A program made the position numbers and the translations under genes. A model generated the notes under the pieces. The model was not told where the DNA came from. It did not search any database and saw only the letters and a list, made by a program, of their open reading frames with translations. DNA of 64,000 bases from IMG/VR virus record IMGVR_UViG_3300048839_001435; one strand, written 5' to 3'. This document shows, one piece after another, positions 1-64,000 of the stretch. The stretch comes from an uncultured virus (IMG/VR IMGVR_UViG_3300048839_001435) (taxonomy: Duplodnaviria > Heunggongvirae > Uroviricota > Caudoviricetes). The first letter of the stretch is position 1. Each line of letters starts with the position of its first letter.

Positions 1-101
1 GCAACAGCACGGCCGTCGACCTGCAGCTCGTGGGCGAGGGCTACCGTGGCCCCGCCGGCGACGTTGGCGAACGTCAGGACGTTCTTGAGCTGGGTCGCCA
101 T
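1..101 (-). CDS. 5' part of a putative virion protein (MATQLKNVLTFANVAGGATVALAHELQVDGRAV...), runs off the window; paralog of 1334-1909
   Basis: Hand translation from ATG at 101; TAGGCT -10 box at 116-111; N-terminus aligns with ORF 1334. Confidence 0.7.
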   Translation of the reverse strand, partial: MATQLKNVLTFANVAGGATVALAHELQVDGRAV

Positions 102-143
102 GCCTCACGGAGCCTACCATGGCCAAGCGCCTGATCCGGCCTT

Positions 144-171
144 GATCGCTGCTGCGATCTGCGCGTAGACT
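144..171 (+). promoter_or_regulatory. GATC-N8-GATC box (GATCGCTGCTGCGATC) plus -10 TAGACT
   Basis: Recurrent intergenic palindrome at 144-159, TAGACT at 166-171. Confidence 0.75.
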
Positions 172-196
172 ACCTGTCAACAGGAGCGCATCGTCA

Positions 197-568
197 ATGC
201 CAAGCAAGAAGAAGCGCAAGGCCCCGCGCATCATGAAGTGGGTCGAGATGGGCTGCGAGGGCGTCGACAAGCAGGGTCGGCTCCGCAAGGGCTTCGGCCC
301 GCCGGCGGCCAAGGGCCAGTGCCCCAAGCCCAGCAAGGCGCAGAGCCGCAAGCGCACGGCCGGCATCGTCGCCCGCGTCCGCGACTGCGCCCCGCTGTTC
401 CGCAAGGCGGCCGGCACCGGCTTCAAGAAGGGCTACAAGCAGTGCCTCAAGAGCCAGGGCCAGGCCGCGCCGTCGGACAGCGCGCTCGACCGGCTGCTGA
501 GCATCGGCAAGGGCCGCAACGTCGCGCTCCGCGGCTCTGGCGCGCGCCGCCGTCGCCGTCGGCACTAG
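197..568 (+). CDS. Small basic Lys/Arg/Cys-rich protein, putative DNA-condensing or core protein
   Basis: RBS AGGAG; GC3-rich codons; ends LRGSGARRRRRRH. Confidence 0.75.
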   Translation: MPSKKKRKAPRIMKWVEMGCEGVDKQGRLRKGFGPPAAKGQCPKPSKAQSRKRTAGIVARVRDCAPLFRKAAGTGFKKGYKQCLKSQGQAAPSDSALDRLLSIGKGRNVALRGSGARRRRRRH

Positions 569-609
569 GCCGGCCTCCACTTCCCACCCATCGAACAGGA
601 ACAAACACC

Positions 610-999
610 ATGGCGAAGAAGTATGGCCCGGCCGACAGCAAGTGGTACCGCTGCGCGGGCGTCCACAAGCGCGGCCCCAAGCAGGGCAAGATCAAGATCG
701 GCTACACCGTCAACCCCAAGGGTGGATGCCCCAAGCCGGCCGGCAAGAAGGCCGCGAAGGCGGCCAAGACCAAGACGTGCCTGCCCTCCATCAAGAAGGG
801 CTACGCCTACGGCTTCCTGAAGGGCCGCAAGGCGTGCACCGGCTCGGCGCCGGTCCAGGACGTCTGGGAGCAGGTCGCGCGCATGGCGGCGGCGCAGCAG
901 GAGAACGAGGCCGAGCGTGAGCGCCACCTGCCGCGGCAGATGGACGGCGCGCGCTGGCGCAAGCCGAAGCGGCGCAAGGCCAAGCGGAGCCGCCGCTAG
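610..999 (+). CDS. Small basic Cys-containing protein, paralog-like to 197-568
   Basis: RBS AGGA, ATG at 610; shares C-x-G-V-x-K-x-G, GxCPKP and KKGY motifs with ORF 197; ends MDGARWRKPKRRKAKRSRR. Confidence 0.75.
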   Translation: MAKKYGPADSKWYRCAGVHKRGPKQGKIKIGYTVNPKGGCPKPAGKKAAKAAKTKTCLPSIKKGYAYGFLKGRKACTGSAPVQDVWEQVARMAAAQQENEAERERHLPRQMDGARWRKPKRRKAKRSRR

Positions 1000-1287
1000 G
1001 TGGCCAAGCCCGCAGCACATCGCCTGGTGACGTCAGCCAAGGACTGGAAGCGGCGCGCTCCGAAGTCCAGTGCTGACCGACGTCACCTGCGCGATCGCTG
1101 CGGGTCCTCGGCGTTTCTGGTGCCCGGTCGACTGAAGTACCCGGTCATGGCGAAGGCGGGGCCGTGCCAGCTCGACTGCATCGGGCTCCGCGCGGCGGCA
1201 CTGCGCGCTCAACTCCAGCGCCGGCCGCAGCTCGCGGCGAAGGCGCGGCGTATCGCGAAGCGATCCAAGTGTGTCTGGGCCGTCTAG
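1000..1287 (+). CDS. Small basic Cys-rich hypothetical protein
   Basis: GTG directly after previous stop; motif RCGSSAFLVP..LKYPV...C.LDC.GL.AA..RA. Confidence 0.7.
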   Translation: MAKPAAHRLVTSAKDWKRRAPKSSADRRHLRDRCGSSAFLVPGRLKYPVMAKAGPCQLDCIGLRAAALRAQLQRRPQLAAKARRIAKRSKCVWAV

Positions 1288-1300
1288 GCCCCGCTACTTG

Positions 1301-1327
1301 GATCGCAGCTACGATCCGCGTTAGGAT
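1301..1327 (+). promoter_or_regulatory. GATC box (GATCGCAGCTACGATC) plus -10 TAGGAT, leaderless
   Basis: -10 ends 6 nt before ATG 1334. Confidence 0.75.
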
Positions 1328-1333
1328 ACCCCC

Positions 1334-1909
1334 ATGGCGAACCGGCTTTGGACCGTCCTGACGTTCAACAACATCGCCGGTGGTGGTGGGGTCTCGACGC
1401 AGGCGCACGACCTGCACGTCAGCCTCTACGCCAGGACGCCAGACGTCCTGTGGTGCAACAACTCGTCGTTCTCGATCACCGCCGACGCGACCGACGTGAC
1501 GGTGACCAACAACGCGGCGGGGGCGGAGTCGTGCAACGTCCTCGTGATGTCGTTGCACTCGATCCTGCGGTCGTTCGGCTCGTCGGCCGTCGACACGATG
1601 ACGCCGCAGCCCGTGTACTTCACCTCCAGCGGAGGCGGAGGCGGTGGCGGCGGCGCATCGGTCGCGCAGCGGTTCACGGAAGTGCTGACGGGCGCCGAGG
1701 GCAGCGACTTCCTCGTCACGCTACCCGTCGCGATGGCGACGGACACATACCTCGTCTGGGCGCAGCTGCAGGGCGTGACCGCCATGTACAGCATCGACCT
1801 GCCCGATCTGATCCCCGGCGACCGCACGACAACGCAGTTCCGGGTGATCACGACGGCCGACGTCGCAGCCGGCGACGAGATTTCGTTCTACGTCGACGAC
1901 CCCGCCTAG
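1334..1909 (+). CDS. Putative virion structural protein, two beta-rich domains joined by poly-Gly
   Basis: ORF track; Thr/Val/Ser-rich beta pattern; poly-Gly linker. Confidence 0.7.
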   Translation: MANRLWTVLTFNNIAGGGGVSTQAHDLHVSLYARTPDVLWCNNSSFSITADATDVTVTNNAAGAESCNVLVMSLHSILRSFGSSAVDTMTPQPVYFTSSGGGGGGGGASVAQRFTEVLTGAEGSDFLVTLPVAMATDTYLVWAQLQGVTAMYSIDLPDLIPGDRTTTQFRVITTADVAAGDEISFYVDDPA

Positions 1910-1936
1910 TGCCTTCGGCACGAGGCGCAATAGATT

Positions 1937-1976
1937 GATCCTGGACGCGATCGCGGCTAGGATCGTGGCTGCGATC
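1937..1976 (+). promoter_or_regulatory. Two tandem GATC boxes (1937-1952, 1961-1976) with -10 TAGGAT at 1958-1963
   Basis: GATCCTGGACGCGATC and GATCGTGGCTGCGATC. Confidence 0.7.
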
Positions 1977-2014
1977 CGCCATCAAGTTCAAACGGCGGGT
2001 CTCAGGAGCCAATC

Positions 2015-2524
2015 ATGGGTCGTCTGCCTACTGCCTTCGCGGGCCGGAACATCGCCTTCCGCGTCCCCTACAACATGCCGGGCGAACTGGCCGTCTCGTT
2101 CAACACGACCGGCAACCAGTTCCCGGACGCGGTGTTCAGCCACCAGGTCGACAAGCCGTTCGAGATCCACCGCGTGGTGCCTCGGATCGTCGCCCTCGAC
2201 AGCAACGACCTCGTCCTCGGCGACGTCCAGCCGACCCAGGACCTGCTCGGCCAGCTCGTTCGCCTGTTCATCACGGACTTCGGCAAGAACGAGAACCTGA
2301 TGAAGTCGCCGGCGCTCATCGACGTGCTCACCAAGGGCAGCTCGGAGCGCACGTGGGAGTGGGCCGAGCCGTACACGATCGACCGCTCGGAGGGCTTCAC
2401 GGTCCGCGTCGACGTCCTGCCGGCGCCCGCGTCGTTCGCCGGCGACGGCATCGACAGCCTCAAGGTCGAGCTGGACTTCCAGGGCTTCCTGCTCGTCGTC
2501 GGAGCGCCCAGCGAGAACCGCTAA
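2015..2524 (+). CDS. Putative single jelly-roll capsid or penton-like protein
   Basis: RBS AGGAG; 169 aa, alternating beta strands, W.W.EPY.I...F.V.V and terminal V.L.FQG strand; fold inferred only. Confidence 0.5.
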   Translation: MGRLPTAFAGRNIAFRVPYNMPGELAVSFNTTGNQFPDAVFSHQVDKPFEIHRVVPRIVALDSNDLVLGDVQPTQDLLGQLVRLFITDFGKNENLMKSPALIDVLTKGSSERTWEWAEPYTIDRSEGFTVRVDVLPAPASFAGDGIDSLKVELDFQGFLLVVGAPSENR

Positions 2525-2530
2525 GCTGCC

Positions 2531-2887
2531 ATGAAGCCGCAGCCCTACAACGACCTGATGAAGCCGTCGACCGTCGGGACGCTCAACGTCCCGACGATCC
2601 CAACGCCGGCGCCGGCAACGATCGTCAAGTCGGCCGACCGCCCGATGCGTGTCGTCGTACGCAACTCGGGCGGCGCCAACCTGCGGATCGCGCACGACAC
2701 CAACTCGCTCATCACCCAGGCGTCCGACGTCGCGACGCACTTCCAGCTGGCGATCGGCGACGAAGACACGTTCATCCTCGCCCCGCGCCAGGGGCTGTTC
2801 GCCATCGCCACCGGCGCCGGCGGCCAGCTCAGCTTCGCTGCGAGCGACGCACTGCCGCTGCCGCTCATCGAGAGAGGTGTCAAGTGA
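2531..2887 (+). CDS. Small beta-rich protein, putative virion component
   Basis: ORF track; V.VRNSG...L.I pattern; in operon with 2015. Confidence 0.65.
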   Translation: MKPQPYNDLMKPSTVGTLNVPTIPTPAPATIVKSADRPMRVVVRNSGGANLRIAHDTNSLITQASDVATHFQLAIGDEDTFILAPRQGLFAIATGAGGQLSFAASDALPLPLIERGVK

Positions 2888-3735
2888 GTACGCCAATCCA
2901 ACCGCAGTGGACGATGCAGCAGGCCAAGGCGCTGGGCTTCAGCGTCTGGGAAGCCTACTTCGCGAACTGGGGCGCTGACCCAAGCGGCAACAACTTCTAT
3001 CCCGATACGGCCGCCACTGGGGACACGCTCGGATCGGTGGCGGCGATCGCTATCGGCCCTCGAAGCACCGTCGATCGCGTGATGATCGCCGAGACGCTTC
3101 CAACTCCGCTGGGCGGCTTGGTGTCCATCTGGAACGACGGCTTCCGGGTGATCGGCCGCAGCAGTGTTCGCGTCGGAAGTCCGCTGCGGACTCCAGCGTC
3201 CGGTCCGCTGGGGATCCTCGCGTGGACGGCGTATGATGCCGGAACGACATACCAACCCGACGGAGGGGCTATTGCGCCGCTCCCCGTGGCCTCGATGGAG
3301 ATGCCGCAACTCCACATCCAGTTCTTCCTCAAGAACGTGCCGGGCGCGACGATCCCGCTCATCCGGGATCCGATGTTCCGTTCGCGGACCTTTTCTGGCG
3401 CTGCGGCTGGGCCAGAGGCACTCAGCACGGGCTGGCCCGTTCAAGGTCGGCGTCGCGCCCGACTACACTTCAACGTATCGGCGGGGACGGTGACCTTCCG
3501 CGTCACCGGAATCATGGCTCCGGGCCAGGAAGGGGTGTCGCTTGGCATCCCGATCGAGCGGACCATCGCCGAGGTTGCCGGCATCACGGGCAACAACACC
3601 GCGTACATCGACACGGGACTGGCCTACGACTGGCTCATGGTCTATCGCACGGTCACCGCGGGGCCGGCCAACTTCATGTACTCGATGATCGCCCAAGACG
3701 AGGGCAGCATCAGCGGCGTCGAGTCTGCAACCTAG
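2884..3735 (+). CDS. Beta-rich hypothetical protein, putative virion component
   Basis: GTG at 2884 overlaps previous stop (GTGA). Confidence 0.65.
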   Translation: MSTPIQPQWTMQQAKALGFSVWEAYFANWGADPSGNNFYPDTAATGDTLGSVAAIAIGPRSTVDRVMIAETLPTPLGGLVSIWNDGFRVIGRSSVRVGSPLRTPASGPLGILAWTAYDAGTTYQPDGGAIAPLPVASMEMPQLHIQFFLKNVPGATIPLIRDPMFRSRTFSGAAAGPEALSTGWPVQGRRRARLHFNVSAGTVTFRVTGIMAPGQEGVSLGIPIERTIAEVAGITGNNTAYIDTGLAYDWLMVYRTVTAGPANFMYSMIAQDEGSISGVESAT

Positions 3736-4496
3736 CCCGACGTGACGCCTCCCTGGCAGGAGAACATCAGCTCCAACATCTCGCGCTCGTTCTGCGTGGT
3801 GCCGGAACAGTGTGGCCCGGTGACGTCTACGCCATCCTCGAAGGCGCAGACGTCGCCGTCGACTGCGATCGACATGCACGTAGCTGCCGTGCGGTCGAGG
3901 CCCGCCACGCGCCCGACCATCTGAAGCGTCGTCCGGAGGCGCAGCGCGAAGGTGTTCGACGCCTCGAACCCAACGAAGCCGATCCTGCGATACTCGACCT
4001 GTCCGCAGATGGGCTGGTACATGAACGGCTCCAGGTAAATGTCCTCCGGCCACGTCGTGCTCACGACGATCATGGCGTACGGGACGTCGGCGGCGGGACG
4101 CTCCGTCACGATGATCGGATCGAACTCGGCCAGCTTCGATTCGAGGAACGCCGTGACCGCCGAGAACTGTGCCGGTGATAGCGGCGTCGCCGTGAACGCG
4201 GTGTCCAGGATCGCCGAGCGGTTGGTCAGCGGGTTCTCGAACCCCGGCCGGAACGTCTCGCCCTCGTTGTTGAGGTAGATCGTCACCGGGCGGCAGTACG
4301 GATCGGCGTCAGGCGCTGGCGCCGCGTCGATGGTGCCGCCGTCTCCGGGCAATAGGCTGCCGTCACCATCGCTGGAGGCGATCGCGTCGGGGGAGATCGT
4401 GTCGTCACCGTCGTCATCCGCGACGGTCGCGGCGCCACCACAGGCCGTGGCTGTCACCGCGAGCAGAATTCCAAAGACCGTCGTTGCCAGCTTCAT
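3732..4496 (-). CDS. Lipoprotein resembling myxobacterial secreted proteins
   Basis: Signal peptide with lipobox (ATAC-GG), acidic linker, IYLN..G.T..PG domain, paired Cys. Confidence 0.7.
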   Translation of the reverse strand: MKLATTVFGILLAVTATACGGAATVADDDGDDTISPDAIASSDGDGSLLPGDGGTIDAAPAPDADPYCRPVTIYLNNEGETFRPGFENPLTNRSAILDTAFTATPLSPAQFSAVTAFLESKLAEFDPIIVTERPAADVPYAMIVVSTTWPEDIYLEPFMYQPICGQVEYRRIGFVGFEASNTFALRLRTTLQMVGRVAGLDRTAATCMSIAVDGDVCAFEDGVDVTGPHCSGTTQNEREMLELMFSCQGGVTSG

Positions 4497-4542
4497 CGTA
4501 TGACAACCGTTGCGCGTCCGCGCACAGGTTGTCAAGCGTAGC

Positions 4543-5977
4543 TCACCGCCAGCGGCGGTTCAGCGGAGCTGGGTGCGTCGGAAACGTGCGCTGAGACACG
4601 CGCGGGATGCACACGTGGGCGCGACCTCCGCCGGGGCACAGCAGGCTGTAGCAAGCCCCTGGGGCGAAGCCGTGAGCAAGCGCCCAGGCGATGAGGCAGT
4701 CGTAGCTGATGGCGCCGGCGTCACAGGGAGACGCCGTGTGCGGGTTGCACACGGGCCTCCGCTGGTTCTGCGGCGCGGGGTGGTTGGGGAAGAACGCGGC
4801 CGTCAGCATGGACTACTCCTGGAGGCTTCGGATGAACGCCGTCGCTTGGTGTTCGATGTGGTCGAAGACCGCGGCGGCGGCGTGCCGCTTGAGCGTCTCG
4901 CGGTCGTTGGCGGTCACGACGATGCCCAGGTCTTCGATGGATCCGATGAGCCCGACAGGGCTGCGAACCACCTGAACATGGAGCAGCATGCTGCCGACGG
5001 TCAGCGCGAAAGGCTCTTCGAGCCCTACGGGAGCTGGCTGCATGTGGGTGTCGAGCAGCATATCCCGCCGGCGCCGGCTACGCCAGAGGGCAGCGGACCC
5101 GCAGGAAGTCAGCCACTTCCAGCAACGCTGTCCGGTACTGCTCGGGGGTGGCCGGACGGCCGTACTCGTCCTTGTTGCGGCACGGCGGCGACGCCCACAC
5201 GATGCGCCCGAGCTTGTTCTGCGTCAGGTCGCGGTTTCGGTAGACGTGGAAGAAGAACCCCTCTGGACCCCCCGTGAAACAGAACACGACGACGAAGTTC
5301 GGCCCGTAGTGCATAGCCCACTGAGAACGAATTTCGCCGTCCTTGCCCAGCTCGGGGGCGCAGGGAGACCCGATGACTTCCTCGGCGAGTTGAATCACGC
5401 CGAAGAACAAGCTGATGTCGGCCGGGTTCCCGTCGGGCAGAATGCTCATGGAGGAGGCTCCGTCTTCTTGGCGACGCGCCGTGCGGCTTGATGCCGGCGA
5501 CAGTCGCCGCAGATCCAGTCTGTGTCGCCGTTGCCGACTGGCTGACGTAGCCAGCCGGCGCTGGCAGCTGTGTCGTTGACGCTCTCAGCTTCGATCGCGA
5601 CGACGATCTCCCCGACACGCAGCAGGGCGTTGACGCTCAGCCGCGCGGCGCAGTAGCGGCACTCCAACACAGCTTGGATACGACTTGGAGCCATCGCCCT
5701 GAGCATACCAAGGTAGCTATGCCGGTCGGACGATCTCGACGACGAAGTTACTGCCATCGGCGATCGCGATGCGGTGGAGCCGTCGACTCGGGTCTTCCAA
5801 GACGAGGCTCCACGACGTGTCGTCGATCGCGACAGCCCGCACGACGCCCGTGCACACCGTGTGGTACAGCGGGGTGGGGCCCGAGAACGTCCCCGTGTTC
5901 GACCACGGACTAGAGATGTCCTGCAACACCTGGACGCTCGCGCCGAGGAGATCGGAGTGGAACGCCCGCATGCCTAG
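4543..5977 (-). other. Run of small coupled hypothetical ORFs (about 4543-4809, 4813-5061, 5078-5449, 5446-5710, 5717-5972)
   Basis: Abutting minus-strand ORFs; one has CxxC...WICGDC zinc-finger motifs. Confidence 0.55.
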
Positions 5978-8295
5978 ATCTTGATCTCGACGTCCTTCAT
6001 CTCGACGACGCCCACCAGGTCGTTGCCGTCGAGCTTGAGCGTCATCGTGTTCTCCTCCAGCGAGGCGAACTCGTCGAACCAGATCTGCCCCACCACGATC
6101 GAGAACACGCGCTGCGCCTTGTTGAAGATGCAGCCGCGCGTCGCGGCCGTCGTGGCGTCGAGCTTGCCGTCGAGCCACTTCTCGTGGAACTTGTCCGGGT
6201 TCTTGGCGAAGAAGCGATCGACCTCTTCGATCGTCTCTGCCATCAGCGCAGCGTTGCCCGTGACCTTGCCCTTGGCCATCTTCTCGCGGACGTCCTTGAC
6301 GGACGGCAGCGTGCTGTAGCCCTTGAGGCTCACGGCGAGCTGCTTGCCGACGTAGAAGTCGGTGCTCTCGGCGACGACCTGCTTGGGCGAGAAGCCCGAG
6401 TAGTCCGTGATGCCCTGCTCCTTGAGCCAGTTCGCGGCGGCCTCACCGTAGCTCGCCTTGAAGCCCTTCGACTCCTTCGGCCACTTGTCCTTCTTGATCG
6501 TGTTGTAGACCTTCTGCTCGGCGCGCAGCTTGGTCAGCTCCCACTCCAGCGTGAACAGATCCTTGGCGCTGGCCGCCTTGATCATCTTGCGGTTCATGAT
6601 CGGCAGCTTGCCGACGTTGATGACCTCGGCGCCGCCTTCGAGCGTGACCTCGACGCCGGCGTTCCGCAGCGTCTTGCGCGCCGCCGGACTCATCACGACC
6701 GGCAGCTTGTCGACGTTGACGAGCCCGTCCTTGACGATGGCGTAGTTGCGGTAGATGAACGTCGGGAACGTCTCGGGGATGCTGCCCTTGAACTCGGCGG
6801 GCAGGCGTCCCGCGAGGTTGACCGTACCCTCCTTGCGGACCAGCACGCTGATGTTCGGGCGCTCCTCGTTGTACGTCAGCGAGGAGACGGCGTAGCCGTC
6901 AGCCGCCGGCCGCGGCTCGAACTTCAGCGACGTGCGCTTCGACGCCATGATCGCGTCGATCTCAGCCTGGTACTCCTTGATCTTGGCCACGGCCTTGGTC
7001 TTGCGCATTTTCGCCGTCAGCTCGTCGACCTGGGCCTGCTCCTCGGTCGACAGGTTCTCGTCGGCGTCGACCCGCGCCCGCGAGATCCGGTTGTAGGCGA
7101 ACGCGGGGTGGTCGAGCAGCAGCCGGCACTTATCGTCCTGGCTCAGCGTCTGGAGCAGGTCGAACACCGTGAAGGCGTCGTCCGGCGGCACCCGCGTCGG
7201 GTCCCAGCCCGACGTGTACCGCTTGCTGTCGTCGAACGCTGCCGCCTGCGCGGCCTGCATGAAGTCGGAGTAGCGCTGCTTGCCGAAGCAGACCGAGAAC
7301 GCGTTGATGAACGACACGTCTCCGATCGCGCGCAGGATCGGGTAGACGATGTCCGGCTTCATGCGCACCGCCAGGACGCTCATGGCGGCGTAGGCGTCCC
7401 CGATGGTGTCGCCGTCGCTGCGCGTCTTCGAGACGGTCGCGAGCGGGTCGCCGACCGTGCCGACCGGCGCCGGCGCCAGGTAGGCCAGCGACCGCGTGCC
7501 CTCGGGCACCAGCGCCTTGCCCGTGGACGTATCGAACGTCACGAGATCGCGGTTGTCGTCGAGCACCCAGCACAGGCCGAGGATCGGATCCCCCGCGACC
7601 GCGACCTCGATGCGCTTGCCGCCGGCGAGCGGCTTGGTGAGCGTCCGCTCGAACTCGGGCGCATACTTGTCGAAGGTGTCGGCGAAGATCAGGCTGCCGC
7701 CGGCCTTCTCCGCCATCGTGCTGAGCAGGTTGCGATCAGCGTAGTAGCCGTACTCGACGAACGTCGCGCTGGCGAGCTGCTTGCCCGTCTTCTCGACGGC
7801 GCGGACGATGTCGGGACGGGACCACTGGTTGTCGCAGCCGTCGCTCATGAAGAACAGCGCGAACACGGCATCCTTGGGACCCTGCTTGCCGATCTTGCCG
7901 ATCAGGCGGTCGACTTCCTCCATCGGCTCCTTGAAGCCCGTGAGCCCCACCGGCTTGAGCCAGCGGTCGATCGCGTGGTTGACCTCCTGGAGATCGGCCA
8001 GCGTCGCGACGGGCTCGGCCTCGATCAGCGTCCCGAACTGCCCGCGCCCCGAGAACCAGACGATGGAGATCGTGTCGTCCTTGTGGAGCAGCTTGGGCAG
8101 CCGCTTCTTGAGCTGCTCGCGGATCTTCGGCAGCTCCGACGACATGCTGCCGCTGCAGTCGATGACGGCGACGTGGTGCACTGGAGGCCGCACGGCCACC
8201 GGCTTTACCTTCGTGACGGGCTGCCGCACGAGGTAGAGGTTCTTGTCGATGCTGTGACTGATCGTGCCGACGGTCGTGATGCTGATCTTGGCCAT
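5974..8295 (-). CDS. Large VWA (von Willebrand A) domain protein; start 8295 or 8328
   Basis: MIDAS motif VIDCSGSMS, FFMSDG; strong codon bias. Confidence 0.85.
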   Translation of the reverse strand: MAKISITTVGTISHSIDKNLYLVRQPVTKVKPVAVRPPVHHVAVIDCSGSMSSELPKIREQLKKRLPKLLHKDDTISIVWFSGRGQFGTLIEAEPVATLADLQEVNHAIDRWLKPVGLTGFKEPMEEVDRLIGKIGKQGPKDAVFALFFMSDGCDNQWSRPDIVRAVEKTGKQLASATFVEYGYYADRNLLSTMAEKAGGSLIFADTFDKYAPEFERTLTKPLAGGKRIEVAVAGDPILGLCWVLDDNRDLVTFDTSTGKALVPEGTRSLAYLAPAPVGTVGDPLATVSKTRSDGDTIGDAYAAMSVLAVRMKPDIVYPILRAIGDVSFINAFSVCFGKQRYSDFMQAAQAAAFDDSKRYTSGWDPTRVPPDDAFTVFDLLQTLSQDDKCRLLLDHPAFAYNRISRARVDADENLSTEEQAQVDELTAKMRKTKAVAKIKEYQAEIDAIMASKRTSLKFEPRPAADGYAVSSLTYNEERPNISVLVRKEGTVNLAGRLPAEFKGSIPETFPTFIYRNYAIVKDGLVNVDKLPVVMSPAARKTLRNAGVEVTLEGGAEVINVGKLPIMNRKMIKAASAKDLFTLEWELTKLRAEQKVYNTIKKDKWPKESKGFKASYGEAAANWLKEQGITDYSGFSPKQVVAESTDFYVGKQLAVSLKGYSTLPSVKDVREKMAKGKVTGNAALMAETIEEVDRFFAKNPDKFHEKWLDGKLDATTAATRGCIFNKAQRVFSIVVGQIWFDEFASLEENTMTLKLDGNDLVGVVEMKDVEIKI

Positions 8296-8347
8296 GGTGC
8301 GGGCGACTGTATCCCGGGTGTCTGACAAGTCCGGTACGGCGCGGACC

Positions 8348-8376
8348 TTGACTTCTGCCGGCGGCCCTGTTAGGCT
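8348..8376 (+). promoter_or_regulatory. Sigma70-type promoter of the tRNA array
   Basis: TTGACT-17 nt-TAGGCT, 10 nt before tRNA-fMet. Confidence 0.7.
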
Positions 8377-8386
8377 TGTCTCACAT

Positions 8387-8463
8387 CGCGGGATGGAGCA
8401 GCCCGGTAGCTCGTGAGGCTCATAACCTCAAGATCGCAGGTTCAAATCCTGCTCCCGCAACCA
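8387..8463 (+). tRNA. tRNA-fMet(CAT)
   Basis: Cloverleaf, C1:A72 mismatch, encoded CCA. Confidence 0.95.
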
Positions 8464-8738
8464 CACCAGCAACCATACCACGCCAACGCCATGACGACAT
8501 CCTTCCGCACCTTCACGACCGAAACCGAGCGCGGCGCGCGCTTGGCGGCGGCGTGGCGCGGGTGCGGTAGGGACTCTGCCAGCGCGGGCTTTCTGGGTAT
8601 GGGCTATCTGTCGAAGCGCTCGCTCCACATCCAGGCCCCGCAGAACCCCAGGAGTGGCCTCATCGAGTAACCCGGCTAGAGATAGCCAGACCCGATGAGG
8701 CCGCCCAGGAGGAATCCTAGGCGGCCTCAGTCGTTTCT

Positions 8739-8818
8739 GGGGGTGTTGCGACTATGGAAGTCCGGCGGACTGTAAATCCGTTGCTTCGGCCAGCCAGGTT
8801 CGATTCCTGGCACCCCCA
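8739..8818 (+). tRNA. tRNA-Tyr(GTA)
   Basis: GGGGGTG/CACCCCC, loop CT-GTA-AA, variable arm. Confidence 0.9.
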
Positions 8819-8893
8819 CGATGCGCCACCTACGGCGCCGCATCGAACCTTCATGCCCCTCCAGCTCAAACAGACGACGCTCGGCATCCTCCG

Positions 8894-8966
8894 GCCGTCG
8901 TAGCTCAACAGGTAGAGCATCGTACTTTTAATACGATCGATAGGAGTTCGACTCTCCTCGGCGGCA
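8894..8966 (+). tRNA. tRNA-Lys(TTT)
   Basis: TCGTA-CT-TTT-AA-TACGA. Confidence 0.93.
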
Positions 8967-8972
8967 CTTCAT

Positions 8973-9043
8973 TCGGGCTTCGTCCAACGGTAGGACATCG
9001 GACTCTGACTCCGAGAATCTAGGTTCGAATCCTGGAGCCCGAA
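8973..9043 (+). tRNA. tRNA-Gln(CTG)
   Basis: TCGGA-CT-CTG-AC-TCCGA. Confidence 0.93.
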
Positions 9044-9187
9044 CCGCGCAACTGCGACACGCGTGATCGACCGGCACACACCAAAAACGCCAACAGACAC
9101 GGTGCCCGCGGGGCAAACGCACGATTCGTCGTGTATGACAAACGAATAGTTGACGACGAAGATGAGCAGGGCCCCGCCCTGCTCCAT

Positions 9188-9263
9188 GCCTCGGCAGCTT
9201 GGGAGGTCCAAGCGCTGGTCTGAAAAGCCGGAGAAGATCGTTCGACTCGATCCCGGGGCACCA
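9188..9263 (+). tRNA. tRNA-Phe(GAA)
   Basis: CTGGT-CT-GAA-AA-GCCGG, CCA. Confidence 0.93.
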
Positions 9264-9264
9264 T

Positions 9265-9337
9265 GGGTCCGTAGCTCATTTGGGAGAGCGCGTCGATGGC
9301 ATCGATGAGGTGAGGGGTTCGAATCCCCTCGGATCCA
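9265..9337 (+). tRNA. tRNA-Ala(GGC)
   Basis: G3:U70, loop AT-GGC-AT. Confidence 0.93.
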
Positions 9338-9343
9338 CGCTGT

Positions 9344-9419
9344 GTGCTCGTAGTTCAGCGGCCAGAACGCCGGTATGACACGCCGGAGATCGCAGGTTCG
9401 ATTCCTGCCGGGCACACCA
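9344..9419 (+). tRNA. tRNA-Val(GAC)
   Basis: CCGGT-AT-GAC-AC-GCCGG, CCA. Confidence 0.93.
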
Positions 9420-9420
9420 C

Positions 9421-9491
9421 GGGTTGCTAGTGTAACGGTCGCATACTTGGCTCTTAACCAAGCGGACAGGGTTCGAATCCCTGGCAGCCTA
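9421..9491 (+). tRNA. tRNA-Lys(CTT)
   Basis: CTTGG-CT-CTT-AA-CCAAG. Confidence 0.92.
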
Positions 9492-9527
9492 CTTTGATCA
9501 GTCGTGCGTGCTACATCATTTTCCACG

Positions 9528-9920
9528 ATGGCTAGTCGCGAGTACCACAGGAAGTACATGAAGACGCGGTACCACGCACGTCGGGCGCTAGCTGAGCGCC
9601 TGCTCGGCGGAGCTTGCGCACACTGTGGTGCCACTGAAGAGCTGGAAATCGACCATATCGATGCCCGCGCGAAAACCATGTCGACAACGCGCATGACGGC
9701 AGTGTCAGAAGAACGGTTTCTGGCTGAGCTGAGTAAGTGCCAATTGCTGTGCCGTCCATGCCACAGCGACAAGAGCATCAAAGATCACGGCCACAATAAA
9801 GCCAAGGGAGAACACGGGACACGCTCGTCTTACCGCTACTGTCGTTGTGATGCTTGTCGACAAGCTCAGGCCCAGTACAACAAAAAATACTACAGATCGC
9901 GTTTGGAGCTGAAGAGGTGA
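9528..9920 (+). CDS. HNH endonuclease
   Basis: CAHCG...LEIDHID...CQLLCRPCH, C-terminal HGT..Y..CRC..C; lower GC than flanks. Confidence 0.85.
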   Translation: MASREYHRKYMKTRYHARRALAERLLGGACAHCGATEELEIDHIDARAKTMSTTRMTAVSEERFLAELSKCQLLCRPCHSDKSIKDHGHNKAKGEHGTRSSYRYCRCDACRQAQAQYNKKYYRSRLELKR

Positions 9921-9987
9921 AGTGGTCGCCTACCTGTTTTGAACGCAGGGTGCCGTAACGGGCCGGGTTCGAATCCTATCAGCTCCG
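9905..9987 (+). tRNA. tRNA-Ser(TGA), weak T-stem
   Basis: GGAGCTG/CAGCTCC-G73, loop TT-TGA-AC, variable arm. Confidence 0.8.
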
Positions 9988-9992
9988 CATCT

Positions 9993-10078
9993 GGAGTGTG
10001 CACGTCAGGTGGCTGACGACCCGTTTGGAAGACGGTGTGGCCCCGCAAGGGGCCGCAGTTCGACTCTGCCGCACTCCG
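9993..10078 (+). tRNA. tRNA-Ser(GGA)
   Basis: Loop TT-GGA-AG, variable arm GGCCCC-GCAA-GGGGCC, G73. Confidence 0.85.
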
Positions 10079-10092
10079 CGTGACTGAACGAT

Positions 10093-10183
10093 GGAAGACG
10101 TAGTGGCCAGGGTGCCACCGCCGTTTCGAATGCGGCTGAGTCGGGATAGCATCTCGGCTGGGGGTCGGGACCTCCGTCTTCCG
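10093..10183 (+). tRNA. tRNA-Ser(CGA), non-canonical T-loop
   Basis: GGAAGAC/GTCTTCC-G, GCCGT-TT-CGA-AT-GCGGC, long variable arm. Confidence 0.8.
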
Positions 10184-10192
10184 CGCTAGCTT

Positions 10193-10264
10193 GGGTCCAT
10201 GGCTCAATGGGAGAGCATCCGCCTTGCACGCGGAGGGTTGGGAGTTCGAATCTCCCTGGATCCA
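10193..10264 (+). tRNA. tRNA-Ala(TGC)
   Basis: G3:U70, TCCGC-CT-TGC-AC-GCGGA. Confidence 0.93.
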
Positions 10265-10280
10265 CGATACACTGCCTGAC

Positions 10281-10595
10281 ATGTCCAAGCCGAGCTGCAG
10301 GCGGTTCTCCGACCAAGGCCAAGCGCTTACCGCGTTCCGTACCGCAGCGGCGAAGTTCGGCCGAGCGCTGCGCCAGGCGAAGGTCTGGGCTGAGGCAGGG
10401 AGTACGCGCAAGGCGCGTGATCATCAGCTGAAGGCCGACCGGGCACTCAAGAACGCGGACGTCGCCTTGATGTGTGCGGGCGAGCTGTTCACCGATGTCG
10501 GATATGATCGCCAAGGGCGCATCTACAGGCGATACGAAGATGGCCTCGAACAGATGCAGAACAAATACAAGCGCGTCGTCAAGACGCTCTACTGA
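10281..10595 (+). CDS. Hypothetical protein within the tRNA array
   Basis: ORF fills the spacer between two tRNAs. Confidence 0.6.
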   Translation: MSKPSCRRFSDQGQALTAFRTAAAKFGRALRQAKVWAEAGSTRKARDHQLKADRALKNADVALMCAGELFTDVGYDRQGRIYRRYEDGLEQMQNKYKRVVKTLY

Positions 10596-10600
10596 TGCCT

Positions 10601-10689
10601 GGAAACGCTGTGGGCGCCGGTGCCCCACACCGGTTTGCTAAACCGGCGGCCTGAAAGATGGTCTGGGAGTTCGACTCTCCCCGTTTCCG
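10601..10689 (+). tRNA. tRNA-Ser(GCT)
   Basis: CCGGT-TT-GCT-AA-ACCGG, variable arm, G73. Confidence 0.9.
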
Positions 10690-10693
10690 CGAC

Positions 10694-10765
10694 GGGTCCA
10701 TGGCTCAACGGGAGAGCGCTGCGATCGCACCGCAGAGATTGAGGGTTCGATTCCCTCTGGATCCA
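10694..10765 (+). tRNA. tRNA-Ala(CGC)
   Basis: G3:U70, CTGCG-AT-CGC-AC-CGCAG. Confidence 0.92.
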
Positions 10766-10771
10766 CGACAC

Positions 10772-10844
10772 CGGGGTGGTGGCGCGTTGGTGCGCTGCTC
10801 GGTTTGGAACCGAGAGTTGGCAGGTTCGACTCCTGTCACCCCGA
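10772..10844 (+). tRNA. tRNA-Pro(TGG)
   Basis: CGGGGTG/CACCCCG-A, CTCGG-TT-TGG-AA-CCGAG. Confidence 0.9.
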
Positions 10845-10852
10845 CGAAGATT

Positions 10853-10924
10853 GCAGGTGTAGCTCAGTGGTAGAGCGTCGCGTTGCCAACGCGAAGATCG
10901 TGGGTTCGATCCCCATCGCCTGCT
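10853..10924 (+). tRNA. tRNA-Gly(GCC)
   Basis: TCGCG-TT-GCC-AA-CGCGA, U73. Confidence 0.94.
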
Positions 10925-10930
10925 CGACAT

Positions 10931-11001
10931 GCCGACGTAGCACAGTGGCAGTGCGGTGAGCTTGTACCTCACTGGTATCGGTTCGACTCCGATCGTCGGC
11001 T
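10931..11001 (+). tRNA. tRNA-Thr(TGT)
   Basis: GTGAG-CT-TGT-AC-CTCAC. Confidence 0.92.
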
Positions 11002-11008
11002 CTAGTCC

Positions 11009-11082
11009 GCCCCGTAGGTGTCAACTGGCTGCACGCTCGTTTCGTAAGCGAGAGGCACGCGGTTCAAGTCCGCGACGGGGCT
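11009..11082 (+). tRNA. tRNA-Thr(CGT)
   Basis: CTCGT-TT-CGT-AA-GCGAG. Confidence 0.92.
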
Positions 11083-11087
11083 CCCAT

Positions 11088-11160
11088 GTTCCAGTAGCTC
11101 AATGGTCAGAGCGGCGGCCTGTTAGACCGCGGGTTGGGGGTTCGAGTCCCTCCTGGAACG
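11088..11160 (+). tRNA. tRNA-Asn(GTT)
   Basis: GTTCCAG/CTGGAAC-G73, loop CT-GTT-AG. Confidence 0.9.
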
Positions 11161-11161
11161 C

Positions 11162-11245
11162 TGCAGAGTGGCCGAATGGCGAAGGCACGCGGCTGTTTCC
11201 CGCGCGGAGTTACTCCCATTGCAGGTTCGAATCCTGCCTCTGCAG
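11162..11245 (+). tRNA. tRNA with GTT (Asn) anticodon on a class II long-variable-arm body
   Basis: TGCAGAG/CTCTGCA-G73, CGCGG-CT-GTT-TC-CCGCG, variable arm GGAG-TTA-CTCC. Confidence 0.85.
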
Positions 11246-11251
11246 CTTCAC

Positions 11252-11322
11252 GCGTGCCTGGTGTAGTGGTCGCACGGCTGGCTTCCACCCAGTCGGAAGG
11301 GGTTCGAGTCCCCTGGCACGCT
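11252..11322 (+). tRNA. tRNA-Gly(TCC)
   Basis: GCTGG-CT-TCC-AC-CCAGT, U73. Confidence 0.92.
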
Positions 11323-11343
11323 CCGCGGTGATACAGTCGACGC

Positions 11344-11538
11344 ATGCGCGATCCAGCTCGCATCGACTGGGTAGTTCGAGTGCTCGCGGAAGCCTGGCGG
11401 ACCTCGCCCGATCTTCGGCTGGGTCAGCTGGTCCACGCGGTCGCCGAGTACAACGACGAAGACGACGTCATCGTCGACCGCCTGCTCGCGTTTCTGCCAC
11501 CGGCGATTCGGCTCCAGCTTTTGCTGGGTCCTCGGTGA
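11344..11538 (+). CDS. Small conserved phage protein (DUF1040/YihD-like)
   Basis: MRDPARID....L..AW...PDLRLGQLV motif; TACAGT -10 box 6 nt upstream. Confidence 0.7.
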   Translation: MRDPARIDWVVRVLAEAWRTSPDLRLGQLVHAVAEYNDEDDVIVDRLLAFLPPAIRLQLLLGPR

Positions 11539-11540
11539 AG

Positions 11541-11611
11541 GGGCTGCCTAGGTTCACGTAGAGCCGCGACAACTGATGTCGAGGACCCGGTTCGACTCCG
11601 GGGGCAGTTCG
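11541..11611 (+). tRNA. Atypical tRNA-like gene, anticodon ambiguous (CTG in loop AA-CTG-AT)
   Basis: GGGCTGCC/GGCAGTTC 8 bp, D-arm GGTTC-ACGTA-GAGCC, perfect T-arm. Confidence 0.65.
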
Positions 11612-11616
11612 AGTTT

Positions 11617-11688
11617 GGCCTTGTCGTACAGCGGCAAGTACGCCGGTCTCTCACGCCGGAAACGAGGGTTCGATTCCCTCCAAGGTCA
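11617..11688 (+). tRNA. tRNA-Glu(CTC)
   Basis: CCGGT-CT-CTC-AC-GCCGG. Confidence 0.92.
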
Positions 11689-11704
11689 CCGTAACGTATG
11701 TCAT

Positions 11705-11782
11705 ACCTCTGTAGCTCAGTGGATTAGAGCGCCTGGCTACGAACCAGGAGGATCGCAGGTTCGAGTCCTGCCAGGGGTACCA
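11705..11782 (+). tRNA. tRNA-Arg(ACG)
   Basis: CCTGG-CT-ACG-AA-CCAGG, CCA. Confidence 0.94.
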
Positions 11783-11783
11783 A

Positions 11784-11855
11784 GGGTTGCGCGCTGGGGC
11801 GCGGGACGGTCTCCAAAACCGACCTTGCAGGGTTCGATTCCCTGGTGGCCCGCCA
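11784..11855 (+). tRNA. tRNA-Trp(CCA), minimal D-arm
   Basis: CGGT-CT-CCA-AA-ACCG, G73-CCA. Confidence 0.85.
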
Positions 11856-11856
11856 T

Positions 11857-11926
11857 CGCAGTACGCCTAGGATGGCCCGCGGGTTTCATACGCCTGTCGG
11901 CGACGGTTCGATTCCGTCTACTGCGA
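11857..11926 (+). tRNA. tRNA(CAT), elongator Met or Ile2, minimal D-arm
   Basis: CGCAGTA/TACTGCG-A, GCGGGT-TT-CAT-AC-GCCTGT. Confidence 0.8.
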
Positions 11927-11934
11927 CCGCGAAT

Positions 11935-12002
11935 GCCGAGGCCGCTGGGCGGGGACGGCTCTTACAAAGCTGTCCGGCAGGGTCCGATTCCCTGACTCGG
12001 TA
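11935..12002 (+). tRNA. tRNA-Val(TAC), minimal D-arm, extended anticodon stem
   Basis: GACGGCT-CT-TAC-AA-AGCTGTC; T-loop TCCGATT. Confidence 0.8.
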
Positions 12003-12005
12003 CGA

Positions 12006-12077
12006 CGGGGTGTAGCGAAGTGGTATCGCGCCGCGTTCGGGACGCGGAGACCGGAGGTTCGATCCCTCTCACCCCGA
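12006..12077 (+). tRNA. tRNA-Pro(CGG)
   Basis: CCGCG-TT-CGG-GA-CGCGG. Confidence 0.94.
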
Positions 12078-12083
12078 CGAGAC

Positions 12084-12158
12084 TGGTCTGTAGCTCAACG
12101 GTAGAGCACTCGGCCGATAACCGAGCGATGCGCGGTTCGATTCCGCCCAGACCAACCA
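12084..12158 (+). tRNA. tRNA-Ile(GAT), C at position 33
   Basis: CTCGG-CC-GAT-AA-CCGAG, CCA. Confidence 0.9.
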
Positions 12159-12159
12159 T

Positions 12160-12232
12160 GGTGGCTATGATGTAGTGGTCTGCATGGCAGAATGTGAATC
12201 TGCAAGTGTCGGTTCGATCCCGACTAGCCACC
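12160..12232 (+). tRNA. tRNA-His(GTG)
   Basis: G-1:C73, GCAGA-AT-GTG-AA-TCTGC. Confidence 0.93.
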
Positions 12233-12250
12233 CCGTGATAGGCTCGACGT

Positions 12251-12742
12251 ATGCGGCTCATGCTCCTGACCTCGGTCCTGGTCGTCGCGGCGCCGGCGTG
12301 CGGCGACAACACGTGGCCGGCGTTGCCGCGGGTCGTGTTGACCTTCGACGACTGGGGCCCCGAGATCGCTGAGGACGCCGAGGTCTGGGAGCAGATCGGC
12401 TTCGACGTGGTCACGGACGACCCGGGGCAGCAGCCCGTCTGCGCGCAGCGCTGGTACGACTACGAGTGGGACGGCTGCGAGATCCGGGTCAGGATCAAGG
12501 CAGCTTCCCAGCTCGACAACGGCGCCGTCGGACGCGCGCTCCGCGGCCTCGGCGAGATCTGGATCCTCGACACAACTCAGCGCCCTGGGCTCGTCCTCGC
12601 GCACGAGCTGGGGCACATCGTGCTCAACACCGGCGAGCACGTCGACGAGGGCCTGATGTCGGCGACGACGGTCAGCATCACGTTCGAGCTGACCGACGAA
12701 GACCTGGCCTTGGCATGCAAAGCAGCCGGCATCGGCTGCTAG
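12251..12742 (+). CDS. Lipoprotein zinc metallopeptidase (matrixin-like)
   Basis: Lipobox APAC-GDN; LAHELGHIV...H...LM Met-turn; TAGGCT -10 box 6 nt upstream. Confidence 0.8.
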   Translation: MRLMLLTSVLVVAAPACGDNTWPALPRVVLTFDDWGPEIAEDAEVWEQIGFDVVTDDPGQQPVCAQRWYDYEWDGCEIRVRIKAASQLDNGAVGRALRGLGEIWILDTTQRPGLVLAHELGHIVLNTGEHVDEGLMSATTVSITFELTDEDLALACKAAGIGC

Positions 12743-12746
12743 AGAT

Positions 12747-12818
12747 CAGCTCGTAGTGGAGTGGCACCACGCCGGTCTGGGGGACCGGAAGTCGCAGGTT
12801 CAATTCCTGCCGAGCTGA
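12747..12818 (+). tRNA. tRNA-Pro(GGG)
   Basis: CCGGT-CT-GGG-GG-ACCGG. Confidence 0.92.
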
Positions 12819-12825
12819 CCGAGTA

Positions 12826-12923
12826 GAGACGGGCGAAGGGCTTACGGGCGACGGCCCGTCCTGGGGGTGCGATTCCCCTCCCTGGAAGAGCAGGAACAAG
12901 GGGTTCGAATCCCCGCCGTCTCG
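12826..12923 (+). tRNA. Atypical class II tRNA-like gene with enlarged D region, loop TG-CGA-TT
   Basis: GAGACGG/CCGTCTC-G, GGGG-TTCGAAT-CCCC, hairpin ACGGGC-GACG-GCCCGT, variable arm CCTG/CAGG. Confidence 0.6.
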
Positions 12924-12949
12924 GAGGGCTTCAGGGGGCCCACTCACTA

Positions 12950-13023
12950 GGGAACGTAGCCCAGCGGAAGGAGGCGCAGGTCTCAGAAGCCTGACAGGGT
13001 CGGTTCGAATCCGACCGTTCCCA
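12950..13023 (+). tRNA. tRNA-Leu(CAG), short variable loop
   Basis: CAGGT-CT-CAG-AA-GCCTG, A73. Confidence 0.9.
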
Positions 13024-13030
13024 CGATCTC

Positions 13031-13104
13031 GGGTTGGTAGTCCAATGGAAGGAGACGCAGTGTTGAGGGCACTGACAGTGCGGGTTCGACTCCCGCCCAA
13101 CCCA
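13031..13104 (+). tRNA. tRNA-Leu(GAG), short variable loop
   Basis: CAGTG-TT-GAG-GG-CACTG, A73. Confidence 0.9.
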
Positions 13105-13110
13105 CGAAAT

Positions 13111-13183
13111 GGCGTCGTAGCCCAGCGGCAGAGGCACTCGGCTTAGAACCGAGCAAGCGTGAGTTCGACCCTCACCGGCGCCA
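13111..13183 (+). tRNA. tRNA-Leu(TAG), short variable loop
   Basis: CTCGG-CT-TAG-AA-CCGAG, A73. Confidence 0.9.
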
Positions 13184-13191
13184 CTTTTCTC

Positions 13192-13264
13192 GCCGACGTA
13201 GTCCAGTGGAAGAGACAGCCGCCTCAAGATCGGCTCAGGGTGGGTTCGAATCCCGCCGTCGGCA
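13192..13264 (+). tRNA. tRNA-Leu(CAA), short variable loop
   Basis: GCCG-C-CT-CAA-GA-T-CGGC, A73. Confidence 0.88.
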
Positions 13265-13304
13265 CGTGTAGACTCGACAAGCAGACCACAGGAGCAACGA
13301 CGTC

Positions 13305-13835
13305 ATGGAGGCTCGAACACTTCTTCTCGACCAGAGCTACACCCCGATCCAGGTGATCCCCTGGCAGCGCGCGTTGACCTTGTTCTTCCAGAACAAGGTA
13401 GAGGTCGTCAGCGAGTACGACGGCTTCGCGCGGTCGCCGACGGTGATCATCAAGATCCCCGCCGTCGTCCGGCTCATCGGCGCGTTCCGCCGGCAGCGCA
13501 AGGCCGTGAAGTTCTCGCGCATCAACATCTACGCGCGTGACGACTTCCGGTGCCAGTTCTGCGCGACGAAGCTGCCCGCGGCCGAGCTGACCTACGACCA
13601 CGTCGTGCCGCGTGCGCAGGGCGGCAAGACGACGTGGACGAACATCGTGACCGCGTGCGAGCCGTGCAACCGGCGCAAGGGCAACAAGACGCCGGCGCAG
13701 GCGGGCATGAAGCTCCGCAAGGAGCCACGTCAGCCCAAGGCGCTCAGCGCGCTGGCGCTCAACATCAACCCCAAGTCGAGCCCGGAAGAGTGGCGGTCGT
13801 TCCTGTACTGGAACGCCGAACTCGACCAGGACTGA
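13305..13835 (+). CDS. HNH endonuclease (HNH_5/McrA-like)
   Basis: RBS AGGAG; FSRINIYARDDFRCQFC...LTYDHVVPRAQGG.T.W.NIV.AC..CNRRKG. Confidence 0.92.
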   Translation: MEARTLLLDQSYTPIQVIPWQRALTLFFQNKVEVVSEYDGFARSPTVIIKIPAVVRLIGAFRRQRKAVKFSRINIYARDDFRCQFCATKLPAAELTYDHVVPRAQGGKTTWTNIVTACEPCNRRKGNKTPAQAGMKLRKEPRQPKALSALALNINPKSSPEEWRSFLYWNAELDQD

Positions 13836-13844
13836 TTCCACCCC

Positions 13845-13874
13845 GCCGTCCGAGGAGGTAGCGCCTCGGGCGGC
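13845..13874 (+). other. Strong GC hairpin after the HNH gene (processing or termination signal)
   Basis: GCCGTCCGAGG-8 nt-CCTCGGGCGGC; no U-tract. Confidence 0.5.
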
Positions 13875-13879
13875 ACCCT

Positions 13880-13952
13880 GCACTCAAGTCTCCCTGGTGG
13901 GAGTGCCTGACTGTCTATCAGGATCTGGCGGGTTCGATTCCCGTTGGGTGCG
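13880..13952 (+). tRNA. tRNA-Asp(GTC)
   Basis: CCTGA-CT-GTC-TA-TCAGG, G73. Confidence 0.88.
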
Positions 13953-13958
13953 CTTCAC

Positions 13959-14032
13959 GCCCACTAAGTTTCCGCGGCTCGGAACGCGGCGCTGGTATCG
14001 CCGAGGGTGCGGTTCGACCCCGCAAGTGGGCT
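13959..14032 (+). tRNA. tRNA-Thr(GGT)
   Basis: CGGCG-CT-GGT-AT-CGCCG. Confidence 0.9.
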
Positions 14033-14092
14033 CTCAGAAACAAGAATATCCCGAACCGGTGCGAACCGTAAGCTGAGTGGCATCAAACGTAC

Positions 14093-14167
14093 TCGGGCGT
14101 AGTTCAATGGTAGAACGCTGCTCTTTGAAAGCAGATGTTGGACGTTCGAATCGTTCCGTCCGAACCA
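14093..14167 (+). tRNA. tRNA-Gln(TTG)
   Basis: CTGCT-CT-TTG-AA-AGCAG, CCA. Confidence 0.93.
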
Positions 14168-14313
14168 TCCACGAAAGGTAACTTCGATGCAGTCCTGCGA
14201 CAGTACGTGTTCATGGTGCGCCCGGGACTTCTGGCGCTGGGTCGCCAGCCGGATGTACAGCATGGCGCGCGGCGGCGAGAGCAGCTTCGCCGCGGCGGCC
14301 GTCGGCTCTGTTC

Positions 14314-14385
14314 GACCTCGTAGCCAAGCCGGGAAGGCAGCGGTCTGCAACACCGCCAGCGTCGGTTCGACTCCGACCGAGGTCT
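14314..14385 (+). tRNA. tRNA-Cys(GCA)
   Basis: GCGGT-CT-GCA-AC-ACCGC, U73. Confidence 0.93.
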
Positions 14386-14387
14386 CG

Positions 14388-14950
14388 ATGCGCAAGATCA
14401 AGATCGCCACAGACCTGTCCGATCCGCCGCCGCTGACCCCGGAGATCAGCGCCGAGCTGGCGCGCCAAGGGCAGCAAGCCCAAGATGCCTACCTCAAGGC
14501 GACGGCCCACATGGAGCAGCTGACCTTCGAGGATCTCTACAGGCCGATCCGCTGAGCGTCATACGCCCGTGGTACGGTGCCGCGTATGGCATGGGACAGT
14601 CCTCCACCACTCAGTCTCGCCGAGGTCGACCGGCGACTCGATCAACGCATCGCCGATCTCACCGCGGCGCTTCAGCTCGTGAAGAAGCAGCGCGAGTGCG
14701 CGCACCACTTCACCGAGGAGCGCTCCACGAACCTCGGAGGTGAGCGCGAGGTCTCGGTCACGTGTCTGGTGTGCGGCTTCGTGTGGTACTGATGGCCGAC
14801 GAACTCTCGAAGAAGATCAAGCTCGTCATTGACGATCCAGAGACGCGCGCTATCTGGGAGAGCGTCAAGCGTGCGGCGGCAGAGGTCAAGTCCTGGCCCG
14901 CGTGGAAGCGCGGTGAGTGTCCTTGCTGCCGCTTCGAATACCTCGCCTGA
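14388..14950 (+). other. Three small hypothetical ORFs (14388-14555, about 14586-14792, 14792-14950)
   Basis: Coupled ORFs; CxH...CxxC and CPCC motifs. Confidence 0.55.
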
Positions 14951-14953
14951 TTC

Positions 14954-15024
14954 GGCTCGACTGCTGGATTGCAGACCTGGACCTTCTAAGTCCGCGGTGC
15001 GGGGTTCGATTCCTCGTCGAGCTA
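14954..15024 (+). tRNA. tRNA-Arg(TCT), minimal D-arm
   Basis: TGGAC-CT-TCT-AA-GTCCG; D-arm CTGC-TGGATT-GCAG directly after the acceptor stem. Confidence 0.85.
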
Positions 15025-15330
15025 CTTGAGCCGCGGGCAGCCGGCGGCGGGGCTCCACGCCCACGCGATCAGCGCCAAATGCCGTCGAGTCGGGCGGCCT
15101 CGACGGTCGTAGAGGCCCTCACCGCCGCGCCGGCGCTGCGCCTCGTGGCGGGCGATGAAGCCGTCACGGCGGCGGCGCCAGTACGGCGACAGCTTGCTGG
15201 CCTTGCCGCCAGCCTTCTTGTAGGCCGTCAGGAAGCCGCGAGGTGACCGCGCGACCTCGGAGACGCCCTGCGCGCGCATCGCGGGCACGTGGCGTTGGAT
15301 GCAGTCCAGGCTGAGATACCGCCGGCTCAT
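15022..15330 (-). CDS. Small basic conserved hypothetical protein, antisense within the tRNA array
   Basis: ATG at 15330 with TACGCT -10 box 6 nt upstream; GVSEVARSPRGFL..Y and PTRRHLALIAWAWSP motifs. Confidence 0.75.
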   Translation of the reverse strand: MSRRYLSLDCIQRHVPAMRAQGVSEVARSPRGFLTAYKKAGGKASKLSPYWRRRRDGFIARHEAQRRRGGEGLYDRRGRPTRRHLALIAWAWSPAAGCPRLK

Positions 15331-15351
15331 GCGTCTAGCGTACCAGGGTTT

Positions 15352-15425
15352 GCTCCCGTATCGGCCTCGTTTCCTAAACGAGCGTACCGTAGTGGACGAC
15401 GCAGGTTCGAGTCCTGCCGGGAGCA
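15352..15425 (+). tRNA. tRNA-Arg(CCT) lacking a D-arm, with long variable arm
   Basis: GCTCCCG/CGGGAGC-A; 7-nt connector; CTCGT-TT-CCT-AA-ACGAG; perfect T-arm. Confidence 0.85.
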
Positions 15426-15441
15426 CTTCGTCGTCAGCTAC

Positions 15442-15513
15442 GCGACCGTCGTCCAGTGGATAGGACACAAGCCTCCGAAGCCTGAAACGCAGGTTCGAGT
15501 CCTGCCGGTCGCA
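15442..15513 (+). tRNA. tRNA-Arg(CCG)
   Basis: Loop CT-CCG-AA, A20 in D-loop. Confidence 0.9.
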
Positions 15514-15517
15514 CTCC

Positions 15518-15594
15518 GCGCTGTTCGTCTAGAGGTTCAGGACCCCGGATTTTCACTCCGGGTGGCAGGGGTTCAAATCCCCTACAGCGCACCA
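15518..15594 (+). tRNA. tRNA-Glu(TTC)
   Basis: CCGGA-TT-TTC-AC-TCCGG, CCA. Confidence 0.93.
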
Positions 15595-15631
15595 AGACAA
15601 CGTCATACGGCCGTGACATAGTCGGCGGGTC

Positions 15632-16492
15632 ATGCTGCCGTTTGCTTGGGCCTCCGATGTCCACCTCGACCACTGCTCCGACGTCAACGCCTTGGCGTTT
15701 CTGAAGCAGGTCCAGACGGTCGACCACCTCGTCGTCACCGGCGACATCTCGACGGCAAGCCGGCTACTTCAGCACCTCGACGACATGCGCGTCATGGTCC
15801 CGAAGCTGTCGTTCGTCCTGGGCAACCACGACTACTACGGTAGCTACGTCGACAAGGTGCAGCAGGCGACGCGGTTGTGGGCGACCAAGCATGCGCCCGA
15901 CGTCACGTACCTCGACGCCAGCGCCGCCGTCGACCTCGGAGACGGTGCGTGGCTCGTCGGCGTCGACGGCTACGCCGACGGCCGCGCTGGGGATCTGTTC
16001 GCCTCGACGGTCTGGCTCAACGACTACGTCTTCTGCAAGACCTTCACGGGCTGCACGCCCGCGCGGCGTACCGATCTGCAGCGCGTCCTGCAGCAGCTCG
16101 CGGCCGAGAGCGTCACCAAGCTCACCAGCAAGCTGCTCGATCTCTTCGGCGAGCGCACGCCGCGGGCGGTCTACGTCGCCACGCACGCGCCGCCGTGGGA
16201 CGCCGCACACTGGTACAACGGCAACAAGGGCGATATGCACTGGGCGCCACACTTCGTCAACGTCGCGCTCGGGCGCGAGATCGAAGCGTGGGCGAAGCGC
16301 CACGCCTCGACGGAGTTCACGGTCGTCTGCGGACACACGCACGGTCCCGTACGAGCTGCGATCGCCCCGAACCTGACGTGTCTCGTGGCGTGGTCGCGCT
16401 ACGGCCAGCCCGTGTTGCAGAACCCCGCTACGCTGCCGTCACCGGCGGAGATCGCCGCCGCTCCGGCGGCCCACGTGAAGTACCGTCCGTGA
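15632..16492 (+). CDS. Calcineurin-like metallophosphoesterase
   Basis: SDVH, TGD, LGNHD, TH, CGHTH motifs. Confidence 0.92.
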   Translation: MLPFAWASDVHLDHCSDVNALAFLKQVQTVDHLVVTGDISTASRLLQHLDDMRVMVPKLSFVLGNHDYYGSYVDKVQQATRLWATKHAPDVTYLDASAAVDLGDGAWLVGVDGYADGRAGDLFASTVWLNDYVFCKTFTGCTPARRTDLQRVLQQLAAESVTKLTSKLLDLFGERTPRAVYVATHAPPWDAAHWYNGNKGDMHWAPHFVNVALGREIEAWAKRHASTEFTVVCGHTHGPVRAAIAPNLTCLVAWSRYGQPVLQNPATLPSPAEIAAAPAAHVKYRP

Positions 16493-16980
16493 ACGCACTC
16501 CTCGCCTACGCCGTGGCCGAGGTCACGCGGGACTACGACTACTTCGGCTACAGCGCCTACTTGGAGCGCAGCGTGGCCCGAACGCGACGCCGGGCGACGA
16601 CGGCATCTCAGACGACGCGCAGCAGCGCAGTCGACCCGATCCGGGTCGTGATCGTGGCGGGGGTTCCCGCCAGCGTCACGTACCGACTGGCATCGCGCCC
16701 GGAGGGCAGCCGCAGCCGCTCCGATCGCAGGTACAGCCAAAGCGTCGCGCGCGAGGACTCGTACGCCATCTCGCGGCACTGCGGCATCAGGGCGAGGTCG
16801 TTCTCGAACAGCGGCTTCGGCGATCTTCCAGCGGGCTCCATGGGCGGGCTCGCATGACGCCTGGCATGCGCGCGCTGATGGCGTACATCCATCCCGATCT
16901 GTACCGGAGGGCTACGACGTTCCGACGGGAAGATACGCGGTTAGCTACGTGCTGATCAACGGATACTGGAGAGGCTACGC

Positions 16981-17124
16981 CTAGCGCCGTTTCTTGAGGT
17001 ACGCCAGCGCCGCCGCAACACCGGCGACGGGGCCGAGCCAGGGCGTCAGCAACACGGCCGCTACGGTCGCGGCGGTCGCGCTGACGGTCACGACTGGGAT
17101 CGCATCTACGATCTGCTTGGCCAT
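16981..17124 (-). CDS. 47-aa membrane peptide with basic tail (MAKQIVDAIPVVTV...LAYLKKRR)
   Basis: Hand translation; TAGAAC -10-like box 6 nt before ATG. Confidence 0.6.
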   Translation of the reverse strand: MAKQIVDAIPVVTVSATAATVAAVLLTPWLGPVAGVAAALAYLKKRR

Positions 17125-17192
17125 CCTACGGTTCTAGCACGGTTCGCCTGCGGCGCTTGACGCGCGGACTTGTCGGGCGTATGACGTTAGCT

Positions 17193-17405
17193 ATGGTGTG
17201 CCAGTGCTACCAGATCGGCGGGCCGTTCATCGGCGAGGACCCCGACTGCCCGCTGCATGGCCACGAAGCTCACGCGCGTCAGACCGCCTCGCGCGCAGCC
17301 CTCGATGAACTCCGAGACGAGATCGCCGCGCTTCGGCAGGCGATCGACGAACTGCGCGCCGACAACGTCGAGCTGCGGACTCGGTTCCAGGCGATCTCGG
17401 TGTGA
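17193..17405 (+). CDS. Small protein with CxC...DPDCPLHG motif and coiled coil
   Basis: TTGACG-17 nt-TATGAC promoter (17157-17185) ends 7 nt before ATG. Confidence 0.7.
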   Translation: MVCQCYQIGGPFIGEDPDCPLHGHEAHARQTASRAALDELRDEIAALRQAIDELRADNVELRTRFQAISV

Positions 17406-17627
17406 CAGCTTACCTGCTGTTCGCGGAGCTGCGCTCGTTTGTCTCCGGCCGTTCTTGCCACGTTGGCATGACCTCGTGGAGTTGGAGCTGCGGAAGGTCT
17501 GCGATGCCTGTGGTGTGGTCGCTCGCGCGATCGGCGAACACGAACTACCGGTGGGTGATCGCATCGAGAAACTTCGACGTACTGAGTTGACATCGCCAGG
17601 CGATCGTATTACATCGTGGTCACCCCA

Positions 17628-18374
17628 ATGAGGAAGCAGAAGCTCAACCAGGTCATCGCCGTCGAGAAGGGCATCAAGACCCGCGTCTACGCGGAGTTCA
17701 CGGAGCTGCACAAGGCGACACAGAAGCAGGAGCTGCTCGACGGCTTCTCCAAGATCTACACCCCGAAGGAGGAAGGCGGCGACGTCTTGCCCCCGGAGAG
17801 CAAGAAGGTGCAGTACCAGGGCAGCCAGGTCATGCGCCAGGTCTCCAAGATCCTGGGGGAGCTGTTCGACGTGACCGCTCAGAAGGACTGGGCCAACTGC
17901 TCGGCGGCGGCCGACGTCGTCGTCGGCGACACCGTGATCGTCGCGAACGCCCCGCCGACCTTCCTGATGTTCCTCGACAAGCAGCTGAGCGACCTGCTCA
18001 AGTTCGTCTCCGCGTTCGGCGAGCTGGACGCCGCGGTCGACTGGAACTTCGACGGCGCCACCGGCCTGTACAAGAGCGAGCCGATCAAGACGCGGCGGGC
18101 CGAGAAGAAGAAGCGCGCCATCGTGCTCTACGACGCGACGGACAAGCACCCGGCGCAGACCCAGCTGATCGACGAGGACATCGTCGTCGGCTACTGGGAG
18201 ACGACCAAGTTCTCGGGCGCGCTGCCGCGCCCGGAGAAGATGGCGATCCTGGAGCGCATCCAGACCCTGCTCAACGCCGTGAAGCAGGCGCTGGAGGTCG
18301 CGAACCAGCAGGAGGCGCCGAGCCAGGCCGTCGCCATCCGGATCTTCGACTATCTCTTCGGAGGCAAGTTGTGA
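17628..18374 (+). CDS. Conserved uncharacterised helical protein (KLNQ.IAVEKG.K family)
   Basis: Strong codon bias; KLNQVIAVEKG, LPPESKKVQ, KDWAN, TDKHPAQTQ, VGYW...FSGALP motifs; TTGACA at 17587 and palindrome ATCGCC-A-GGCGAT upstream. Confidence 0.85.
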   Translation: MRKQKLNQVIAVEKGIKTRVYAEFTELHKATQKQELLDGFSKIYTPKEEGGDVLPPESKKVQYQGSQVMRQVSKILGELFDVTAQKDWANCSAAADVVVGDTVIVANAPPTFLMFLDKQLSDLLKFVSAFGELDAAVDWNFDGATGLYKSEPIKTRRAEKKKRAIVLYDATDKHPAQTQLIDEDIVVGYWETTKFSGALPRPEKMAILERIQTLLNAVKQALEVANQQEAPSQAVAIRIFDYLFGGKL

Positions 18375-18889
18375 CGTCGGCATGGCGCATCTTGGTTGTG
18401 ATGGTTGCGGTAGCAGCTTCGGCGGCCAGCGCCGGTAGCGCGGCCAAGAAGCGGGACATCGTCACGTCGGCACAGATCTCGGCGCCGTTCGACGTGGCGT
18501 GGGCTGCGGTGATTCGGGTCTTCGCGGAGCGCTCTTGGCCCATCAAAGTCATGGAGAAAGCCTCTGGCCTTGTCGCTACGGACGCAATGACAGTGCCGCA
18601 AGATCTCGCGGCGTTGGCTGACTGTGGGTCGTCCGGGCTGGACATCGATCAGAGTATGACGTTGACGATCAACGTATTTCTGACCACAGACGGCACGATC
18701 ACTGTGAACACAAAGTTCACGCGTCAGCGGCAATCAACGATCGACAAGTCGACGCGTACTGTCGAGTGCTTCTCGACGGGAGTCGTCGAAGAGGCCATCA
18801 TCTCCGCCGCCAGCCGCGCTGCGGCTTCGTCGACGGCGCAACCCTCGATCCTCGATGCGGGGGTTGAGAGTTCGGACGCCGCGCAGTAG
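18371..18889 (+). CDS. Secreted or periplasmic protein (BamC-like pattern)
   Basis: Signal peptide; PFD.AW.A.I..F...W.I...EKASG.V.T; weaker codon bias than neighbours. Confidence 0.65.
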   Translation: MTSAWRILVVMVAVAASAASAGSAAKKRDIVTSAQISAPFDVAWAAVIRVFAERSWPIKVMEKASGLVATDAMTVPQDLAALADCGSSGLDIDQSMTLTINVFLTTDGTITVNTKFTRQRQSTIDKSTRTVECFSTGVVEEAIISAASRAAASSTAQPSILDAGVESSDAAQ

Positions 18890-19355
18890 TTCTCCTCCGC
18901 GCGCTGTGCGCGCAGAAAGGTTTTCAGGGGTCATCCCCAAGCTGAACTTCAAGCTGATGCTGTTCGCGTACATTGCAGGTTCGACTCCTGCTCCCGGCTC
19001 CAAGGGTTCGTGCGTTCCGCCGGGGTGGCCAAACTGGTAAAGGCGTCGAGGGTATCCCCTCGTCCGTACGACGCGCAGCGCTCAACCGAAGCCTCAAGCT
19101 ATCGACCCCAAGCTAACAGGCCGACGACCTCGTCGTCTCTGACCGCTCCCCAATCCTGCTCAAGATGCTGGTTCAATTCCGGCTCTCTGCTCCACGCGCT
19201 CGCCGCCGAGCGCCCTCATGCAGAGATGGTCTAATGGCATGACGTGAGCACTAAGATCTCATCGGGGACAATTGCCGTCGACGAGTGAAGCAGAGGCCGG
19301 GAAATTAAACACCCGAATCAGGGGCTGCAGGACAGGATACGTTCTGTAGCTCCAC
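18890..19355 (+). ncRNA. Structured ncRNA with two circularly permuted tRNA-like domains (18975-19044 and 19157-19250); ends approximate
   Basis: T-arm plus TCCCGGC-T-CCA, then GCCGGGG plus D-arm; T-arm plus TCTCTGC-T-CCA, then GCAGAGA plus D-arm; closing hairpin 19321-19353. Confidence 0.8.
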
Positions 19356-19421
19356 TAGGGCCCGCCGCGGGCGCGACAGCCGCGCCGCGCGTACCTCGAA
19401 GGTAGTGAGGCCCACCAGACG

Positions 19422-21431
19422 CTAGTAGATCGGGCCCCAGATGATCAGGGACTCGACGATGCCCTCGATGTGGGCGGTGTACGTGTGGCGCATGCCCGGG
19501 TAGATCCGGTTGGCCGCAGCGCCAGTTGCCCACGGAGCTGCGGCGACTACGGCGCCCGTGACGTAGTAGCTTTCATCGACCTGTGCTCTGTCGTAGATGC
19601 CGCCGTTGGGCAGCTCGCGGGTGGCCTCCCACGAGTCCGCGTAGAGCGTCTCGACCCGGTTGTCGGCGAGATCTGGCAGCGTGAGCTGCGAAACGATCAC
19701 GCCGGCGTTGTCGAAGATCCGCTCCTCGTTCTGGACGAGGGACGTCAGCGCGTCGCGCTGGATGAAGTGGCGGTCCTCGTTGCCGGCCCCTGCGTTCGTG
19801 GTGAACACGAAAGCGCCTGTGCTTGGGACCTCCGCCGCCCAGCCGATGACGTAGGTCTCGATACGACCGCCATCGGGGTCGTAGACCGCGTTGCCGGCGT
19901 TGTCGATGTACCACTCGACATCGTCCTTGTTCAGCAACGTCGAGGACTGCGGCATGTACGACGTCAACGAGCCGTACTCTGCCTGGGCGAACGTCGCGAA
20001 GATCGACTGCCCCGAAGTGTCGATCTCGATGAGGATGCGTGTCGTGGTCGTCGGCGCAGTGAACTGCAGCGTGATGCGCTCCCAGGTCGATGTCGCCGAG
20101 AAGACGACGGACCCAAGCTCGGCGGACGTGTCGGTTCGGATCGCGACGAGGCGCCCAGACACGTTGCTACCGCCGTTGCGGCGCACGAAGATCGAGTGCG
20201 TGTGGATTTCGTTGATCTCGCTGGTGTAGTCCTGGCGTGCGAAGCCGTTGTCCGCCGTCGCGGTGATGCTCGCTGCGCCGTTGAACCCGGCTGGGTCTGT
20301 TCCAGCGTTCTGGGCCGTCGTCGCGTTGGTCTTCGTCCACGCGGCGTTGCTCAAGTCGTCGGTGCGCAGCAGCCGGTTGCGCTTCTGCAAGTTGATCGCG
20401 CCCGTGCTGCTGCTGCTCGATGTCCCGCGTTCGGCCTGAACTCCCAGTTGCTGCGTCGACCGCGTCGCGTTCGGCGAGTAGGCGTGAGCAAACTGGACGA
20501 AGTTCGTCACGTTGCCGCCGGCGTAGAATTGGACGAGGTCGCCCAACCCTGTACGCCCCACGACGGGCGCAGTCATGTTGTAGCGGACGTAGTGGGCGAA
20601 GTTCGAGGGGGTCCGGCTCCACGTGTCCAGCTCGTTGAGGTCCGTCACCGTGAAGGCTTCCGCCTCAGCGCCAGTGAACACGCCCCACTGGATGATCTGC
20701 AGCAGCTCACACGAGAACAAGAACGGCATACCCCCAACGCGGAACGGCGTCGCGCTCGACTTGGAGCCGGCGGGCATCACGATGGCAGGACTCGCCACGC
20801 GGTAGGCGAAGATCTCGGCGTTCCCGGTCGTGAGGTTCATCTTCAAGGCGACCCACTGCGGCGCGCCATTGGCGACGCTATCGTAGGTCGTGGTGATGCC
20901 TGGTCCCGAGACCGTGACGACCGACGCGCCGTCGGCGATCAGCGCCGTCGGGGATCCTCCCGACGACATGTACAGGTAGTAGCCAGGCGTCGCGGCAGCG
21001 TTCGAGGTGTCCTTGCCGATGAAGCCGCGGTTCGCGCTGGGCGGGCGCAGCAGCCGCACGTTCAGGACGAACGTCAACGACTGGGTCAAATCGTAGAGCG
21101 TGTTGTTCGACGCGAAGAAGCTCTGCGGCGTGGCGTCGGTTCCGACGAACTCGACGGCACGGAATCCGCTGGTCATGTCCGTACCGTTCCAGCCTGGACA
21201 CGTCTGTTGAAACCGAAACGACCCGGCGCCTTTGGTCAGCACCGTTCCGTTGACGCCGGTCCAATCACCGCTGGCCAGGTTCCCCAGGTACCACTCCGTC
21301 GGAGTGCGTCCGCATTGCGCCGCGACTGCGGCCGTCGAGGCGTACAGCTGCTGCACCGTCGGCGTCACGAAGTCCGAGACGAACAGGCGCGCTTCACTGC
21401 GGCGCTGGAATGGGAACGGCAAGCCCAGCAT
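19422..21431 (-). CDS. Putative spike or receptor-binding protein with LamG-like and carbohydrate-binding-like beta domains
   Basis: Beta-rich; NRLLRTDDLSNAAWTK..AT...DPAG motif typical of virion fibre proteins. Confidence 0.7.
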   Translation of the reverse strand: MLGLPFPFQRRSEARLFVSDFVTPTVQQLYASTAAVAAQCGRTPTEWYLGNLASGDWTGVNGTVLTKGAGSFRFQQTCPGWNGTDMTSGFRAVEFVGTDATPQSFFASNNTLYDLTQSLTFVLNVRLLRPPSANRGFIGKDTSNAAATPGYYLYMSSGGSPTALIADGASVVTVSGPGITTTYDSVANGAPQWVALKMNLTTGNAEIFAYRVASPAIVMPAGSKSSATPFRVGGMPFLFSCELLQIIQWGVFTGAEAEAFTVTDLNELDTWSRTPSNFAHYVRYNMTAPVVGRTGLGDLVQFYAGGNVTNFVQFAHAYSPNATRSTQQLGVQAERGTSSSSSTGAINLQKRNRLLRTDDLSNAAWTKTNATTAQNAGTDPAGFNGAASITATADNGFARQDYTSEINEIHTHSIFVRRNGGSNVSGRLVAIRTDTSAELGSVVFSATSTWERITLQFTAPTTTTRILIEIDTSGQSIFATFAQAEYGSLTSYMPQSSTLLNKDDVEWYIDNAGNAVYDPDGGRIETYVIGWAAEVPSTGAFVFTTNAGAGNEDRHFIQRDALTSLVQNEERIFDNAGVIVSQLTLPDLADNRVETLYADSWEATRELPNGGIYDRAQVDESYYVTGAVVAAAPWATGAAANRIYPGMRHTYTAHIEGIVESLIIWGPIY

Positions 21432-21808
21432 CACGCGGGTCCGTATCCGGTGGCGTACGAGCAGTCGATCTTGGTGACGGTGGTGGCGATGCACTGGATG
21501 ACCGCACGGACGCCGGCACCGAACGCCGTGAGGTCCGGCGCGCCGTACGAGCCGAAGTCGTACGCTGCGGCGAACGTCAACGCGCGATTGCCGACGCCAT
21601 CTTGGATGATCTCCAGCACCCACTCGTCCCCTTCGACGAGGTCGGTTGGGACGCCAAGCTGGGTCGTAGCGCCGCCAAGGGTCAGGGCGAATCGCGAGTT
21701 GATGTCCAGCGCGTACGTCGAGACGCCTCCGCTGACGTAAGCGATCGTTGTCTTCGGGGCTCGAATCCGCCCGACTTGCAAGCTATCGACGGCGAACAGT
21801 TTGCTCAT
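21431..21808 (-). CDS. Small fibre-associated structural protein
   Basis: LEIIQDGVGNRALTF motif; TAGACT -10 box on the minus strand at 21826-21821. Confidence 0.7.
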   Translation of the reverse strand: MSKLFAVDSLQVGRIRAPKTTIAYVSGGVSTYALDINSRFALTLGGATTQLGVPTDLVEGDEWVLEIIQDGVGNRALTFAAAYDFGSYGAPDLTAFGAGVRAVIQCIATTVTKIDCSYATGYGPA

Positions 21809-21840
21809 GGCCCGAGAGGTAGTCTACCACTGTTTGGCGT

Positions 21841-21867
21841 GATCCCGGCTGCGATCCGCGCTAGCTT
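21841..21867 (+). promoter_or_regulatory. GATC box (GATCCCGGCTGCGATC) plus -10 TAGCTT; shared by divergent genes
   Basis: -10 ends 6 nt before ATG 21874. Confidence 0.75.
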
Positions 21868-21873
21868 TGGGGC

Positions 21874-22626
21874 ATGAGCGACCCCAAGGCCATCAACTTC
21901 GACAAGGCAATCGCCTACAACGACAAGCAGATCGCCTCGGGGGCGTTCACGCCCGAGATGATCGCGACGCTGGTCGCCGCGTGGCAGAGCGCGCACGGCC
22001 TCGACGCCGATGGCATGTGCGGACCTGCGACGCAGTCCAGCATCACGACGCTGATCGACGATCGTACGGAGGCGCCGCCACCGAAGTGGGCTCCGTTCGA
22101 CGGGCCTCTGGCGCGGCAGCCTCAGACGCGCCGCGAGGTCTACGAGGTCTTCGGCAACCCGGGCACCGGCGCAGTCGACGGCGCGTGGGAGAAGGCCAAC
22201 ATCATCACGACGCGGACGCTCCCGGGCATCCCGTCGAAGTGGTACTTCCAGTGCCACCGGCTCGTCGAGCCGTACCTGCGTGAAGGCTTGCGCCGCGCTC
22301 AGCTCGCAGCCCCCGACTACAAGATCGAGCGCGCAGCGTCGTTCGTGTTCCGCCACCAGCGCTACGACGCCTCCCGGCCGCTGAGCTACCACAGCTGGGG
22401 CATCGCGATCGACATCGACGCCGACCGCAACTTCGCCAAGACGTTCTCGCCCGCGGCGAAGACCCCCGAGCCGTGGTCGCCGGAGTGGATGAAGATCTGG
22501 CCGAAGGGCTTGCCTCAGGCGTTCATCGAGGCGATGGAATCCGTCGGGTTCGTCTGGGGCGGGCGCTGGAAGGGCTTCTGCGATCCGATGCACCTGGAGT
22601 GGGTCGATGGCGCTGTCCCCGTCTGA
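21874..22626 (+). CDS. Endolysin: peptidoglycan-binding domain plus M15-family peptidase
   Basis: WQSAHGLDADGMCGPAT; SYHSWGIAIDI; GFVWGGRW...DPMHLE. Confidence 0.92.
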   Translation: MSDPKAINFDKAIAYNDKQIASGAFTPEMIATLVAAWQSAHGLDADGMCGPATQSSITTLIDDRTEAPPPKWAPFDGPLARQPQTRREVYEVFGNPGTGAVDGAWEKANIITTRTLPGIPSKWYFQCHRLVEPYLREGLRRAQLAAPDYKIERAASFVFRHQRYDASRPLSYHSWGIAIDIDADRNFAKTFSPAAKTPEPWSPEWMKIWPKGLPQAFIEAMESVGFVWGGRWKGFCDPMHLEWVDGAVPV

Positions 22627-22987
22627 AGTCCGCTGTTTCGCCACGGGATACTGCGCCGAGTATGCCGTGGCGCTGCAGGAGGTTGTCGGAGGACGCCTGT
22701 ACGCGGTCCGGTGCCACTTCCCGCCCGCGGACGACTTCGACGAAGGGCCTAACTACACAATCGCGCATGTGTTTGTGTCGCGCGATCGTGGAATCACCGG
22801 CATCGATGTCTACGGACGGCGACAGGTGGCGAAGATCCTGGCTGCGACGATGTGTGCCCTCGGATCGACGCACTTGGATGTGATCCCAACGTCGAGGGCT
22901 GACGTTGACTTCGAGATGGGCCTCGAAGACGAGGCGATCGCTGCCGCGAGAAACTTGGTTCGTCAGGGCCTGGAGGCGAAACTGTGA
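22607..22987 (+). CDS. Hypothetical protein with possible Cys-His-Asp triad (papain/transglutaminase-like)
   Basis: GYCAEYAVAL...HVFV...IDVYG. Confidence 0.55.
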   Translation: MALSPSEVRCFATGYCAEYAVALQEVVGGRLYAVRCHFPPADDFDEGPNYTIAHVFVSRDRGITGIDVYGRRQVAKILAATMCALGSTHLDVIPTSRADVDFEMGLEDEAIAAARNLVRQGLEAKL

Positions 22988-22999
22988 ATCGGTAGCTGG

Positions 23000-23566
23000 T
23001 CAGGCGGCCTTGGCGACGACGCCGTTCATGAGGCCGTGGGCCTTCAGCGCGTTCAGCGCGATGTGATACTCGCGCCGGTCGCTCTTCGAGGTAGCGACGA
23101 TGTCGCAGAGCGCCTTGACAGCCCACGTCGGCGTGTTCGGCTGCCGCTGCGGCACCCGCAGCTTCAGCCGGTGGGCGATGGCGTGCACGGCCCGACGAGC
23201 CGCAGCGCCGGACGGGATCCTCCCGTCCAGCTCGGCCACGACCGCAGTGATCAGCGCGTTGAGGGCTCGCGGCGAGGCGTTCAGCTTCGCGACGCGGTTG
23301 ATCTCGTAGGTCACCGACAGCCCCATGCGGACGATCAGGTTGGTACTGACGTACTTCAGGGCGTCCTTGAACGCCTTGTAGTGGCCGACGTTGATGCCCT
23401 CTTCGCGGAGCAGCTGCTCGAACTGCTTCGCCTTGGACTGCCACAGCTCGGGGTAGTTGGCCAGCTCCACGCAGGTGCTGTAGGCGGCGACGATCGACGG
23501 CTGGCTTCCGGCCAGGCCATCCCGGATCCTCGTGAGGTAGACGTTCAGCTGCTTGTTGCGGCTCAT
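23000..23566 (-). CDS. Hypothetical helical protein
   Basis: ATG at 23566; good codon bias. Confidence 0.7.
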   Translation of the reverse strand: MSRNKQLNVYLTRIRDGLAGSQPSIVAAYSTCVELANYPELWQSKAKQFEQLLREEGINVGHYKAFKDALKYVSTNLIVRMGLSVTYEINRVAKLNASPRALNALITAVVAELDGRIPSGAAARRAVHAIAHRLKLRVPQRQPNTPTWAVKALCDIVATSKSDRREYHIALNALKAHGLMNGVVAKAA

Positions 23567-23631
23567 GAGGTCAGACGCTACCACGCCTGTATGACACCGC
23601 GTCAAGTACGGTGTACGACAGTTGATCGTTG

Positions 23632-24282
23632 CTACGGAGTCGTCGTCGGAGGCGTCGGCCGGGTCCAGAGGACCTTGGTCGCGCTGCGCGTCGCCGACTG
23701 CCGCCGCTGCTTCTGCAGCTCGTGCGCCTTGGCTTCGAGCTGCCGCTCGACCAGCTCCATCATCGTCCACGACCGGATCCCGCCCGTCTTGCCGCCGAGC
23801 CGATCGATGTGGAAGTCGATCAGCGGCTTCTCGCCTTCGCTGTACAGCGTGCCGTTGTGGTACCAGCACTGGAGCACGCCCATGATGCTCTGGTCGAGGA
23901 TGGCGAGCGCGACGAGAGCGATCGCCTTCTCCTTGGGCCACGTCACCACCAGCGTCGACGCCGTCACCCAGGGCAGCCGACACAGCAGCCGGTTGCCGCT
24001 CCACATCCAGTCGGGGGGCGACATCAGGTCGCGCATCGCGATGCCGTGGTAGTGCGCCATCTCGACGATGGCCTCCGAGATCGACGTCGGCACCTGGTAC
24101 AGCTTGCGGGGCGTCCTGGCGTCCTCCAGGTCAGCCTCGCTGTCGCCGGCGCGGTCGTCGATCTCGGGTGGCGTCACCGACGCAGGTTCGGCCGCATCGG
24201 CGTCGTCTTCGTCGGGGTCTTGCGGAACAGCGTGAACTTGGACTTGGATCGGCTGTGCAAAGACCACGGCGGCTTGGGACAT
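23632..24282 (-). CDS. Hypothetical protein
   Basis: ATG at 24282 (MSQAAVV) with TAGACT 8 nt upstream. Confidence 0.7.
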   Translation of the reverse strand: MSQAAVVFAQPIQVQVHAVPQDPDEDDADAAEPASVTPPEIDDRAGDSEADLEDARTPRKLYQVPTSISEAIVEMAHYHGIAMRDLMSPPDWMWSGNRLLCRLPWVTASTLVVTWPKEKAIALVALAILDQSIMGVLQCWYHNGTLYSEGEKPLIDFHIDRLGGKTGGIRSWTMMELVERQLEAKAHELQKQRRQSATRSATKVLWTRPTPPTTTP

Positions 24283-24364
24283 GGGCAGGCAGTCTACCCG
24301 CAGGGGCTGACAGCCGGCTACGCCGAAGCTGTAACTGATGGTCGCGCCTCGGTTTCGATCAGTA

Positions 24365-24391
24365 GATCGCTGCTGCGATCGATGGTAGTGT
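24365..24391 (+). promoter_or_regulatory. GATC box (GATCGCTGCTGCGATC) plus -10 TAGTGT
   Basis: -10 ends 6 nt before ATG 24398. Confidence 0.75.
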
Positions 24392-24397
24392 CGGGGC

Positions 24398-25306
24398 ATG
24401 GCGGAGATGACCCAAGCCCAGGCTGCGCAGGTCCAGCAGATCTGCGATCTCATCGAGTCCAGCCGGCTGCGGCTGAAGAACATCGCGAAGAACCTGGAGG
24501 TCTTGGTCAAGGCAGGGCGGGCCACCTGCGAGGAGCTGCGCGCCTACAACCTGTGGGCGCTCGCGGTCTACCAGACCAACAAGGGCCAGCTCCAAGTCGC
24601 GCGCAACGCCGGCGCGACCAACCTGCCGATCCTGCCGCCGTCGCCGGCGCTGTTCGTCTACCGCGGCATCGGCGGCCAGAACGCCGCCAACTTCCCCTGC
24701 GACAACAACCCCAAGACCCTCTCGGGAGCGCTCGCGGACGCGCTCACGGCACCCGAGAAGGGCTTCTTCATCAACCCGAACGCGGTCGAGATCATCCCGG
24801 CCGGCGCCGAGATCGGGCCGCTCCCCGAGGGGCCGTCGCTGCACCAGATCGAACAGCAACTCGGCGTTCCGCTCCCGTGGGGGGCGATCATCGTCGTCGG
24901 CCTGATCGTCGCCGGCGCGGCGACCGTCGCGGTCTTCAGCTACCTGGAGACGCAGTCGATCAGCGAGCGCACCGCGAAAGTCTCCGACGACAACCTCAAG
25001 ACGTTCGAGACGGCTGCTGACCTGCGCGCCAAGTGCTTGCAGATGTGCATCGACGCCGGCGGCTCGCCGGAGTCGTGCATCGGCAAGTGCTCCAACGTCA
25101 TTCCGGTGCCACGGGCTCCGGGAGAAGCTGGCGGCAGCAGCGGCCTCGGCTTCTGGATGTGGATGGGCATCGGCGTCGCTGGCATCATCGGCGCGCGCTA
25201 CGCCTACCGTCGCTGGCAGGACAAGCGCGCGACGGGCGGAGGGCTGCCCGCCGACATCGGCGACGACGACGAAGATTTGACGCCGGCGCGCCGGCGTGGG
25301 ATCTAG
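24398..25306 (+). CDS. Two-TM membrane protein with Cys-rich loop, putative virion membrane protein
   Basis: TM helices WGAIIVVGLIVAGAATVAVF and GFWMWMGIGVAGIIGA; CxxxC...CxxxC. Confidence 0.75.
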   Translation: MAEMTQAQAAQVQQICDLIESSRLRLKNIAKNLEVLVKAGRATCEELRAYNLWALAVYQTNKGQLQVARNAGATNLPILPPSPALFVYRGIGGQNAANFPCDNNPKTLSGALADALTAPEKGFFINPNAVEIIPAGAEIGPLPEGPSLHQIEQQLGVPLPWGAIIVVGLIVAGAATVAVFSYLETQSISERTAKVSDDNLKTFETAADLRAKCLQMCIDAGGSPESCIGKCSNVIPVPRAPGEAGGSSGLGFWMWMGIGVAGIIGARYAYRRWQDKRATGGGLPADIGDDDEDLTPARRRGI

Positions 25307-25312
25307 GGGGCC

Positions 25313-25651
25313 ATGCCGACGGACATCCAAGGCGAGCGGGTCATCGTCGTGGTCTTCGCGATGCCGGACTGCCCAGCCTGCGAGGAGTACCTGCCGCGCT
25401 TCTTGGCGCGCGCTGAGGCGTACCGCAAGGCGGGCGTGCCGGTGTTCGTCTACGACGTCTCCAGCGAGGATCCCAAGCTGAACGCCTTCGCGGATCGCTA
25501 CAAGATCCGCGCGACGCCGACGACGCTGGTTCTTCCTCGTGGCGCCGGCATGCTGCGCGCCGAGGGCGCGTTGCCCGACGCATCGATCGAAGTCCTGCTC
25601 CGCAAGGCGTACGGGATCCATCTGGGCACGTACGCGCTGACGCAAGACTAG
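25313..25651 (+). CDS. Thioredoxin-family protein
   Basis: VVVF.MPDCPAC; Y.I.ATPT cis-Pro; EG at the end. Confidence 0.88.
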   Translation: MPTDIQGERVIVVVFAMPDCPACEEYLPRFLARAEAYRKAGVPVFVYDVSSEDPKLNAFADRYKIRATPTTLVLPRGAGMLRAEGALPDASIEVLLRKAYGIHLGTYALTQD

Positions 25652-26338
25652 CTCAGCCAACCGACGCCGCGCCGCGCGCCGTCTTTGCGGGAAGACACTC
25701 CGAGAGTGGTGCGCCGCGTTCCCTGCCAGCCTACCCAGCGGCTGCGCCCCCAGATCGTCGACACCAGCTGCGGCATATTGGATCTCGATCGAGATCGCGA
25801 CAGATACTCTGTGCGACTACGACTAGACGACGACGTTGGCCGCGGCCGGCGAAGTACCCGTAGAGCCATCAGCGTGTTCACTGAAGGCTCTCCAGTGCCG
25901 TCCTGCGCAGAGGTTGCCACCATTTGCGGATGGAGTAGGCCGACTGGCCAAGACGTCTCCAGTTCTCGACGCCGTCGCAGCGAGACGCCCCCCGGTGGCG
26001 GAGCGCGCGAGAGATCGACTCGGTCACGCGGGTGAGGTTACGGGACCCACTGATCGTGCGCCGTGGATGGGCAAAGATCCTGTATGACAGTTGGACCGGA
26101 ATCATCGGCTACGCCAAGATGGTGACCGCCGTGATCGCCACGAAGTCGCCGACAGCTTCACGCCGTCCGGTCGAGAAAGAAGTGTAGTACACCGGGAACC
26201 GGCCGTTTGTGCGCGACACCGACCCGTGCTCTCCGCGGTTTACCCGCGACGCCGTCGACGACCTCGACGTTTTGTGGGGCCAGTCGTGGCGCTGCCGGCA
26301 GGCATCCGAGAGCAAGTGCGCTTTCGTCAGGACGAAGC

Positions 26339-27049
26339 CTAGTTGCGCAGTGCACACGCTTCTCTAGGCACATACGCCGTCTTGTTGCACCGCGGGCACG
26401 TAGAACCCCACGGCGCCGGCAGCACCCGCGTGAGCGGGTCGGGTCCGCGTGCCAACTGCTCGTACGTGACGCCTCGAACCTCCTCTCGCCACGCGGTCAT
26501 CCTGGGCTGCCAGTCAGCAGCCCGCACGATGGTGCCCTCGAACCGCCACACCCCTCGGGCGCGAAGCTCCCCGACGAAGTGGCTCATGCGGTCCAGATGA
26601 CGGGAGAGCCCCATCAACTCACCGTACGTGGCTGATGCCAGGCCCGTCAGTTTGGTCAGCTTGGCGACGTCGCGCTGAGCTGCGGCCTGACGAAGTTGTC
26701 CGCTGCTGCACAGCGCCTGCAGCGTCGTGTTGCGTCCTACGATCGTCCCCGCACGCCAGCTGACGCGCATCGTGAACGGCTCGCCGTCTTCGACGCCCAA
26801 CCAGATCAAGTCGTCGAACGTCTTGATCTCCCACACGCCGACGCAGTTGACCTCGGCCTGCACCGGCTGCGGCCAAGCGCGTGCTTCGATGGCCTTGAGC
26901 GTACGGTAGAACTTGTGCGGCGCTTCGCGCGGCATGATCGAGATCTTCGTCGGATGTCCCACGCGGCGAAACGCGAGGTTCGCGACCCGTTGACGTAGGA
27001 GGTCCGACGTCTGGCGCAGACTCCCCGGAGTGTTGACCGCGGCCGGCAT
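26339..27049 (-). CDS. Hypothetical protein with C-terminal CxxC
   Basis: ORF track. Confidence 0.6.
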   Translation of the reverse strand: MPAAVNTPGSLRQTSDLLRQRVANLAFRRVGHPTKISIMPREAPHKFYRTLKAIEARAWPQPVQAEVNCVGVWEIKTFDDLIWLGVEDGEPFTMRVSWRAGTIVGRNTTLQALCSSGQLRQAAAQRDVAKLTKLTGLASATYGELMGLSRHLDRMSHFVGELRARGVWRFEGTIVRAADWQPRMTAWREEVRGVTYEQLARGPDPLTRVLPAPWGSTCPRCNKTAYVPREACALRN

Positions 27050-27080
27050 GCCCCGGATGTACTACAACGTATATGTTACG

Positions 27081-27320
27081 TCAAGTCACCCGCGTGAAGC
27101 GGTCCACGCGGCCTTCAGGCGTGTCGACCTTGGAGAAGAACATCGCCATGGGGCGAGCCCACGTCGCGCCGTCCTTCAGCGCCTGGTAGACCACGAAGTG
27201 CTGGTGCGTTTCGGTGTGCTGCGCGATCGCCAGGATGAAGTACAGCGCGCCCTTGTAGTGGCGCATGACGCAAGGCACGGGCAGCCCCAGGGGGCGCCCC
27301 ATCGGCGGATCGACAGCCAT
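27081..27320 (-). CDS. DUF1653-family protein
   Basis: RHYKG..Y..LAIAQHTET...VVYQAL....WARP..MF. Confidence 0.85.
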   Translation of the reverse strand: MAVDPPMGRPLGLPVPCVMRHYKGALYFILAIAQHTETHQHFVVYQALKDGATWARPMAMFFSKVDTPEGRVDRFTRVT

Positions 27321-27351
27321 GCCCCAGCCTACCCGGAGGCTGTGACAGCCT

Positions 27352-27633
27352 CTAGCCTCGACGGCGGCGGCGGGGCTTGCGGAGCGCGTACCCGGACCCG
27401 CGAGGGTTCGTCGCGGCGCCGGCGGACAGCTTCGAGAAGCTGATCGCCGCGTGCGCAGCGTCGTGCATCGCACGTGCGGAGTCGACGGCGTACTTCAGGC
27501 GCTTCGGCTCGCCCACCTTGACGGTCTCGCAGCGCCGCTCGACGCGGTCGCACACCCGCGCGGTGTAGAACCCGCGATCGTTGTACTTGACGGCGACCGA
27601 CAGGTCGCCAGACAGGAAGCGCTTGGCCGGCAT
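27352..27633 (-). CDS. Small basic protein
   Basis: Ends ALRKPRRRRRG. Confidence 0.7.
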   Translation of the reverse strand: MPAKRFLSGDLSVAVKYNDRGFYTARVCDRVERRCETVKVGEPKRLKYAVDSARAMHDAAHAAISFSKLSAGAATNPRGSGYALRKPRRRRRG

Positions 27634-27637
27634 GACT

Positions 27638-28066
27638 CTACTCTACAGTGATTTCGCGGATGCTGTCGATGCGCCAGAACGTGCCGATCGTCTTGGCGAC
27701 GGCTTCGAGGTAGCGCTTCGACGGCTGGTTGAAGTCGGGCGAGTTCGAGAAGTACGCCCAGGCCGAGACCTCCTGGCCGTCCCCGACGACGACCGGGATC
27801 TTCTTGCGGCTGTAGTTGCCGCGGGCGACGCCCTCGAACTGGTCCATGTGTTCGAGCTGCGCCTTCGTGATCGTCGCGACGTAGCCGTACGCGGGGCGGC
27901 CCTTGCCAGCCTTGAGGCTGGCGACGCCGCCTTCCCAGTTGCGTGACCAGCCGCGGAACACGCGCTTGTGTCCCGGCGCGTACGCAGCCGCGACGCATCG
28001 TGGTTGGCCGATGCGGGAGGCGAGCTGCTCGGGGTGGTTCGAGCCGAAGCAGAACAGCAGTTCCAT
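27638..28066 (-). CDS. Gamma-glutamylcyclotransferase (AIG2-like)
   Basis: LFCFGSN, MDQFEG....Y.R, AWAY, PS..YL motifs. Confidence 0.85.
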   Translation of the reverse strand: MELLFCFGSNHPEQLASRIGQPRCVAAAYAPGHKRVFRGWSRNWEGGVASLKAGKGRPAYGYVATITKAQLEHMDQFEGVARGNYSRKKIPVVVGDGQEVSAWAYFSNSPDFNQPSKRYLEAVAKTIGTFWRIDSIREITVE

Positions 28067-28075
28067 CGATGTCTC

Positions 28076-28318
28076 TCAGCGCTTGACGTCTGGGCGGACG
28101 TCGCAGCGCGCAGCCTTCACGCTGCCGTCCGCCCACTTCTTGCGTCGCGGGCCGCGCCTCTGACGGGTCACGCCGACGCACTTGGCGACCAGCTCTCCAC
28201 GGTCGTTGTAGACCGCGGCGTGGCCGGACGTCTTGGCCGCGCGCGTCGCTGCCTTGAGCGCTTGCAGCCGGTCGCTGAAGCGCCCTGACGTCGTCGGCGT
28301 GACCAGCGTGAACGCCAA
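28076..28318 (-). CDS. Small basic protein
   Basis: Coupled ORF. Confidence 0.6.
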   Translation of the reverse strand: MAFTLVTPTTSGRFSDRLQALKAATRAAKTSGHAAVYNDRGELVAKCVGVTRQRRGPRRKKWADGSVKAARCDVRPDVKR

Positions 28319-28320
28319 GG

Positions 28321-29292
28321 CTACTCGGCTCCGCCGGCCGCGCCGGCGCGCTTGGCCAAGTAGATGCCGCCGCCGACGATGGCGAGGACACCGACCGCGA
28401 TCAGCGCCAGCTTGACCTTGGACTTCGGCGCTGGGCCCGGCACCTCGGGCAGCAGCGTCTGTTCCTCCGTGGGCGGCGTCGTAGTCACGGTGGTGTCGGC
28501 GCTCGCGCCGCCACCGCTGCTGCCGCCACCACCGCCGCTACCGCCACCGCCACCGCCTCCGCCGCCTCCACCGCCGCTACCCGTGTCGGCCGTCCGCGCC
28601 GTGGAGAGCCAGATCTCGTCACGCACCAGCGCCGAGCGCACCAGACGCAACTGATCGAGCTTGGTGAGCCACTGCGCGTAGCCGCGGTTGAGCCAGATGT
28701 TGGTCATGTCGGCTTCGATCAGGGCCAGCGCCTGACGACGCTCGCCGACGATCTTCGCCAGCTTCTCCCGGTCCGCACCCGTCGTCGTCTGGCACGCCTT
28801 GACGCGGCCCTCGATGTCCGCCAGCGCCCTGACGCGCGCGGCGAGGTCCATGAACGTCTGCGCGCGCGACTTGACGACGTCGGGGCCCTGCGAGACCAAA
28901 CGCTCGGCCGTGCCGAAGCGGCTCTTGACGTCGTTGTAGATCGTCGTGTGCTGCGCCACGAGCGCGGCGCACGGCGAGATCGTCGTCTGCGGCGCCGAGG
29001 TCGCGTCAGGTTGCAGCGTCCGCCGCGACGTGTCTTCGACGCCGCCCGCCGGGACCTTCGCCTCCGGCTGAAGGTTCGCGACGTCGAAGATCGTCTTGAC
29101 GGTCGTCGGCGTCGACGTCGTCGAGGTGCCTCCGCGCGTGACGATGCCGTCCGCGAGCGGCCGGCCGGCCGCAGCCGCCATCGCTTCGACGGCGCCTGCC
29201 GGCGCCTGACCGCCGAACGGCGTGAACGCCGAGAAGAGCTGCTGCTGAGCCTGCGCCAGCATGAGGTCGGCCAGAGAAGGGTTGTCAGCCAT
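28321..29292 (-). CDS. C-terminally anchored membrane protein with poly-Gly linker
   Basis: Helical body, Gly-rich run, TM LALIAVGVLAIVGGGIYL-AKR. Confidence 0.75.
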   Translation of the reverse strand: MADNPSLADLMLAQAQQQLFSAFTPFGGQAPAGAVEAMAAAAGRPLADGIVTRGGTSTTSTPTTVKTIFDVANLQPEAKVPAGGVEDTSRRTLQPDATSAPQTTISPCAALVAQHTTIYNDVKSRFGTAERLVSQGPDVVKSRAQTFMDLAARVRALADIEGRVKACQTTTGADREKLAKIVGERRQALALIEADMTNIWLNRGYAQWLTKLDQLRLVRSALVRDEIWLSTARTADTGSGGGGGGGGGGGGSGGGGGSSGGGASADTTVTTTPPTEEQTLLPEVPGPAPKSKVKLALIAVGVLAIVGGGIYLAKRAGAAGGAE

Positions 29293-29295
29293 GGT

Positions 29296-29998
29296 TCATC
29301 TTCCGTTGGTGGCGGGGCGCAGCCGCAGGACAGCGTTGCTGCCGGATTCGCGGCGGGCGCGATCCGCGGTCTGCTTCAGTTCTTCGGTGTGCCTGACGAC
29401 GGAGGGATCGTCCCAGCTCTCGTCCTCCCAGGCGAACTCGCCGCTCTCGACGCTGTCGATCAAGTCGTCGATCGACCGCGTCAGGACTTCGGCGCGCCGC
29501 GCGAGCTGCTTGGTGCGCGCTTCACAGGCCGCGAGCTTGGCCTCGATGTCGGGGGGCAGCGCCATCCTTACACCATCCTCACGTTCCATGCCCAGACCGG
29601 CGAAGGGCGTCGATCATCGCCGCCATTCGGTCGAAGACTTCGACGTTGCGGTCGCTGTACGACGCCGTGAGCGCCACGAACCGCTCCGTCAGCTCCTTGA
29701 ACTCGGCGCGGTGCGCAGCGTGGAGCGCCTCCACGCGCGAGGCGAAGTCCAACGCCTGCGCGGCTAGCGCCTTGGCGTGCGCGTCGTCGCGCGTCTGCAG
29801 CTCGGCAGCGTGCGCACGCAGCGCCGTTGCATGCGTCTGCATGATCGTCGCCATCGCCTTGTCGTGCTCGTCCCGCGTGGCGTGGTGCGCGCGGTCCTTC
29901 TTGACCGCGTTCCAATGCGCCATGCCCGCCCAGACCCCCAATGGGCCCCAGCCGACGAGCAGCTTGATCCAGGTTGGCCATTCGACGGGGTCCATCAC
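29296..29998 (-). other. Two small ORFs: 29579-29998 (N-terminal TM plus coiled coil, holin-like) and 29296-about 29565
   Basis: ORF track; hydrophobic N-terminus. Confidence 0.6.
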
Positions 29999-30065
29999 AC
30001 CTGCGTAGCGCCCGAGGTACTACGGCGGGCGCGCCGGCGTCAGAGGTTCAAGACCCTGCGAGCGC

Positions 30066-30416
30066 TCAGCGCTTGCAGGGACGGAACATGCCCTTGGTGA
30101 CCTTCTTGCCGCGCTTGGTCTTGCCGCAGCTGGCCTGGTTGCACCGGCACACCGAGTGTCCGCGCATCTTCGTCCAGCGGCGCTTCGCGCCGGTCGAGAG
30201 GTGCCGGTTCGCGCAGCGCTGAACCGCCTTGAGCCCGCCACCCTTCTTGGTGAAGAAGACCAGCGTGCACTTCGGGCTGGTGGTCAGCGACTGCGAGATC
30301 TTCTCGACGGCGCGCCGCACGGCCACGTTGTGGGGCGACTTGATCCGCTTGGGCAGGTAGGCACGGTACGCGTACTTCTTGCCCGCGCGGGGGACGACGA
30401 TCATGACATTGGGCAT
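30066..30416 (-). CDS. Small basic Cys-rich protein
   Basis: RBS AAGGA, ATG at 30416; Lys/Arg-rich with several Cys. Confidence 0.75.
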   Translation of the reverse strand: MPNVMIVVPRAGKKYAYRAYLPKRIKSPHNVAVRRAVEKISQSLTTSPKCTLVFFTKKGGGLKAVQRCANRHLSTGAKRRWTKMRGHSVCRCNQASCGKTKRGKKVTKGMFRPCKR

Positions 30417-30495
30417 GGAGATGGTCCTTGTCTCAGCGCTTGACGGGGGGCCGCTTGATGGGCCGAGTGCAGCAGCCGGGCTTCGACATGGCACG

Positions 30496-30523
30496 ACCGT
30501 ACCACAGGATCGCAGCTGCGATC
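30496..30523 (-). promoter_or_regulatory. Perfect GATC box (GATCGCAGCTGCGATC, 30508-30523) plus -10 TACGGT on the minus strand
   Basis: Heads the leftward operon 30416 to 27352. Confidence 0.75.
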
Positions 30524-30669
30524 AAAGGTCTACGCGGACTACGCGCGTTTTGGTGTTGCCATTCTTTGACGGCGCCCCACAGTGCGGCGTACAAAACGCG
30601 GACATCGTAACCGCCCGCGCGGCACCTCCCGAGGCTGCGCGACCTTCGCCAAACTTCCGGCGTTCCAGC

Positions 30670-30697
30670 TTGAAGTTTGTATATACAACGGTACGAT
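30670..30697 (+). promoter_or_regulatory. Sigma70-like promoter with operator palindrome TTGTATATACAA
   Basis: TTGAAG-16 nt-TACGAT; perfect 12-bp palindrome at 30677-30688. Confidence 0.65.
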
Positions 30698-30722
30698 GGC
30701 CATCAGGAGTCATACAGCAATC

Positions 30723-31250
30723 ATGCCCAGGCCCAAGAAGAACAAGACCCCCGCCAAGACCGCCGGCCGTCGGGGCCGCAAGCCCAACAGCAACGGCGCC
30801 GCCGTGCTGGTGTCCATCCGGCTGCCGGTCGCCATCAGAGACGTCGTCGCCACGTACGCCGAGAAGTCGGAGACGTCGGTGTCCCACGTCATCGTCGAGA
30901 CGCTCCAACGCGGCCTGGGGACGATGGACGTCTACAAGGAGATCGCCGCGCTCAAGAAGCACGTGGCCGCGCTCGAAGCGCGCCCGCAGCAGCTGGCGCT
31001 GTCCTTCGGCGACGCCGCCGTCCAGCAGCTCGCCAGCGCGGTCTCGGTCAGCTACCCGATGACGGGCAGCGGCCTGCTGGACCCGATCGTCCTACCGACC
31101 GACGCCGCCACCGCGGCGTCGGAGGTATCGGACCAAGTCGACGACCTCGATGCCCTGCCGGCGGAAGCCGAGGAACAGGCCGACCCCGAGACCTACGCCC
31201 AGCAGGAGCCCCCCAACGGGCAAGCTCCGTGGGCAGACGTCCAAGCCTGA
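30723..31250 (+). CDS. Ribbon-helix-helix DNA-binding protein
   Basis: RBS AGGAG; VLVSIRLP...RD.V..YA.....SVS.VI...L...L. Confidence 0.75.
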   Translation: MPRPKKNKTPAKTAGRRGRKPNSNGAAVLVSIRLPVAIRDVVATYAEKSETSVSHVIVETLQRGLGTMDVYKEIAALKKHVAALEARPQQLALSFGDAAVQQLASAVSVSYPMTGSGLLDPIVLPTDAATAASEVSDQVDDLDALPAEAEEQADPETYAQQEPPNGQAPWADVQA

Positions 31251-31973
31251 GCCGGCCCAGTCCGGCCTCGGGCCCGTGACGGCGTCCTTGGCGTCGGCCA
31301 CCCACCCTCTGCCGTAGAGCGCGGCCGTCACGGCCGGCACGTTCTCCCGCACCAGGAACGTGTGGAAGTGGTCGACGCCGGGTAGCAGCCCGACCCAGTA
31401 GTGGCGCTTGGCGGCCAGCCGGTCGACGAACGCCTTCGGGTCCTTGCCGTCGCGGATCAGGTACTCCAAGCCCCACTGCGTCGTGGCGCCCTTGGCGAAG
31501 TTGTCGCTCTTGCCGCTGAGCACCAGCTCGGCGGCGGCGAGCGTCCTGGCCGTCGGGTCCCGACTCGTCGACGCCCAGCGGCCGTAGGGCGCCGAGGTCG
31601 TGCCGCTGCTGCCGTGGATCGGGCCGTAGTACCCCCGGTTGGAGCTGTTGGCCGTGTAGATCAACAGATCGTTGACGGTCTGCTTGCGCTGCCGCGCCTT
31701 GTTGTAGGCGGCCTCGGCGACGGCGACCAGCTCCTCCGGGCTGCCGCTGCCGACCTCGCTGGCGAGGTAGCGGCCGAGCGTGTAGACCGCCAACGGCAGT
31801 GGCTTGCCGGCCGGCCACAAGCCGGCGCGCTGCGCCTTGCCCTCGGCCGCCGCGCGTAGTGCCTCGGGAGATGCCGGCACGTTGCCGGCGCTGTTGACGC
31901 TGTACCCCGACGCGATGGGCGTCTTGGGAAAGCTCAGCAGCTCGTTGTGCCACCAAGGGTAACAGAGGGCCAT
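31092..31973 (-). CDS. Cell-wall hydrolase (SleB/Hydrolase_2-like) with C-terminal TM; overlaps the 3' end of the RHH gene
   Basis: LGRYLASEVG...E.VAVA....N; N..KGAT motif; C-terminal hydrophobic helix. Confidence 0.65.
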   Translation of the reverse strand: MALCYPWWHNELLSFPKTPIASGYSVNSAGNVPASPEALRAAAEGKAQRAGLWPAGKPLPLAVYTLGRYLASEVGSGSPEELVAVAEAAYNKARQRKQTVNDLLIYTANSSNRGYYGPIHGSSGTTSAPYGRWASTSRDPTARTLAAAELVLSGKSDNFAKGATTQWGLEYLIRDGKDPKAFVDRLAAKRHYWVGLLPGVDHFHTFLVRENVPAVTAALYGRGWVADAKDAVTGPRPDWAGSGLDVCPRSLPVGGLLLGVGLGVGLFLGFRRQGIEVVDLVRYLRRRGGGVGR

Positions 31974-32012
31974 GGCACGTGCAGTCTACTGGGTGAACGG
32001 CACACCCCGCTA

Positions 32013-32039
32013 GATCGCTGCTGCGATCAGTGATAGATC
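32013..32039 (+). promoter_or_regulatory. GATC box (GATCGCTGCTGCGATC) plus -10-like TAGATC
   Basis: Ends 6 nt before ATG 32046; divergent TAGACT at 31988-31983. Confidence 0.7.
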
Positions 32040-32045
32040 ATTGAC

Positions 32046-32669
32046 ATGGCTACTTGGTCGGAAACCTACTCCCAGTTCGCCTCGGGCGCGATCAAGCCCC
32101 AGTGGGCGTGTTCGGCTACTGCGTGTGCTGCGTGGAACCGTGCCACGAACAAGCCCGATCCGGCGACCAAGCAGCTCTTCGAGCAGCTGCAAGCCGCGAT
32201 CAACGCGGGCCTCAAGGCGGCGGGACACAGCACGATCAAGGTCGATGGCCTGCTCGGCGCTGGGACCGTCACCGCATACAACAAGGTGCTCGCGGCGTGG
32301 CCGGTGCTCAAGCTCGGCACCGGCATCGTCGGCGGCCTCGTCAGCGTCGCCTCGAAGGAGGCGCTCGCCGAGCGGTCGTTGCTGATCTACAGCTACCTGT
32401 CGTCGAAGGGCCCGTCGGTCTTCGTCACCAAGCCCGTGACGCCGCCGTCGCCGGGCGGCGGCAGCAGCAAGCCGCCCGCGGACGCGGTCGACGTCACCGT
32501 GCCGCCGCCGGCGCTGCCGGCGTCGCAGAAGATCAGCGTCTGGTTCGCGAAGAACAAGTGGCCGGTCATGGGCGCCTTCGGCGTCATCGCGATCGGCGCC
32601 TTCGTCCTCACGGACGACAAGAAGGCGGCCAAGAGCAAGGCGGTCACGCCTTTCGACGAGGAGCTGTGA
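32046..32669 (+). CDS. Peptidoglycan-binding-domain protein with Pro-rich linker and C-terminal TM
   Basis: LQAAIN....IKVDGLLGAGTVTAY; TM WPVMGAFGVIAIGAFVL. Confidence 0.75.
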   Translation: MATWSETYSQFASGAIKPQWACSATACAAWNRATNKPDPATKQLFEQLQAAINAGLKAAGHSTIKVDGLLGAGTVTAYNKVLAAWPVLKLGTGIVGGLVSVASKEALAERSLLIYSYLSSKGPSVFVTKPVTPPSPGGGSSKPPADAVDVTVPPPALPASQKISVWFAKNKWPVMGAFGVIAIGAFVLTDDKKAAKSKAVTPFDEEL

Positions 32670-33363
32670 TGCCGAAGCGGAAGAACAGGACCAAGAGCCA
32701 GATGATGGTTCGTGGCGCGATCCACTGGGCGCGGGAAGGCGCGTGTCAGCGCGCTGCACGCCTCTTCGACAAGGCGCTCGACGTCCGCAACGGCGGGCTC
32801 GACGCGACTCGTCGGCGTGAGTCGGCGACGATCATCGTCGGCAACTGCAAGCGCAAGGCGCCTGCCGTCGCCAAGAAGATCGCCCACTACGCCAAGTGAA
32901 CACCATGGCCACGTTCAAGCGCCATACGGTGTGTGGTGTTCCGGTGAGGCTGGGGCGGCCCAAGCGGCAGGTGCTCGCCGGCGGACTGGTCGCGCCGATC
33001 AGCAAGGCCGAGGCGAAGCGGCTGCTGCAAACGCTGTTCGGACGCACAACGCTGCCGCGCCCCGGACATCAGACTCGACTTTGCGGGGATCAGTGGCTCG
33101 ACAACACGTCGGGGCGCTTCGCCGTCGATCGCCGTCGCGACTCTTCCGGGTTCGAGGGCGTGAAGCCGCGCCGAAACGACGCTGAGTTTTTGCGCAGGCT
33201 GGATCGCGCAGGGCTACGGCGTGCCTTGACCGTCTTGCGGTACCAAGACGCACATCCCCGTGAGCCGAATCCGGCAGCAGCGCAGTACGATCGACTCGCC
33301 ACAACTGCGGGAGTTCGTGCCGAGTACCGGCGGCGCGGGTGGCGGCTGCCCGGAAAGCGGTAG
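32669..33363 (+). other. Two small basic ORFs (32669-32899, 32905-33363)
   Basis: Coupled, Arg/Lys-rich. Confidence 0.65.
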
Positions 33364-34094
33364 ACGTGTACCCGTGGGTCGACGCCGTTGTTCCAGTCGT
33401 CGCAGACCCTGAGCCAGACTACCGTCTCGCGGCGAAGGTCCGCGCCTACGTAGAGCAGGGGCGTCCCGACTACGCGCGCGCGGTCATCCGCGAGCGGGGA
33501 TGGTACTACCGTGTCCACGCGCCGCGTCTCGGCGAGCCGTTGTCTCAGATGTCCTGCGGGCGCGGCACCGGCCACTACGGCTCGGGGCTCTACTTCTTCG
33601 GGACGTTCGACGCTGCGCTTCAGACGGCGCAGGGGGTCCTCGAAGAAGTCTACCGCGTCGTCGGCGGCCCGAAGAATCCGTATCGTGTCGGAGCGGCCGA
33701 GGACGAGCCCACGGCCTGGGAAGCGTCGTGGAAGCTCCACAAGTTCGGCAAGGCGTTGTTGTGTCTGCCCGCGGCTGAAGAAGACCGGCTGGAGCTAACG
33801 CGGGAGATCCGCACTGCCGACGAGGACGACTACAGCGTCTACGACACGCGCGACGCGCTCCGCGATCTCGTCCGCGAGATCGGGCGCTTTCAGGCGACGC
33901 TGAAGTACGCCGGGCCGCGCCTAGATACGAACTTGCATCGAGCTGAAGCCGCCATCCAGCGGGCCGTCGTCGAGGGTCGTTACCACCCGATGACCTACTA
34001 CATGCGGTCTTTGGGCTACGACGGCATCATCCACACGAGCTGGCGACAGTTCACGACCGGAGGCATCGGCAACATCTGGTACCCTGAAGTCTAG
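33339..34094 (+). CDS. Putative ADP-ribosyltransferase-like (ART-PolyVal-like) protein
   Basis: GHYGSGLYFF, NPY, LGYDGII motifs. Confidence 0.55.
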   Translation: MAAARKAVDVYPWVDAVVPVVADPEPDYRLAAKVRAYVEQGRPDYARAVIRERGWYYRVHAPRLGEPLSQMSCGRGTGHYGSGLYFFGTFDAALQTAQGVLEEVYRVVGGPKNPYRVGAAEDEPTAWEASWKLHKFGKALLCLPAAEEDRLELTREIRTADEDDYSVYDTRDALRDLVREIGRFQATLKYAGPRLDTNLHRAEAAIQRAVVEGRYHPMTYYMRSLGYDGIIHTSWRQFTTGGIGNIWYPEV

Positions 34095-34097
34095 GCC

Positions 34098-34388
34098 ATG
34101 ACTCCTGTCGCCGAACTGCAACAGCTGCTGCGTCGACTGGCCGCCGATCAGGACCCCACCGGCAACTGGAAGCTGCGGATCGCCGTCACGGGTTCCGTCG
34201 ACGACGCTACGGTCGGGGCGACGCAGGTGTTGTTCTACCTCGCAGAGAAGCGCCGGCCGCTGCCGCCCGAGCTGGAGCCCCTGCTTCAGCCGGGCACGAT
34301 GGCGTTGTGGCGCCGGGTTCTGACCGCGCGCGCAGCAGAGGCGGCGGCCTATCTTCGCCGCAGCTTCCGCTGGGCCTTCTTGGCCTAG
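34098..34388 (+). CDS. Small protein with degenerate peptidoglycan-binding motif
   Basis: VAELQQLL...IAVTGSVDDAT. Confidence 0.55.
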   Translation: MTPVAELQQLLRRLAADQDPTGNWKLRIAVTGSVDDATVGATQVLFYLAEKRRPLPPELEPLLQPGTMALWRRVLTARAAEAAAYLRRSFRWAFLA

Positions 34389-34404
34389 CCCAAGATGACT
34401 AGAT

Positions 34405-34429
34405 GATCGCAGCAGCGATCTGGTAGGCT
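34405..34429 (+). promoter_or_regulatory. GATC box (GATCGCAGCAGCGATC) plus -10 TAGGCT
   Basis: -10 ends 6 nt before ATG 34436. Confidence 0.75.
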
Positions 34430-34435
34430 CGACTC

Positions 34436-34929
34436 ATGCTGACCGCGACGCGAAGCCCGTTTGCCGCCTACCGCTGTGAGAAGGGGTGCTGGTGGGAGGA
34501 GGGCGGCTGCTACTGCCCCAACATCGGCGTGCGGTCGCTGTCGGGCGGCGACAAGAAGCCCGCGCTCAAGCTGATCGCCGGGATGGCGATCCTGGGCGGC
34601 ATCTTCTGGGTCGTCAACAAGGTGCGCTGATGGCCTCCGCGCTCGACACCGCGCTGAACATCGTCAAGGACCCGGCGTTGCCGACGCTGGTGAACCGTCT
34701 GACGATCCTGCGAGAACTCGAAGTGGCGGATTCCGGGGCGCCGGCGCCGTCGGGCCCTCCGACGCCGTCGGGGTCGACCGCGCCGGGCATCGGCTTGCAC
34801 CGAGCTGTCAGCGCGCTGGACGCCTACATCTGGTTCCGGCGCAATCGCTGGGTCGTGCCCGTGGTCGTCGGCGGCCTGGTGCTGATTCCGGGCCTCATCG
34901 GCTTCTTCGTCGGCCGCGCCAGCCGCTAG
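34436..34929 (+). other. Two small C-terminal-TM proteins (34436-34630, 34630-34929)
   Basis: Hydrophobic helix plus basic end; first has a Cys cluster and LSGG. Confidence 0.7.
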
Positions 34930-37900
34930 CTCAGGTGCGCCGTCGGGCTGCGCCGGTTGCGAGGCTTCAACACCCCTCGCAGCGCCCGGCAAAAGCTCAC
35001 GACGTAGCTTCTGCGGACGCTGCTCGCGGTGCTGACGTCTCGAAAGCTGATGCCGGTGTGGCAAGCTGATCGCGTGAGCTTGAGCGGTCGACGTAGGTCC
35101 GAGTGCCGCACATTCCACCGCGAGTAATCGCCCGCACGCAACATCGGGATCCAAAAGCGGGTCATGCGAGCCACGCATCGAAGTGGAACCGCCGTGACGG
35201 TGTCCAGCGAGGTCGTCGAGCCCGAAATCCTGTCGCGGTGTCGATCAGTCCGCACACCGGAGTGGGGAGCCGAGGCGTCGTGCCTCTGTTTTGGTTCGTA
35301 CTTCTCACACGACGTACCTTGCCGCGAATCGCGTGGAACGCGAACAGGCGTAGTACGTGCGTGATTACCGGCGTCATCGGGCCTTGCGCTTCGCGGCTAG
35401 GAGCAGCTCGACAGCGGGGTCGATCGTCGCCCAGTCCCGTGGCGTCGCGATCGGGACGACGACTTCGTTCTTGGTCAACCGATCGTGCTCGTCGAAGAGG
35501 CGGTTCCACGTCCGTCCTCGGGCGACCCACGCCGCGGTGGAGATGTGTTGCGGTTTGTCTGACGCCGTCTGGTAGTGGTAGTCCTCCAGCTCCGGGGCTC
35601 GACGAACGCCGACGAGCGCGCCCGAGAGGAACCCGTAGGCGTGGGGGCGAATCAACCAACGCCGGCCAGTCCAGTTCAAACGCAGCTCGGCGTTGGGGGT
35701 GAAGAACGGGTCCGCCTGGCGCTGACGCGTACGCAGCCACTTCGCTGCGGTCATGTAGTCGATCTTCGCGATCGGATCGGCGAGCATCTTGCGCAGCTCG
35801 GCGCGTCCCTCGGAGTCTGCGAGGAGCGACTCGTACAGCTGCGCCGTGATCTGCTTGGCGTTGCGGATCGCCCGTTTGCGCAGCCGCGCGATCGTCTTCC
35901 ACACGTCGTGTCCGCGCTTCAGCCGGTACGCTTCGTAGATTCTGACGCTCATCCCAACCTTCCTAGGTGGCTCTTGGGTCCGGGGTGCCGGCGCATGATC
36001 GTATAGAGCTTGTACCGTAATCCCGCACGACCGTCGATCTGCGCGCCCGGAGATGTGCGGCAGTCGCTGTGCGACAAGCTGAGGACAAACTTCGTTCGGC
36101 TGCCGCTGCTGCCTTGCGTAAAGCGCGCCCAGGAGGTGCTTTCCTGCACACGCCAGACGCGGATCCGAAAGCAGAACTCGGCGAGGAGGGTTAAGCCAGC
36201 CACGTGCAGGTCCGTCGTGGGCCAGGTTGCGAGGCGGTCCTTAGGAGGTGCGGCTTGTGTGATCGACAGCTGCTGCGGACTCGGGGCCACCACGATCGAC
36301 TTGTGCTGCTACGGACATCGCAGCTGATCCACAACCGTACGGTCACGAGATGCGCAAGACGGTGTAGTTGAGCCCGTTCGGCGGCTGCCGACGACGGATC
36401 TCGTCGGAGAGGAGCCTCAGCCTGAACACCGACGCCGTCGCTTTGCGGACGTCCATGGTCCGAAAGAGGGCGCGCTCGACTTCCCCCATGACGTTCGGGT
36501 ACCAGGCGACGAACCGGCGCCAGTCGAGCACCTGGAGGGCGATCTCCTTGTACTCGCCGGCAGGAATGTCGACGTCGATGCGCAGCGCGATCGCGTCGAT
36601 GGGGATCCGATCCCGCCGGGCCAACGCGATGACCGCCGCGAGGGCGACGTCGAGGTCGTAGATGACGACGGCCGCGGTCGAGCTACGCTCAGCTTCGAGC
36701 GGTACTGGCACGCCGTCGGAGGCGTCGGCGTCGCTGCCGCCACCCAGATGCACCCGAACCGTCTCGTTGTCGACGACCTGCCACGACACGCTGGCGACCC
36801 CCAGCGGTGGCGTCTCGACCCGCGAGGTTTCTTCGTCAGGCAGCGCCGTCGGAACCGAATCCCTGCGCAGCATCATGCGGCGACTGTATGACAGCCGATG
36901 CGCGTCGTCAATGTTTCGCGACGCGCGCCTGAGGCACTTCGGCTTTCGTCGACGCTTTCAGCTTTGTGGCCCGCGTGAGCCGGGCGCCGACCCACAAACC
37001 CGCGACGATCGGCAGCCAAAGAACAACCACAACTGGCCAGAACACTCCCATCAGGTGGCTGTCCAGAACGTCGTTGCAGTCGACGCACTTGTAGACGCGA
37101 CACGTTCGGCGATGCCGGGCGGCCGTTCCAGGGCCCAGCAGCGGCAGTACCTGAGACAGCACCGCTCCGATGAAGGTGTAGGTGCAAGCTCCGATCAGGG
37201 CGACGACAGCGATGGCGATAGGCGTCACGACGATTCCTCCGGTTTGAGACTCAGCTTGCCTCGGGTGTACAGGCCCTTCAGCAGCTTGACGCAGGTCGTG
37301 CAGTCGTGGGTGCCTGCGTCTTGTGGGACGGCGACGAGCGGCGCACGGTAGCCGGTGAAGCTCCACTTGTTGCACAGCGAGCTGTCCTTGCCGGCCAAGA
37401 AGAAGTGCGTCTTGCGCGACAGCGTCGGATGTCCCCAGCCTTCGGCCAAGGCGGACGGCTCGGGCAGCGTCGGCGCCAGTTCGGGCTCAGCCGCCGTACG
37501 CTCTGGAGACAGCGGGAACGCGACGCAGTGCCGGACGATCCACGCGGCGACGATGTTCGGCATGGCTGGCGGCTTGGCCACCCGCATGCCCTTCTTCTCG
37601 TGCCAATCGTAGGACCGCTGGGCTTCTTCGAGCAGCTCAGCCGACACCGTGTACCTGGGCGACATCTAGCTTGAAAGACTACACTTGCCGTCTGACATCC
37701 GTTCGCGCTGTGCTGCGGCGGCAAGCGTGATCACGATGCTGAGGGTCTTGAGGAGGTTGTGGTAGCTCTCGGTGATGTCGATCTCGCACGTCGCCGCCTC
37801 TCGCGGATCCTTGAAGCACGCCGTACACGTCTTCCACGATCGGAAGTCCAGATCGTCGAAGTCGATGGCGATCGGTCCGATGTGCTCGTCGCAGACGACC

Positions 37901-38807
37901 GTCAGCTCGTTCGTATCGTACGATCGCCACTCGATGTATAGGATGGCCACGGCTACTTCTTCTTCTCGACGACGCGTGCCGCCGGGATGCCGCCATCTCG
38001 TCGCGGGCCGCGTCCGATAGTGACGCCGATCTTGACGATCGCGTGGACCGCCCCAGCGACGAGTGTGACGGGGAAGAAGACGGACATCACCACGAGCCAA
38101 AAGCGGCGGTCACACTCCGCGCAGTAAGCGGCGGTGCAGGAGTTCCGATCGTGATTCGTTGCGGAGAAATTCCAACCCAGCCGCCACGTGTCGTATCGGA
38201 GAATGCCGTGCATCACAGCAGCAAGGAACGTCCAGCCGAAGCCGACTCCGACGAGGACAGCGGGGAACAACCACGCGCTCTCGCGGCCGATGCACCAAGG
38301 CATCACAACGGCCTCCACTCCGACCACTCGTAGTATTTGACCGCGTGGCAGATGCCGCAGAGCTTGCCCGTGCGCATCGTCTGACGGCCGTACCCGTTGT
38401 CGTGCTCCCAGGAGTAGTCGTCAACGTAGCGCATCGGGTGGTCACAGTCCTTCGCGAGCGCGCTGCGCGCCGCGTCCAACTTCACCGCCCAGTGACGTAC
38501 CTTGTCGCGCGCGTGTTCGTACGCCTTGAGCCGCGTGCGACGTTCGGCGGCCTTCGTCACGGCGCCTCCGATTGCCGCAGGCGGTAGGCGCCGGCGACGG
38601 TCTTGGGGTCCTCGGGGTTGGGTTCGATGGTCTTGACGGCCAAGCCGTTGGCGACCAGCGAATCCATGACCGCGCGTGTCCGCGACCAGCTGCCCATCCG
38701 CCAGCTGCCTTGCACGTCCCGCCAGACGCGGATCGCCTTGAGGATGTTGAGGGCCGACTGCTGCGCCCGGCCCAAGCTCGGCTTGGGGGTCTTTGTCATT
38801 GCCATCT
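34926..38807 (-). other. Run of small hypothetical genes (e.g. 35374-35952, 36343-36876, 37225-37665)
   Basis: Abutting or overlapping minus-strand ORFs; some TM segments and Cys motifs. Confidence 0.55.
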
Positions 38808-38846
38808 GATAGATACTCCAACGGTGTGACGCCAAGGCCCGTTTCC

Positions 38847-38871
38847 GATCCTGGCTGCGATCTGGTAGGAT
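38847..38871 (+). promoter_or_regulatory. GATC box (GATCCTGGCTGCGATC) plus -10 TAGGAT
   Basis: -10 ends 7 nt before ATG 38879. Confidence 0.75.
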
Positions 38872-38878
38872 GGCCGCC

Positions 38879-39151
38879 ATGGACATCATCAAGCACTTCC
38901 TGTCGGCGATCGCCGGATCCAAGAAGGCCGTCGCGACGGTCGCGGCGATCATCTTGGTCCTGCTCCAGCCTCAGCTCGCGCGGATCAACATCGACGTCAC
39001 GCAGGCCGAGCTGGAGCAGATCCTCCTCGCGCTGTTGGTCTACGTCGGGGCGCAGGGCGTCGCGGATCTGGGCAAGGAGAAGGCCAAGGTCGAGGCGGTG
39101 GCAGCCGCACCGCTCGTCGGGGTCGTCTCCGGCGAGACCGGCCCCAAGTAG
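38879..39151 (+). CDS. Holin-like two-TM protein
   Basis: SKKAVATVAAIILV...ILLALLVYVGAQGVADLGK. Confidence 0.7.
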   Translation: MDIIKHFLSAIAGSKKAVATVAAIILVLLQPQLARINIDVTQAELEQILLALLVYVGAQGVADLGKEKAKVEAVAAAPLVGVVSGETGPK

Positions 39152-39240
39152 GAGGTCGTCATGTGGTTCGCCGCCGCGGTCGCGCTTGTGACCATCCTGT
39201 TCATCGTCGCCGTCGGCGACGCTTTCAAGGACCGTTGACG

Positions 39241-39474
39241 ATGGCCTGGCTACTCAACTCTCGGCAGAAGCGCGCCGTGGCCTACGCCGCCGGAGGCCGC
39301 TGCTCGTTCGCGCAGGCGACCCTCCGCGACGAGTTCCGCCGGCTGCGGCGCGAGGGGGTCACGAACCCGCTCGAAGATCGCGCGTACCGCAAGGCGAGCG
39401 TTCGCGTACGGGAGCGCTGCGGCTCAGCTCTCGGCATGGCGGCGCCGCTGCGTCGCCGAGGAGGTCGGCGATGA
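39241..39474 (+). CDS. Small basic protein
   Basis: Ends ALGMAAPLRRRGGRR. Confidence 0.65.
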   Translation: MAWLLNSRQKRAVAYAAGGRCSFAQATLRDEFRRLRREGVTNPLEDRAYRKASVRVRERCGSALGMAAPLRRRGGRR

Positions 39475-39899
39475 AGGATCTGAACATGGTGAAGACGCGT
39501 GCCATGGCTCCGGCGCTGACGGCGCTGATGCTCGCGGTGACGTTGGTGCTCGGCGTCGTCGGCTGCGGTGACAGCGCACGCAACAAGGCGCTCAACCAGA
39601 GCCTGACGGCGCTCAACACCGCCCGGGACGGCTTCATCGCGTGGGACGAGGGGCACCAGACCCAGATCGTCGACCGCGCCGAGTCGTTCGACGTCGGCAA
39701 CGCCGCTCTCCAGGCGTACTACCAGCAGCGCGCGCCGGTCTTGGCCGGCTTCGAGGCCGCCTACCGCCTGCTGGCGATCGCGGCGTTCGACCCGACGGCG
39801 GGCAACGCCCTCAAGGTCTACGTGCAGCTGCTGGAGCTGTGGGACCTGCTCAAGCAGCTGACTGGCGACGCGCCCGCGGCGCCCCCGGAGGCCAAGTAG
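39471..39899 (+). CDS. Helical lipoprotein
   Basis: Signal peptide and lipobox VVGC. Confidence 0.75.
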   Translation: MKDLNMVKTRAMAPALTALMLAVTLVLGVVGCGDSARNKALNQSLTALNTARDGFIAWDEGHQTQIVDRAESFDVGNAALQAYYQQRAPVLAGFEAAYRLLAIAAFDPTAGNALKVYVQLLELWDLLKQLTGDAPAAPPEAK

Positions 39900-40229
39900 A
39901 TGTCGTGCGCCAAGGCCAAGCGCCTCAAGGAGCGCGTCAAGGACGACCTGGGAAAGCTGCGCGTGCTGCAAGTCCAGCTCGAAAGCGCCAGCAGCCAGCG
40001 TATGGACTACGTCCGTGACGAGCGCCGTCGCGGCGGTTCCGTCATGACGCCGACGGGCATGGCACGACCCAGCGTCGAGCGCGCGCGGATGCTCCGCGCC
40101 GAGATCGCCAGGCTCCAGGACAAGATCGTCCAGCGCTACGCCGAGGGCGAGCGGCTGTGGAAGCAGAGCGGGTGCGTCGGCGACTTCGCCCTCGCAGGTG
40201 CTGCGCGCCGACGGAGCCGCCGGCGGTGA
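39900..40229 (+). CDS. Small basic coiled-coil protein
   Basis: Cys near both ends; ends LAGAARRRSRRR. Confidence 0.7.
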   Translation: MSCAKAKRLKERVKDDLGKLRVLQVQLESASSQRMDYVRDERRRGGSVMTPTGMARPSVERARMLRAEIARLQDKIVQRYAEGERLWKQSGCVGDFALAGAARRRSRRR

Positions 40230-40230
40230 C

Positions 40231-40905
40231 ATGAATCTGCTCGTAGATCTTCCTGGCAGACCTCCGGCGTGGCTCAGCGGCGCGGACGAGATCGCCGCGT
40301 TCCTGGCGTCGCAGTCCGTCTTCAAGTTCGCACGCGGGGGCGCTGAAGCGGCGCAGTACGTCGCGGCGCTCATCGACGAGGCCCCCAACGCGCGCTACAT
40401 CGATGGCGTCGCGACAGCGAAAGGCGTTCGGGCGATTCTGCTGACGCTCCAGGGGGTGTCATCGAGGGCGCAGCCGTTGATGACTTCGGTGTTCCGCTGG
40501 CGCGATGAGCGGGTCACGGCAGCCGCGATCGCGTCCGACGTCGGGCTCGGGTACGCGTTCGACGAGCAGTCGAGTTCCTACGTCTTCGTTGCGTTCCGCT
40601 GGGACCCCAACGAGGCGGTGTATCGATTTCGGGTACGCTACGTCGACGCTGTCTCCGACGGTGAAGGCGGCTGGGACTACAACGACGTCACCGAGTCGAG
40701 CAACTTCGTGTGGCTGCGCGGCCAGCACGACGCGCTGCGCGCCTTGATCGACGGCGGCATCCTCTTCGACGACGCCGCGGACACCCTCGAAATCGACGAC
40801 GACTTCTCGTCTGACAGCCCGCGCTACATCGTGCGGCGCAAGAGCAACGGCAAGCCGATCCTGGAGCTGGTACGCGCCCGCGAAACCGACGACGAACGGA
40901 GCTAG
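40231..40905 (+). CDS. Hypothetical acidic protein
   Basis: ATG 1 nt after the previous stop. Confidence 0.65.
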   Translation: MNLLVDLPGRPPAWLSGADEIAAFLASQSVFKFARGGAEAAQYVAALIDEAPNARYIDGVATAKGVRAILLTLQGVSSRAQPLMTSVFRWRDERVTAAAIASDVGLGYAFDEQSSSYVFVAFRWDPNEAVYRFRVRYVDAVSDGEGGWDYNDVTESSNFVWLRGQHDALRALIDGGILFDDAADTLEIDDDFSSDSPRYIVRRKSNGKPILELVRARETDDERS

Positions 40906-40907
40906 CT

Positions 40908-41201
40908 ATGGCATTCGCTGTTCCCAAGACCAAGTCCTTGAGCACTCTCCTCGGCCTGCTCGACATCACCGTGCAGGTGCTGAACTTCATCGCCAAGGCC
41001 ACCAAGTCACCGCTCGACGATCAAGCCCCGCTCATCGTCAGCGCGATCCGCGCCGCGCTCGCCCAGGCCGAGTCGGGCTTCGCCGGCAAGACGACGCCGG
41101 AGAGGGTCCGCGAGGCGCTCGCTGAGCTGCGCACCGCCATCGCCGCCAACGACAAGCTCGCTCTCGAACGCCTGCGCAAGAAGTTCGGCCGGCAGAGCTA
41201 G
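40908..41201 (+). CDS. Small amphipathic protein
   Basis: ORF track; TKSPLDD motif. Confidence 0.65.
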   Translation: MAFAVPKTKSLSTLLGLLDITVQVLNFIAKATKSPLDDQAPLIVSAIRAALAQAESGFAGKTTPERVREALAELRTAIAANDKLALERLRKKFGRQS

Positions 41202-41629
41202 CCCAGACGCGCTTGCAGTCGACGCGCAGGACACGGGGTGTCGCGCGAGCCGAAGTAGTGCTGGCCATCTGTGATGACGATGCTCGGCGAGCGCCGAGCA
41301 CAGTTGCCGCGCTGGAACGTCGACGTCGATACCGCCCAGAAGAGCTGCTGCGTCACCAGGCTCTGCCGCATCTTCGTTCGATTTTCGAGGCTGTGCCGAA
41401 AGCAGGCTTCGGCGCCACGTACGATTGCGATCATGCGAGGGCTCCAGGTCCGCGTGAGATCGTCTTACAGCGTGGGAGCATCCCGGCCAAGACGGGCCAG
41501 TAGCCGAGCCGGCTACGCTGGACGCTACCAAGTGGCATCGACCAGTTGCGTCCGCTCGACTTCGACCCCCAGAGGCATCCAGACAGCGTACGCGACCCTC
41601 CTGGGGGAGACATGCTAGTCTGGTAGGCG

Positions 41630-41887
41630 ATGAGCAAGAAGGTGTGCACGCCCGAGGTCTCGGCACAGATCGCCGCGCTCAAGGCCAAGTTCGAGGAACG
41701 GGACGCGCTGGTCAAGGAACTTCGCGCGTCGTTGGTCCAGACCGGCTACCGCCTCGATCTGCCGCCGGCGCAGCTCAACGCCCGCGAGCAGCGGGTGTCT
41801 CGGCGGCTGGAGCTGCTGGAGCGCCGCGCGGCGGTCGCCAAGACTCAGTTCGAGAAGCTCTCCCGCGCGCTGAAGTGCGGAGGCTGA
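41630..41887 (+). CDS. Small coiled-coil protein with terminal Cys residues
   Basis: Architecture like 39900-40229. Confidence 0.65.
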   Translation: MSKKVCTPEVSAQIAALKAKFEERDALVKELRASLVQTGYRLDLPPAQLNAREQRVSRRLELLERRAAVAKTQFEKLSRALKCGG

Positions 41888-41891
41888 GTCC

Positions 41892-42290
41892 GTGGCAGCC
41901 AAGTGCGCGCGCATCCGGTACGCACTGAGCGTTCGAGAGCTGCCCGACGCGGTCGTCGTCACGGCACAAGCCAAGATCGCCGGTGTCCAGGTTGGCGCCG
42001 TCTCTGCGCTCGTCCGCGACGGGGACTTCCAAGTCGATCAGGCGTTCGTCGCCCCCAAGTACCGTCGTTGTGGCGTCGCAACGACGCTGTACACGAAGAT
42101 CGCCAAGCACGGCTGCGAGCGCGGTCTGGCCCTGAAGTCCGACACCAGCCTGTCCAAGCCCGCGCGCGGCTTCTGGCGCAAGCAGGAGCGGAAAGGCCGC
42201 GCGCGCTTCGTGAAGACCTCTAACGACTACGACAGCTACTACCAGCTCGTCTGTCCGGTCACGACGCTGCGCGGCGCGCGACGCCGCTGA
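41892..42290 (+). CDS. GNAT acetyltransferase
   Basis: FVAPKYRRCGVATTLY motif A; SDTSLS..ARGFW; ends TLRGARRR. Confidence 0.85.
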   Translation: MAAKCARIRYALSVRELPDAVVVTAQAKIAGVQVGAVSALVRDGDFQVDQAFVAPKYRRCGVATTLYTKIAKHGCERGLALKSDTSLSKPARGFWRKQERKGRARFVKTSNDYDSYYQLVCPVTTLRGARRR

Positions 42291-42653
42291 TCACACCGGC
42301 GACGGTTTGATGATCACCTCGGCGCGCGTCGCGCGGAGCAGGTGAGCCATCCGCGCACGCCCTTGCCGGTTCCAGCTGTGGATGATGATCGTCTTGGGCA
42401 CTCGATTCGGGGGCAGCTTCGCGATGTACTCGGCGACGTTCGTGCCCGAGGGTACCGGCGACGGTAGCCCCGCAGCCTGCATCCAGTCCAGGTCGTGGTC
42501 GAGCTGCGCCACGTCGAACGGGGTGGTCGCCGCGTCCAACGCTCTGACGCATTCGTCGTACGAGTAGGCGTGCGTGATCGTCCACCAGCGGTACTGCTCC
42601 GCGTAGTGTGCGTGGCGCTGGGGGTCGTCGTCGAGGAGCAGAAGCGTGGGCAT
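42291..42653 (-). CDS. Cyclic-phosphate-processing receiver-domain protein
   Basis: LLLDDD..R, LDHDL, G..VA..I, IIIHSWN..G..RM. Confidence 0.8.
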   Translation of the reverse strand: MPTLLLLDDDPQRHAHYAEQYRWWTITHAYSYDECVRALDAATTPFDVAQLDHDLDWMQAAGLPSPVPSGTNVAEYIAKLPPNRVPKTIIIHSWNRQGRARMAHLLRATRAEVIIKPSPV

Positions 42654-42658
42654 CCCTT

Positions 42659-42686
42659 GATCCTGGCTGCGATCTGAGCGTAGACT
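42659..42686 (+). promoter_or_regulatory. GATC box (GATCCTGGCTGCGATC) plus -10 TAGACT
   Basis: Upstream of the operon starting at 42726. Confidence 0.75.
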
Positions 42687-42725
42687 TTGGGGGAACTGCT
42701 CATCTGAGCATACAGGGCACACCCC

Positions 42726-43540
42726 ATGGCAAGTATCTTCACGCTCGAAGGCCCCCAGGTCGAGCCGCAGGTGCGCCTGCTCGGCCTCTCGCCGACCGGC
42801 AAGGATGCGCTCGGCATCGTCCTGGCGCTCGTCGGTGGCGTCGCGCTAGGCGCTGGCGCGCTGTGGTTCGTCCAGCGCCGGCGGCGGCCCAGCGGAGGCG
42901 GCATCGCCGGCCTCTTCGGCGCCTCGAAGAAGCGTCGCCGCAAGGGCAAGGGCCGCCGGCGGAGCCGGAGCCGGAGGTAGCTCGTGAAGCGTCCCAAGTA
43001 CGCCCTGTTCGGGCCGAGCCTGCAGGAGTTCAAGTGCCTGGGCGCGGCCTCGACGCCGTCGCGTGAGGCGGCGTGGGACATGGCGGCGCTCGCCGGCGCG
43101 GCGTGGGGTGCGTGGATCGGCAACCGCTACGACCGTCCTGCGACGGGCGCGTTCATCGGTGCCGCTGCGCCCGTACTTGCGCACTGGCTGGTGTTCGCCT
43201 ACCAGACCAAGTTCCAGAAGGCGTGAAGCGCAAGTCCAACAAGGCCGGTCTGGGCGCGCCGACGCGAGTCCACCGCATCCAGTACGCCTCTCGGGTCGCT
43301 GACACCGAGAGGCTGCTGGCGCACGTGCGCACGCAGCTCAAGATCGGCGACTGCGCCGCCGCCGTCGAGGTGCTCGTCGGCGCGGCCGAGAACCTAGGCG
43401 CGGTCGCCGTGCACGCGGACAGCTTCAAGGGCAAGAGCCGTCAGCTCCACTTCACGGAGCGGGATGACTGGAAGCGTCTCAAGGACGAGGTGACGGCGTT
43501 GGTCGGCGCGGTCGACCGCTGTTTCGTGAGGAAGCCATGA
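42726..43540 (+). other. Three small ORFs: 42726-42980 (TM plus poly-basic tail), 42984-43226 (two TM), 43223-43540
   Basis: Coupled ORFs; LEG, LFGA and GLGA motifs. Confidence 0.7.
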
Positions 43541-44793
43541 GCACGTTGACACTACTCAGCCGGCAACGCGTGTGGCTCGCCGACCTCGTTCAAGCGTTCA
43601 ACTGGGACTCCGAGCAGATCTTCAAGGACATGATCGCGTCCCGAGGACGGCCGACGCGCCCAGAAAGCCTGACGGTGCGGCTGCAGCTCTACCGCCAGCA
43701 TTACGCGGCCGTGTTCAAGGAAGCACTGACGCTTCAGTCCAGCGACGCTCGTAGGGCTCAGCGTAGCTTCGCTGAGGCGCTCCTCGACACGTCGCGCGCG
43801 TTCAACGAAGCGATCGAAGAAGTTACCGTAGCGCTCTCCGAGGCCGAACGACTGTCGCGCCAAACCGTCGAGTCATTCGGCTACGCAGCCCAAGATATGG
43901 GGCTGCTGTTCGGCGAGTACGCGAAGATGTCGAACCCGCTCATCGACATTCCCGCGGCGCGGACGGCGACCATCGAAGGTTTCAACACGCGGGTGATCGT
44001 CGATCTTCCGCAGCGCTTCATCCAGGAAGCGATCGAACGCGGCATCGACCTCAACCGTGAGCTGAACGACGTCTTCGGCCGTGCGCGGTACGCGCTACGC
44101 AAGTACCGCGAGCGCGCGCAGACCGCCATGCCGTGGCTGTTGACCCACGCGTTGCCGCTCGACATCCTCATCGCGAATCCGACGCAAGACCGGAGCGTCG
44201 TCTCCGGGCGGTATCTTCATGGACACATCCAGCTATTCCTGCTGGGTGACCTCAGCACAGACCCAGCGACGTTCATCGAAACGCTGGCCCACGAGATGGG
44301 CCACCACATTTGGCGCAGCCGCCTGAGCGCGGCGACACGCTCGGTGTGGGCAGCTTCCCGCGGCCTCTTGACGAACCTCGATCTGCAGACGATCCTCGAA
44401 CGGTGGCAGCGCGCTGCGGCGCGCGACCCCGAGGCGAGTACGCTCATCGGGTTCGTCGAAGTGCTCGACGCCAGCGACGACCCGCGCGATCACGACCTCG
44501 CTGTTCAGATCGAGAACCTCGTCCGCAAGCAGAGAGACGCCGGAGGCCCGCATCCGCTGCCGAACCACGTGACGCTGGCGCTCGCGATGGCGATGGGCGC
44601 AGAGTCGGTGGAGGTCGTCGGTCGGCCGATCACGGTCTACGCCGAGACCAACGCCGAAGAGGCGTTCTGCGAAGCCTTCGGGCTTCTGATGGCGTACGGA
44701 CCGAGGCGCGTGCCGCCCGACGTCGCGTTGGTGATGGAGCGCGTGCTGCCGGAGTTCAAGTTCCGTCAGGTGCGTCCGCTGCGCGGCGTCTAA
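43537..44793 (+). CDS. Zincin metallopeptidase (anthrax lethal-factor-like signature)
   Basis: LAHEMGHH; YAETNAEEAFCEAF; ends PLRGV. Confidence 0.8.
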   Translation: MSTLTLLSRQRVWLADLVQAFNWDSEQIFKDMIASRGRPTRPESLTVRLQLYRQHYAAVFKEALTLQSSDARRAQRSFAEALLDTSRAFNEAIEEVTVALSEAERLSRQTVESFGYAAQDMGLLFGEYAKMSNPLIDIPAARTATIEGFNTRVIVDLPQRFIQEAIERGIDLNRELNDVFGRARYALRKYRERAQTAMPWLLTHALPLDILIANPTQDRSVVSGRYLHGHIQLFLLGDLSTDPATFIETLAHEMGHHIWRSRLSAATRSVWAASRGLLTNLDLQTILERWQRAAARDPEASTLIGFVEVLDASDDPRDHDLAVQIENLVRKQRDAGGPHPLPNHVTLALAMAMGAESVEVVGRPITVYAETNAEEAFCEAFGLLMAYGPRRVPPDVALVMERVLPEFKFRQVRPLRGV

Positions 44794-45487
44794 GGCGATG
44801 CTATAGGCGCGGTTGGTCCTCCTGCGGGCGTCCGAACCAGCGCCGGAACCTTGCGCGCCAGCCGCTCTGTGCTTCGAGCTGATCTGCCAGCGCACGGCAT
44901 TGTGCCTGGACGTAGCCGAGGGTTCGATAGACCTCGTGGGCGTCGGGGTCTCGGCCGTTGCGCGGTACGAGGTCGCTGACTCCGTCTGGAGTCTCGTCGC
45001 CGAGGCAGTCGCAGCGGAACTCGACGTAGGCGAAGCTGCTCAGGCCCCCGGCCTTGTCCGCGCGGCAGAGCCTCAGCGGGCCGTGGCCCTTGACGAAGGG
45101 CAGCGCCGCCTTGGCACGGTGCGCCGGCAACCCCACGTAGCCGACCCAATGGCCTGCCTCGCGCCGGATCGCGATCAGGTGGCGGTCGGGACCTTCCTCG
45201 ACCCAGTAGTCTGGTTCGTTCAGCCAGGGGCGATCTCGCAGCAGCATCACGCTCTCTTACTACGTACGTATGACACGCCAGTTGCGACGATCTTGACGAT
45301 CCGGAAGTCTTGCCGACGCTCAGACAGCAGCTTGCCGTTGCCGTCGAAGTTGGCGTAGCTGTCGGTGAACCGCCGCAGGGCCTTGTTCAAGGGCAGGGGT
45401 CCTTCCCACGCCGTGCCGGGATACGGGATGCCAAGCTCCTTCTTGTAGATCCAGAACTCCACGACTTTCCGCACTTGGATGTCTCCT

Positions 45488-45512
45488 GATCCTTGCTGGG
45501 ATCTGTTATAGT
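45488..45512 (+). promoter_or_regulatory. GATC box variant (GATCCTTGCTGGGATC) plus -10 TATAGT
   Basis: -10 ends 6 nt before GTG 45519. Confidence 0.7.
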
Positions 45513-45518
45513 GGCCCC

Positions 45519-45656
45519 GTGGCGGTCGATACCCTGATCAACATCGTACGTTTCAGTGCCGTCGACCCAGGCGACACCGCGACACTCGACCACGGCCTGG
45601 AGATCAACGGCGTGGGCCGGACTCCGGACCTGGTCATGGTCTCGAAGGCGGCCTAA
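45519..45656 (+). CDS. 45-aa truncated paralog of 1334-1909
   Basis: MAVDTLINIVRFSAVDPGDTATLDHGLEINGVGRTPDLVMVSKAA. Confidence 0.6.
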   Translation: MAVDTLINIVRFSAVDPGDTATLDHGLEINGVGRTPDLVMVSKAA

Positions 45657-45669
45657 CCAGGAGATTCTC

Positions 45670-46029
45670 ATGCCCGTTCTAGTCTCTCGACAGAACCTGA
45701 GCCTCACAGCGGGAACGACAACGGTCGATACGCAGATCGTCGTACCGGCCTACCTCGACACCTCGAATCCGCGGCTGCCCGAGGAGCTGATGATCCTAGT
45801 CATGCCGCCTACGTCCGGATGGGCGGCAGTGGCGGCGATGAGCGAGCCGTACTTCGTCGGGTCGACACTCAACGTCGACTTCCACTGCACTGCGGACACC
45901 GTGATCAACGTCCAGTTCTGGTTCGTGCACAGTCTCGTGGGCCCCGTGCTGACCGAGCCGTATGCGGCCGGATGTATTCCGATCGTCAGTGTCGGGGAAG
46001 CCTGCACCGTCTCCAACGGAGGTTCGTAA
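45670..46029 (+). CDS. Beta-rich putative virion protein
   Basis: RBS AGGAG; INVQFWFVHSLV resembles CNVLVMSLHSIL of ORF 1334. Confidence 0.65.
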   Translation: MPVLVSRQNLSLTAGTTTVDTQIVVPAYLDTSNPRLPEELMILVMPPTSGWAAVAAMSEPYFVGSTLNVDFHCTADTVINVQFWFVHSLVGPVLTEPYAAGCIPIVSVGEACTVSNGGS

Positions 46030-46679
46030 TGGGCGTCGTATGTGAACTGGAAGTCACCCCGAGCGCAACGGTGACGGTCGCGACGGCAGCCGACGTCGAT
46101 GTCGGAGACTACGCGGTCTACGTCGTCGCTGCGACGGGGACAGACGTGGAGGCGATCACGGAGAGTGAAGGCTTCCTCACGGTGCTGGCAACGGGATCGG
46201 CTAGCGACCTTCAGATCACGGTCTTCGGCGGATTCGTGCCCGATCCCGTTCCGGCCAGCGTCGAGTTCGCGTCGGTGAACAGTGAGGTCTGGGCGGCGGT
46301 CGCAAAGTTCGTCCGCGGCGTCGATACAAGCGATCCAGTCAGTGCGTCGGCGGTCGACTCCGACTTCGCGTCGCCGGCATCGCTGGCACTCAGCGTCGGG
46401 CCGATCACGATCGAGAACAACAACAGCTACCTGATGTACTGCCTGGCGGCCAACCCGCCTACGTCGCTCACGTTCGAGGCTGGCCCGACACCGACGATCT
46501 TGGAGCAGCAGCTCGGGAGAACGGTCGGCGGCATCGGCTCGCCGATCGAGGTCGGAATCTGGGCACAGACCGTCAACTCCGGCACGTCGTCGACGTACGC
46601 TCAGACCGTGACGTCTACAGCCGGAACGATCAACGGTCTGGCGGCGCTGATCTGTCTGCGACCTACGTGCCTGGAGTAA
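46029..46679 (+). CDS. Acidic beta-rich putative fibre protein
   Basis: TAATG coupling; RGVDTSDPV motif. Confidence 0.65.
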   Translation: MGVVCELEVTPSATVTVATAADVDVGDYAVYVVAATGTDVEAITESEGFLTVLATGSASDLQITVFGGFVPDPVPASVEFASVNSEVWAAVAKFVRGVDTSDPVSASAVDSDFASPASLALSVGPITIENNNSYLMYCLAANPPTSLTFEAGPTPTILEQQLGRTVGGIGSPIEVGIWAQTVNSGTSSTYAQTVTSTAGTINGLAALICLRPTCLE

Positions 46680-47191
46680 CCGGCGGTGGTGGCCGCCGGT
46701 AGCTCACGTAGCACGTCCCGCAGTAGTACGTGACGACCCGACGCATCTGATTCTGGCTCCCCGGGCCGATGATCATATGCCTCGGGTCGCCGCGGTACTC
46801 CAAGTGCTGTTCTTCGAGCACGTCGCCGCCGCACACGCGGCACCGCCCGACGACAGTCGTGGTTGGAGCCCTCACGCGGGGATCAGCCCGTTGCGCGTGA
46901 AGAAGTCGCGGAGAGCTGCTTCATCCTCGTCCCGCGTCTCGAAGACCCAGTGAAGGGCGACCTTCGGAGTCTTCGGCATGAAGACGGCGACAGCGCGTCC
47001 GACGGGCGCCGCCTTGATGAAGACAGGGACGCCTACGGCGCGCCACGCGCCTTGCATCTCGGGCGACGGCAGCACCTCGGTCCGGAGCATCGTCTCCGCC
47101 CAAGCCACGACCCGCATGGACAACTTGGCCAGGGCCGGGTCGGAGGGAACGACGGACCGTTCCGAGGCGCTATCGTCGACGTCGGCCGACA

Positions 47192-47536
47192 TCAGGTCTG
47201 CTTGGGGAGGGCGTGGCGCCACGCAGTCACGTCGGCGATGACGCTGTAGCGGACCCAGACGCCGTCGCAGTACGGCTCCGCCTCGTTGACCTTGCCGTTG
47301 ACGAGGAAGTCCGAGCCCCAGCGCGCCGAGTCGGCGAGCCACACCGCGTTGGGGGCGAGCTTCACGGCGTACTTGCCGAACTCCTCGATCACCCCGATGT
47401 AGTGGTACGGGATGCCGCGGATGACGACCTTGTCGCCGATGGCGTAGCGGCCGATCTCGGTGTCCATCCGCTCCGGGACCAGCGGATCCGGATCGTGGGC
47501 GGTGGCGTCGTTCTGGTTCTTGTCCCTCTTGCTCAT
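47192..47536 (-). CDS. Small conserved phage protein (DUF6948-like)
   Basis: KVVIRG.PYHY.G...L...A.W.ADS.RW...G...E.EP. Confidence 0.65.
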   Translation of the reverse strand: MSKRDKNQNDATAHDPDPLVPERMDTEIGRYAIGDKVVIRGIPYHYIGVIEEFGKYAVKLAPNAVWLADSARWGSDFLVNGKVNEAEPYCDGVWVRYSVIADVTAWRHALPKQT

Positions 47537-47598
47537 CGTCTTGGTTCTCTCGGTGGATGGGGTGACGGATTCAGGTGTAATACGTTCGATCGCGGATG

Positions 47599-49644
47599 TC
47601 AAGCATCCGCGAGCGTGCGGAGTCCGCGCTCGATGGCGTCCTTGGCGGACGTCAGCGAGGTCGTCGCGTCGTTCAGCTTGTTCTTGAGCGAGGTCTGCGC
47701 CTCCTCGGCCTGCGCGATCAGCTTCTTGAGGTGCTCGGCGATCTGCTTGGCCCGTTCGACCACCGTCGCGATCTCGACGATCTCCTCGGCCAGATCAGCG
47801 ACCTCGGCCTCGGCCGCCTTCTTCGCCTTGTACGCCTCGGTCAGCGCGCGCACCGCGTCCTCGACGCCGTCAGCTGGCGCGGCGGCCTTCGGCGCAGGCT
47901 GCGCGACGGGCGGCGGCGGCGCGGGCTTCGGCGCCGACGGCGGCGCCGGCTGACGCCGAACCTCGACGACGGGCGGGGTCGTAGGCGTGGCCGGCTTCGG
48001 CGGCTTGGCGGCCGGAGTCGTCCGCGCGATCCGCGTCATGGCGCTCTTGAGCTGCTCCGGCTCGATGTCGGAGACGATCGCGCAGATGACCTCCTTGTGC
48101 CGGTCGGTGCCCGTGAGCGGGTTCTTGCGCACGATGGCGTAGCAGACGTTCAGGTGCCGCGCGATCGGCGGCAGCGCAACGAGCGCCCAGGTCTCGTCGA
48201 GCCACTCGGCGACCGCCGCCAGGCCGCGGTCCATCGCCTTGGCGACGACGTAGTCGAGCTGGCTGGCGACGCGCCCACTGTTGGGCTCGTCGGTCAACTG
48301 AAGGTACTGCGTCGCGAAGAGGTTGACGGCCTCGGGCAGCATGAACCGCTGCCACGTGTAGTTGCTCGGCAGCACCGGCGGGCTCCACGGCGCCGCCGAG
48401 CGCGCTGCGTTGAGCCACCCCGGGTTCGGCAACCTGATGCGCATCGCCGGGGCCGGCGCCGGGGCCGGCACCGGCGCAGCCACCGGCGCAGCCGCCGGCG
48501 TCTTGGCAGCTGCTGCCGGAGGGACGAGCTTCTGGGCTTCGCCGGCCTCCTGCACGAGCTTCTGGAAGGGCATGTGGATCAGCGCATCCCAGGACGCGCG
48601 CGAGTCGCGCATCTCGGCGGTCAGGACGGTGATCACGACGAGCCGCGAGGGGGTCGGGTCGACCTGGTCCTCGCGCAGCAGCGCGTAGTAGACCTCGCCG
48701 ACGGAGGTTCCCGGGATCGCGAGCGCGAAGAACGTCTCGCCGCCCTGCTCGATCTTCTCGAAGAAGCCGCGCTTCCACGATGTCCAGACCAAGTGCCCGA
48801 GCTGCGCGCGGTCCGTCGGAAGCGGCGCACGCTTGAGGTACCGCTCGGCGAAGCGATCGAGCGCGTGGCTGCTGACGATGACATGGTTGGCCCACTCGCC
48901 CCCGACGAGGTCACTGACGCGAGGGAACACCCACGGCGTCGCGGCCACCGCGGCCTGCATCGGCGACACCTTCGTCGCAGGCGGCGGCTCCGGGGGCGCC
49001 GGCGTAGCTGCGGCCGTCGAGGGCGGAGCCGGCGGGGGCGAAGCCGGCGGCGCCGACTCGGCGGGAGTGATCTCGCCATTCCACGCGATCATCAGCGGAT
49101 GCCGCGGCTTGTAGATCGGCGCTGGCACGAGCTTCAGCTCGGGCATCAGCGTCACGACCTTGTCGTAGCACTCTGGCGTGATCGGCTGCCCCTGCTCCCA
49201 GCGGTAGATGGCCGACTGATGGACGTCGAGCGTCGCGGCCAGGTCCTTGACCGACATGCTCGCCTGATCGCGCGCGTGCCGAACTGCGAGGCCGAACGCG
49301 AGCGGCTCGAACTTCGGCCGAGTCGGAGGCGGCGGCGGAGCTTCCGCCGGCTTGGCGGACTCGCCTTCGCGTCGCTCGGTCTGCTTGTCCTGCTTGACCT
49401 GTCGCATCTGTTCGATGACGTCAACAGGCGGCAGCACGAAGCCGTTCAACTTGGGGATGGCGCGACGAAGGCGCGTGAACGTGTGGTGGTCGGGAAGGTC
49501 GTCCTGCTTGATCCAGGATGAGACAACCTTCTCGGACACTCGGGCCACGTGCGCGAGATCGCGCAGCTTTGCGCTCTTTCGCGCGAGCCACCCCGACAAC
49601 GTGTCCGACAAGATATGCGGCGTCAGCAGCGTAGGTTCGGCCAT
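47599..49644 (-). CDS. Multidomain protein with XRE-type HTH domain(s), two related internal domains and a coiled coil
   Basis: ARDQASMSVKDLAATLDVHQSAIYRWEQG; Pro/Ala linkers. Confidence 0.8.
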   Translation of the reverse strand: MAEPTLLTPHILSDTLSGWLARKSAKLRDLAHVARVSEKVVSSWIKQDDLPDHHTFTRLRRAIPKLNGFVLPPVDVIEQMRQVKQDKQTERREGESAKPAEAPPPPPTRPKFEPLAFGLAVRHARDQASMSVKDLAATLDVHQSAIYRWEQGQPITPECYDKVVTLMPELKLVPAPIYKPRHPLMIAWNGEITPAESAPPASPPPAPPSTAAATPAPPEPPPATKVSPMQAAVAATPWVFPRVSDLVGGEWANHVIVSSHALDRFAERYLKRAPLPTDRAQLGHLVWTSWKRGFFEKIEQGGETFFALAIPGTSVGEVYYALLREDQVDPTPSRLVVITVLTAEMRDSRASWDALIHMPFQKLVQEAGEAQKLVPPAAAAKTPAAAPVAAPVPAPAPAPAMRIRLPNPGWLNAARSAAPWSPPVLPSNYTWQRFMLPEAVNLFATQYLQLTDEPNSGRVASQLDYVVAKAMDRGLAAVAEWLDETWALVALPPIARHLNVCYAIVRKNPLTGTDRHKEVICAIVSDIEPEQLKSAMTRIARTTPAAKPPKPATPTTPPVVEVRRQPAPPSAPKPAPPPPVAQPAPKAAAPADGVEDAVRALTEAYKAKKAAEAEVADLAEEIVEIATVVERAKQIAEHLKKLIAQAEEAQTSLKNKLNDATTSLTSAKDAIERGLRTLADA

Positions 49645-50261
49645 CGGAGATAGCTGTATGACTTGCGACGCTTCTTGTCAAGCGACGAGATCTCGCAAAC
49701 TACGCCAAGCGGCGGATCCCCCCACCTCCGAGGGCGCCTTCGCGCTCCGTGCGGCTCGTCGGGTCTCGACCTGTGTGATTCGAGTACGTGTACTGCGCGC
49801 ACGGGCGCGTACGAGCGAACAGAATACGGTGGTGTCCGCGCCGTTGGCTCATGACCCACGGACAGCTGCTGGCCTTTGCGCCGTTGACGGACCACATGAA
49901 CCCGTTGATGGACGACATCTGCACGAACTGCCGCCACAAGGTCCAAGCGTATCTGGCGATCATGCCAACCACACCATGCACGATGCCGGCTTCGTCGGGC
50001 TGAAGCGTCCGGCGGGAGCGTGCGAGATCGAAAACGTCACGTAGTACAGCATGTATCGGGCGACGGACAGGTGCACCACGCGAGGCCAGCGACGGCAGCC
50101 AGTGCACCTCGTCTGCGGCGACGTTATCGTGTTCTGGGCTAGGCCCTGCACGCCGTAGTGTGCCCGCGATCTGCGGATGTTCCCGCCGTTCCACGCGTGG
50201 ACATACAGCGAACTGAGTACGGATACTGGCATGTGGGCCCCACTGCGAGGCCGCCCCCGCG

Positions 50262-52924
50262 TCAGGACAGCATGTCTGCGTCGACCTCGCCGGCGTCGGC
50301 GCGGAGACGATCTCGGACGACGACCTCCCGCGCCGAGAGCAGTCGTTCGGCTCGGCGTGCGATGTGCTCACCGCTCTGCGAGTCCTCGGCGATCTCCCGC
50401 AGCAGGCCGCTGGGCAACGAGCCAAGCGCGTCGTCGACCTCGCGGCTGACGATCGCGACGTGGGCGTAGAGCACGGAGCGCACGGCGTCGAGGCGGGCGC
50501 ACGGCACAATGCAGACGGTCCGCGAGCTGCGTTTGACAGCTGTCAGCGCGCCGGAGCCATCCAGGCACTGCCGGATCGCCGCAGCGATCTTGCTGTCGGC
50601 ATACTGCTGGTTGTGGAGGACCACCAAAACGGCTGCACCATCCCAGTGCAGCTCGTCCCACCCCCGGATCTTTTGGAGCGTCTTTCTGAGGTCGACGATC
50701 ACGGTGAGATGACTCTAACACAACCGTGCGACAGCCGTTGACGCGGGCGCGGAAGCCTGACGGTGGCGCAGGCTACTCCAGGAGCCCCGTAGTTGACGCG
50801 CTTGGCGCACGAACACGTGCGGCGGAATGCCGGCTGGCCATTGTGTACGCCGAGTGTCTTCACAAGCCCCTGGCCAGTCGATCATGCCAGGGTTGGCGAT
50901 ATAGCGTCGACAGCGCAGAACGTGAATGGCTTGCGCCAGCAGCGTCATTGGAGGTAGCCGATCTGCGATCCGCGCTTCCTCGGCAGCCTTCGCGACACCG
51001 ACACGCGAAAGTACGCGCGCGCGCCCCAAAGTGTCGACTGACGTCGAGGTGTTGGCCAGACCGTAGCTGGGGTCACTGCAAGAACTCCAGCCCGCGCAGC
51101 TTCCGCCCTCTGAAGCGGTGGCGAAACGGAGCATCCGCGCGCGTGCCGCTGATGCTCGTGCCGTAGGCCATGTGCTTGGTGCCGGAGACGGCGCTCGCGC
51201 GCTGCATCCCCCAACGAGTTCGACTTGTCGAGGCGCGGTGAGGCCATTCGTCAAGCCACCACCGCTCGTGAACGCGCGCTATGTAGGTCTCCGCGATCTG
51301 CTGGTTGACGCAAACCTGCGTGAGCTTGGCGTAGCCAAACAGGACGATCCCGATCAGGCCGTGGCAGAGCACGAGGACGTCGTTCCAGCCATCGACGGCG
51401 ACGACGCACACGGTGAGCCACCACAGCCAGAACAGCCGCAGCGCGCGGCGCAGCCTGGCCTCGCTGCCGTCGTATGCCGGCCGCGAGCACCTAGGCTTCC
51501 GGCGGCCTTCAAGCGAGAAGTGCCGTCCGTCGAACAGGATCGCCTGATCTGTAGACACGTGATTGCGTCACGAATCTGCGGCTGAAGTTGCCGCGAACGT
51601 GGTGTGCCGAGGACGACGACTGGGGCGTCGCTGTTTGCGCGAGCGAGTATGAGGCGGTGACCGCGCCCCAACCAACGCCGCAGTAGCTGCGCATCCTGAA
51701 TGGATCGGCTACGGCTAGCTCAGCCACCAGCCGGCGCTCAGCCTTCAGCACCCCAACGCCACGGAGTATCACCGCCATACGCCGTTCCCGCTCGTTGATG
51801 AATGCCCACACGGCGACGAGCCACCAGAGCACACTAACTGCGACAGCAACGGCCCCGTGAGGCGCTGCCGCAACTGGCAGCACCAGACCCCCCGCGAAGA
51901 TCGGGTACCACCAGCGGTTGGCTGTCGGGAGTGGGTGCGCGCGGACGGCACACGAAGACACTCGAACGAGGCCGTACGTCAGCGCGCAGCCAAGCGGAGG
52001 AGCGCCCACGAAGTCACGGCCTGCGGCGCCAGTACGCGCGGATCAGCTCGCCGATCAGCGCCACCAGCCGCTCCTGGGTGTACTGCCCGTCGATGTTGTG
52101 CAGCTCGATCATCTCGTTGCCGACGGGGAAGATCTCGTAGCCGCCGACGATGCTGCTGCTCAGCATCGTGTGCATGAGCTGTCCGACCGAGGCCGCGTCG
52201 GCGTCGGCGCCAGCCGCCATCTGCTTGGAGATCATGTGCAGATCGTCGAGCTTCTTGTCAGCCGCCGATCGCTTGTCCTCCCAGTCGCCGATCTGCAGGT
52301 CGCTCGCCTCCGCCACCGCGATGTTGGCCATGGCGTAGCACCAGAAGGGGATCGGGACGTGTAGCGTCGTCGTCCCGACGAACTCCGGGACGCCGGCGAT
52401 CTCGAAGCGCTCCGCGTCGCGCCACGCCGGCACACGCACGGTCATGGTCTTGGCGTCGAGGTCGACGTGTTCGACGCACACCTGAACGCGGCGGCGACGG
52501 TCTCGGGATGGCTTGCTCATGGATCCTACTTGTGCTTGGGCAGAGGATGGGTGCGCGCGGCATCATACTGCCGCGATCGCATTGCGTCGACTTCACGCCG
52601 CGCGCGCCGCATCGCGATGTGCTCGTAGGCATCGATGACGACGCAGAGATCTGCGGCAGGGCCGCGCGCGAGCACGTCTTCGGCTTCGTCGACCGCGACC
52701 AGCATCACCTGATCGTCGGAGTACGCCCTGAATCGGATCCGGCCGCCAGGAAGCTCGAAGGTGTAGAAGTCGCCTTCCGGGAGCTGATCGACGGTGACCT
52801 TCTGCTCGAAGACGACCTCGGCTTGGCTGACGATCGCGTTCAGGAACGCGGTCTTCTTGAAGTCGGCATCGATGAGGCTGACGCGCTCCAGGGGCGCGGG
52901 CGGACTGCTGGTGCGGTAGACCAT
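50262..52924 (-). other. Run of hypothetical genes (50262-50702, 51251-51558, 52014-52520, 52526-52924 and others)
   Basis: Abutting minus-strand ORFs. Confidence 0.55.
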
Positions 52925-52927
52925 CGC

Positions 52928-53485
52928 CTAGACTTCACGGAGCTGCTGCGTCAGCGCTGCGGTGCGCTGCACCATCGCGGTCTGCAGCGCCGTCGAGACG
53001 CTCTTGGTCAGCTTGGTGTCGATCGTTGCGATCTCTTCTTCGAGCTGCTCCAGCTCCGCCCGGATGCGGGAGACTTCGGTCCGAAGGTTCTGCGTGAGGG
53101 TCGTCCTCACGACGGCCAGCTGCGCGAGCGTCTCCGACAGCTCGTCGTGCGGCGCGCTGCGCGGCACGGTGCGCTGTGCCCGGCGCAGCTTCGTCGTCGG
53201 GCGCTTCTTGCGGCGCTGCGCCGCGCCGCTCCCGGACAGACCACCGACGCCGTTCCCGGGCACGGCGCGCTTGAACTTCGGCCAGACGACCTCGCCCAAC
53301 TCGGGGAGCCTCTTCCGGATCAGCTGCTGGGCGGCCGGAGTTGCCGGGCGGCCCTTCGTCCAGCGGTAGATGCTAGCGGTGCCGACACCGATGTGCTCGG
53401 CGAGCTGCGCCTGCGACATCTTGCGCTCCTTGGCGATCGCCGCCAGGCGCTGCGCGAAGGTCGGGATGGGACGGGTAACGGGCAT
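52928..53485 (-). CDS. XRE-family HTH regulator with coiled coil
   Basis: RKMSQAQLAEHIGVGTASIYRWTKG. Confidence 0.85.
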   Translation of the reverse strand: MPVTRPIPTFAQRLAAIAKERKMSQAQLAEHIGVGTASIYRWTKGRPATPAAQQLIRKRLPELGEVVWPKFKRAVPGNGVGGLSGSGAAQRRKKRPTTKLRRAQRTVPRSAPHDELSETLAQLAVVRTTLTQNLRTEVSRIRAELEQLEEEIATIDTKLTKSVSTALQTAMVQRTAALTQQLREV

Positions 53486-53516
53486 GGGAGTCTTTCTCTG
53501 CGCGACAGCGCAGCGG

Positions 53517-54128
53517 TTACAGTTCGTCTCCGGTCAGCTGATCGATCACGTCGACCAGGTCATCGACGGGCGTGTCGACGATCTCAGCTGCGTCGAGGAC
53601 GTCTTCGGACGGCGCCGCGACCGTGTCGAGGCCGTCGTCCTTGGCAGCCAGGCTCGCCAGCCGACGCAGCTCGGCGGCGTCCTGGATCGCCTGGCGCCGC
53701 GCGGCGGCGGCGGTTCGGCGCCGCGCGCGCGTGTCCGCGGCAACGGCAGCAGCCGAAGCGGCTGACGGCGGCGCCGGCTTCGCCGCCTTCTTGGGCTTCG
53801 CCTTGGGCTTCGCCGCCGGCTTCGCCTTGGCCGCAGGCTTCTTGGGCTTCGCCGGCTTCGCCGGCCTCGCCGGCTTAGCCTTCTTGACCTTCGCCGGCTT
53901 AGCCTTCTTGGCCTTCGGCGAAGCCGCGGCCTTCGGCGCAGCCGCAGCCTTCGGCGCAGCCTTGGGCGCGGTCAGTTTGACGGCGTCGGCCAACGAGCCT
54001 CGGGCATCGCGCATCGAGGACGCGAACGCCTCGAAGGCTTCGGCCAAGATGCGTCCGATCATCTCGTTGACGCAGTCCCGAACGCGGCGCTCGAAGTCGC
54101 CGACCAGATCAGTCGAGGTGGAACGCAC
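53517..54128 (-). CDS. Histone H1-like Ala/Lys/Pro-rich protein
   Basis: PKAA and AKP repeats, acidic tail. Confidence 0.75.
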   Translation of the reverse strand: MRSTSTDLVGDFERRVRDCVNEMIGRILAEAFEAFASSMRDARGSLADAVKLTAPKAAPKAAAAPKAAASPKAKKAKPAKVKKAKPARPAKPAKPKKPAAKAKPAAKPKAKPKKAAKPAPPSAASAAAVAADTRARRRTAAAARRQAIQDAAELRRLASLAAKDDGLDTVAAPSEDVLDAAEIVDTPVDDLVDVIDQLTGDEL

Positions 54129-54360
54129 GGTGCTCCTGGAGTTGGGCGTCGATGTCCCGCGCCAGCGCGTACACTTCCATCACGCGCTGCATCGACATCG
54201 TGCTGTACTCGTTGAACTTCTGGCGGACGTCTTCGTTCGGCATGACCGAGACGGGGTAGTCCTCGTAGTCCCACGTGTCGCAAACGACGATCACGTGGGT
54301 CGCCCCCTGCTTGCGCGCCTCGATCAGCCAGCGCCGGATCTCGTCCTTGCTCGTCGCCAT
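54109..54360 (-). CDS. Small conserved phage protein
   Basis: GATHVIVVCDTWDYEDYPV...MQRVMEVY.L. Confidence 0.75.
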   Translation of the reverse strand: MATSKDEIRRWLIEARKQGATHVIVVCDTWDYEDYPVSVMPNEDVRQKFNEYSTMSMQRVMEVYALARDIDAQLQEHRAFHLD

Positions 54361-55365
54361 TGCACCGACCCTACATCGAGCGTCTGACAGGCGTCCAGTT
54401 TACGCCACGTAATTTCGTCCTACGTTCGGGATCGGCTACGCCAAGATGTCGAGAGGGTTCGATCTTTCTCGTGTATAGCCGTAGATCGTCGTCCAGATAT
54501 CGCACCACGAGCGGATGTAACGGCCTGAGCGGGACGCAGACGCTGATCCGGGGCGGTTCACTCCCGCGGCGGCGCGGCCCGATACGCGGAACACGGTGAC
54601 CTGCCAGCCGGGCATCCTGAAGATGGAGATCATGCAAGACACCTGATCGACAGCCATTCTGATACGTCTGGGTACTGGCGTCGGACGGGACGCCAAGCGT
54701 ACCCACCTCGGACACGATCGATCGATCTCAGGGTACGAAACTTCTGCGCAGCGCACCACGACCGTGAGTAGCCCCCGGAGGCCGCAGCTGATGTTGACGT
54801 CGTATCCGTCAGCAGCAAGGCGAGCATCATGTAGCCGATCATGTGCTTTGCTACCTAGGTGTAACCGAACCAACGTCAGTTGGCGTCCCGGGCCGATGAA
54901 GTATCAACGTCATCACGCCAGGACCGTCATGCGTGAGTACGTGTTCTTGTAGACTCCGTGGCGCACACGGACGGTCAAGACTACACCACGCCGTGCATGA
55001 GCACCGGACAAGTAACGTCCTTTGGATGCCGATCTGGCGATCCATCCTGCCGTGGCGCCGCCTCTTGACTCAGCCACAGACCATCGCATGCCGGGGAACA
55101 AGGCGAGAGCTGATATCGGAACGCCGCCCATTAGCGAACTCTCATCCTAGAACGCCGAAGCGAGTGTTGTCGGGGCCGCATCTTCCGGAGAAGCGCCTTG
55201 TTCCACCCCCACTCCAGCGAGGCAGGCCGACGTGGCGGGAGAAGCCAGGGGTTGAAGCCACCCGGCGGCTGTGGCGTCGCACGCCACCAGACACCAGACG
55301 GCTCGATGTCAGCCACGTGAGATTGCGTTGATAGAACTTCGCGTGGCCGCCGAGGACGCTCGGCG

Positions 55366-56283
55366 TCACTTGCGACCTCGTCTGTACTCGGCGACCCCGA
55401 GGACGACCTTGTCGCCGCGCCGGCCACGATCGTACCGTCGGGTCGTCGCTGCGTCCGCGTGGTGCGCAGCAGCCTGGATGTCCCGTTCGTACATCTTGGC
55501 GTCGTAGGCGTCGGTGATGAACGTCGCCCGGAACATGTGCGGGTGGACGTGCGCGACGCCGGCGCCCGCGGCGGCTTCAGCGACGACGCGGTTCACGATC
55601 GCGACGTTGATCGGCCGGCTCGGGTAGTGTTTGTTGGGAAAGACGTAGATCGCCGGCGGCGCGATCGCGAGCCACTTCTGTAGGGCGGCGCTGCACGTCG
55701 CCGGCAACGCGACCGGCTCCGTCCGGCCGCCCTTGACGACGATCGCGATGCTGTCTCGGTTGACCGCGTCGCGCTGCAAGGTCGCCGCGGACGCGCGGCG
55801 CATGCCCGTGTCGTAGAGCAGCCGCAGGATAGCGTAGTTCCGCACGCCGGTCGGGCTCGTGTCCTTGGCCCCGAACGTCAGGATCGCATCCGCGATATCG
55901 GGGGCCACGGTCGGCGTTCGGTTGGCGGTCGTAGACGCGCCCGCCGGCCGCGCCAGCCACGAGCTGAGAAACGGGTTGGTGTGGCACGCCCCCGCGGCTT
56001 GCAGCGCCTTGTAGAAGAAGCTGAGCGAGCCCAGGATGCGCGAGACGCTCGGACCGCTGTACCGGCCGACGAGCAGCTCACGGAACGAGGTCGCCGCGGG
56101 AAGCCCCGGATCAGCCAACGGCGCGTTCTTGCGCGCGGCGAACTCGCACCAGAGCTGCCAATCGCGCTGGTACGCGGCGCGCGTATTCGGCGATCTGCGT
56201 CCTGCGATCAGGAGCTGGACGGCGTCGTCGATGGCGGCGTCGGACGGGCGGGAGCCTGAGAAGGGGACGAGGGCGGAGGTCAT
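55366..56283 (-). CDS. Tyrosine recombinase (XerC/D-like)
   Basis: SPNT..AY..DW; LLYDTGMR (R), VKGG (K), HPHMFR (HxxR), HH, TTRRY (Y). Confidence 0.92.
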   Translation of the reverse strand: MTSALVPFSGSRPSDAAIDDAVQLLIAGRRSPNTRAAYQRDWQLWCEFAARKNAPLADPGLPAATSFRELLVGRYSGPSVSRILGSLSFFYKALQAAGACHTNPFLSSWLARPAGASTTANRTPTVAPDIADAILTFGAKDTSPTGVRNYAILRLLYDTGMRRASAATLQRDAVNRDSIAIVVKGGRTEPVALPATCSAALQKWLAIAPPAIYVFPNKHYPSRPINVAIVNRVVAEAAAGAGVAHVHPHMFRATFITDAYDAKMYERDIQAAAHHADAATTRRYDRGRRGDKVVLGVAEYRRGRK

Positions 56284-56287
56284 GTCA

Positions 56288-56315
56288 AAGTAACATAGCT
56301 GCACTTATGTGACAG
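56288..56315. other. dif-like recombination site (11-6-11)
   Basis: AAGTAACATAG-CTGCAC-TTATGTGACAG; IHF-like TTTCAACTACTTA at 56344-56356. Confidence 0.7.
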
Positions 56316-57451
56316 CACCATCTATTACCTAAAAACCCAATGATTTCAACTACTTAGCCTAGATACGCGACCCTGGAGCCGGCGGGGCGGCGCCCGCCGC
56401 TGATCCCGCCCCCGAGCCGGGCTTTGCCCACCATGCCGTAGGCAAACGCGCGGGCTCGACTGACCCCCCACATTCGCGTGGAACTGGGCGCATCGCAGCT
56501 ACTGCGCAGCCATTCTTCGCAGAACGCACGGTACCGCGGTGCCGTCGGCAGCATCGCTACTCCTCGGCGAGCTGACGCCACAGCGCGAGCCGTCGCACCT
56601 GCTCGGCGCGCGCAGCGTAGTCGCAGTTGCACGGCTCGTGTATGGGGCACGCACCCGCGCCGCGGGTGTCGCAGTTGCAGGAGTGCCACGCAGCCGACTT
56701 CGGGCAGCTGAAGCGATGCGCGACGTGCGTGTCTGCCGACACATTGAGCGCGATCGTGTCACGCAACGCGGCACGGAGAACGGTGCACGTATCGCGGAGC
56801 GCATCGCGCTCGGCGACCAGACGCACAGCGAAGCCTGCGGGGTTGGCGGCATCTTCGTCGGAGTCGATCCCAAGGGCATCGCAGATCGCGTGGCGCTCCG
56901 CGAGGAGCTTGGCAACTTCAGACATGTCGACTCCTCAACCGGAGATGAACTCTCTCCGAGATCCATAGGATCAGCTCGCGCCGCGCTGCTGCTGGATCCG
57001 AGGCCCATGCACGGCCTGTGATGGGATCCCAGCCGATGTTCGGCACTTTCAGCCGGTTCCCCGATCCTCGCAGGAACAGCGTTCCGCAGGTCGCTACACC
57101 GCTCCAGTAACTGACGACAACGACTGTACTATCATTCTTGTCGCTCGCGGCGTAGCCCCAACATGGCTGGCTCTTCGGCAGCTCGAACACCTCAGGCTGA
57201 AGTCCTAGCGTAGCTTCGATCTCGTTGATGAGCTGCATCAACGGCACCACGCCTTCAGGATCGGAAGGAAGCAGGCTCATCGTAGTGCATCCAGTGCGCG
57301 GCCCCATGTCGGGCGCCGACGGTAGCCGTGCTCAGAATGGGATGTCATCGCACCGCTCTGCGTCCTGGCCGAAGACGTCCAGCGCGCGTCGCATCTCGAA
57401 CAGTCTCGTATTGCGGTCGCGGCAACTGCGAGCGTTGTCACCATTTTGAAG

Positions 57452-57982
57452 TTACTCCAGGTGCGCCCACCGCCGCCATTCCGCCTTCGGCCTCGGCCGT
57501 TTAGCATACAGCCTCGACTTCGACCTCGCCGTCGACGTTGCCGTCGACGTCGCTCCCGCCACTGACCTCGAAGTGAGCTTTGCCCACGACGGCGTATTCC
57601 CTCGCGACATCGACCTTGGCCACGCCTTGCGCTCCGTCTTCGACGACGACTTCGTTTGCGCCCACCACTTCAACCTCGAAGTCGACCACGGCTTTAAGGT
57701 CGACCACGATTTAGATCGTGACCCGTCTCCCGACTGGTCTATTAGAACCGCAGGAGTCATACGAGCCTCCCAAACTTCGCCCACGGCGGTATCGGAGCGT
57801 ACTGCGTCCGCAACCCCGACCACGACCGCGTCCGTGTCCCGAGCCGCGATCCCGACCGCGACCACACTGCCATGCGCGATTCCCAATGCCCTGACTTCGA
57901 CACCGACGATGATGCCGCCCGGGAATTCATCCACCTCGCCTTCATCCATCTCGCCGCTGCCAAAACCGACGGTCGCATCATA
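57452..57982 (-). other. Two coupled Ser/Arg/Trp-rich low-complexity ORFs
   Basis: MMRPSVL...WSRSGSR; MTPAVL...SRSKSWS. Confidence 0.55.
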
Positions 57983-58561
57983 CGAGCGCCCCCAACTTCG
58001 ACGGCGGGCGTAGCAGGCGCGGCCGGGCAGGCGGCAGCGGTAGGGACGCGAAGCCGCGTGCCGGCCAGCTTCCGGTCCGTGTTCGTGTAGGCCGACTCGA
58101 CACGCGCGGCGACAGGGTCGCCGGCGTAGCCCAGACGCTGGGCGTTGATCCAGCGCGCCAGCTGCCGGTGGTTCTTCGTCGTGGGGATCTTCATGGCGTC
58201 GCCGTGAGGCGCTGTTCGATCTCTGCAAGCAGGGCGATCAGCTGCGCGCGGTCGGCGGTCAAGAACTCGACTGCGTCAGGATCGACGCCGCAGAGCGCGA
58301 GCCAGGGCTGCCCGTAGGTGAAGAAGTCCCGGGCGACGTCGACCGCGTCGGGATCGTCGCGCTGGAGCTTGATCCGAACGACGCCCAACGCACCGCGGCC
58401 GGTCGCGCAGGTGTGTTCGATCTTCCGGCTCAGGGTCGTGCTCAGCGCCGCGCACACGCGCGCCGACTCCGTCCGATACTTGGCTGCCTGGCGCGCCGTT
58501 ACCACCGCCGCGATCGACGCCACCACGAGGATCCCGAAGGCGATCTGAAGGAACATCCGGT

Positions 58562-60043
58562 TCACGAGGCACCTCCATCGACGTCAGGCTGAACACTGCG
58601 GACCCACCGGACGATCTTCTCGCGCAGCGTCGGGCGGACCTCGAAGGGCTCGCCGCTGTCCTCGGACTGGAGCGTCCAGTGCTCGGGCTCGTCAGCCCAG
58701 TGGCTGACGTCGTACTCCTTCTCGCCGCCTTCGCTGAGGTCCCTGGCGTAGTCGGCCAGGTCATCGTCGACGAGGTTCGACAGCTTGTCGACGCCGTCAC
58801 CGTAGTTGTCTCCGTGCGCGCCTCCGCCCCACGAGGTCTTATCGTAGGTCGTGCCGGTCTTCTCGGTGCCGTGCTCGTCGAGGATCGCGACCTTCTTGTG
58901 CCCAAAGGCCACGAGCACGATCGCGCGGCGCCGGCCGCCGTCCTTGTACTTGTCGTTGAGCGTCGCGAGCCCCTGGGCCTTGAACCGCGTGTGCAGGTCG
59001 CGGACCTTGGTCTCGTACGAGGCGACGCTGTGCACTTCGGGGTTGCGGTACGCCTGAACGAGCGCGACGAGCCCCGCGTCGTCGATCTGCGCCGGCGCGG
59101 TCGCGACGACATCGTCCGACAGCATCTTGATGCTGCTCTGGACGGCCCGCAGGAACGAGACGTCGCGGCGTCCGCCGCTGCGCGCCTGCTCCTTGAGGTG
59201 TGCCCGCAGACCGCGCGAGGCGTTCTGCAGCACCGCGACGATCGCCTCCTCGGGGACCGCGTCGATCGCGCGCGCAAGGATGCCCGGCGCGACGGCGACG
59301 TTGCCGAGGACCTCCTCCTGCCACGCCTTGTTGACGTCTTCGACCTTCGCAGCAGCGCGCGCGCCCTTGAGGCCCTTGGCGACCGCGCCGATCAGCGGGC
59401 CGGTGACCGCGTAGAAGAGGAACTCGGCGAGGAAGCCCCAGCTCGACTCGTCCTTCTTGGTCAGCTCGTCGAGCTGGACGTTCTGGATGGCGTCGCGGAA
59501 GTTGTCCATCGCCGAGCCGACGACGGATCCCAGGACGATCAGCAGGCGCGTCCGGCTCTTGTCGTCGAGGAAGCACGAACCTTCGGGGTTGCCCTCCTGC
59601 TCGCAGCCGAACCCCTGATCGACGACCGGCACGCCCGTCGCCGGCGGCGCCACAGCACCGCCGTTGTGAGCTTCCAGCAGCGGCGCAGCCTCGGCGCGGA
59701 GGTTGTCCAGGTCCGTCTTGAGCGCCTCGACAGTCTCGCGGTGATCGCCGAGGTCGGCCTGATCGAGATGCGCGACGAGCGCGTCGGCCGCCGCGAACAT
59801 CGCCTCGGTCGACTTGGCGAGGGCTCCCGCGACGAGCGGATCACTCGCCTCCTGGAGCTGCCCGACGGCGACGCGGACCTGCATGTCGAGCTGCGCCAGC
59901 GCATCGACGGCCGCCTGGACGTCGAGCGCCTTCTTCTTGCGGATACCCTGAGTGCGCGTCCGCTTCCCCGGCGCGATGCTCGCCGCACCCGATGCGGCCC
60001 CAGCTCGAACATGGTCACTGGCGTATCGACGATCGTACCCCAC
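58562..60043 (-). CDS. Large helical protein with N-terminal PGKRT motif
   Basis: RBS GAGGGG; SIAPGKRTRTQG; hydrophobic segment WGFLAEFLFYAVTGPLIGAV. Confidence 0.75.
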   Translation of the reverse strand: MGYDRRYASDHVRAGAASGAASIAPGKRTRTQGIRKKKALDVQAAVDALAQLDMQVRVAVGQLQEASDPLVAGALAKSTEAMFAAADALVAHLDQADLGDHRETVEALKTDLDNLRAEAAPLLEAHNGGAVAPPATGVPVVDQGFGCEQEGNPEGSCFLDDKSRTRLLIVLGSVVGSAMDNFRDAIQNVQLDELTKKDESSWGFLAEFLFYAVTGPLIGAVAKGLKGARAAAKVEDVNKAWQEEVLGNVAVAPGILARAIDAVPEEAIVAVLQNASRGLRAHLKEQARSGGRRDVSFLRAVQSSIKMLSDDVVATAPAQIDDAGLVALVQAYRNPEVHSVASYETKVRDLHTRFKAQGLATLNDKYKDGGRRRAIVLVAFGHKKVAILDEHGTEKTGTTYDKTSWGGGAHGDNYGDGVDKLSNLVDDDLADYARDLSEGGEKEYDVSHWADEPEHWTLQSEDSGEPFEVRPTLREKIVRWVRSVQPDVDGGAS

Positions 60044-60052
60044 GATTCCCTC

Positions 60053-63000
60053 CTAGCGGCGACGACGTGCCTCTTGATCGGTGTACTTCTTCGGGACGGT
60101 GCGCGTCAGCCCGGCGAGCCGCCGCTCGGAGTACGTCTCAGGACGGTTGTCGTTCCACGAACACATCGCGGTACGTGTCGAGGGGTCAACCGAGATGACG
60201 CGCACTTGGTACAACGCCCAGTGGCGCATGGTCGTGTTGCCCGCGCGCACGCGGTGACAGTCATACAACGTCTCGCCAGCTTTGATCGTATCAAACTTCG
60301 GCATCAGACAGCCTCCAACTTGAGTAACTCACGGGGACCCCGGCCATGCGCACATTCGCGACCCTGATTTCGACCCCGCCCGCGACTCCGACCACACCGT
60401 CGCCCATGGCCTTAGCCGCGACGTCTGCGTCCTTGCCCGCGACTCCGACTTCGTTCGCGCCCATATGTTCACTCGGGACCATGACTGAGCCCCTGCCCGC
60501 GCCGCCAGAAGTGGCCGCGATAGTGGTCCAACTGAAAGCATACGGTGTTGTAGTTGTGTCGAACTATTCGCGTTCGGCGGGCGGACGGTCGCAGCGCCAG
60601 TCGCACACTCTCGTTGGGGTGCACGTCGTGCTAGAGCAGTTCTGGCCGCACGAAACCGTACGGCAGGTCGTGGTCATCCGGCAGTTGTGCTCGACGACGG
60701 TCCCGCCCGTGTCGCGACAGTGCTGGCGCTTGTTGCAGTCGTCGATGGCGAGCAGCACGAACGCCACGATGATCGTGACGACGCAGATTCCGGCGATCAG
60801 GTCACCTGACCTAACTGTCATAGGGGGCCTTCATGCGGAGGAAGAACTCGACGATTCTCGCGATCGCCGCGGCGGGATTGCGCCAATCCATAGCGTCGAC
60901 AACCGGAGCATAGTGTGACCCTCGACGGATGTAGCCAACGGCAATTCCGCGGCCTGACCACGGCTGGATCGTGTACGTGTGGTCACCGACGATCACCGTC
61001 CACCGCAACGTGCCGTAGTCGTCCACGGGCCGAGGTTCTGGTGCCTGGCCGAGCGCGCGCTCGATGGCGGTGAGCGTCATCATCAGACGCTTCGCTGCGA
61101 CGGGATCGTTGGGCAGCAGCGTCACGCGATGCGGCTCATGGCGTAGACCGCGCACCCGACGAAGAACGCGCACCCTTCGGGAGTCAGGCTCGCGGGACGC
61201 GCCCAGGAGCGCATCAACGTCCGCAGGTTGCCGTTGGTTGTCACGATGCACGGGCAGACCACACCGTAGTGGGGCCAGTACCATACGCCACAGCCTGAGG
61301 CGGCCTTCCCCAGCAGGATCTCTCCGCGCCGTTCGGTGACCTCGTTGGGGGTGTCGCAGCCGTGCGCGAGGCCGTCGTACGTCATGACTCAGCCGTTGGC
61401 GGCGATGAGCTTGGTGGCGTGGGCGACGATCTCGTCGTCGGTGACGCTCCTGTAGTCGACGTCGCAGCGGGCGTGGAGGAACTCCATGACCTGCCGGATC
61501 CAGTCCTTGGACGTGCTGTTGTCGATGTCCGGATCGCCGACCCAGACCGGCTCGCCGCGCACCCCGTTGTAGGTGTCCCGCGACAGGAACACGCTCACCT
61601 TCACCGAGACATCCATGCTGGCGTAGTGCGCCAGCGGCCACAGCACGAGCTGGTAGAGGTCGCCGTGGGGTCGCGGCCGGCCGTGGATGTCGAACACCCA
61701 CGACGACATGCCCTCTTCGCGCATCTCCTCGTCGGCGTCGTGGGGCATCGCCTCGGGGTGGGGCGAGACGCCCAACGCCAGCTCCCCGTAGGAGAGCAGC
61801 CACATCAAGAGCTTGGTCTGTTCGAGGTTCTTGGGGATCGCCATTGGCTTCGCACCTAGTTTGCGTTTGGAGACACTACACCGCGCGTATGACGCGCGCA
61901 AAGGAATTACGTATGACGAACGTCGTCAGGAGAGAAACGCCGTCACGGGCGCGCGCAGATAACGGTCGGTCCCGCCGATGAGGGAATACGCGCCGAACGT
62001 AGCCTTCAACGTCCTCGATGAACGCCGCCCAGCGGCACAAGAGAAGCTGACCCCCCAGCCACCCCCGTAGGTCGCACTTCGACTTGTACGGTAGTCGTGT
62101 TTGTTTGCGTAGAACACCGCGACGAGGTGCCGCGTGATCACTTGAGCGCGACGGCGATCTTGTCGACGACCGTCCTCCGTACTTCGTCGGCGACGATCTC
62201 GCGGGTGATCGCGTGGACCGAGGCGGTGATCTGAGCCGAGAGCTTGGCCTTGTCGAGCTGCCCGATCGCCGTCGAAATCTGCGCGCGGACAAACTGCTGG
62301 ATGCCTTCGTCGATCAGCGGCTTCGCCGCGTCGAGAAGCATCTGCCTGACCATCGACGAGTTCAGGCCGATCTCGTTCTTGAGGTACGCCTTGATGTTGC
62401 GGTAGCTGACGCGGCTGTCGTACGTGCGCCAGTCCGCGGCTTCCTCGTCGGCCAACGCATCCAGCTCCGTCGCCCACCCGGCGCGGGCTTCTGGCGAGGC
62501 GTCGCGCTTCCCCCGCAGAAGACTCACGACTTGACGCAGCGCCTGGATCCGCCGCTCGCGCTTCTGTTCGCTGGTGTCCATGGAATGGTCCTGTTGTGTT
62601 CAGATTAGGGCCGCAAGTCTTTGCGTTGCCGACATTGTTTGTTGGCCCGGCGATTGTGCCCGCGAACGCGACTCCGACCGCCGCCACCACGACGTCGATC
62701 GCGACCGCAACCCCGACGCCGATCGCGCCCCCGACTCCGACCGCGACCCAAACTGCAACCCCGACCGCGACCCGAATAGCGACGCCTGGATCCCCCTGAA
62801 GAGTGCCTGCTCAGATGATGTCGAACGTCTCGACACAGGTCTCGATCCACGCCTCGTCGTTGGGGTCCTCGTCGCCGCTGCCGGCGAGCGGCAGCTTGGC
62901 GACCGCGAACCGCCACGACTTGAGCCACGCCATGATCTTGCGCTCCGATGCCTTGCTGAAGTTCTCGGGGGCCTGACTGTCGAGGAAGTCGTCGATCGTG

Positions 63001-63958
63001 TTCAGGACGTCGCGGGGCGGATCGCCGAACTCGTGGATCTTGTCCTTGTCGGGCCGCAGCCCCGCCGACCACGAACCGTCGGCGCCGAGGACCATCCAGC
63101 CGTCGGCGCAGCGCACGTTGGTCTGCTTCTTGTTGATCCACTTCGCCAGCACCAGACACCGAGGCTTCGCCTTGCGCTTCGTCTTGCGCTTCGCCTTGGG
63201 CGACTTCGCCGGCGTCTTCGTGGTCGACTTCTTCGTGGGCTTCTTGGGCTTCGGCATGGTTGGAGTCCTTGTAGCAGCGTCAGCGGAAGCTGGCGCCTTC
63301 GATCAGGGCGATGCGGTTGAACAGTCGAACGACGTCGTCGAGGGCCTCGGGCGTCCACTTCGCCAGACGCTGCGGCTCGACGTGGTCGCGCAGCGGGCGG
63401 GCCAGCGTCGTCACCCCGAGCTGCTCGCGGGGCGTGAAGATCTCGCAGATGACCGTCGGGCCCTCGTCCCAGTCGTCACCGGCCCAGACACGCAGCTCGA
63501 TGCAGTCCCGGCGCCAGACCCAGCGGTTGCGGCTCATGTCGTCGGGATCCGGGTACGGATCCGGCGGCATCTGGAAGCGATCTTCGAGCGCGTTGATCGT
63601 CTCGTTGAGCAACACGGCGGCATCGATGTGCTGAGGAATCACAGTTCACGGCTCCTGCGATACGGTTGTTTCAGATTAGGGCCCTAATTCTTGATGGCAG
63701 CGGTGCCCCCGACGGCGATCTCGGCCACGACCACGCCCACGAACCCGACCGCGACCCCGATCTCGACTTCGAGCCCGACCTCGTCCACGCGCCCGACTGC
63801 GTCCCAGATCTCGACCCTGATCTCAGCCTCGATCGCGATCTCGATCTCGACTCCGGCCACGGCCCCGATCTCGCCTCCGATCGCGATTTCGCCACCGCAC
63901 GCGACCTCGCCCACGACTCCGACAGCTCCACGGCGGCGTTGATGTGCTGATGGATCAC
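60053..63958 (-). other. Run of small hypothetical genes (e.g. 60053-60304, 60564-60821, 61389-61844, 62138-62581, 62811-63257, 63280-63642) with three Ser/Arg/Trp-rich ORFs
   Basis: Coupled minus-strand ORFs with GGAG/AGGA RBSs. Confidence 0.6.
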
Positions 63959-64000
63959 GGTTCGGCCACGGTTCAGCTCTCCTGCAACGCGGCGGCGGCT

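Follow-up and report, generated by a model that had tools for sequence, protein, structure and literature searches.

Introduction

Transfer RNA is the textbook example of a fixed RNA architecture. The known natural exceptions consist either in the loss of an arm, as in mitochondria, or in changed stem lengths, as in tRNA-Sec and the allo-tRNAs. Loss of the elbow contacts extends to the D-armless mitochondrial tRNAs. The permuted tRNA genes of red algae give rise to a normal mature tRNA by way of a circular intermediate. According to a 2020 review of non-canonical tRNAs, type III mitochondrial tRNAs are without a D stem and flexible, and the loss of G18/G19 and of the T-loop motif is stated there for another type of mitochondrial tRNA (PMC7609411). 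In Cyanidioschyzon merolae the permutation affects the entire gene, whose 3' half is located before the 5' half (PMC3728597).

Here we describe a gene in which all elements of a tRNA-Arg seem to be kept while the chain is threaded differently, which would make it an exception of a new kind. The gene lies in a stretch of 64,000 nucleotides (the window) from an uncultured virus of the Caudoviricetes (IMG/VR record IMGVR_UViG_3300048839_001435). Like canonical bacterial and phage tRNA-Arg (RF00005), the gene has a 7-bp acceptor stem, a 5-bp anticodon stem closed by a loop of 7 nt, U33, A37, a 5-bp T stem and a TTCRA loop; it shares U8, A14, R15:Y48, G18, G19:C56, A20 and A21 with them and is placed inside a tRNA array. 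Unlike in canonical tRNA-Arg, the predicted strands of the D arm flank the anticodon arm, the D loop joins position 48 directly and no separate variable loop lies beside position 48.

With the D-armless mitochondrial tRNAs (mammalian mt-tRNA-Ser(AGY) and Ascaris mt-tRNA-Ser(UCU)) the rewired genes share the lack of a hairpin between the acceptor and anticodon stems, codons of the AGR/AGN type and the fact that they are missed by cloverleaf models. They differ from these in being viral and in keeping a long-range D stem, a full D loop, a canonical T loop and the covariation of 15:48 and 19:56. The permuted genes of C. merolae resemble the rewired genes in a segment order that differs from the canonical one by circular permutation; however, the ends of the rewired gene are normal, with the 5' strand of the acceptor stem first and the 3' strand last, only positions 10-47 are permuted, and the mature rewired RNA would presumably retain the permuted order. 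Searches of the openly accessible full-text literature yielded no account of such a design. In the accessible sections of the 2020 review of non-canonical tRNAs the design is not described and the word phage does not occur (PMC7609411).

Results and Discussion

A tRNA-like gene with a displaced D loop

Reading of positions 15352-15425 (+) reveals a tRNA-like gene with perfect acceptor, anticodon and T arms. The 5' strand of the acceptor stem (positions 1-7, 15352-15358) forms seven of seven Watson-Crick pairs with 15418-15424, and all seven covary in the family described below. It is followed by U8 and A9 (15359-15360), which are invariant in the alignment of the family, G7-T8-A9 being set by the patterns used for the search. 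Next comes a strand that we assign to canonical positions 22-25 (15361-15364; a T followed by CGG), separated from the anticodon stem by one base assigned to position 26 (15365), which every member has as a single unpaired column at this point. The anticodon arm (15366-15382) consists of a 5-bp stem (15366-15370 with 15378-15382, five of five pairs, all covarying) and the loop TTCCTAA with U36 A37 A38; the anticodon CCT at 15373-15375 would read AGG.

Downstream of the anticodon arm, the spacer CGTA (15383-15386) stands in place of positions 44-47 of the variable loop. It precedes a strand assigned to canonical positions 10-13 (15387-15390; CCG followed by a T), whose CCG at 15387-15389 would pair with the CGG at 15362-15364. 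A complete D loop follows at 15391-15399 (A14 G15 T G18 G19 A20 C G A21), identified by its conservation in the family, and then C48 at 15400, the Levitt-type partner of G15 at 15392 as judged from the covariation of 15:48. The T arm (15401-15417) has a 5-bp stem (15401-15405 with 15413-15417, five of five pairs) and the loop TTCGAGT (T54 T55 C56), with C56 covarying with position 19. U33, R37 and the TTCRA T loop are all present. The 3' strand of the acceptor stem ends with the discriminator A at 15425 (15418-15425); CCA is encoded neither here nor in the neighboring tRNA genes of the window.

The gap between acceptor and anticodon stem is 7 nt (15359-15365), compared to about 17 nt for a usual D arm, and positions 9 and 26 enclose no local D-arm hairpin. 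The gap between anticodon and T stem is 18 nt (15383-15400), compared to 4-5 nt for a usual variable loop. This region contains the motif AGTGGA (15391-15396), which the adjacent tRNA-Arg(CCG) (15442-15514) has in its D loop; the two genes also share an identical 17-nt T arm. Direct reading thereby bears out the original prediction as far as it described three perfect arms, 7 nt in place of the D arm and an 18-nt variable region containing AGTGGA.

Standard tools do not report the gene. ARAGORN called 38 tRNAs in the window, which form an array at 8387-15594 (+), and 15352-15425 was not among them; a search of the whole window with Rfam at default gathering thresholds gave 31 tRNA matches and likewise missed it. 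With permissive filters, RF00005 matched the gene in a 371-nt stretch at 35.8 bits (gathering score 29, E-value 4.8e-06), deleting 15 D-arm positions of the model and placing a 15-nt insertion before the T arm. The fold of the gene has a z-score of -2.83, and one of 200 shuffled sequences folded equally well. The gene stands out from chance by its score with a covariance model of its own family (R1, see below), which is 84.4 bits compared to 30.7 bits for the best ordinary tRNA of the window, a score that is partly by construction since the gene is among the 40 training rows.

A family of rewired tRNA genes

A first scan of viral contigs with an anticodon stem-loop pattern returned at least 119 stretches, and seven genes with the same odd layout were present among the matches listed. 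Two specific seed patterns, constrained to nothing beyond G7-T8-A9-Y-C, the TTCCTAA loop, GTAR and GGA, matched 47 and 14 stretches of viral contigs. In 42 of these 61 stretches full acceptor, anticodon and T stems are present, none of which is demanded by the pattern. The remaining 19 failed the structural filter; by eye about five are deviant members, in which the T loop is variant or the acceptor stem is weaker, while about 14 bear no relation to the family, a number close to the estimated chance expectation.

Forty distinct sequences including the window copy were aligned with MAFFT without fitting to any structure (alignment A1), and the covariance model R1 was built from this alignment. 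Family members score 45-88 bits with R1 and ordinary tRNAs at most 34 bits; the 33 matches outside the training rows score 45-77 bits. In a search of five carrier contigs, R1 detected extra copies in one of them (G004) at 71.9 and 59.2 bits, the next match there scoring 33.9 bits. Many of 34 further carrier contigs contain two to four copies, often in tandem. Re-searching the carrier loci gave 64 matches at E-values of 1e-9 or below, and these were combined with four copies from cultured phages and five from metagenome-assembled genomes (MAGs) to a set of 73 distinct members, the copy of phage Felix O1 standing outside this set. Members are 73-81 nt long, and among the first 40 members CCA is encoded after the discriminator in 25. 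We regard the existence of the family, its long-range helix and its arginine specificity as close to certain.

The D stem is predicted to form from two distant strands

The original prediction had described the tRNA as D-armless, with an 18-nt variable region that can fold into a hairpin. Comparison of the 40 aligned relatives contradicts both parts. The 7-nt linker contains one strand of a 3-bp D stem: columns 11-13 and 37-39 of A1 (CGG at 15362-15364 with CCG at 15387-15389 in the window) are 99.2% paired across the 40 sequences, and the 3' strand of this helix stands just before a conserved T-A-R motif. The first pair of the helix (C:G) was fixed by the seed pattern, the other two pairs were free. 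Pair 12-38 is found as GC in 23, AU in six, CG in six and UA in five sequences, and pair 13-37 as GC in 19, CG in 13, AU in four, UA in three and another combination in one. Sliding the 3' partners by one to three columns lowers the pairing of the whole structure to 33-45%, and RNAalifold predicts the long-range helix de novo. The acceptor, anticodon and T stems all covary across the same 40 relatives. The two parts of the local hairpin are 36.3% and 34.2% paired, and individual pairs fail to form in 17 to 37 of the 40 sequences.

For the window copy taken alone, nearest-neighbor energies favor the hairpin (-29.1 kcal/mol) over the long-range helix (-26.5 kcal/mol), which comprises only three Watson-Crick pairs. 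Support for the long-range helix in this copy thus comes from the family, since the single-sequence energy prefers the hairpin. The alternative of a tRNA that truly lacks a D arm, and whose 18-nt variable region would fold on itself into a hairpin presenting AGTGGA to the T loop, draws on the advantage of 2.6 kcal/mol in secondary-structure energy and on the presence of the hairpin in the minimum free energy structure of the window copy (-30.8 kcal/mol). We consider it very unlikely, because the hairpin is not conserved across the relatives and the competing helix is paired in nearly all of them with compensatory changes; moreover, G18 and G19 would be buried in the hairpin stem, yet position 19 covaries with position 56. 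As predicted from the comparison of sequences, D stem and D loop are both present in the gene but do not form one contiguous hairpin.

The D loop, tertiary pairs and order of the chain

After the long-range helix every member continues with T, A, R, one or two bases, G, G or A, A, a few bases, A and Y, followed by the T stem. This motif can be read as tRNA positions 13, A14, R15, 16/17, G18, G19, A20, 20a/b, A21 and Y48. A lack of conservation of the AGTGGA loop in homologues, together with absence of charging, had been named beforehand as what would refute the original reading; the loop proves to be conserved, with A14, G18 and A21 each present in 73 of 73 members and A20 in all 72 members with arginine anticodons, the single member with the anticodon UAU (L217, 2541-2617) having U20. 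Positions 18-19 are GG in 71 members and GA in two.

Two tertiary pairs of the canonical tRNA can be followed through the family, positions 48 and 56 being free in the search patterns. The pair 15:48 is A:T in 61, G:C in nine and G:G in three of the 73 members, and the combinations A:C and G:T never occur; on the MAFFT alignment A1 it is AU in 33, GC in six and another combination in one. Positions 19:56 are G:C in 71 and A:T in two members without mismatches, so that A19 and T56 occur together in the same two members and nowhere else. In the compared sequences 15:48 and 19:56 covary as in a normal tRNA.

The order U8 A9, 22-25, 26, anticodon arm, spacer, 10-13, D loop and Y48 could be parsed in all 73 members, with a spacer of 3 to 5 nt in 72 of them. 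This conserved order lends support to the proposal in the original prediction of a rewired tRNA with G18, G19 and A20 after the anticodon arm. The assignment of the two D-stem strands follows from strand polarity: the 5' strand enters the anticodon stem via one base, as expected for 22-25 and 26, and the 3' strand enters A14, as expected for 10-13. The predicted chain order is 1-9, 22-47, 10-21, 48-76, a circular permutation of segment 10-47. A normal chain runs through 9, 10-13, 14-21, 22-25, 26, the anticodon arm, 44-47 and 48; the rewired chain would run through 9, 22-25, 26, the anticodon arm, the spacer, 10-13, 14-21 and 48.

In the proposed structure the D stem would be formed from two distant segments and be stacked on the anticodon stem as usual, and the D loop would supply A14 to U8, R15 to Y48, G18 and G19 to the T loop, and A20. 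In yeast tRNA-Phe, A9 lies in the groove of the D stem near position 23, position 45 contacts the 10:25 pair, and A21 stacks beside the 8:14 pair, adjacent to 15:48. The new junctions 9 to 22, 47 to 10 and 21 to 48 would accordingly join spatial neighbors of the canonical L shape, and since they are close in space, the normal three-dimensional form could be kept. By this analogy we infer that the permuted chain could adopt the canonical L-shaped fold.

The gene could instead be a decayed or rearranged tRNA pseudogene, or its transcript could be cut and rejoined to a canonical tRNA as in the red-algal permuted genes. That the standard finders miss the gene would agree with such a reading, as would the RNA ligases encoded by some phages with tRNA arrays, for instance an RtcB-like gene near the array of phage Zooman. 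Decay is difficult to reconcile with 73 distinct covarying copies in unrelated phages with a GC content ranging from 39 to 65%, and with the comparison of near-identical metagenome strains, which show 14-16 differences over 15020-15700 and none inside 15352-15425, so that the gene is invariant where its flanks change. For rejoining, the acceptor halves are already in normal order, and restoration of the canonical chain would take three cuts and three ligations inside the tRNA, for which we know of no pathway. Decay and rejoining together are highly improbable.

Members in cultured phages and metagenome-assembled genomes

With 14900-15650 as the query, blastn against phages and plasmids yielded no more than short matches, each on the scale of a single tRNA, and searches with single members of 74-76 nt mostly returned T-arm matches to ordinary tRNAs. 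Four blastn matches without an annotated feature in cultured phages were checked with R1, and all four are members: Streptomyces phage Stanimal (L219, 2981-3057, CCU, 74.7 bits), Microbacterium phage Zooman (L220, 2972-3047, ACG, 64.4 bits), Agrobacterium phage Atu_ph04 (L221, 1965-2040, UCU, 77.3 bits) and Stenotrophomonas phage SOVA965 (L222, 1995-2069, UCU, 71.5 bits). The Zooman copy is located between an annotated tRNA-Arg(acg) and tRNA-Arg(ccg). A further copy is found in Salmonella phage Felix O1 (NC_005282.1, 25951-26029, UCU, 57.7 bits), where it carries no annotation and runs across 26003, the position at which the CDS of an HNH endonuclease is annotated to start.

A stricter CCT pattern was run over 185,579 prokaryotes, represented by one genome per species, and gave six matches. 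Five are true members with R1 scores of 68.7-84.8 bits, all on MAG contigs; each has other tRNA genes within 3 kb, and one lies beside 25 tRNA genes. The sixth, from a Paenibacillus isolate, has no R1 match and is a chance match.

At all five cultured-phage loci examined, a tRNA annotation is absent from the GenBank/RefSeq records. ARAGORN left the rewired genes uncalled at six viral loci, and at one locus from a MAG it reported the gene wrongly, as a tRNA of 93 nt. Since ARAGORN and default Rfam miss the rewired genes and the cultured-phage loci are unannotated, the sets of arginine isoacceptors in phages are under-counted. Members in cultured phages of the non-pathogenic hosts Streptomyces and Microbacterium make the idea of a rewired tRNA testable now.

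The family is restricted to arginine anticodons

The anticodons of the 64 R1 matches are CCT (40), TCT (11), CCG (6), ACG (3), TCG (3) and TAT (1), and those of the 73 distinct members CCT (46), TCT (13), CCG (6), ACG (4), TCG (3) and TAT (1), counts shaped by seeds that were all CCT, so that other anticodons from this search come only from contigs already holding a CCT member. An arginine anticodon (NCT or NCG) is found in 72 of the 73 members. R1 mildly favors C35 and T36; since 26 of the 27 non-CCT members have arginine anticodons, this bias cannot explain the arginine specificity. As far as anticodons tell, the family is restricted to arginine apart from the one UAU member.

The identity set of bacterial tRNA-Arg consists of A20, C35, U/G36 and A/G73, with A20 as the main determinant for the E. 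coli ArgRS, and a table in the same review also lists U73 for bacteria (PMC9976931). In the window copy A20 is the A at 15396, directly after G18 and G19, the anticodon CCT agrees with C35 and U/G36, and the discriminator is A73. Across the 73 members the discriminator is A in 27, T in 21, G in 20 and C in five, and is therefore not limited to the A/G typical of tRNA-Arg.

Rewired genes complement the canonical arginine tRNAs

The tRNA array of the window contains canonical genes for tRNA-Arg(ACG) (11705-11782), tRNA-Arg(TCT) (14949-15025) and tRNA-Arg(CCG) (15442-15514); a canonical tRNA-Arg(CCT) is absent among its 38 ARAGORN genes, and the rewired gene has this anticodon. In G025 (97 kb, terminal repeats) canonical ACG and TCT are found together with rewired CCT and CCG, in G037 (70 kb, terminal repeats) canonical ACG, CCG and TCT together with rewired CCT, and in G039 (136 kb) canonical ACG together with rewired TCT, CCT and CCG. 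The canonical and rewired anticodons of all four genomes compared are non-overlapping and jointly comprise ACG, CCG, TCT and CCT. Such complementarity is the behavior that would be expected of working isoacceptors. An exception is Zooman, in which the rewired ACG gene lies directly beside the annotated canonical tRNA-Arg(ACG) and is redundant with it.

The ArgRS core domain PF00750 was found in none of 39 carrier contigs, including the ten that are at least 90% complete. Without a phage ArgRS in these contigs, charging would fall to the ArgRS of the host, for which the retained A20, C35 and U36 would serve as determinants. The rewired CCU tRNA would read AGG and complete the arginine isoacceptor set of the phage array; among the 956 arginine codons in 54 crudely called open reading frames of the window, AGG accounts for 42 and AGA for 17. 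On this basis 15352-15425 is probably a functional AGG-reading tRNA-Arg with a permuted core that is charged by the host ArgRS, its transcription, processing, charging and decoding being what we infer from sequence. Contigs assembled from two RNA libraries cover the gene, at a DNA-like depth equal to that of its flanks (about 7-9).

The conserved RNA might act outside translation, either as a decoy or sponge directed at a host enzyme by which tRNA-Arg is attacked or modified, or as a processing or regulatory element of the array. A frequent proposal for phage tRNA arrays is that they counteract tRNA-targeting defences of the host, the odd topology is kept only for arginine-type anticodon loops, and the redundant gene of Zooman would fit such a function. 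A role of this kind nevertheless seems unlikely to us: the 7-bp acceptor stem, U33, A37, the T loop, 15:48, 19:56 and A20 are all under selection, CCA is encoded in more than half of the first members, and the rewired genes fill exactly the missing arginine slots in the four genomes compared.

For the preferred reading, that of a working tRNA-Arg, the reason why a permuted core is kept in phages across many host phyla for arginine could lie in evasion. The changed backbone might escape a host factor recognizing the canonical D arm of tRNA-Arg, be it a defence nuclease or some other enzyme that targets tRNAs, and yet remain a substrate for ArgRS, EF-Tu and the ribosome. We consider this explanation improbable and put it forward as speculation; if true, the L shape would tolerate another chain topology in vivo, and phages would exploit this as a counter-defence. 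A rewired tRNA would also offer a direct test of whether connectivity or shape is what matters to ArgRS, RNase P, the CCA-adding enzyme, modification enzymes, EF-Tu and the ribosome.

Surroundings of the gene and environmental distribution

The window has a GC content of about 66%. An HNH endonuclease gene (13305-13835) lies inside the tRNA array, and a gene for a metallophosphoesterase (15632-16492) directly downstream of it. Among viral contigs, 14 pattern matches were obtained for relatives of this metallophosphoesterase and none was confirmed. The family phrog_2426, represented by a large gene beside the window array, was found in none of the 39 carrier contigs, so that no dedicated protein partner was detected there. 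An endolysin-like gene (21874-22626), an integrase gene (55366-56304) and repressor-like genes are also present, and most remaining open reading frames have no family match. This gene content would fit a phage or a related mobile element. An 801-nt stretch is present in sequencing runs of 13 studies of freshwater, wastewater, sludge and soil, two metatranscriptome runs included.

Probable additional non-standard tRNA genes in the array

Besides the rewired tRNA-Arg(CCT), whose internal segment is circularly permuted, the window's array contains genes for tRNA-Trp(CCA), tRNA-Met(CAT) and tRNA-Val(TAC), called by ARAGORN in direct succession (11784-12003). These look like additional non-standard tRNA genes. 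In a sensitive-mode search of Rfam, tRNA-Trp(CCA) scored only 29.6 bits, against the tRNA-Sec model; the alignment of tRNA-Met(CAT), at 28.2 bits, skips the D arm; and tRNA-Val(TAC) was not matched. The anticodons of tRNA-Trp(CCA) and tRNA-Met(CAT) are located at positions 30 and 31, respectively, and the calls for tRNA-Met(CAT) and tRNA-Val(TAC) overlap by 3 nt.

Four tRNA-Leu genes (CAG, GAG, TAG and CAA; 12950-13265) were detected by both ARAGORN and Rfam, the latter with 47-57.5 bits. Each is just 74-75 nt long, and thus the long variable arm is missing from all four. In bacterial tRNA-Leu a long variable arm is the normal state. ARAGORN also called a second tRNA-Asn(GTT) gene (11162-11246; Rfam 51.5 bits), which is located immediately 3' of a normal copy. 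Since this second gene comprises 85 nt and the normal copy 74 nt, the longer one contains an extra arm or an insertion.

A rewired tRNA with the anticodon TAT

One member of the rewired family, encoded on the viral contig G018 (2541-2617 of the fetched locus L217), carries the anticodon TAT. U20 replaces A20 in this gene, and the discriminator is A. Judged from its sequence, this tRNA would, if active in decoding, read AUA (Ile); it looks like an identity switch from Arg inside an unchanged rewired architecture.

Open reading frames next to the tRNA genes

A small ORF of 103 aa on the minus strand (15022-15333) separates tRNA-Arg(TCT) from the rewired gene. Its match to DUF6321 is weak (22.2 bits) and below the cut-off. 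Differences between this ORF and strain variants are mostly spaced 3 nt apart (15079, 15082, 15085, 15088, 15091 and 15094), a pattern to be expected if a real gene accumulates synonymous changes at third codon positions.

Immediately upstream of the tRNA array, a 784-aa ORF (5974-8328, minus strand) matches phrog_2426, a family of unknown function (E 1.7e-166); a Pfam search of this ORF gave no match. Matches to phrog_2426 were present in four of the 14 control cellular genomes and in none of the 39 viral contigs carrying rewired tRNA genes.

Neighbors of rewired genes in cultured phages

In Felix O1 (NC_005282.1), an unannotated rewired tRNA-Arg(UCU) gene is located at 25951-26029. The CDS of an HNH endonuclease is annotated at 26003-26395, and its first 27 nt lie within the tRNA gene; because of this overlap the annotated start of the CDS may be wrong. 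The annotation of Microbacterium phage Zooman places an RtcB-like RNA ligase and an ADP-ribosyltransferase (5411-6038 of its locus L220) shortly downstream of the tRNA array that contains a rewired tRNA-Arg(ACG).
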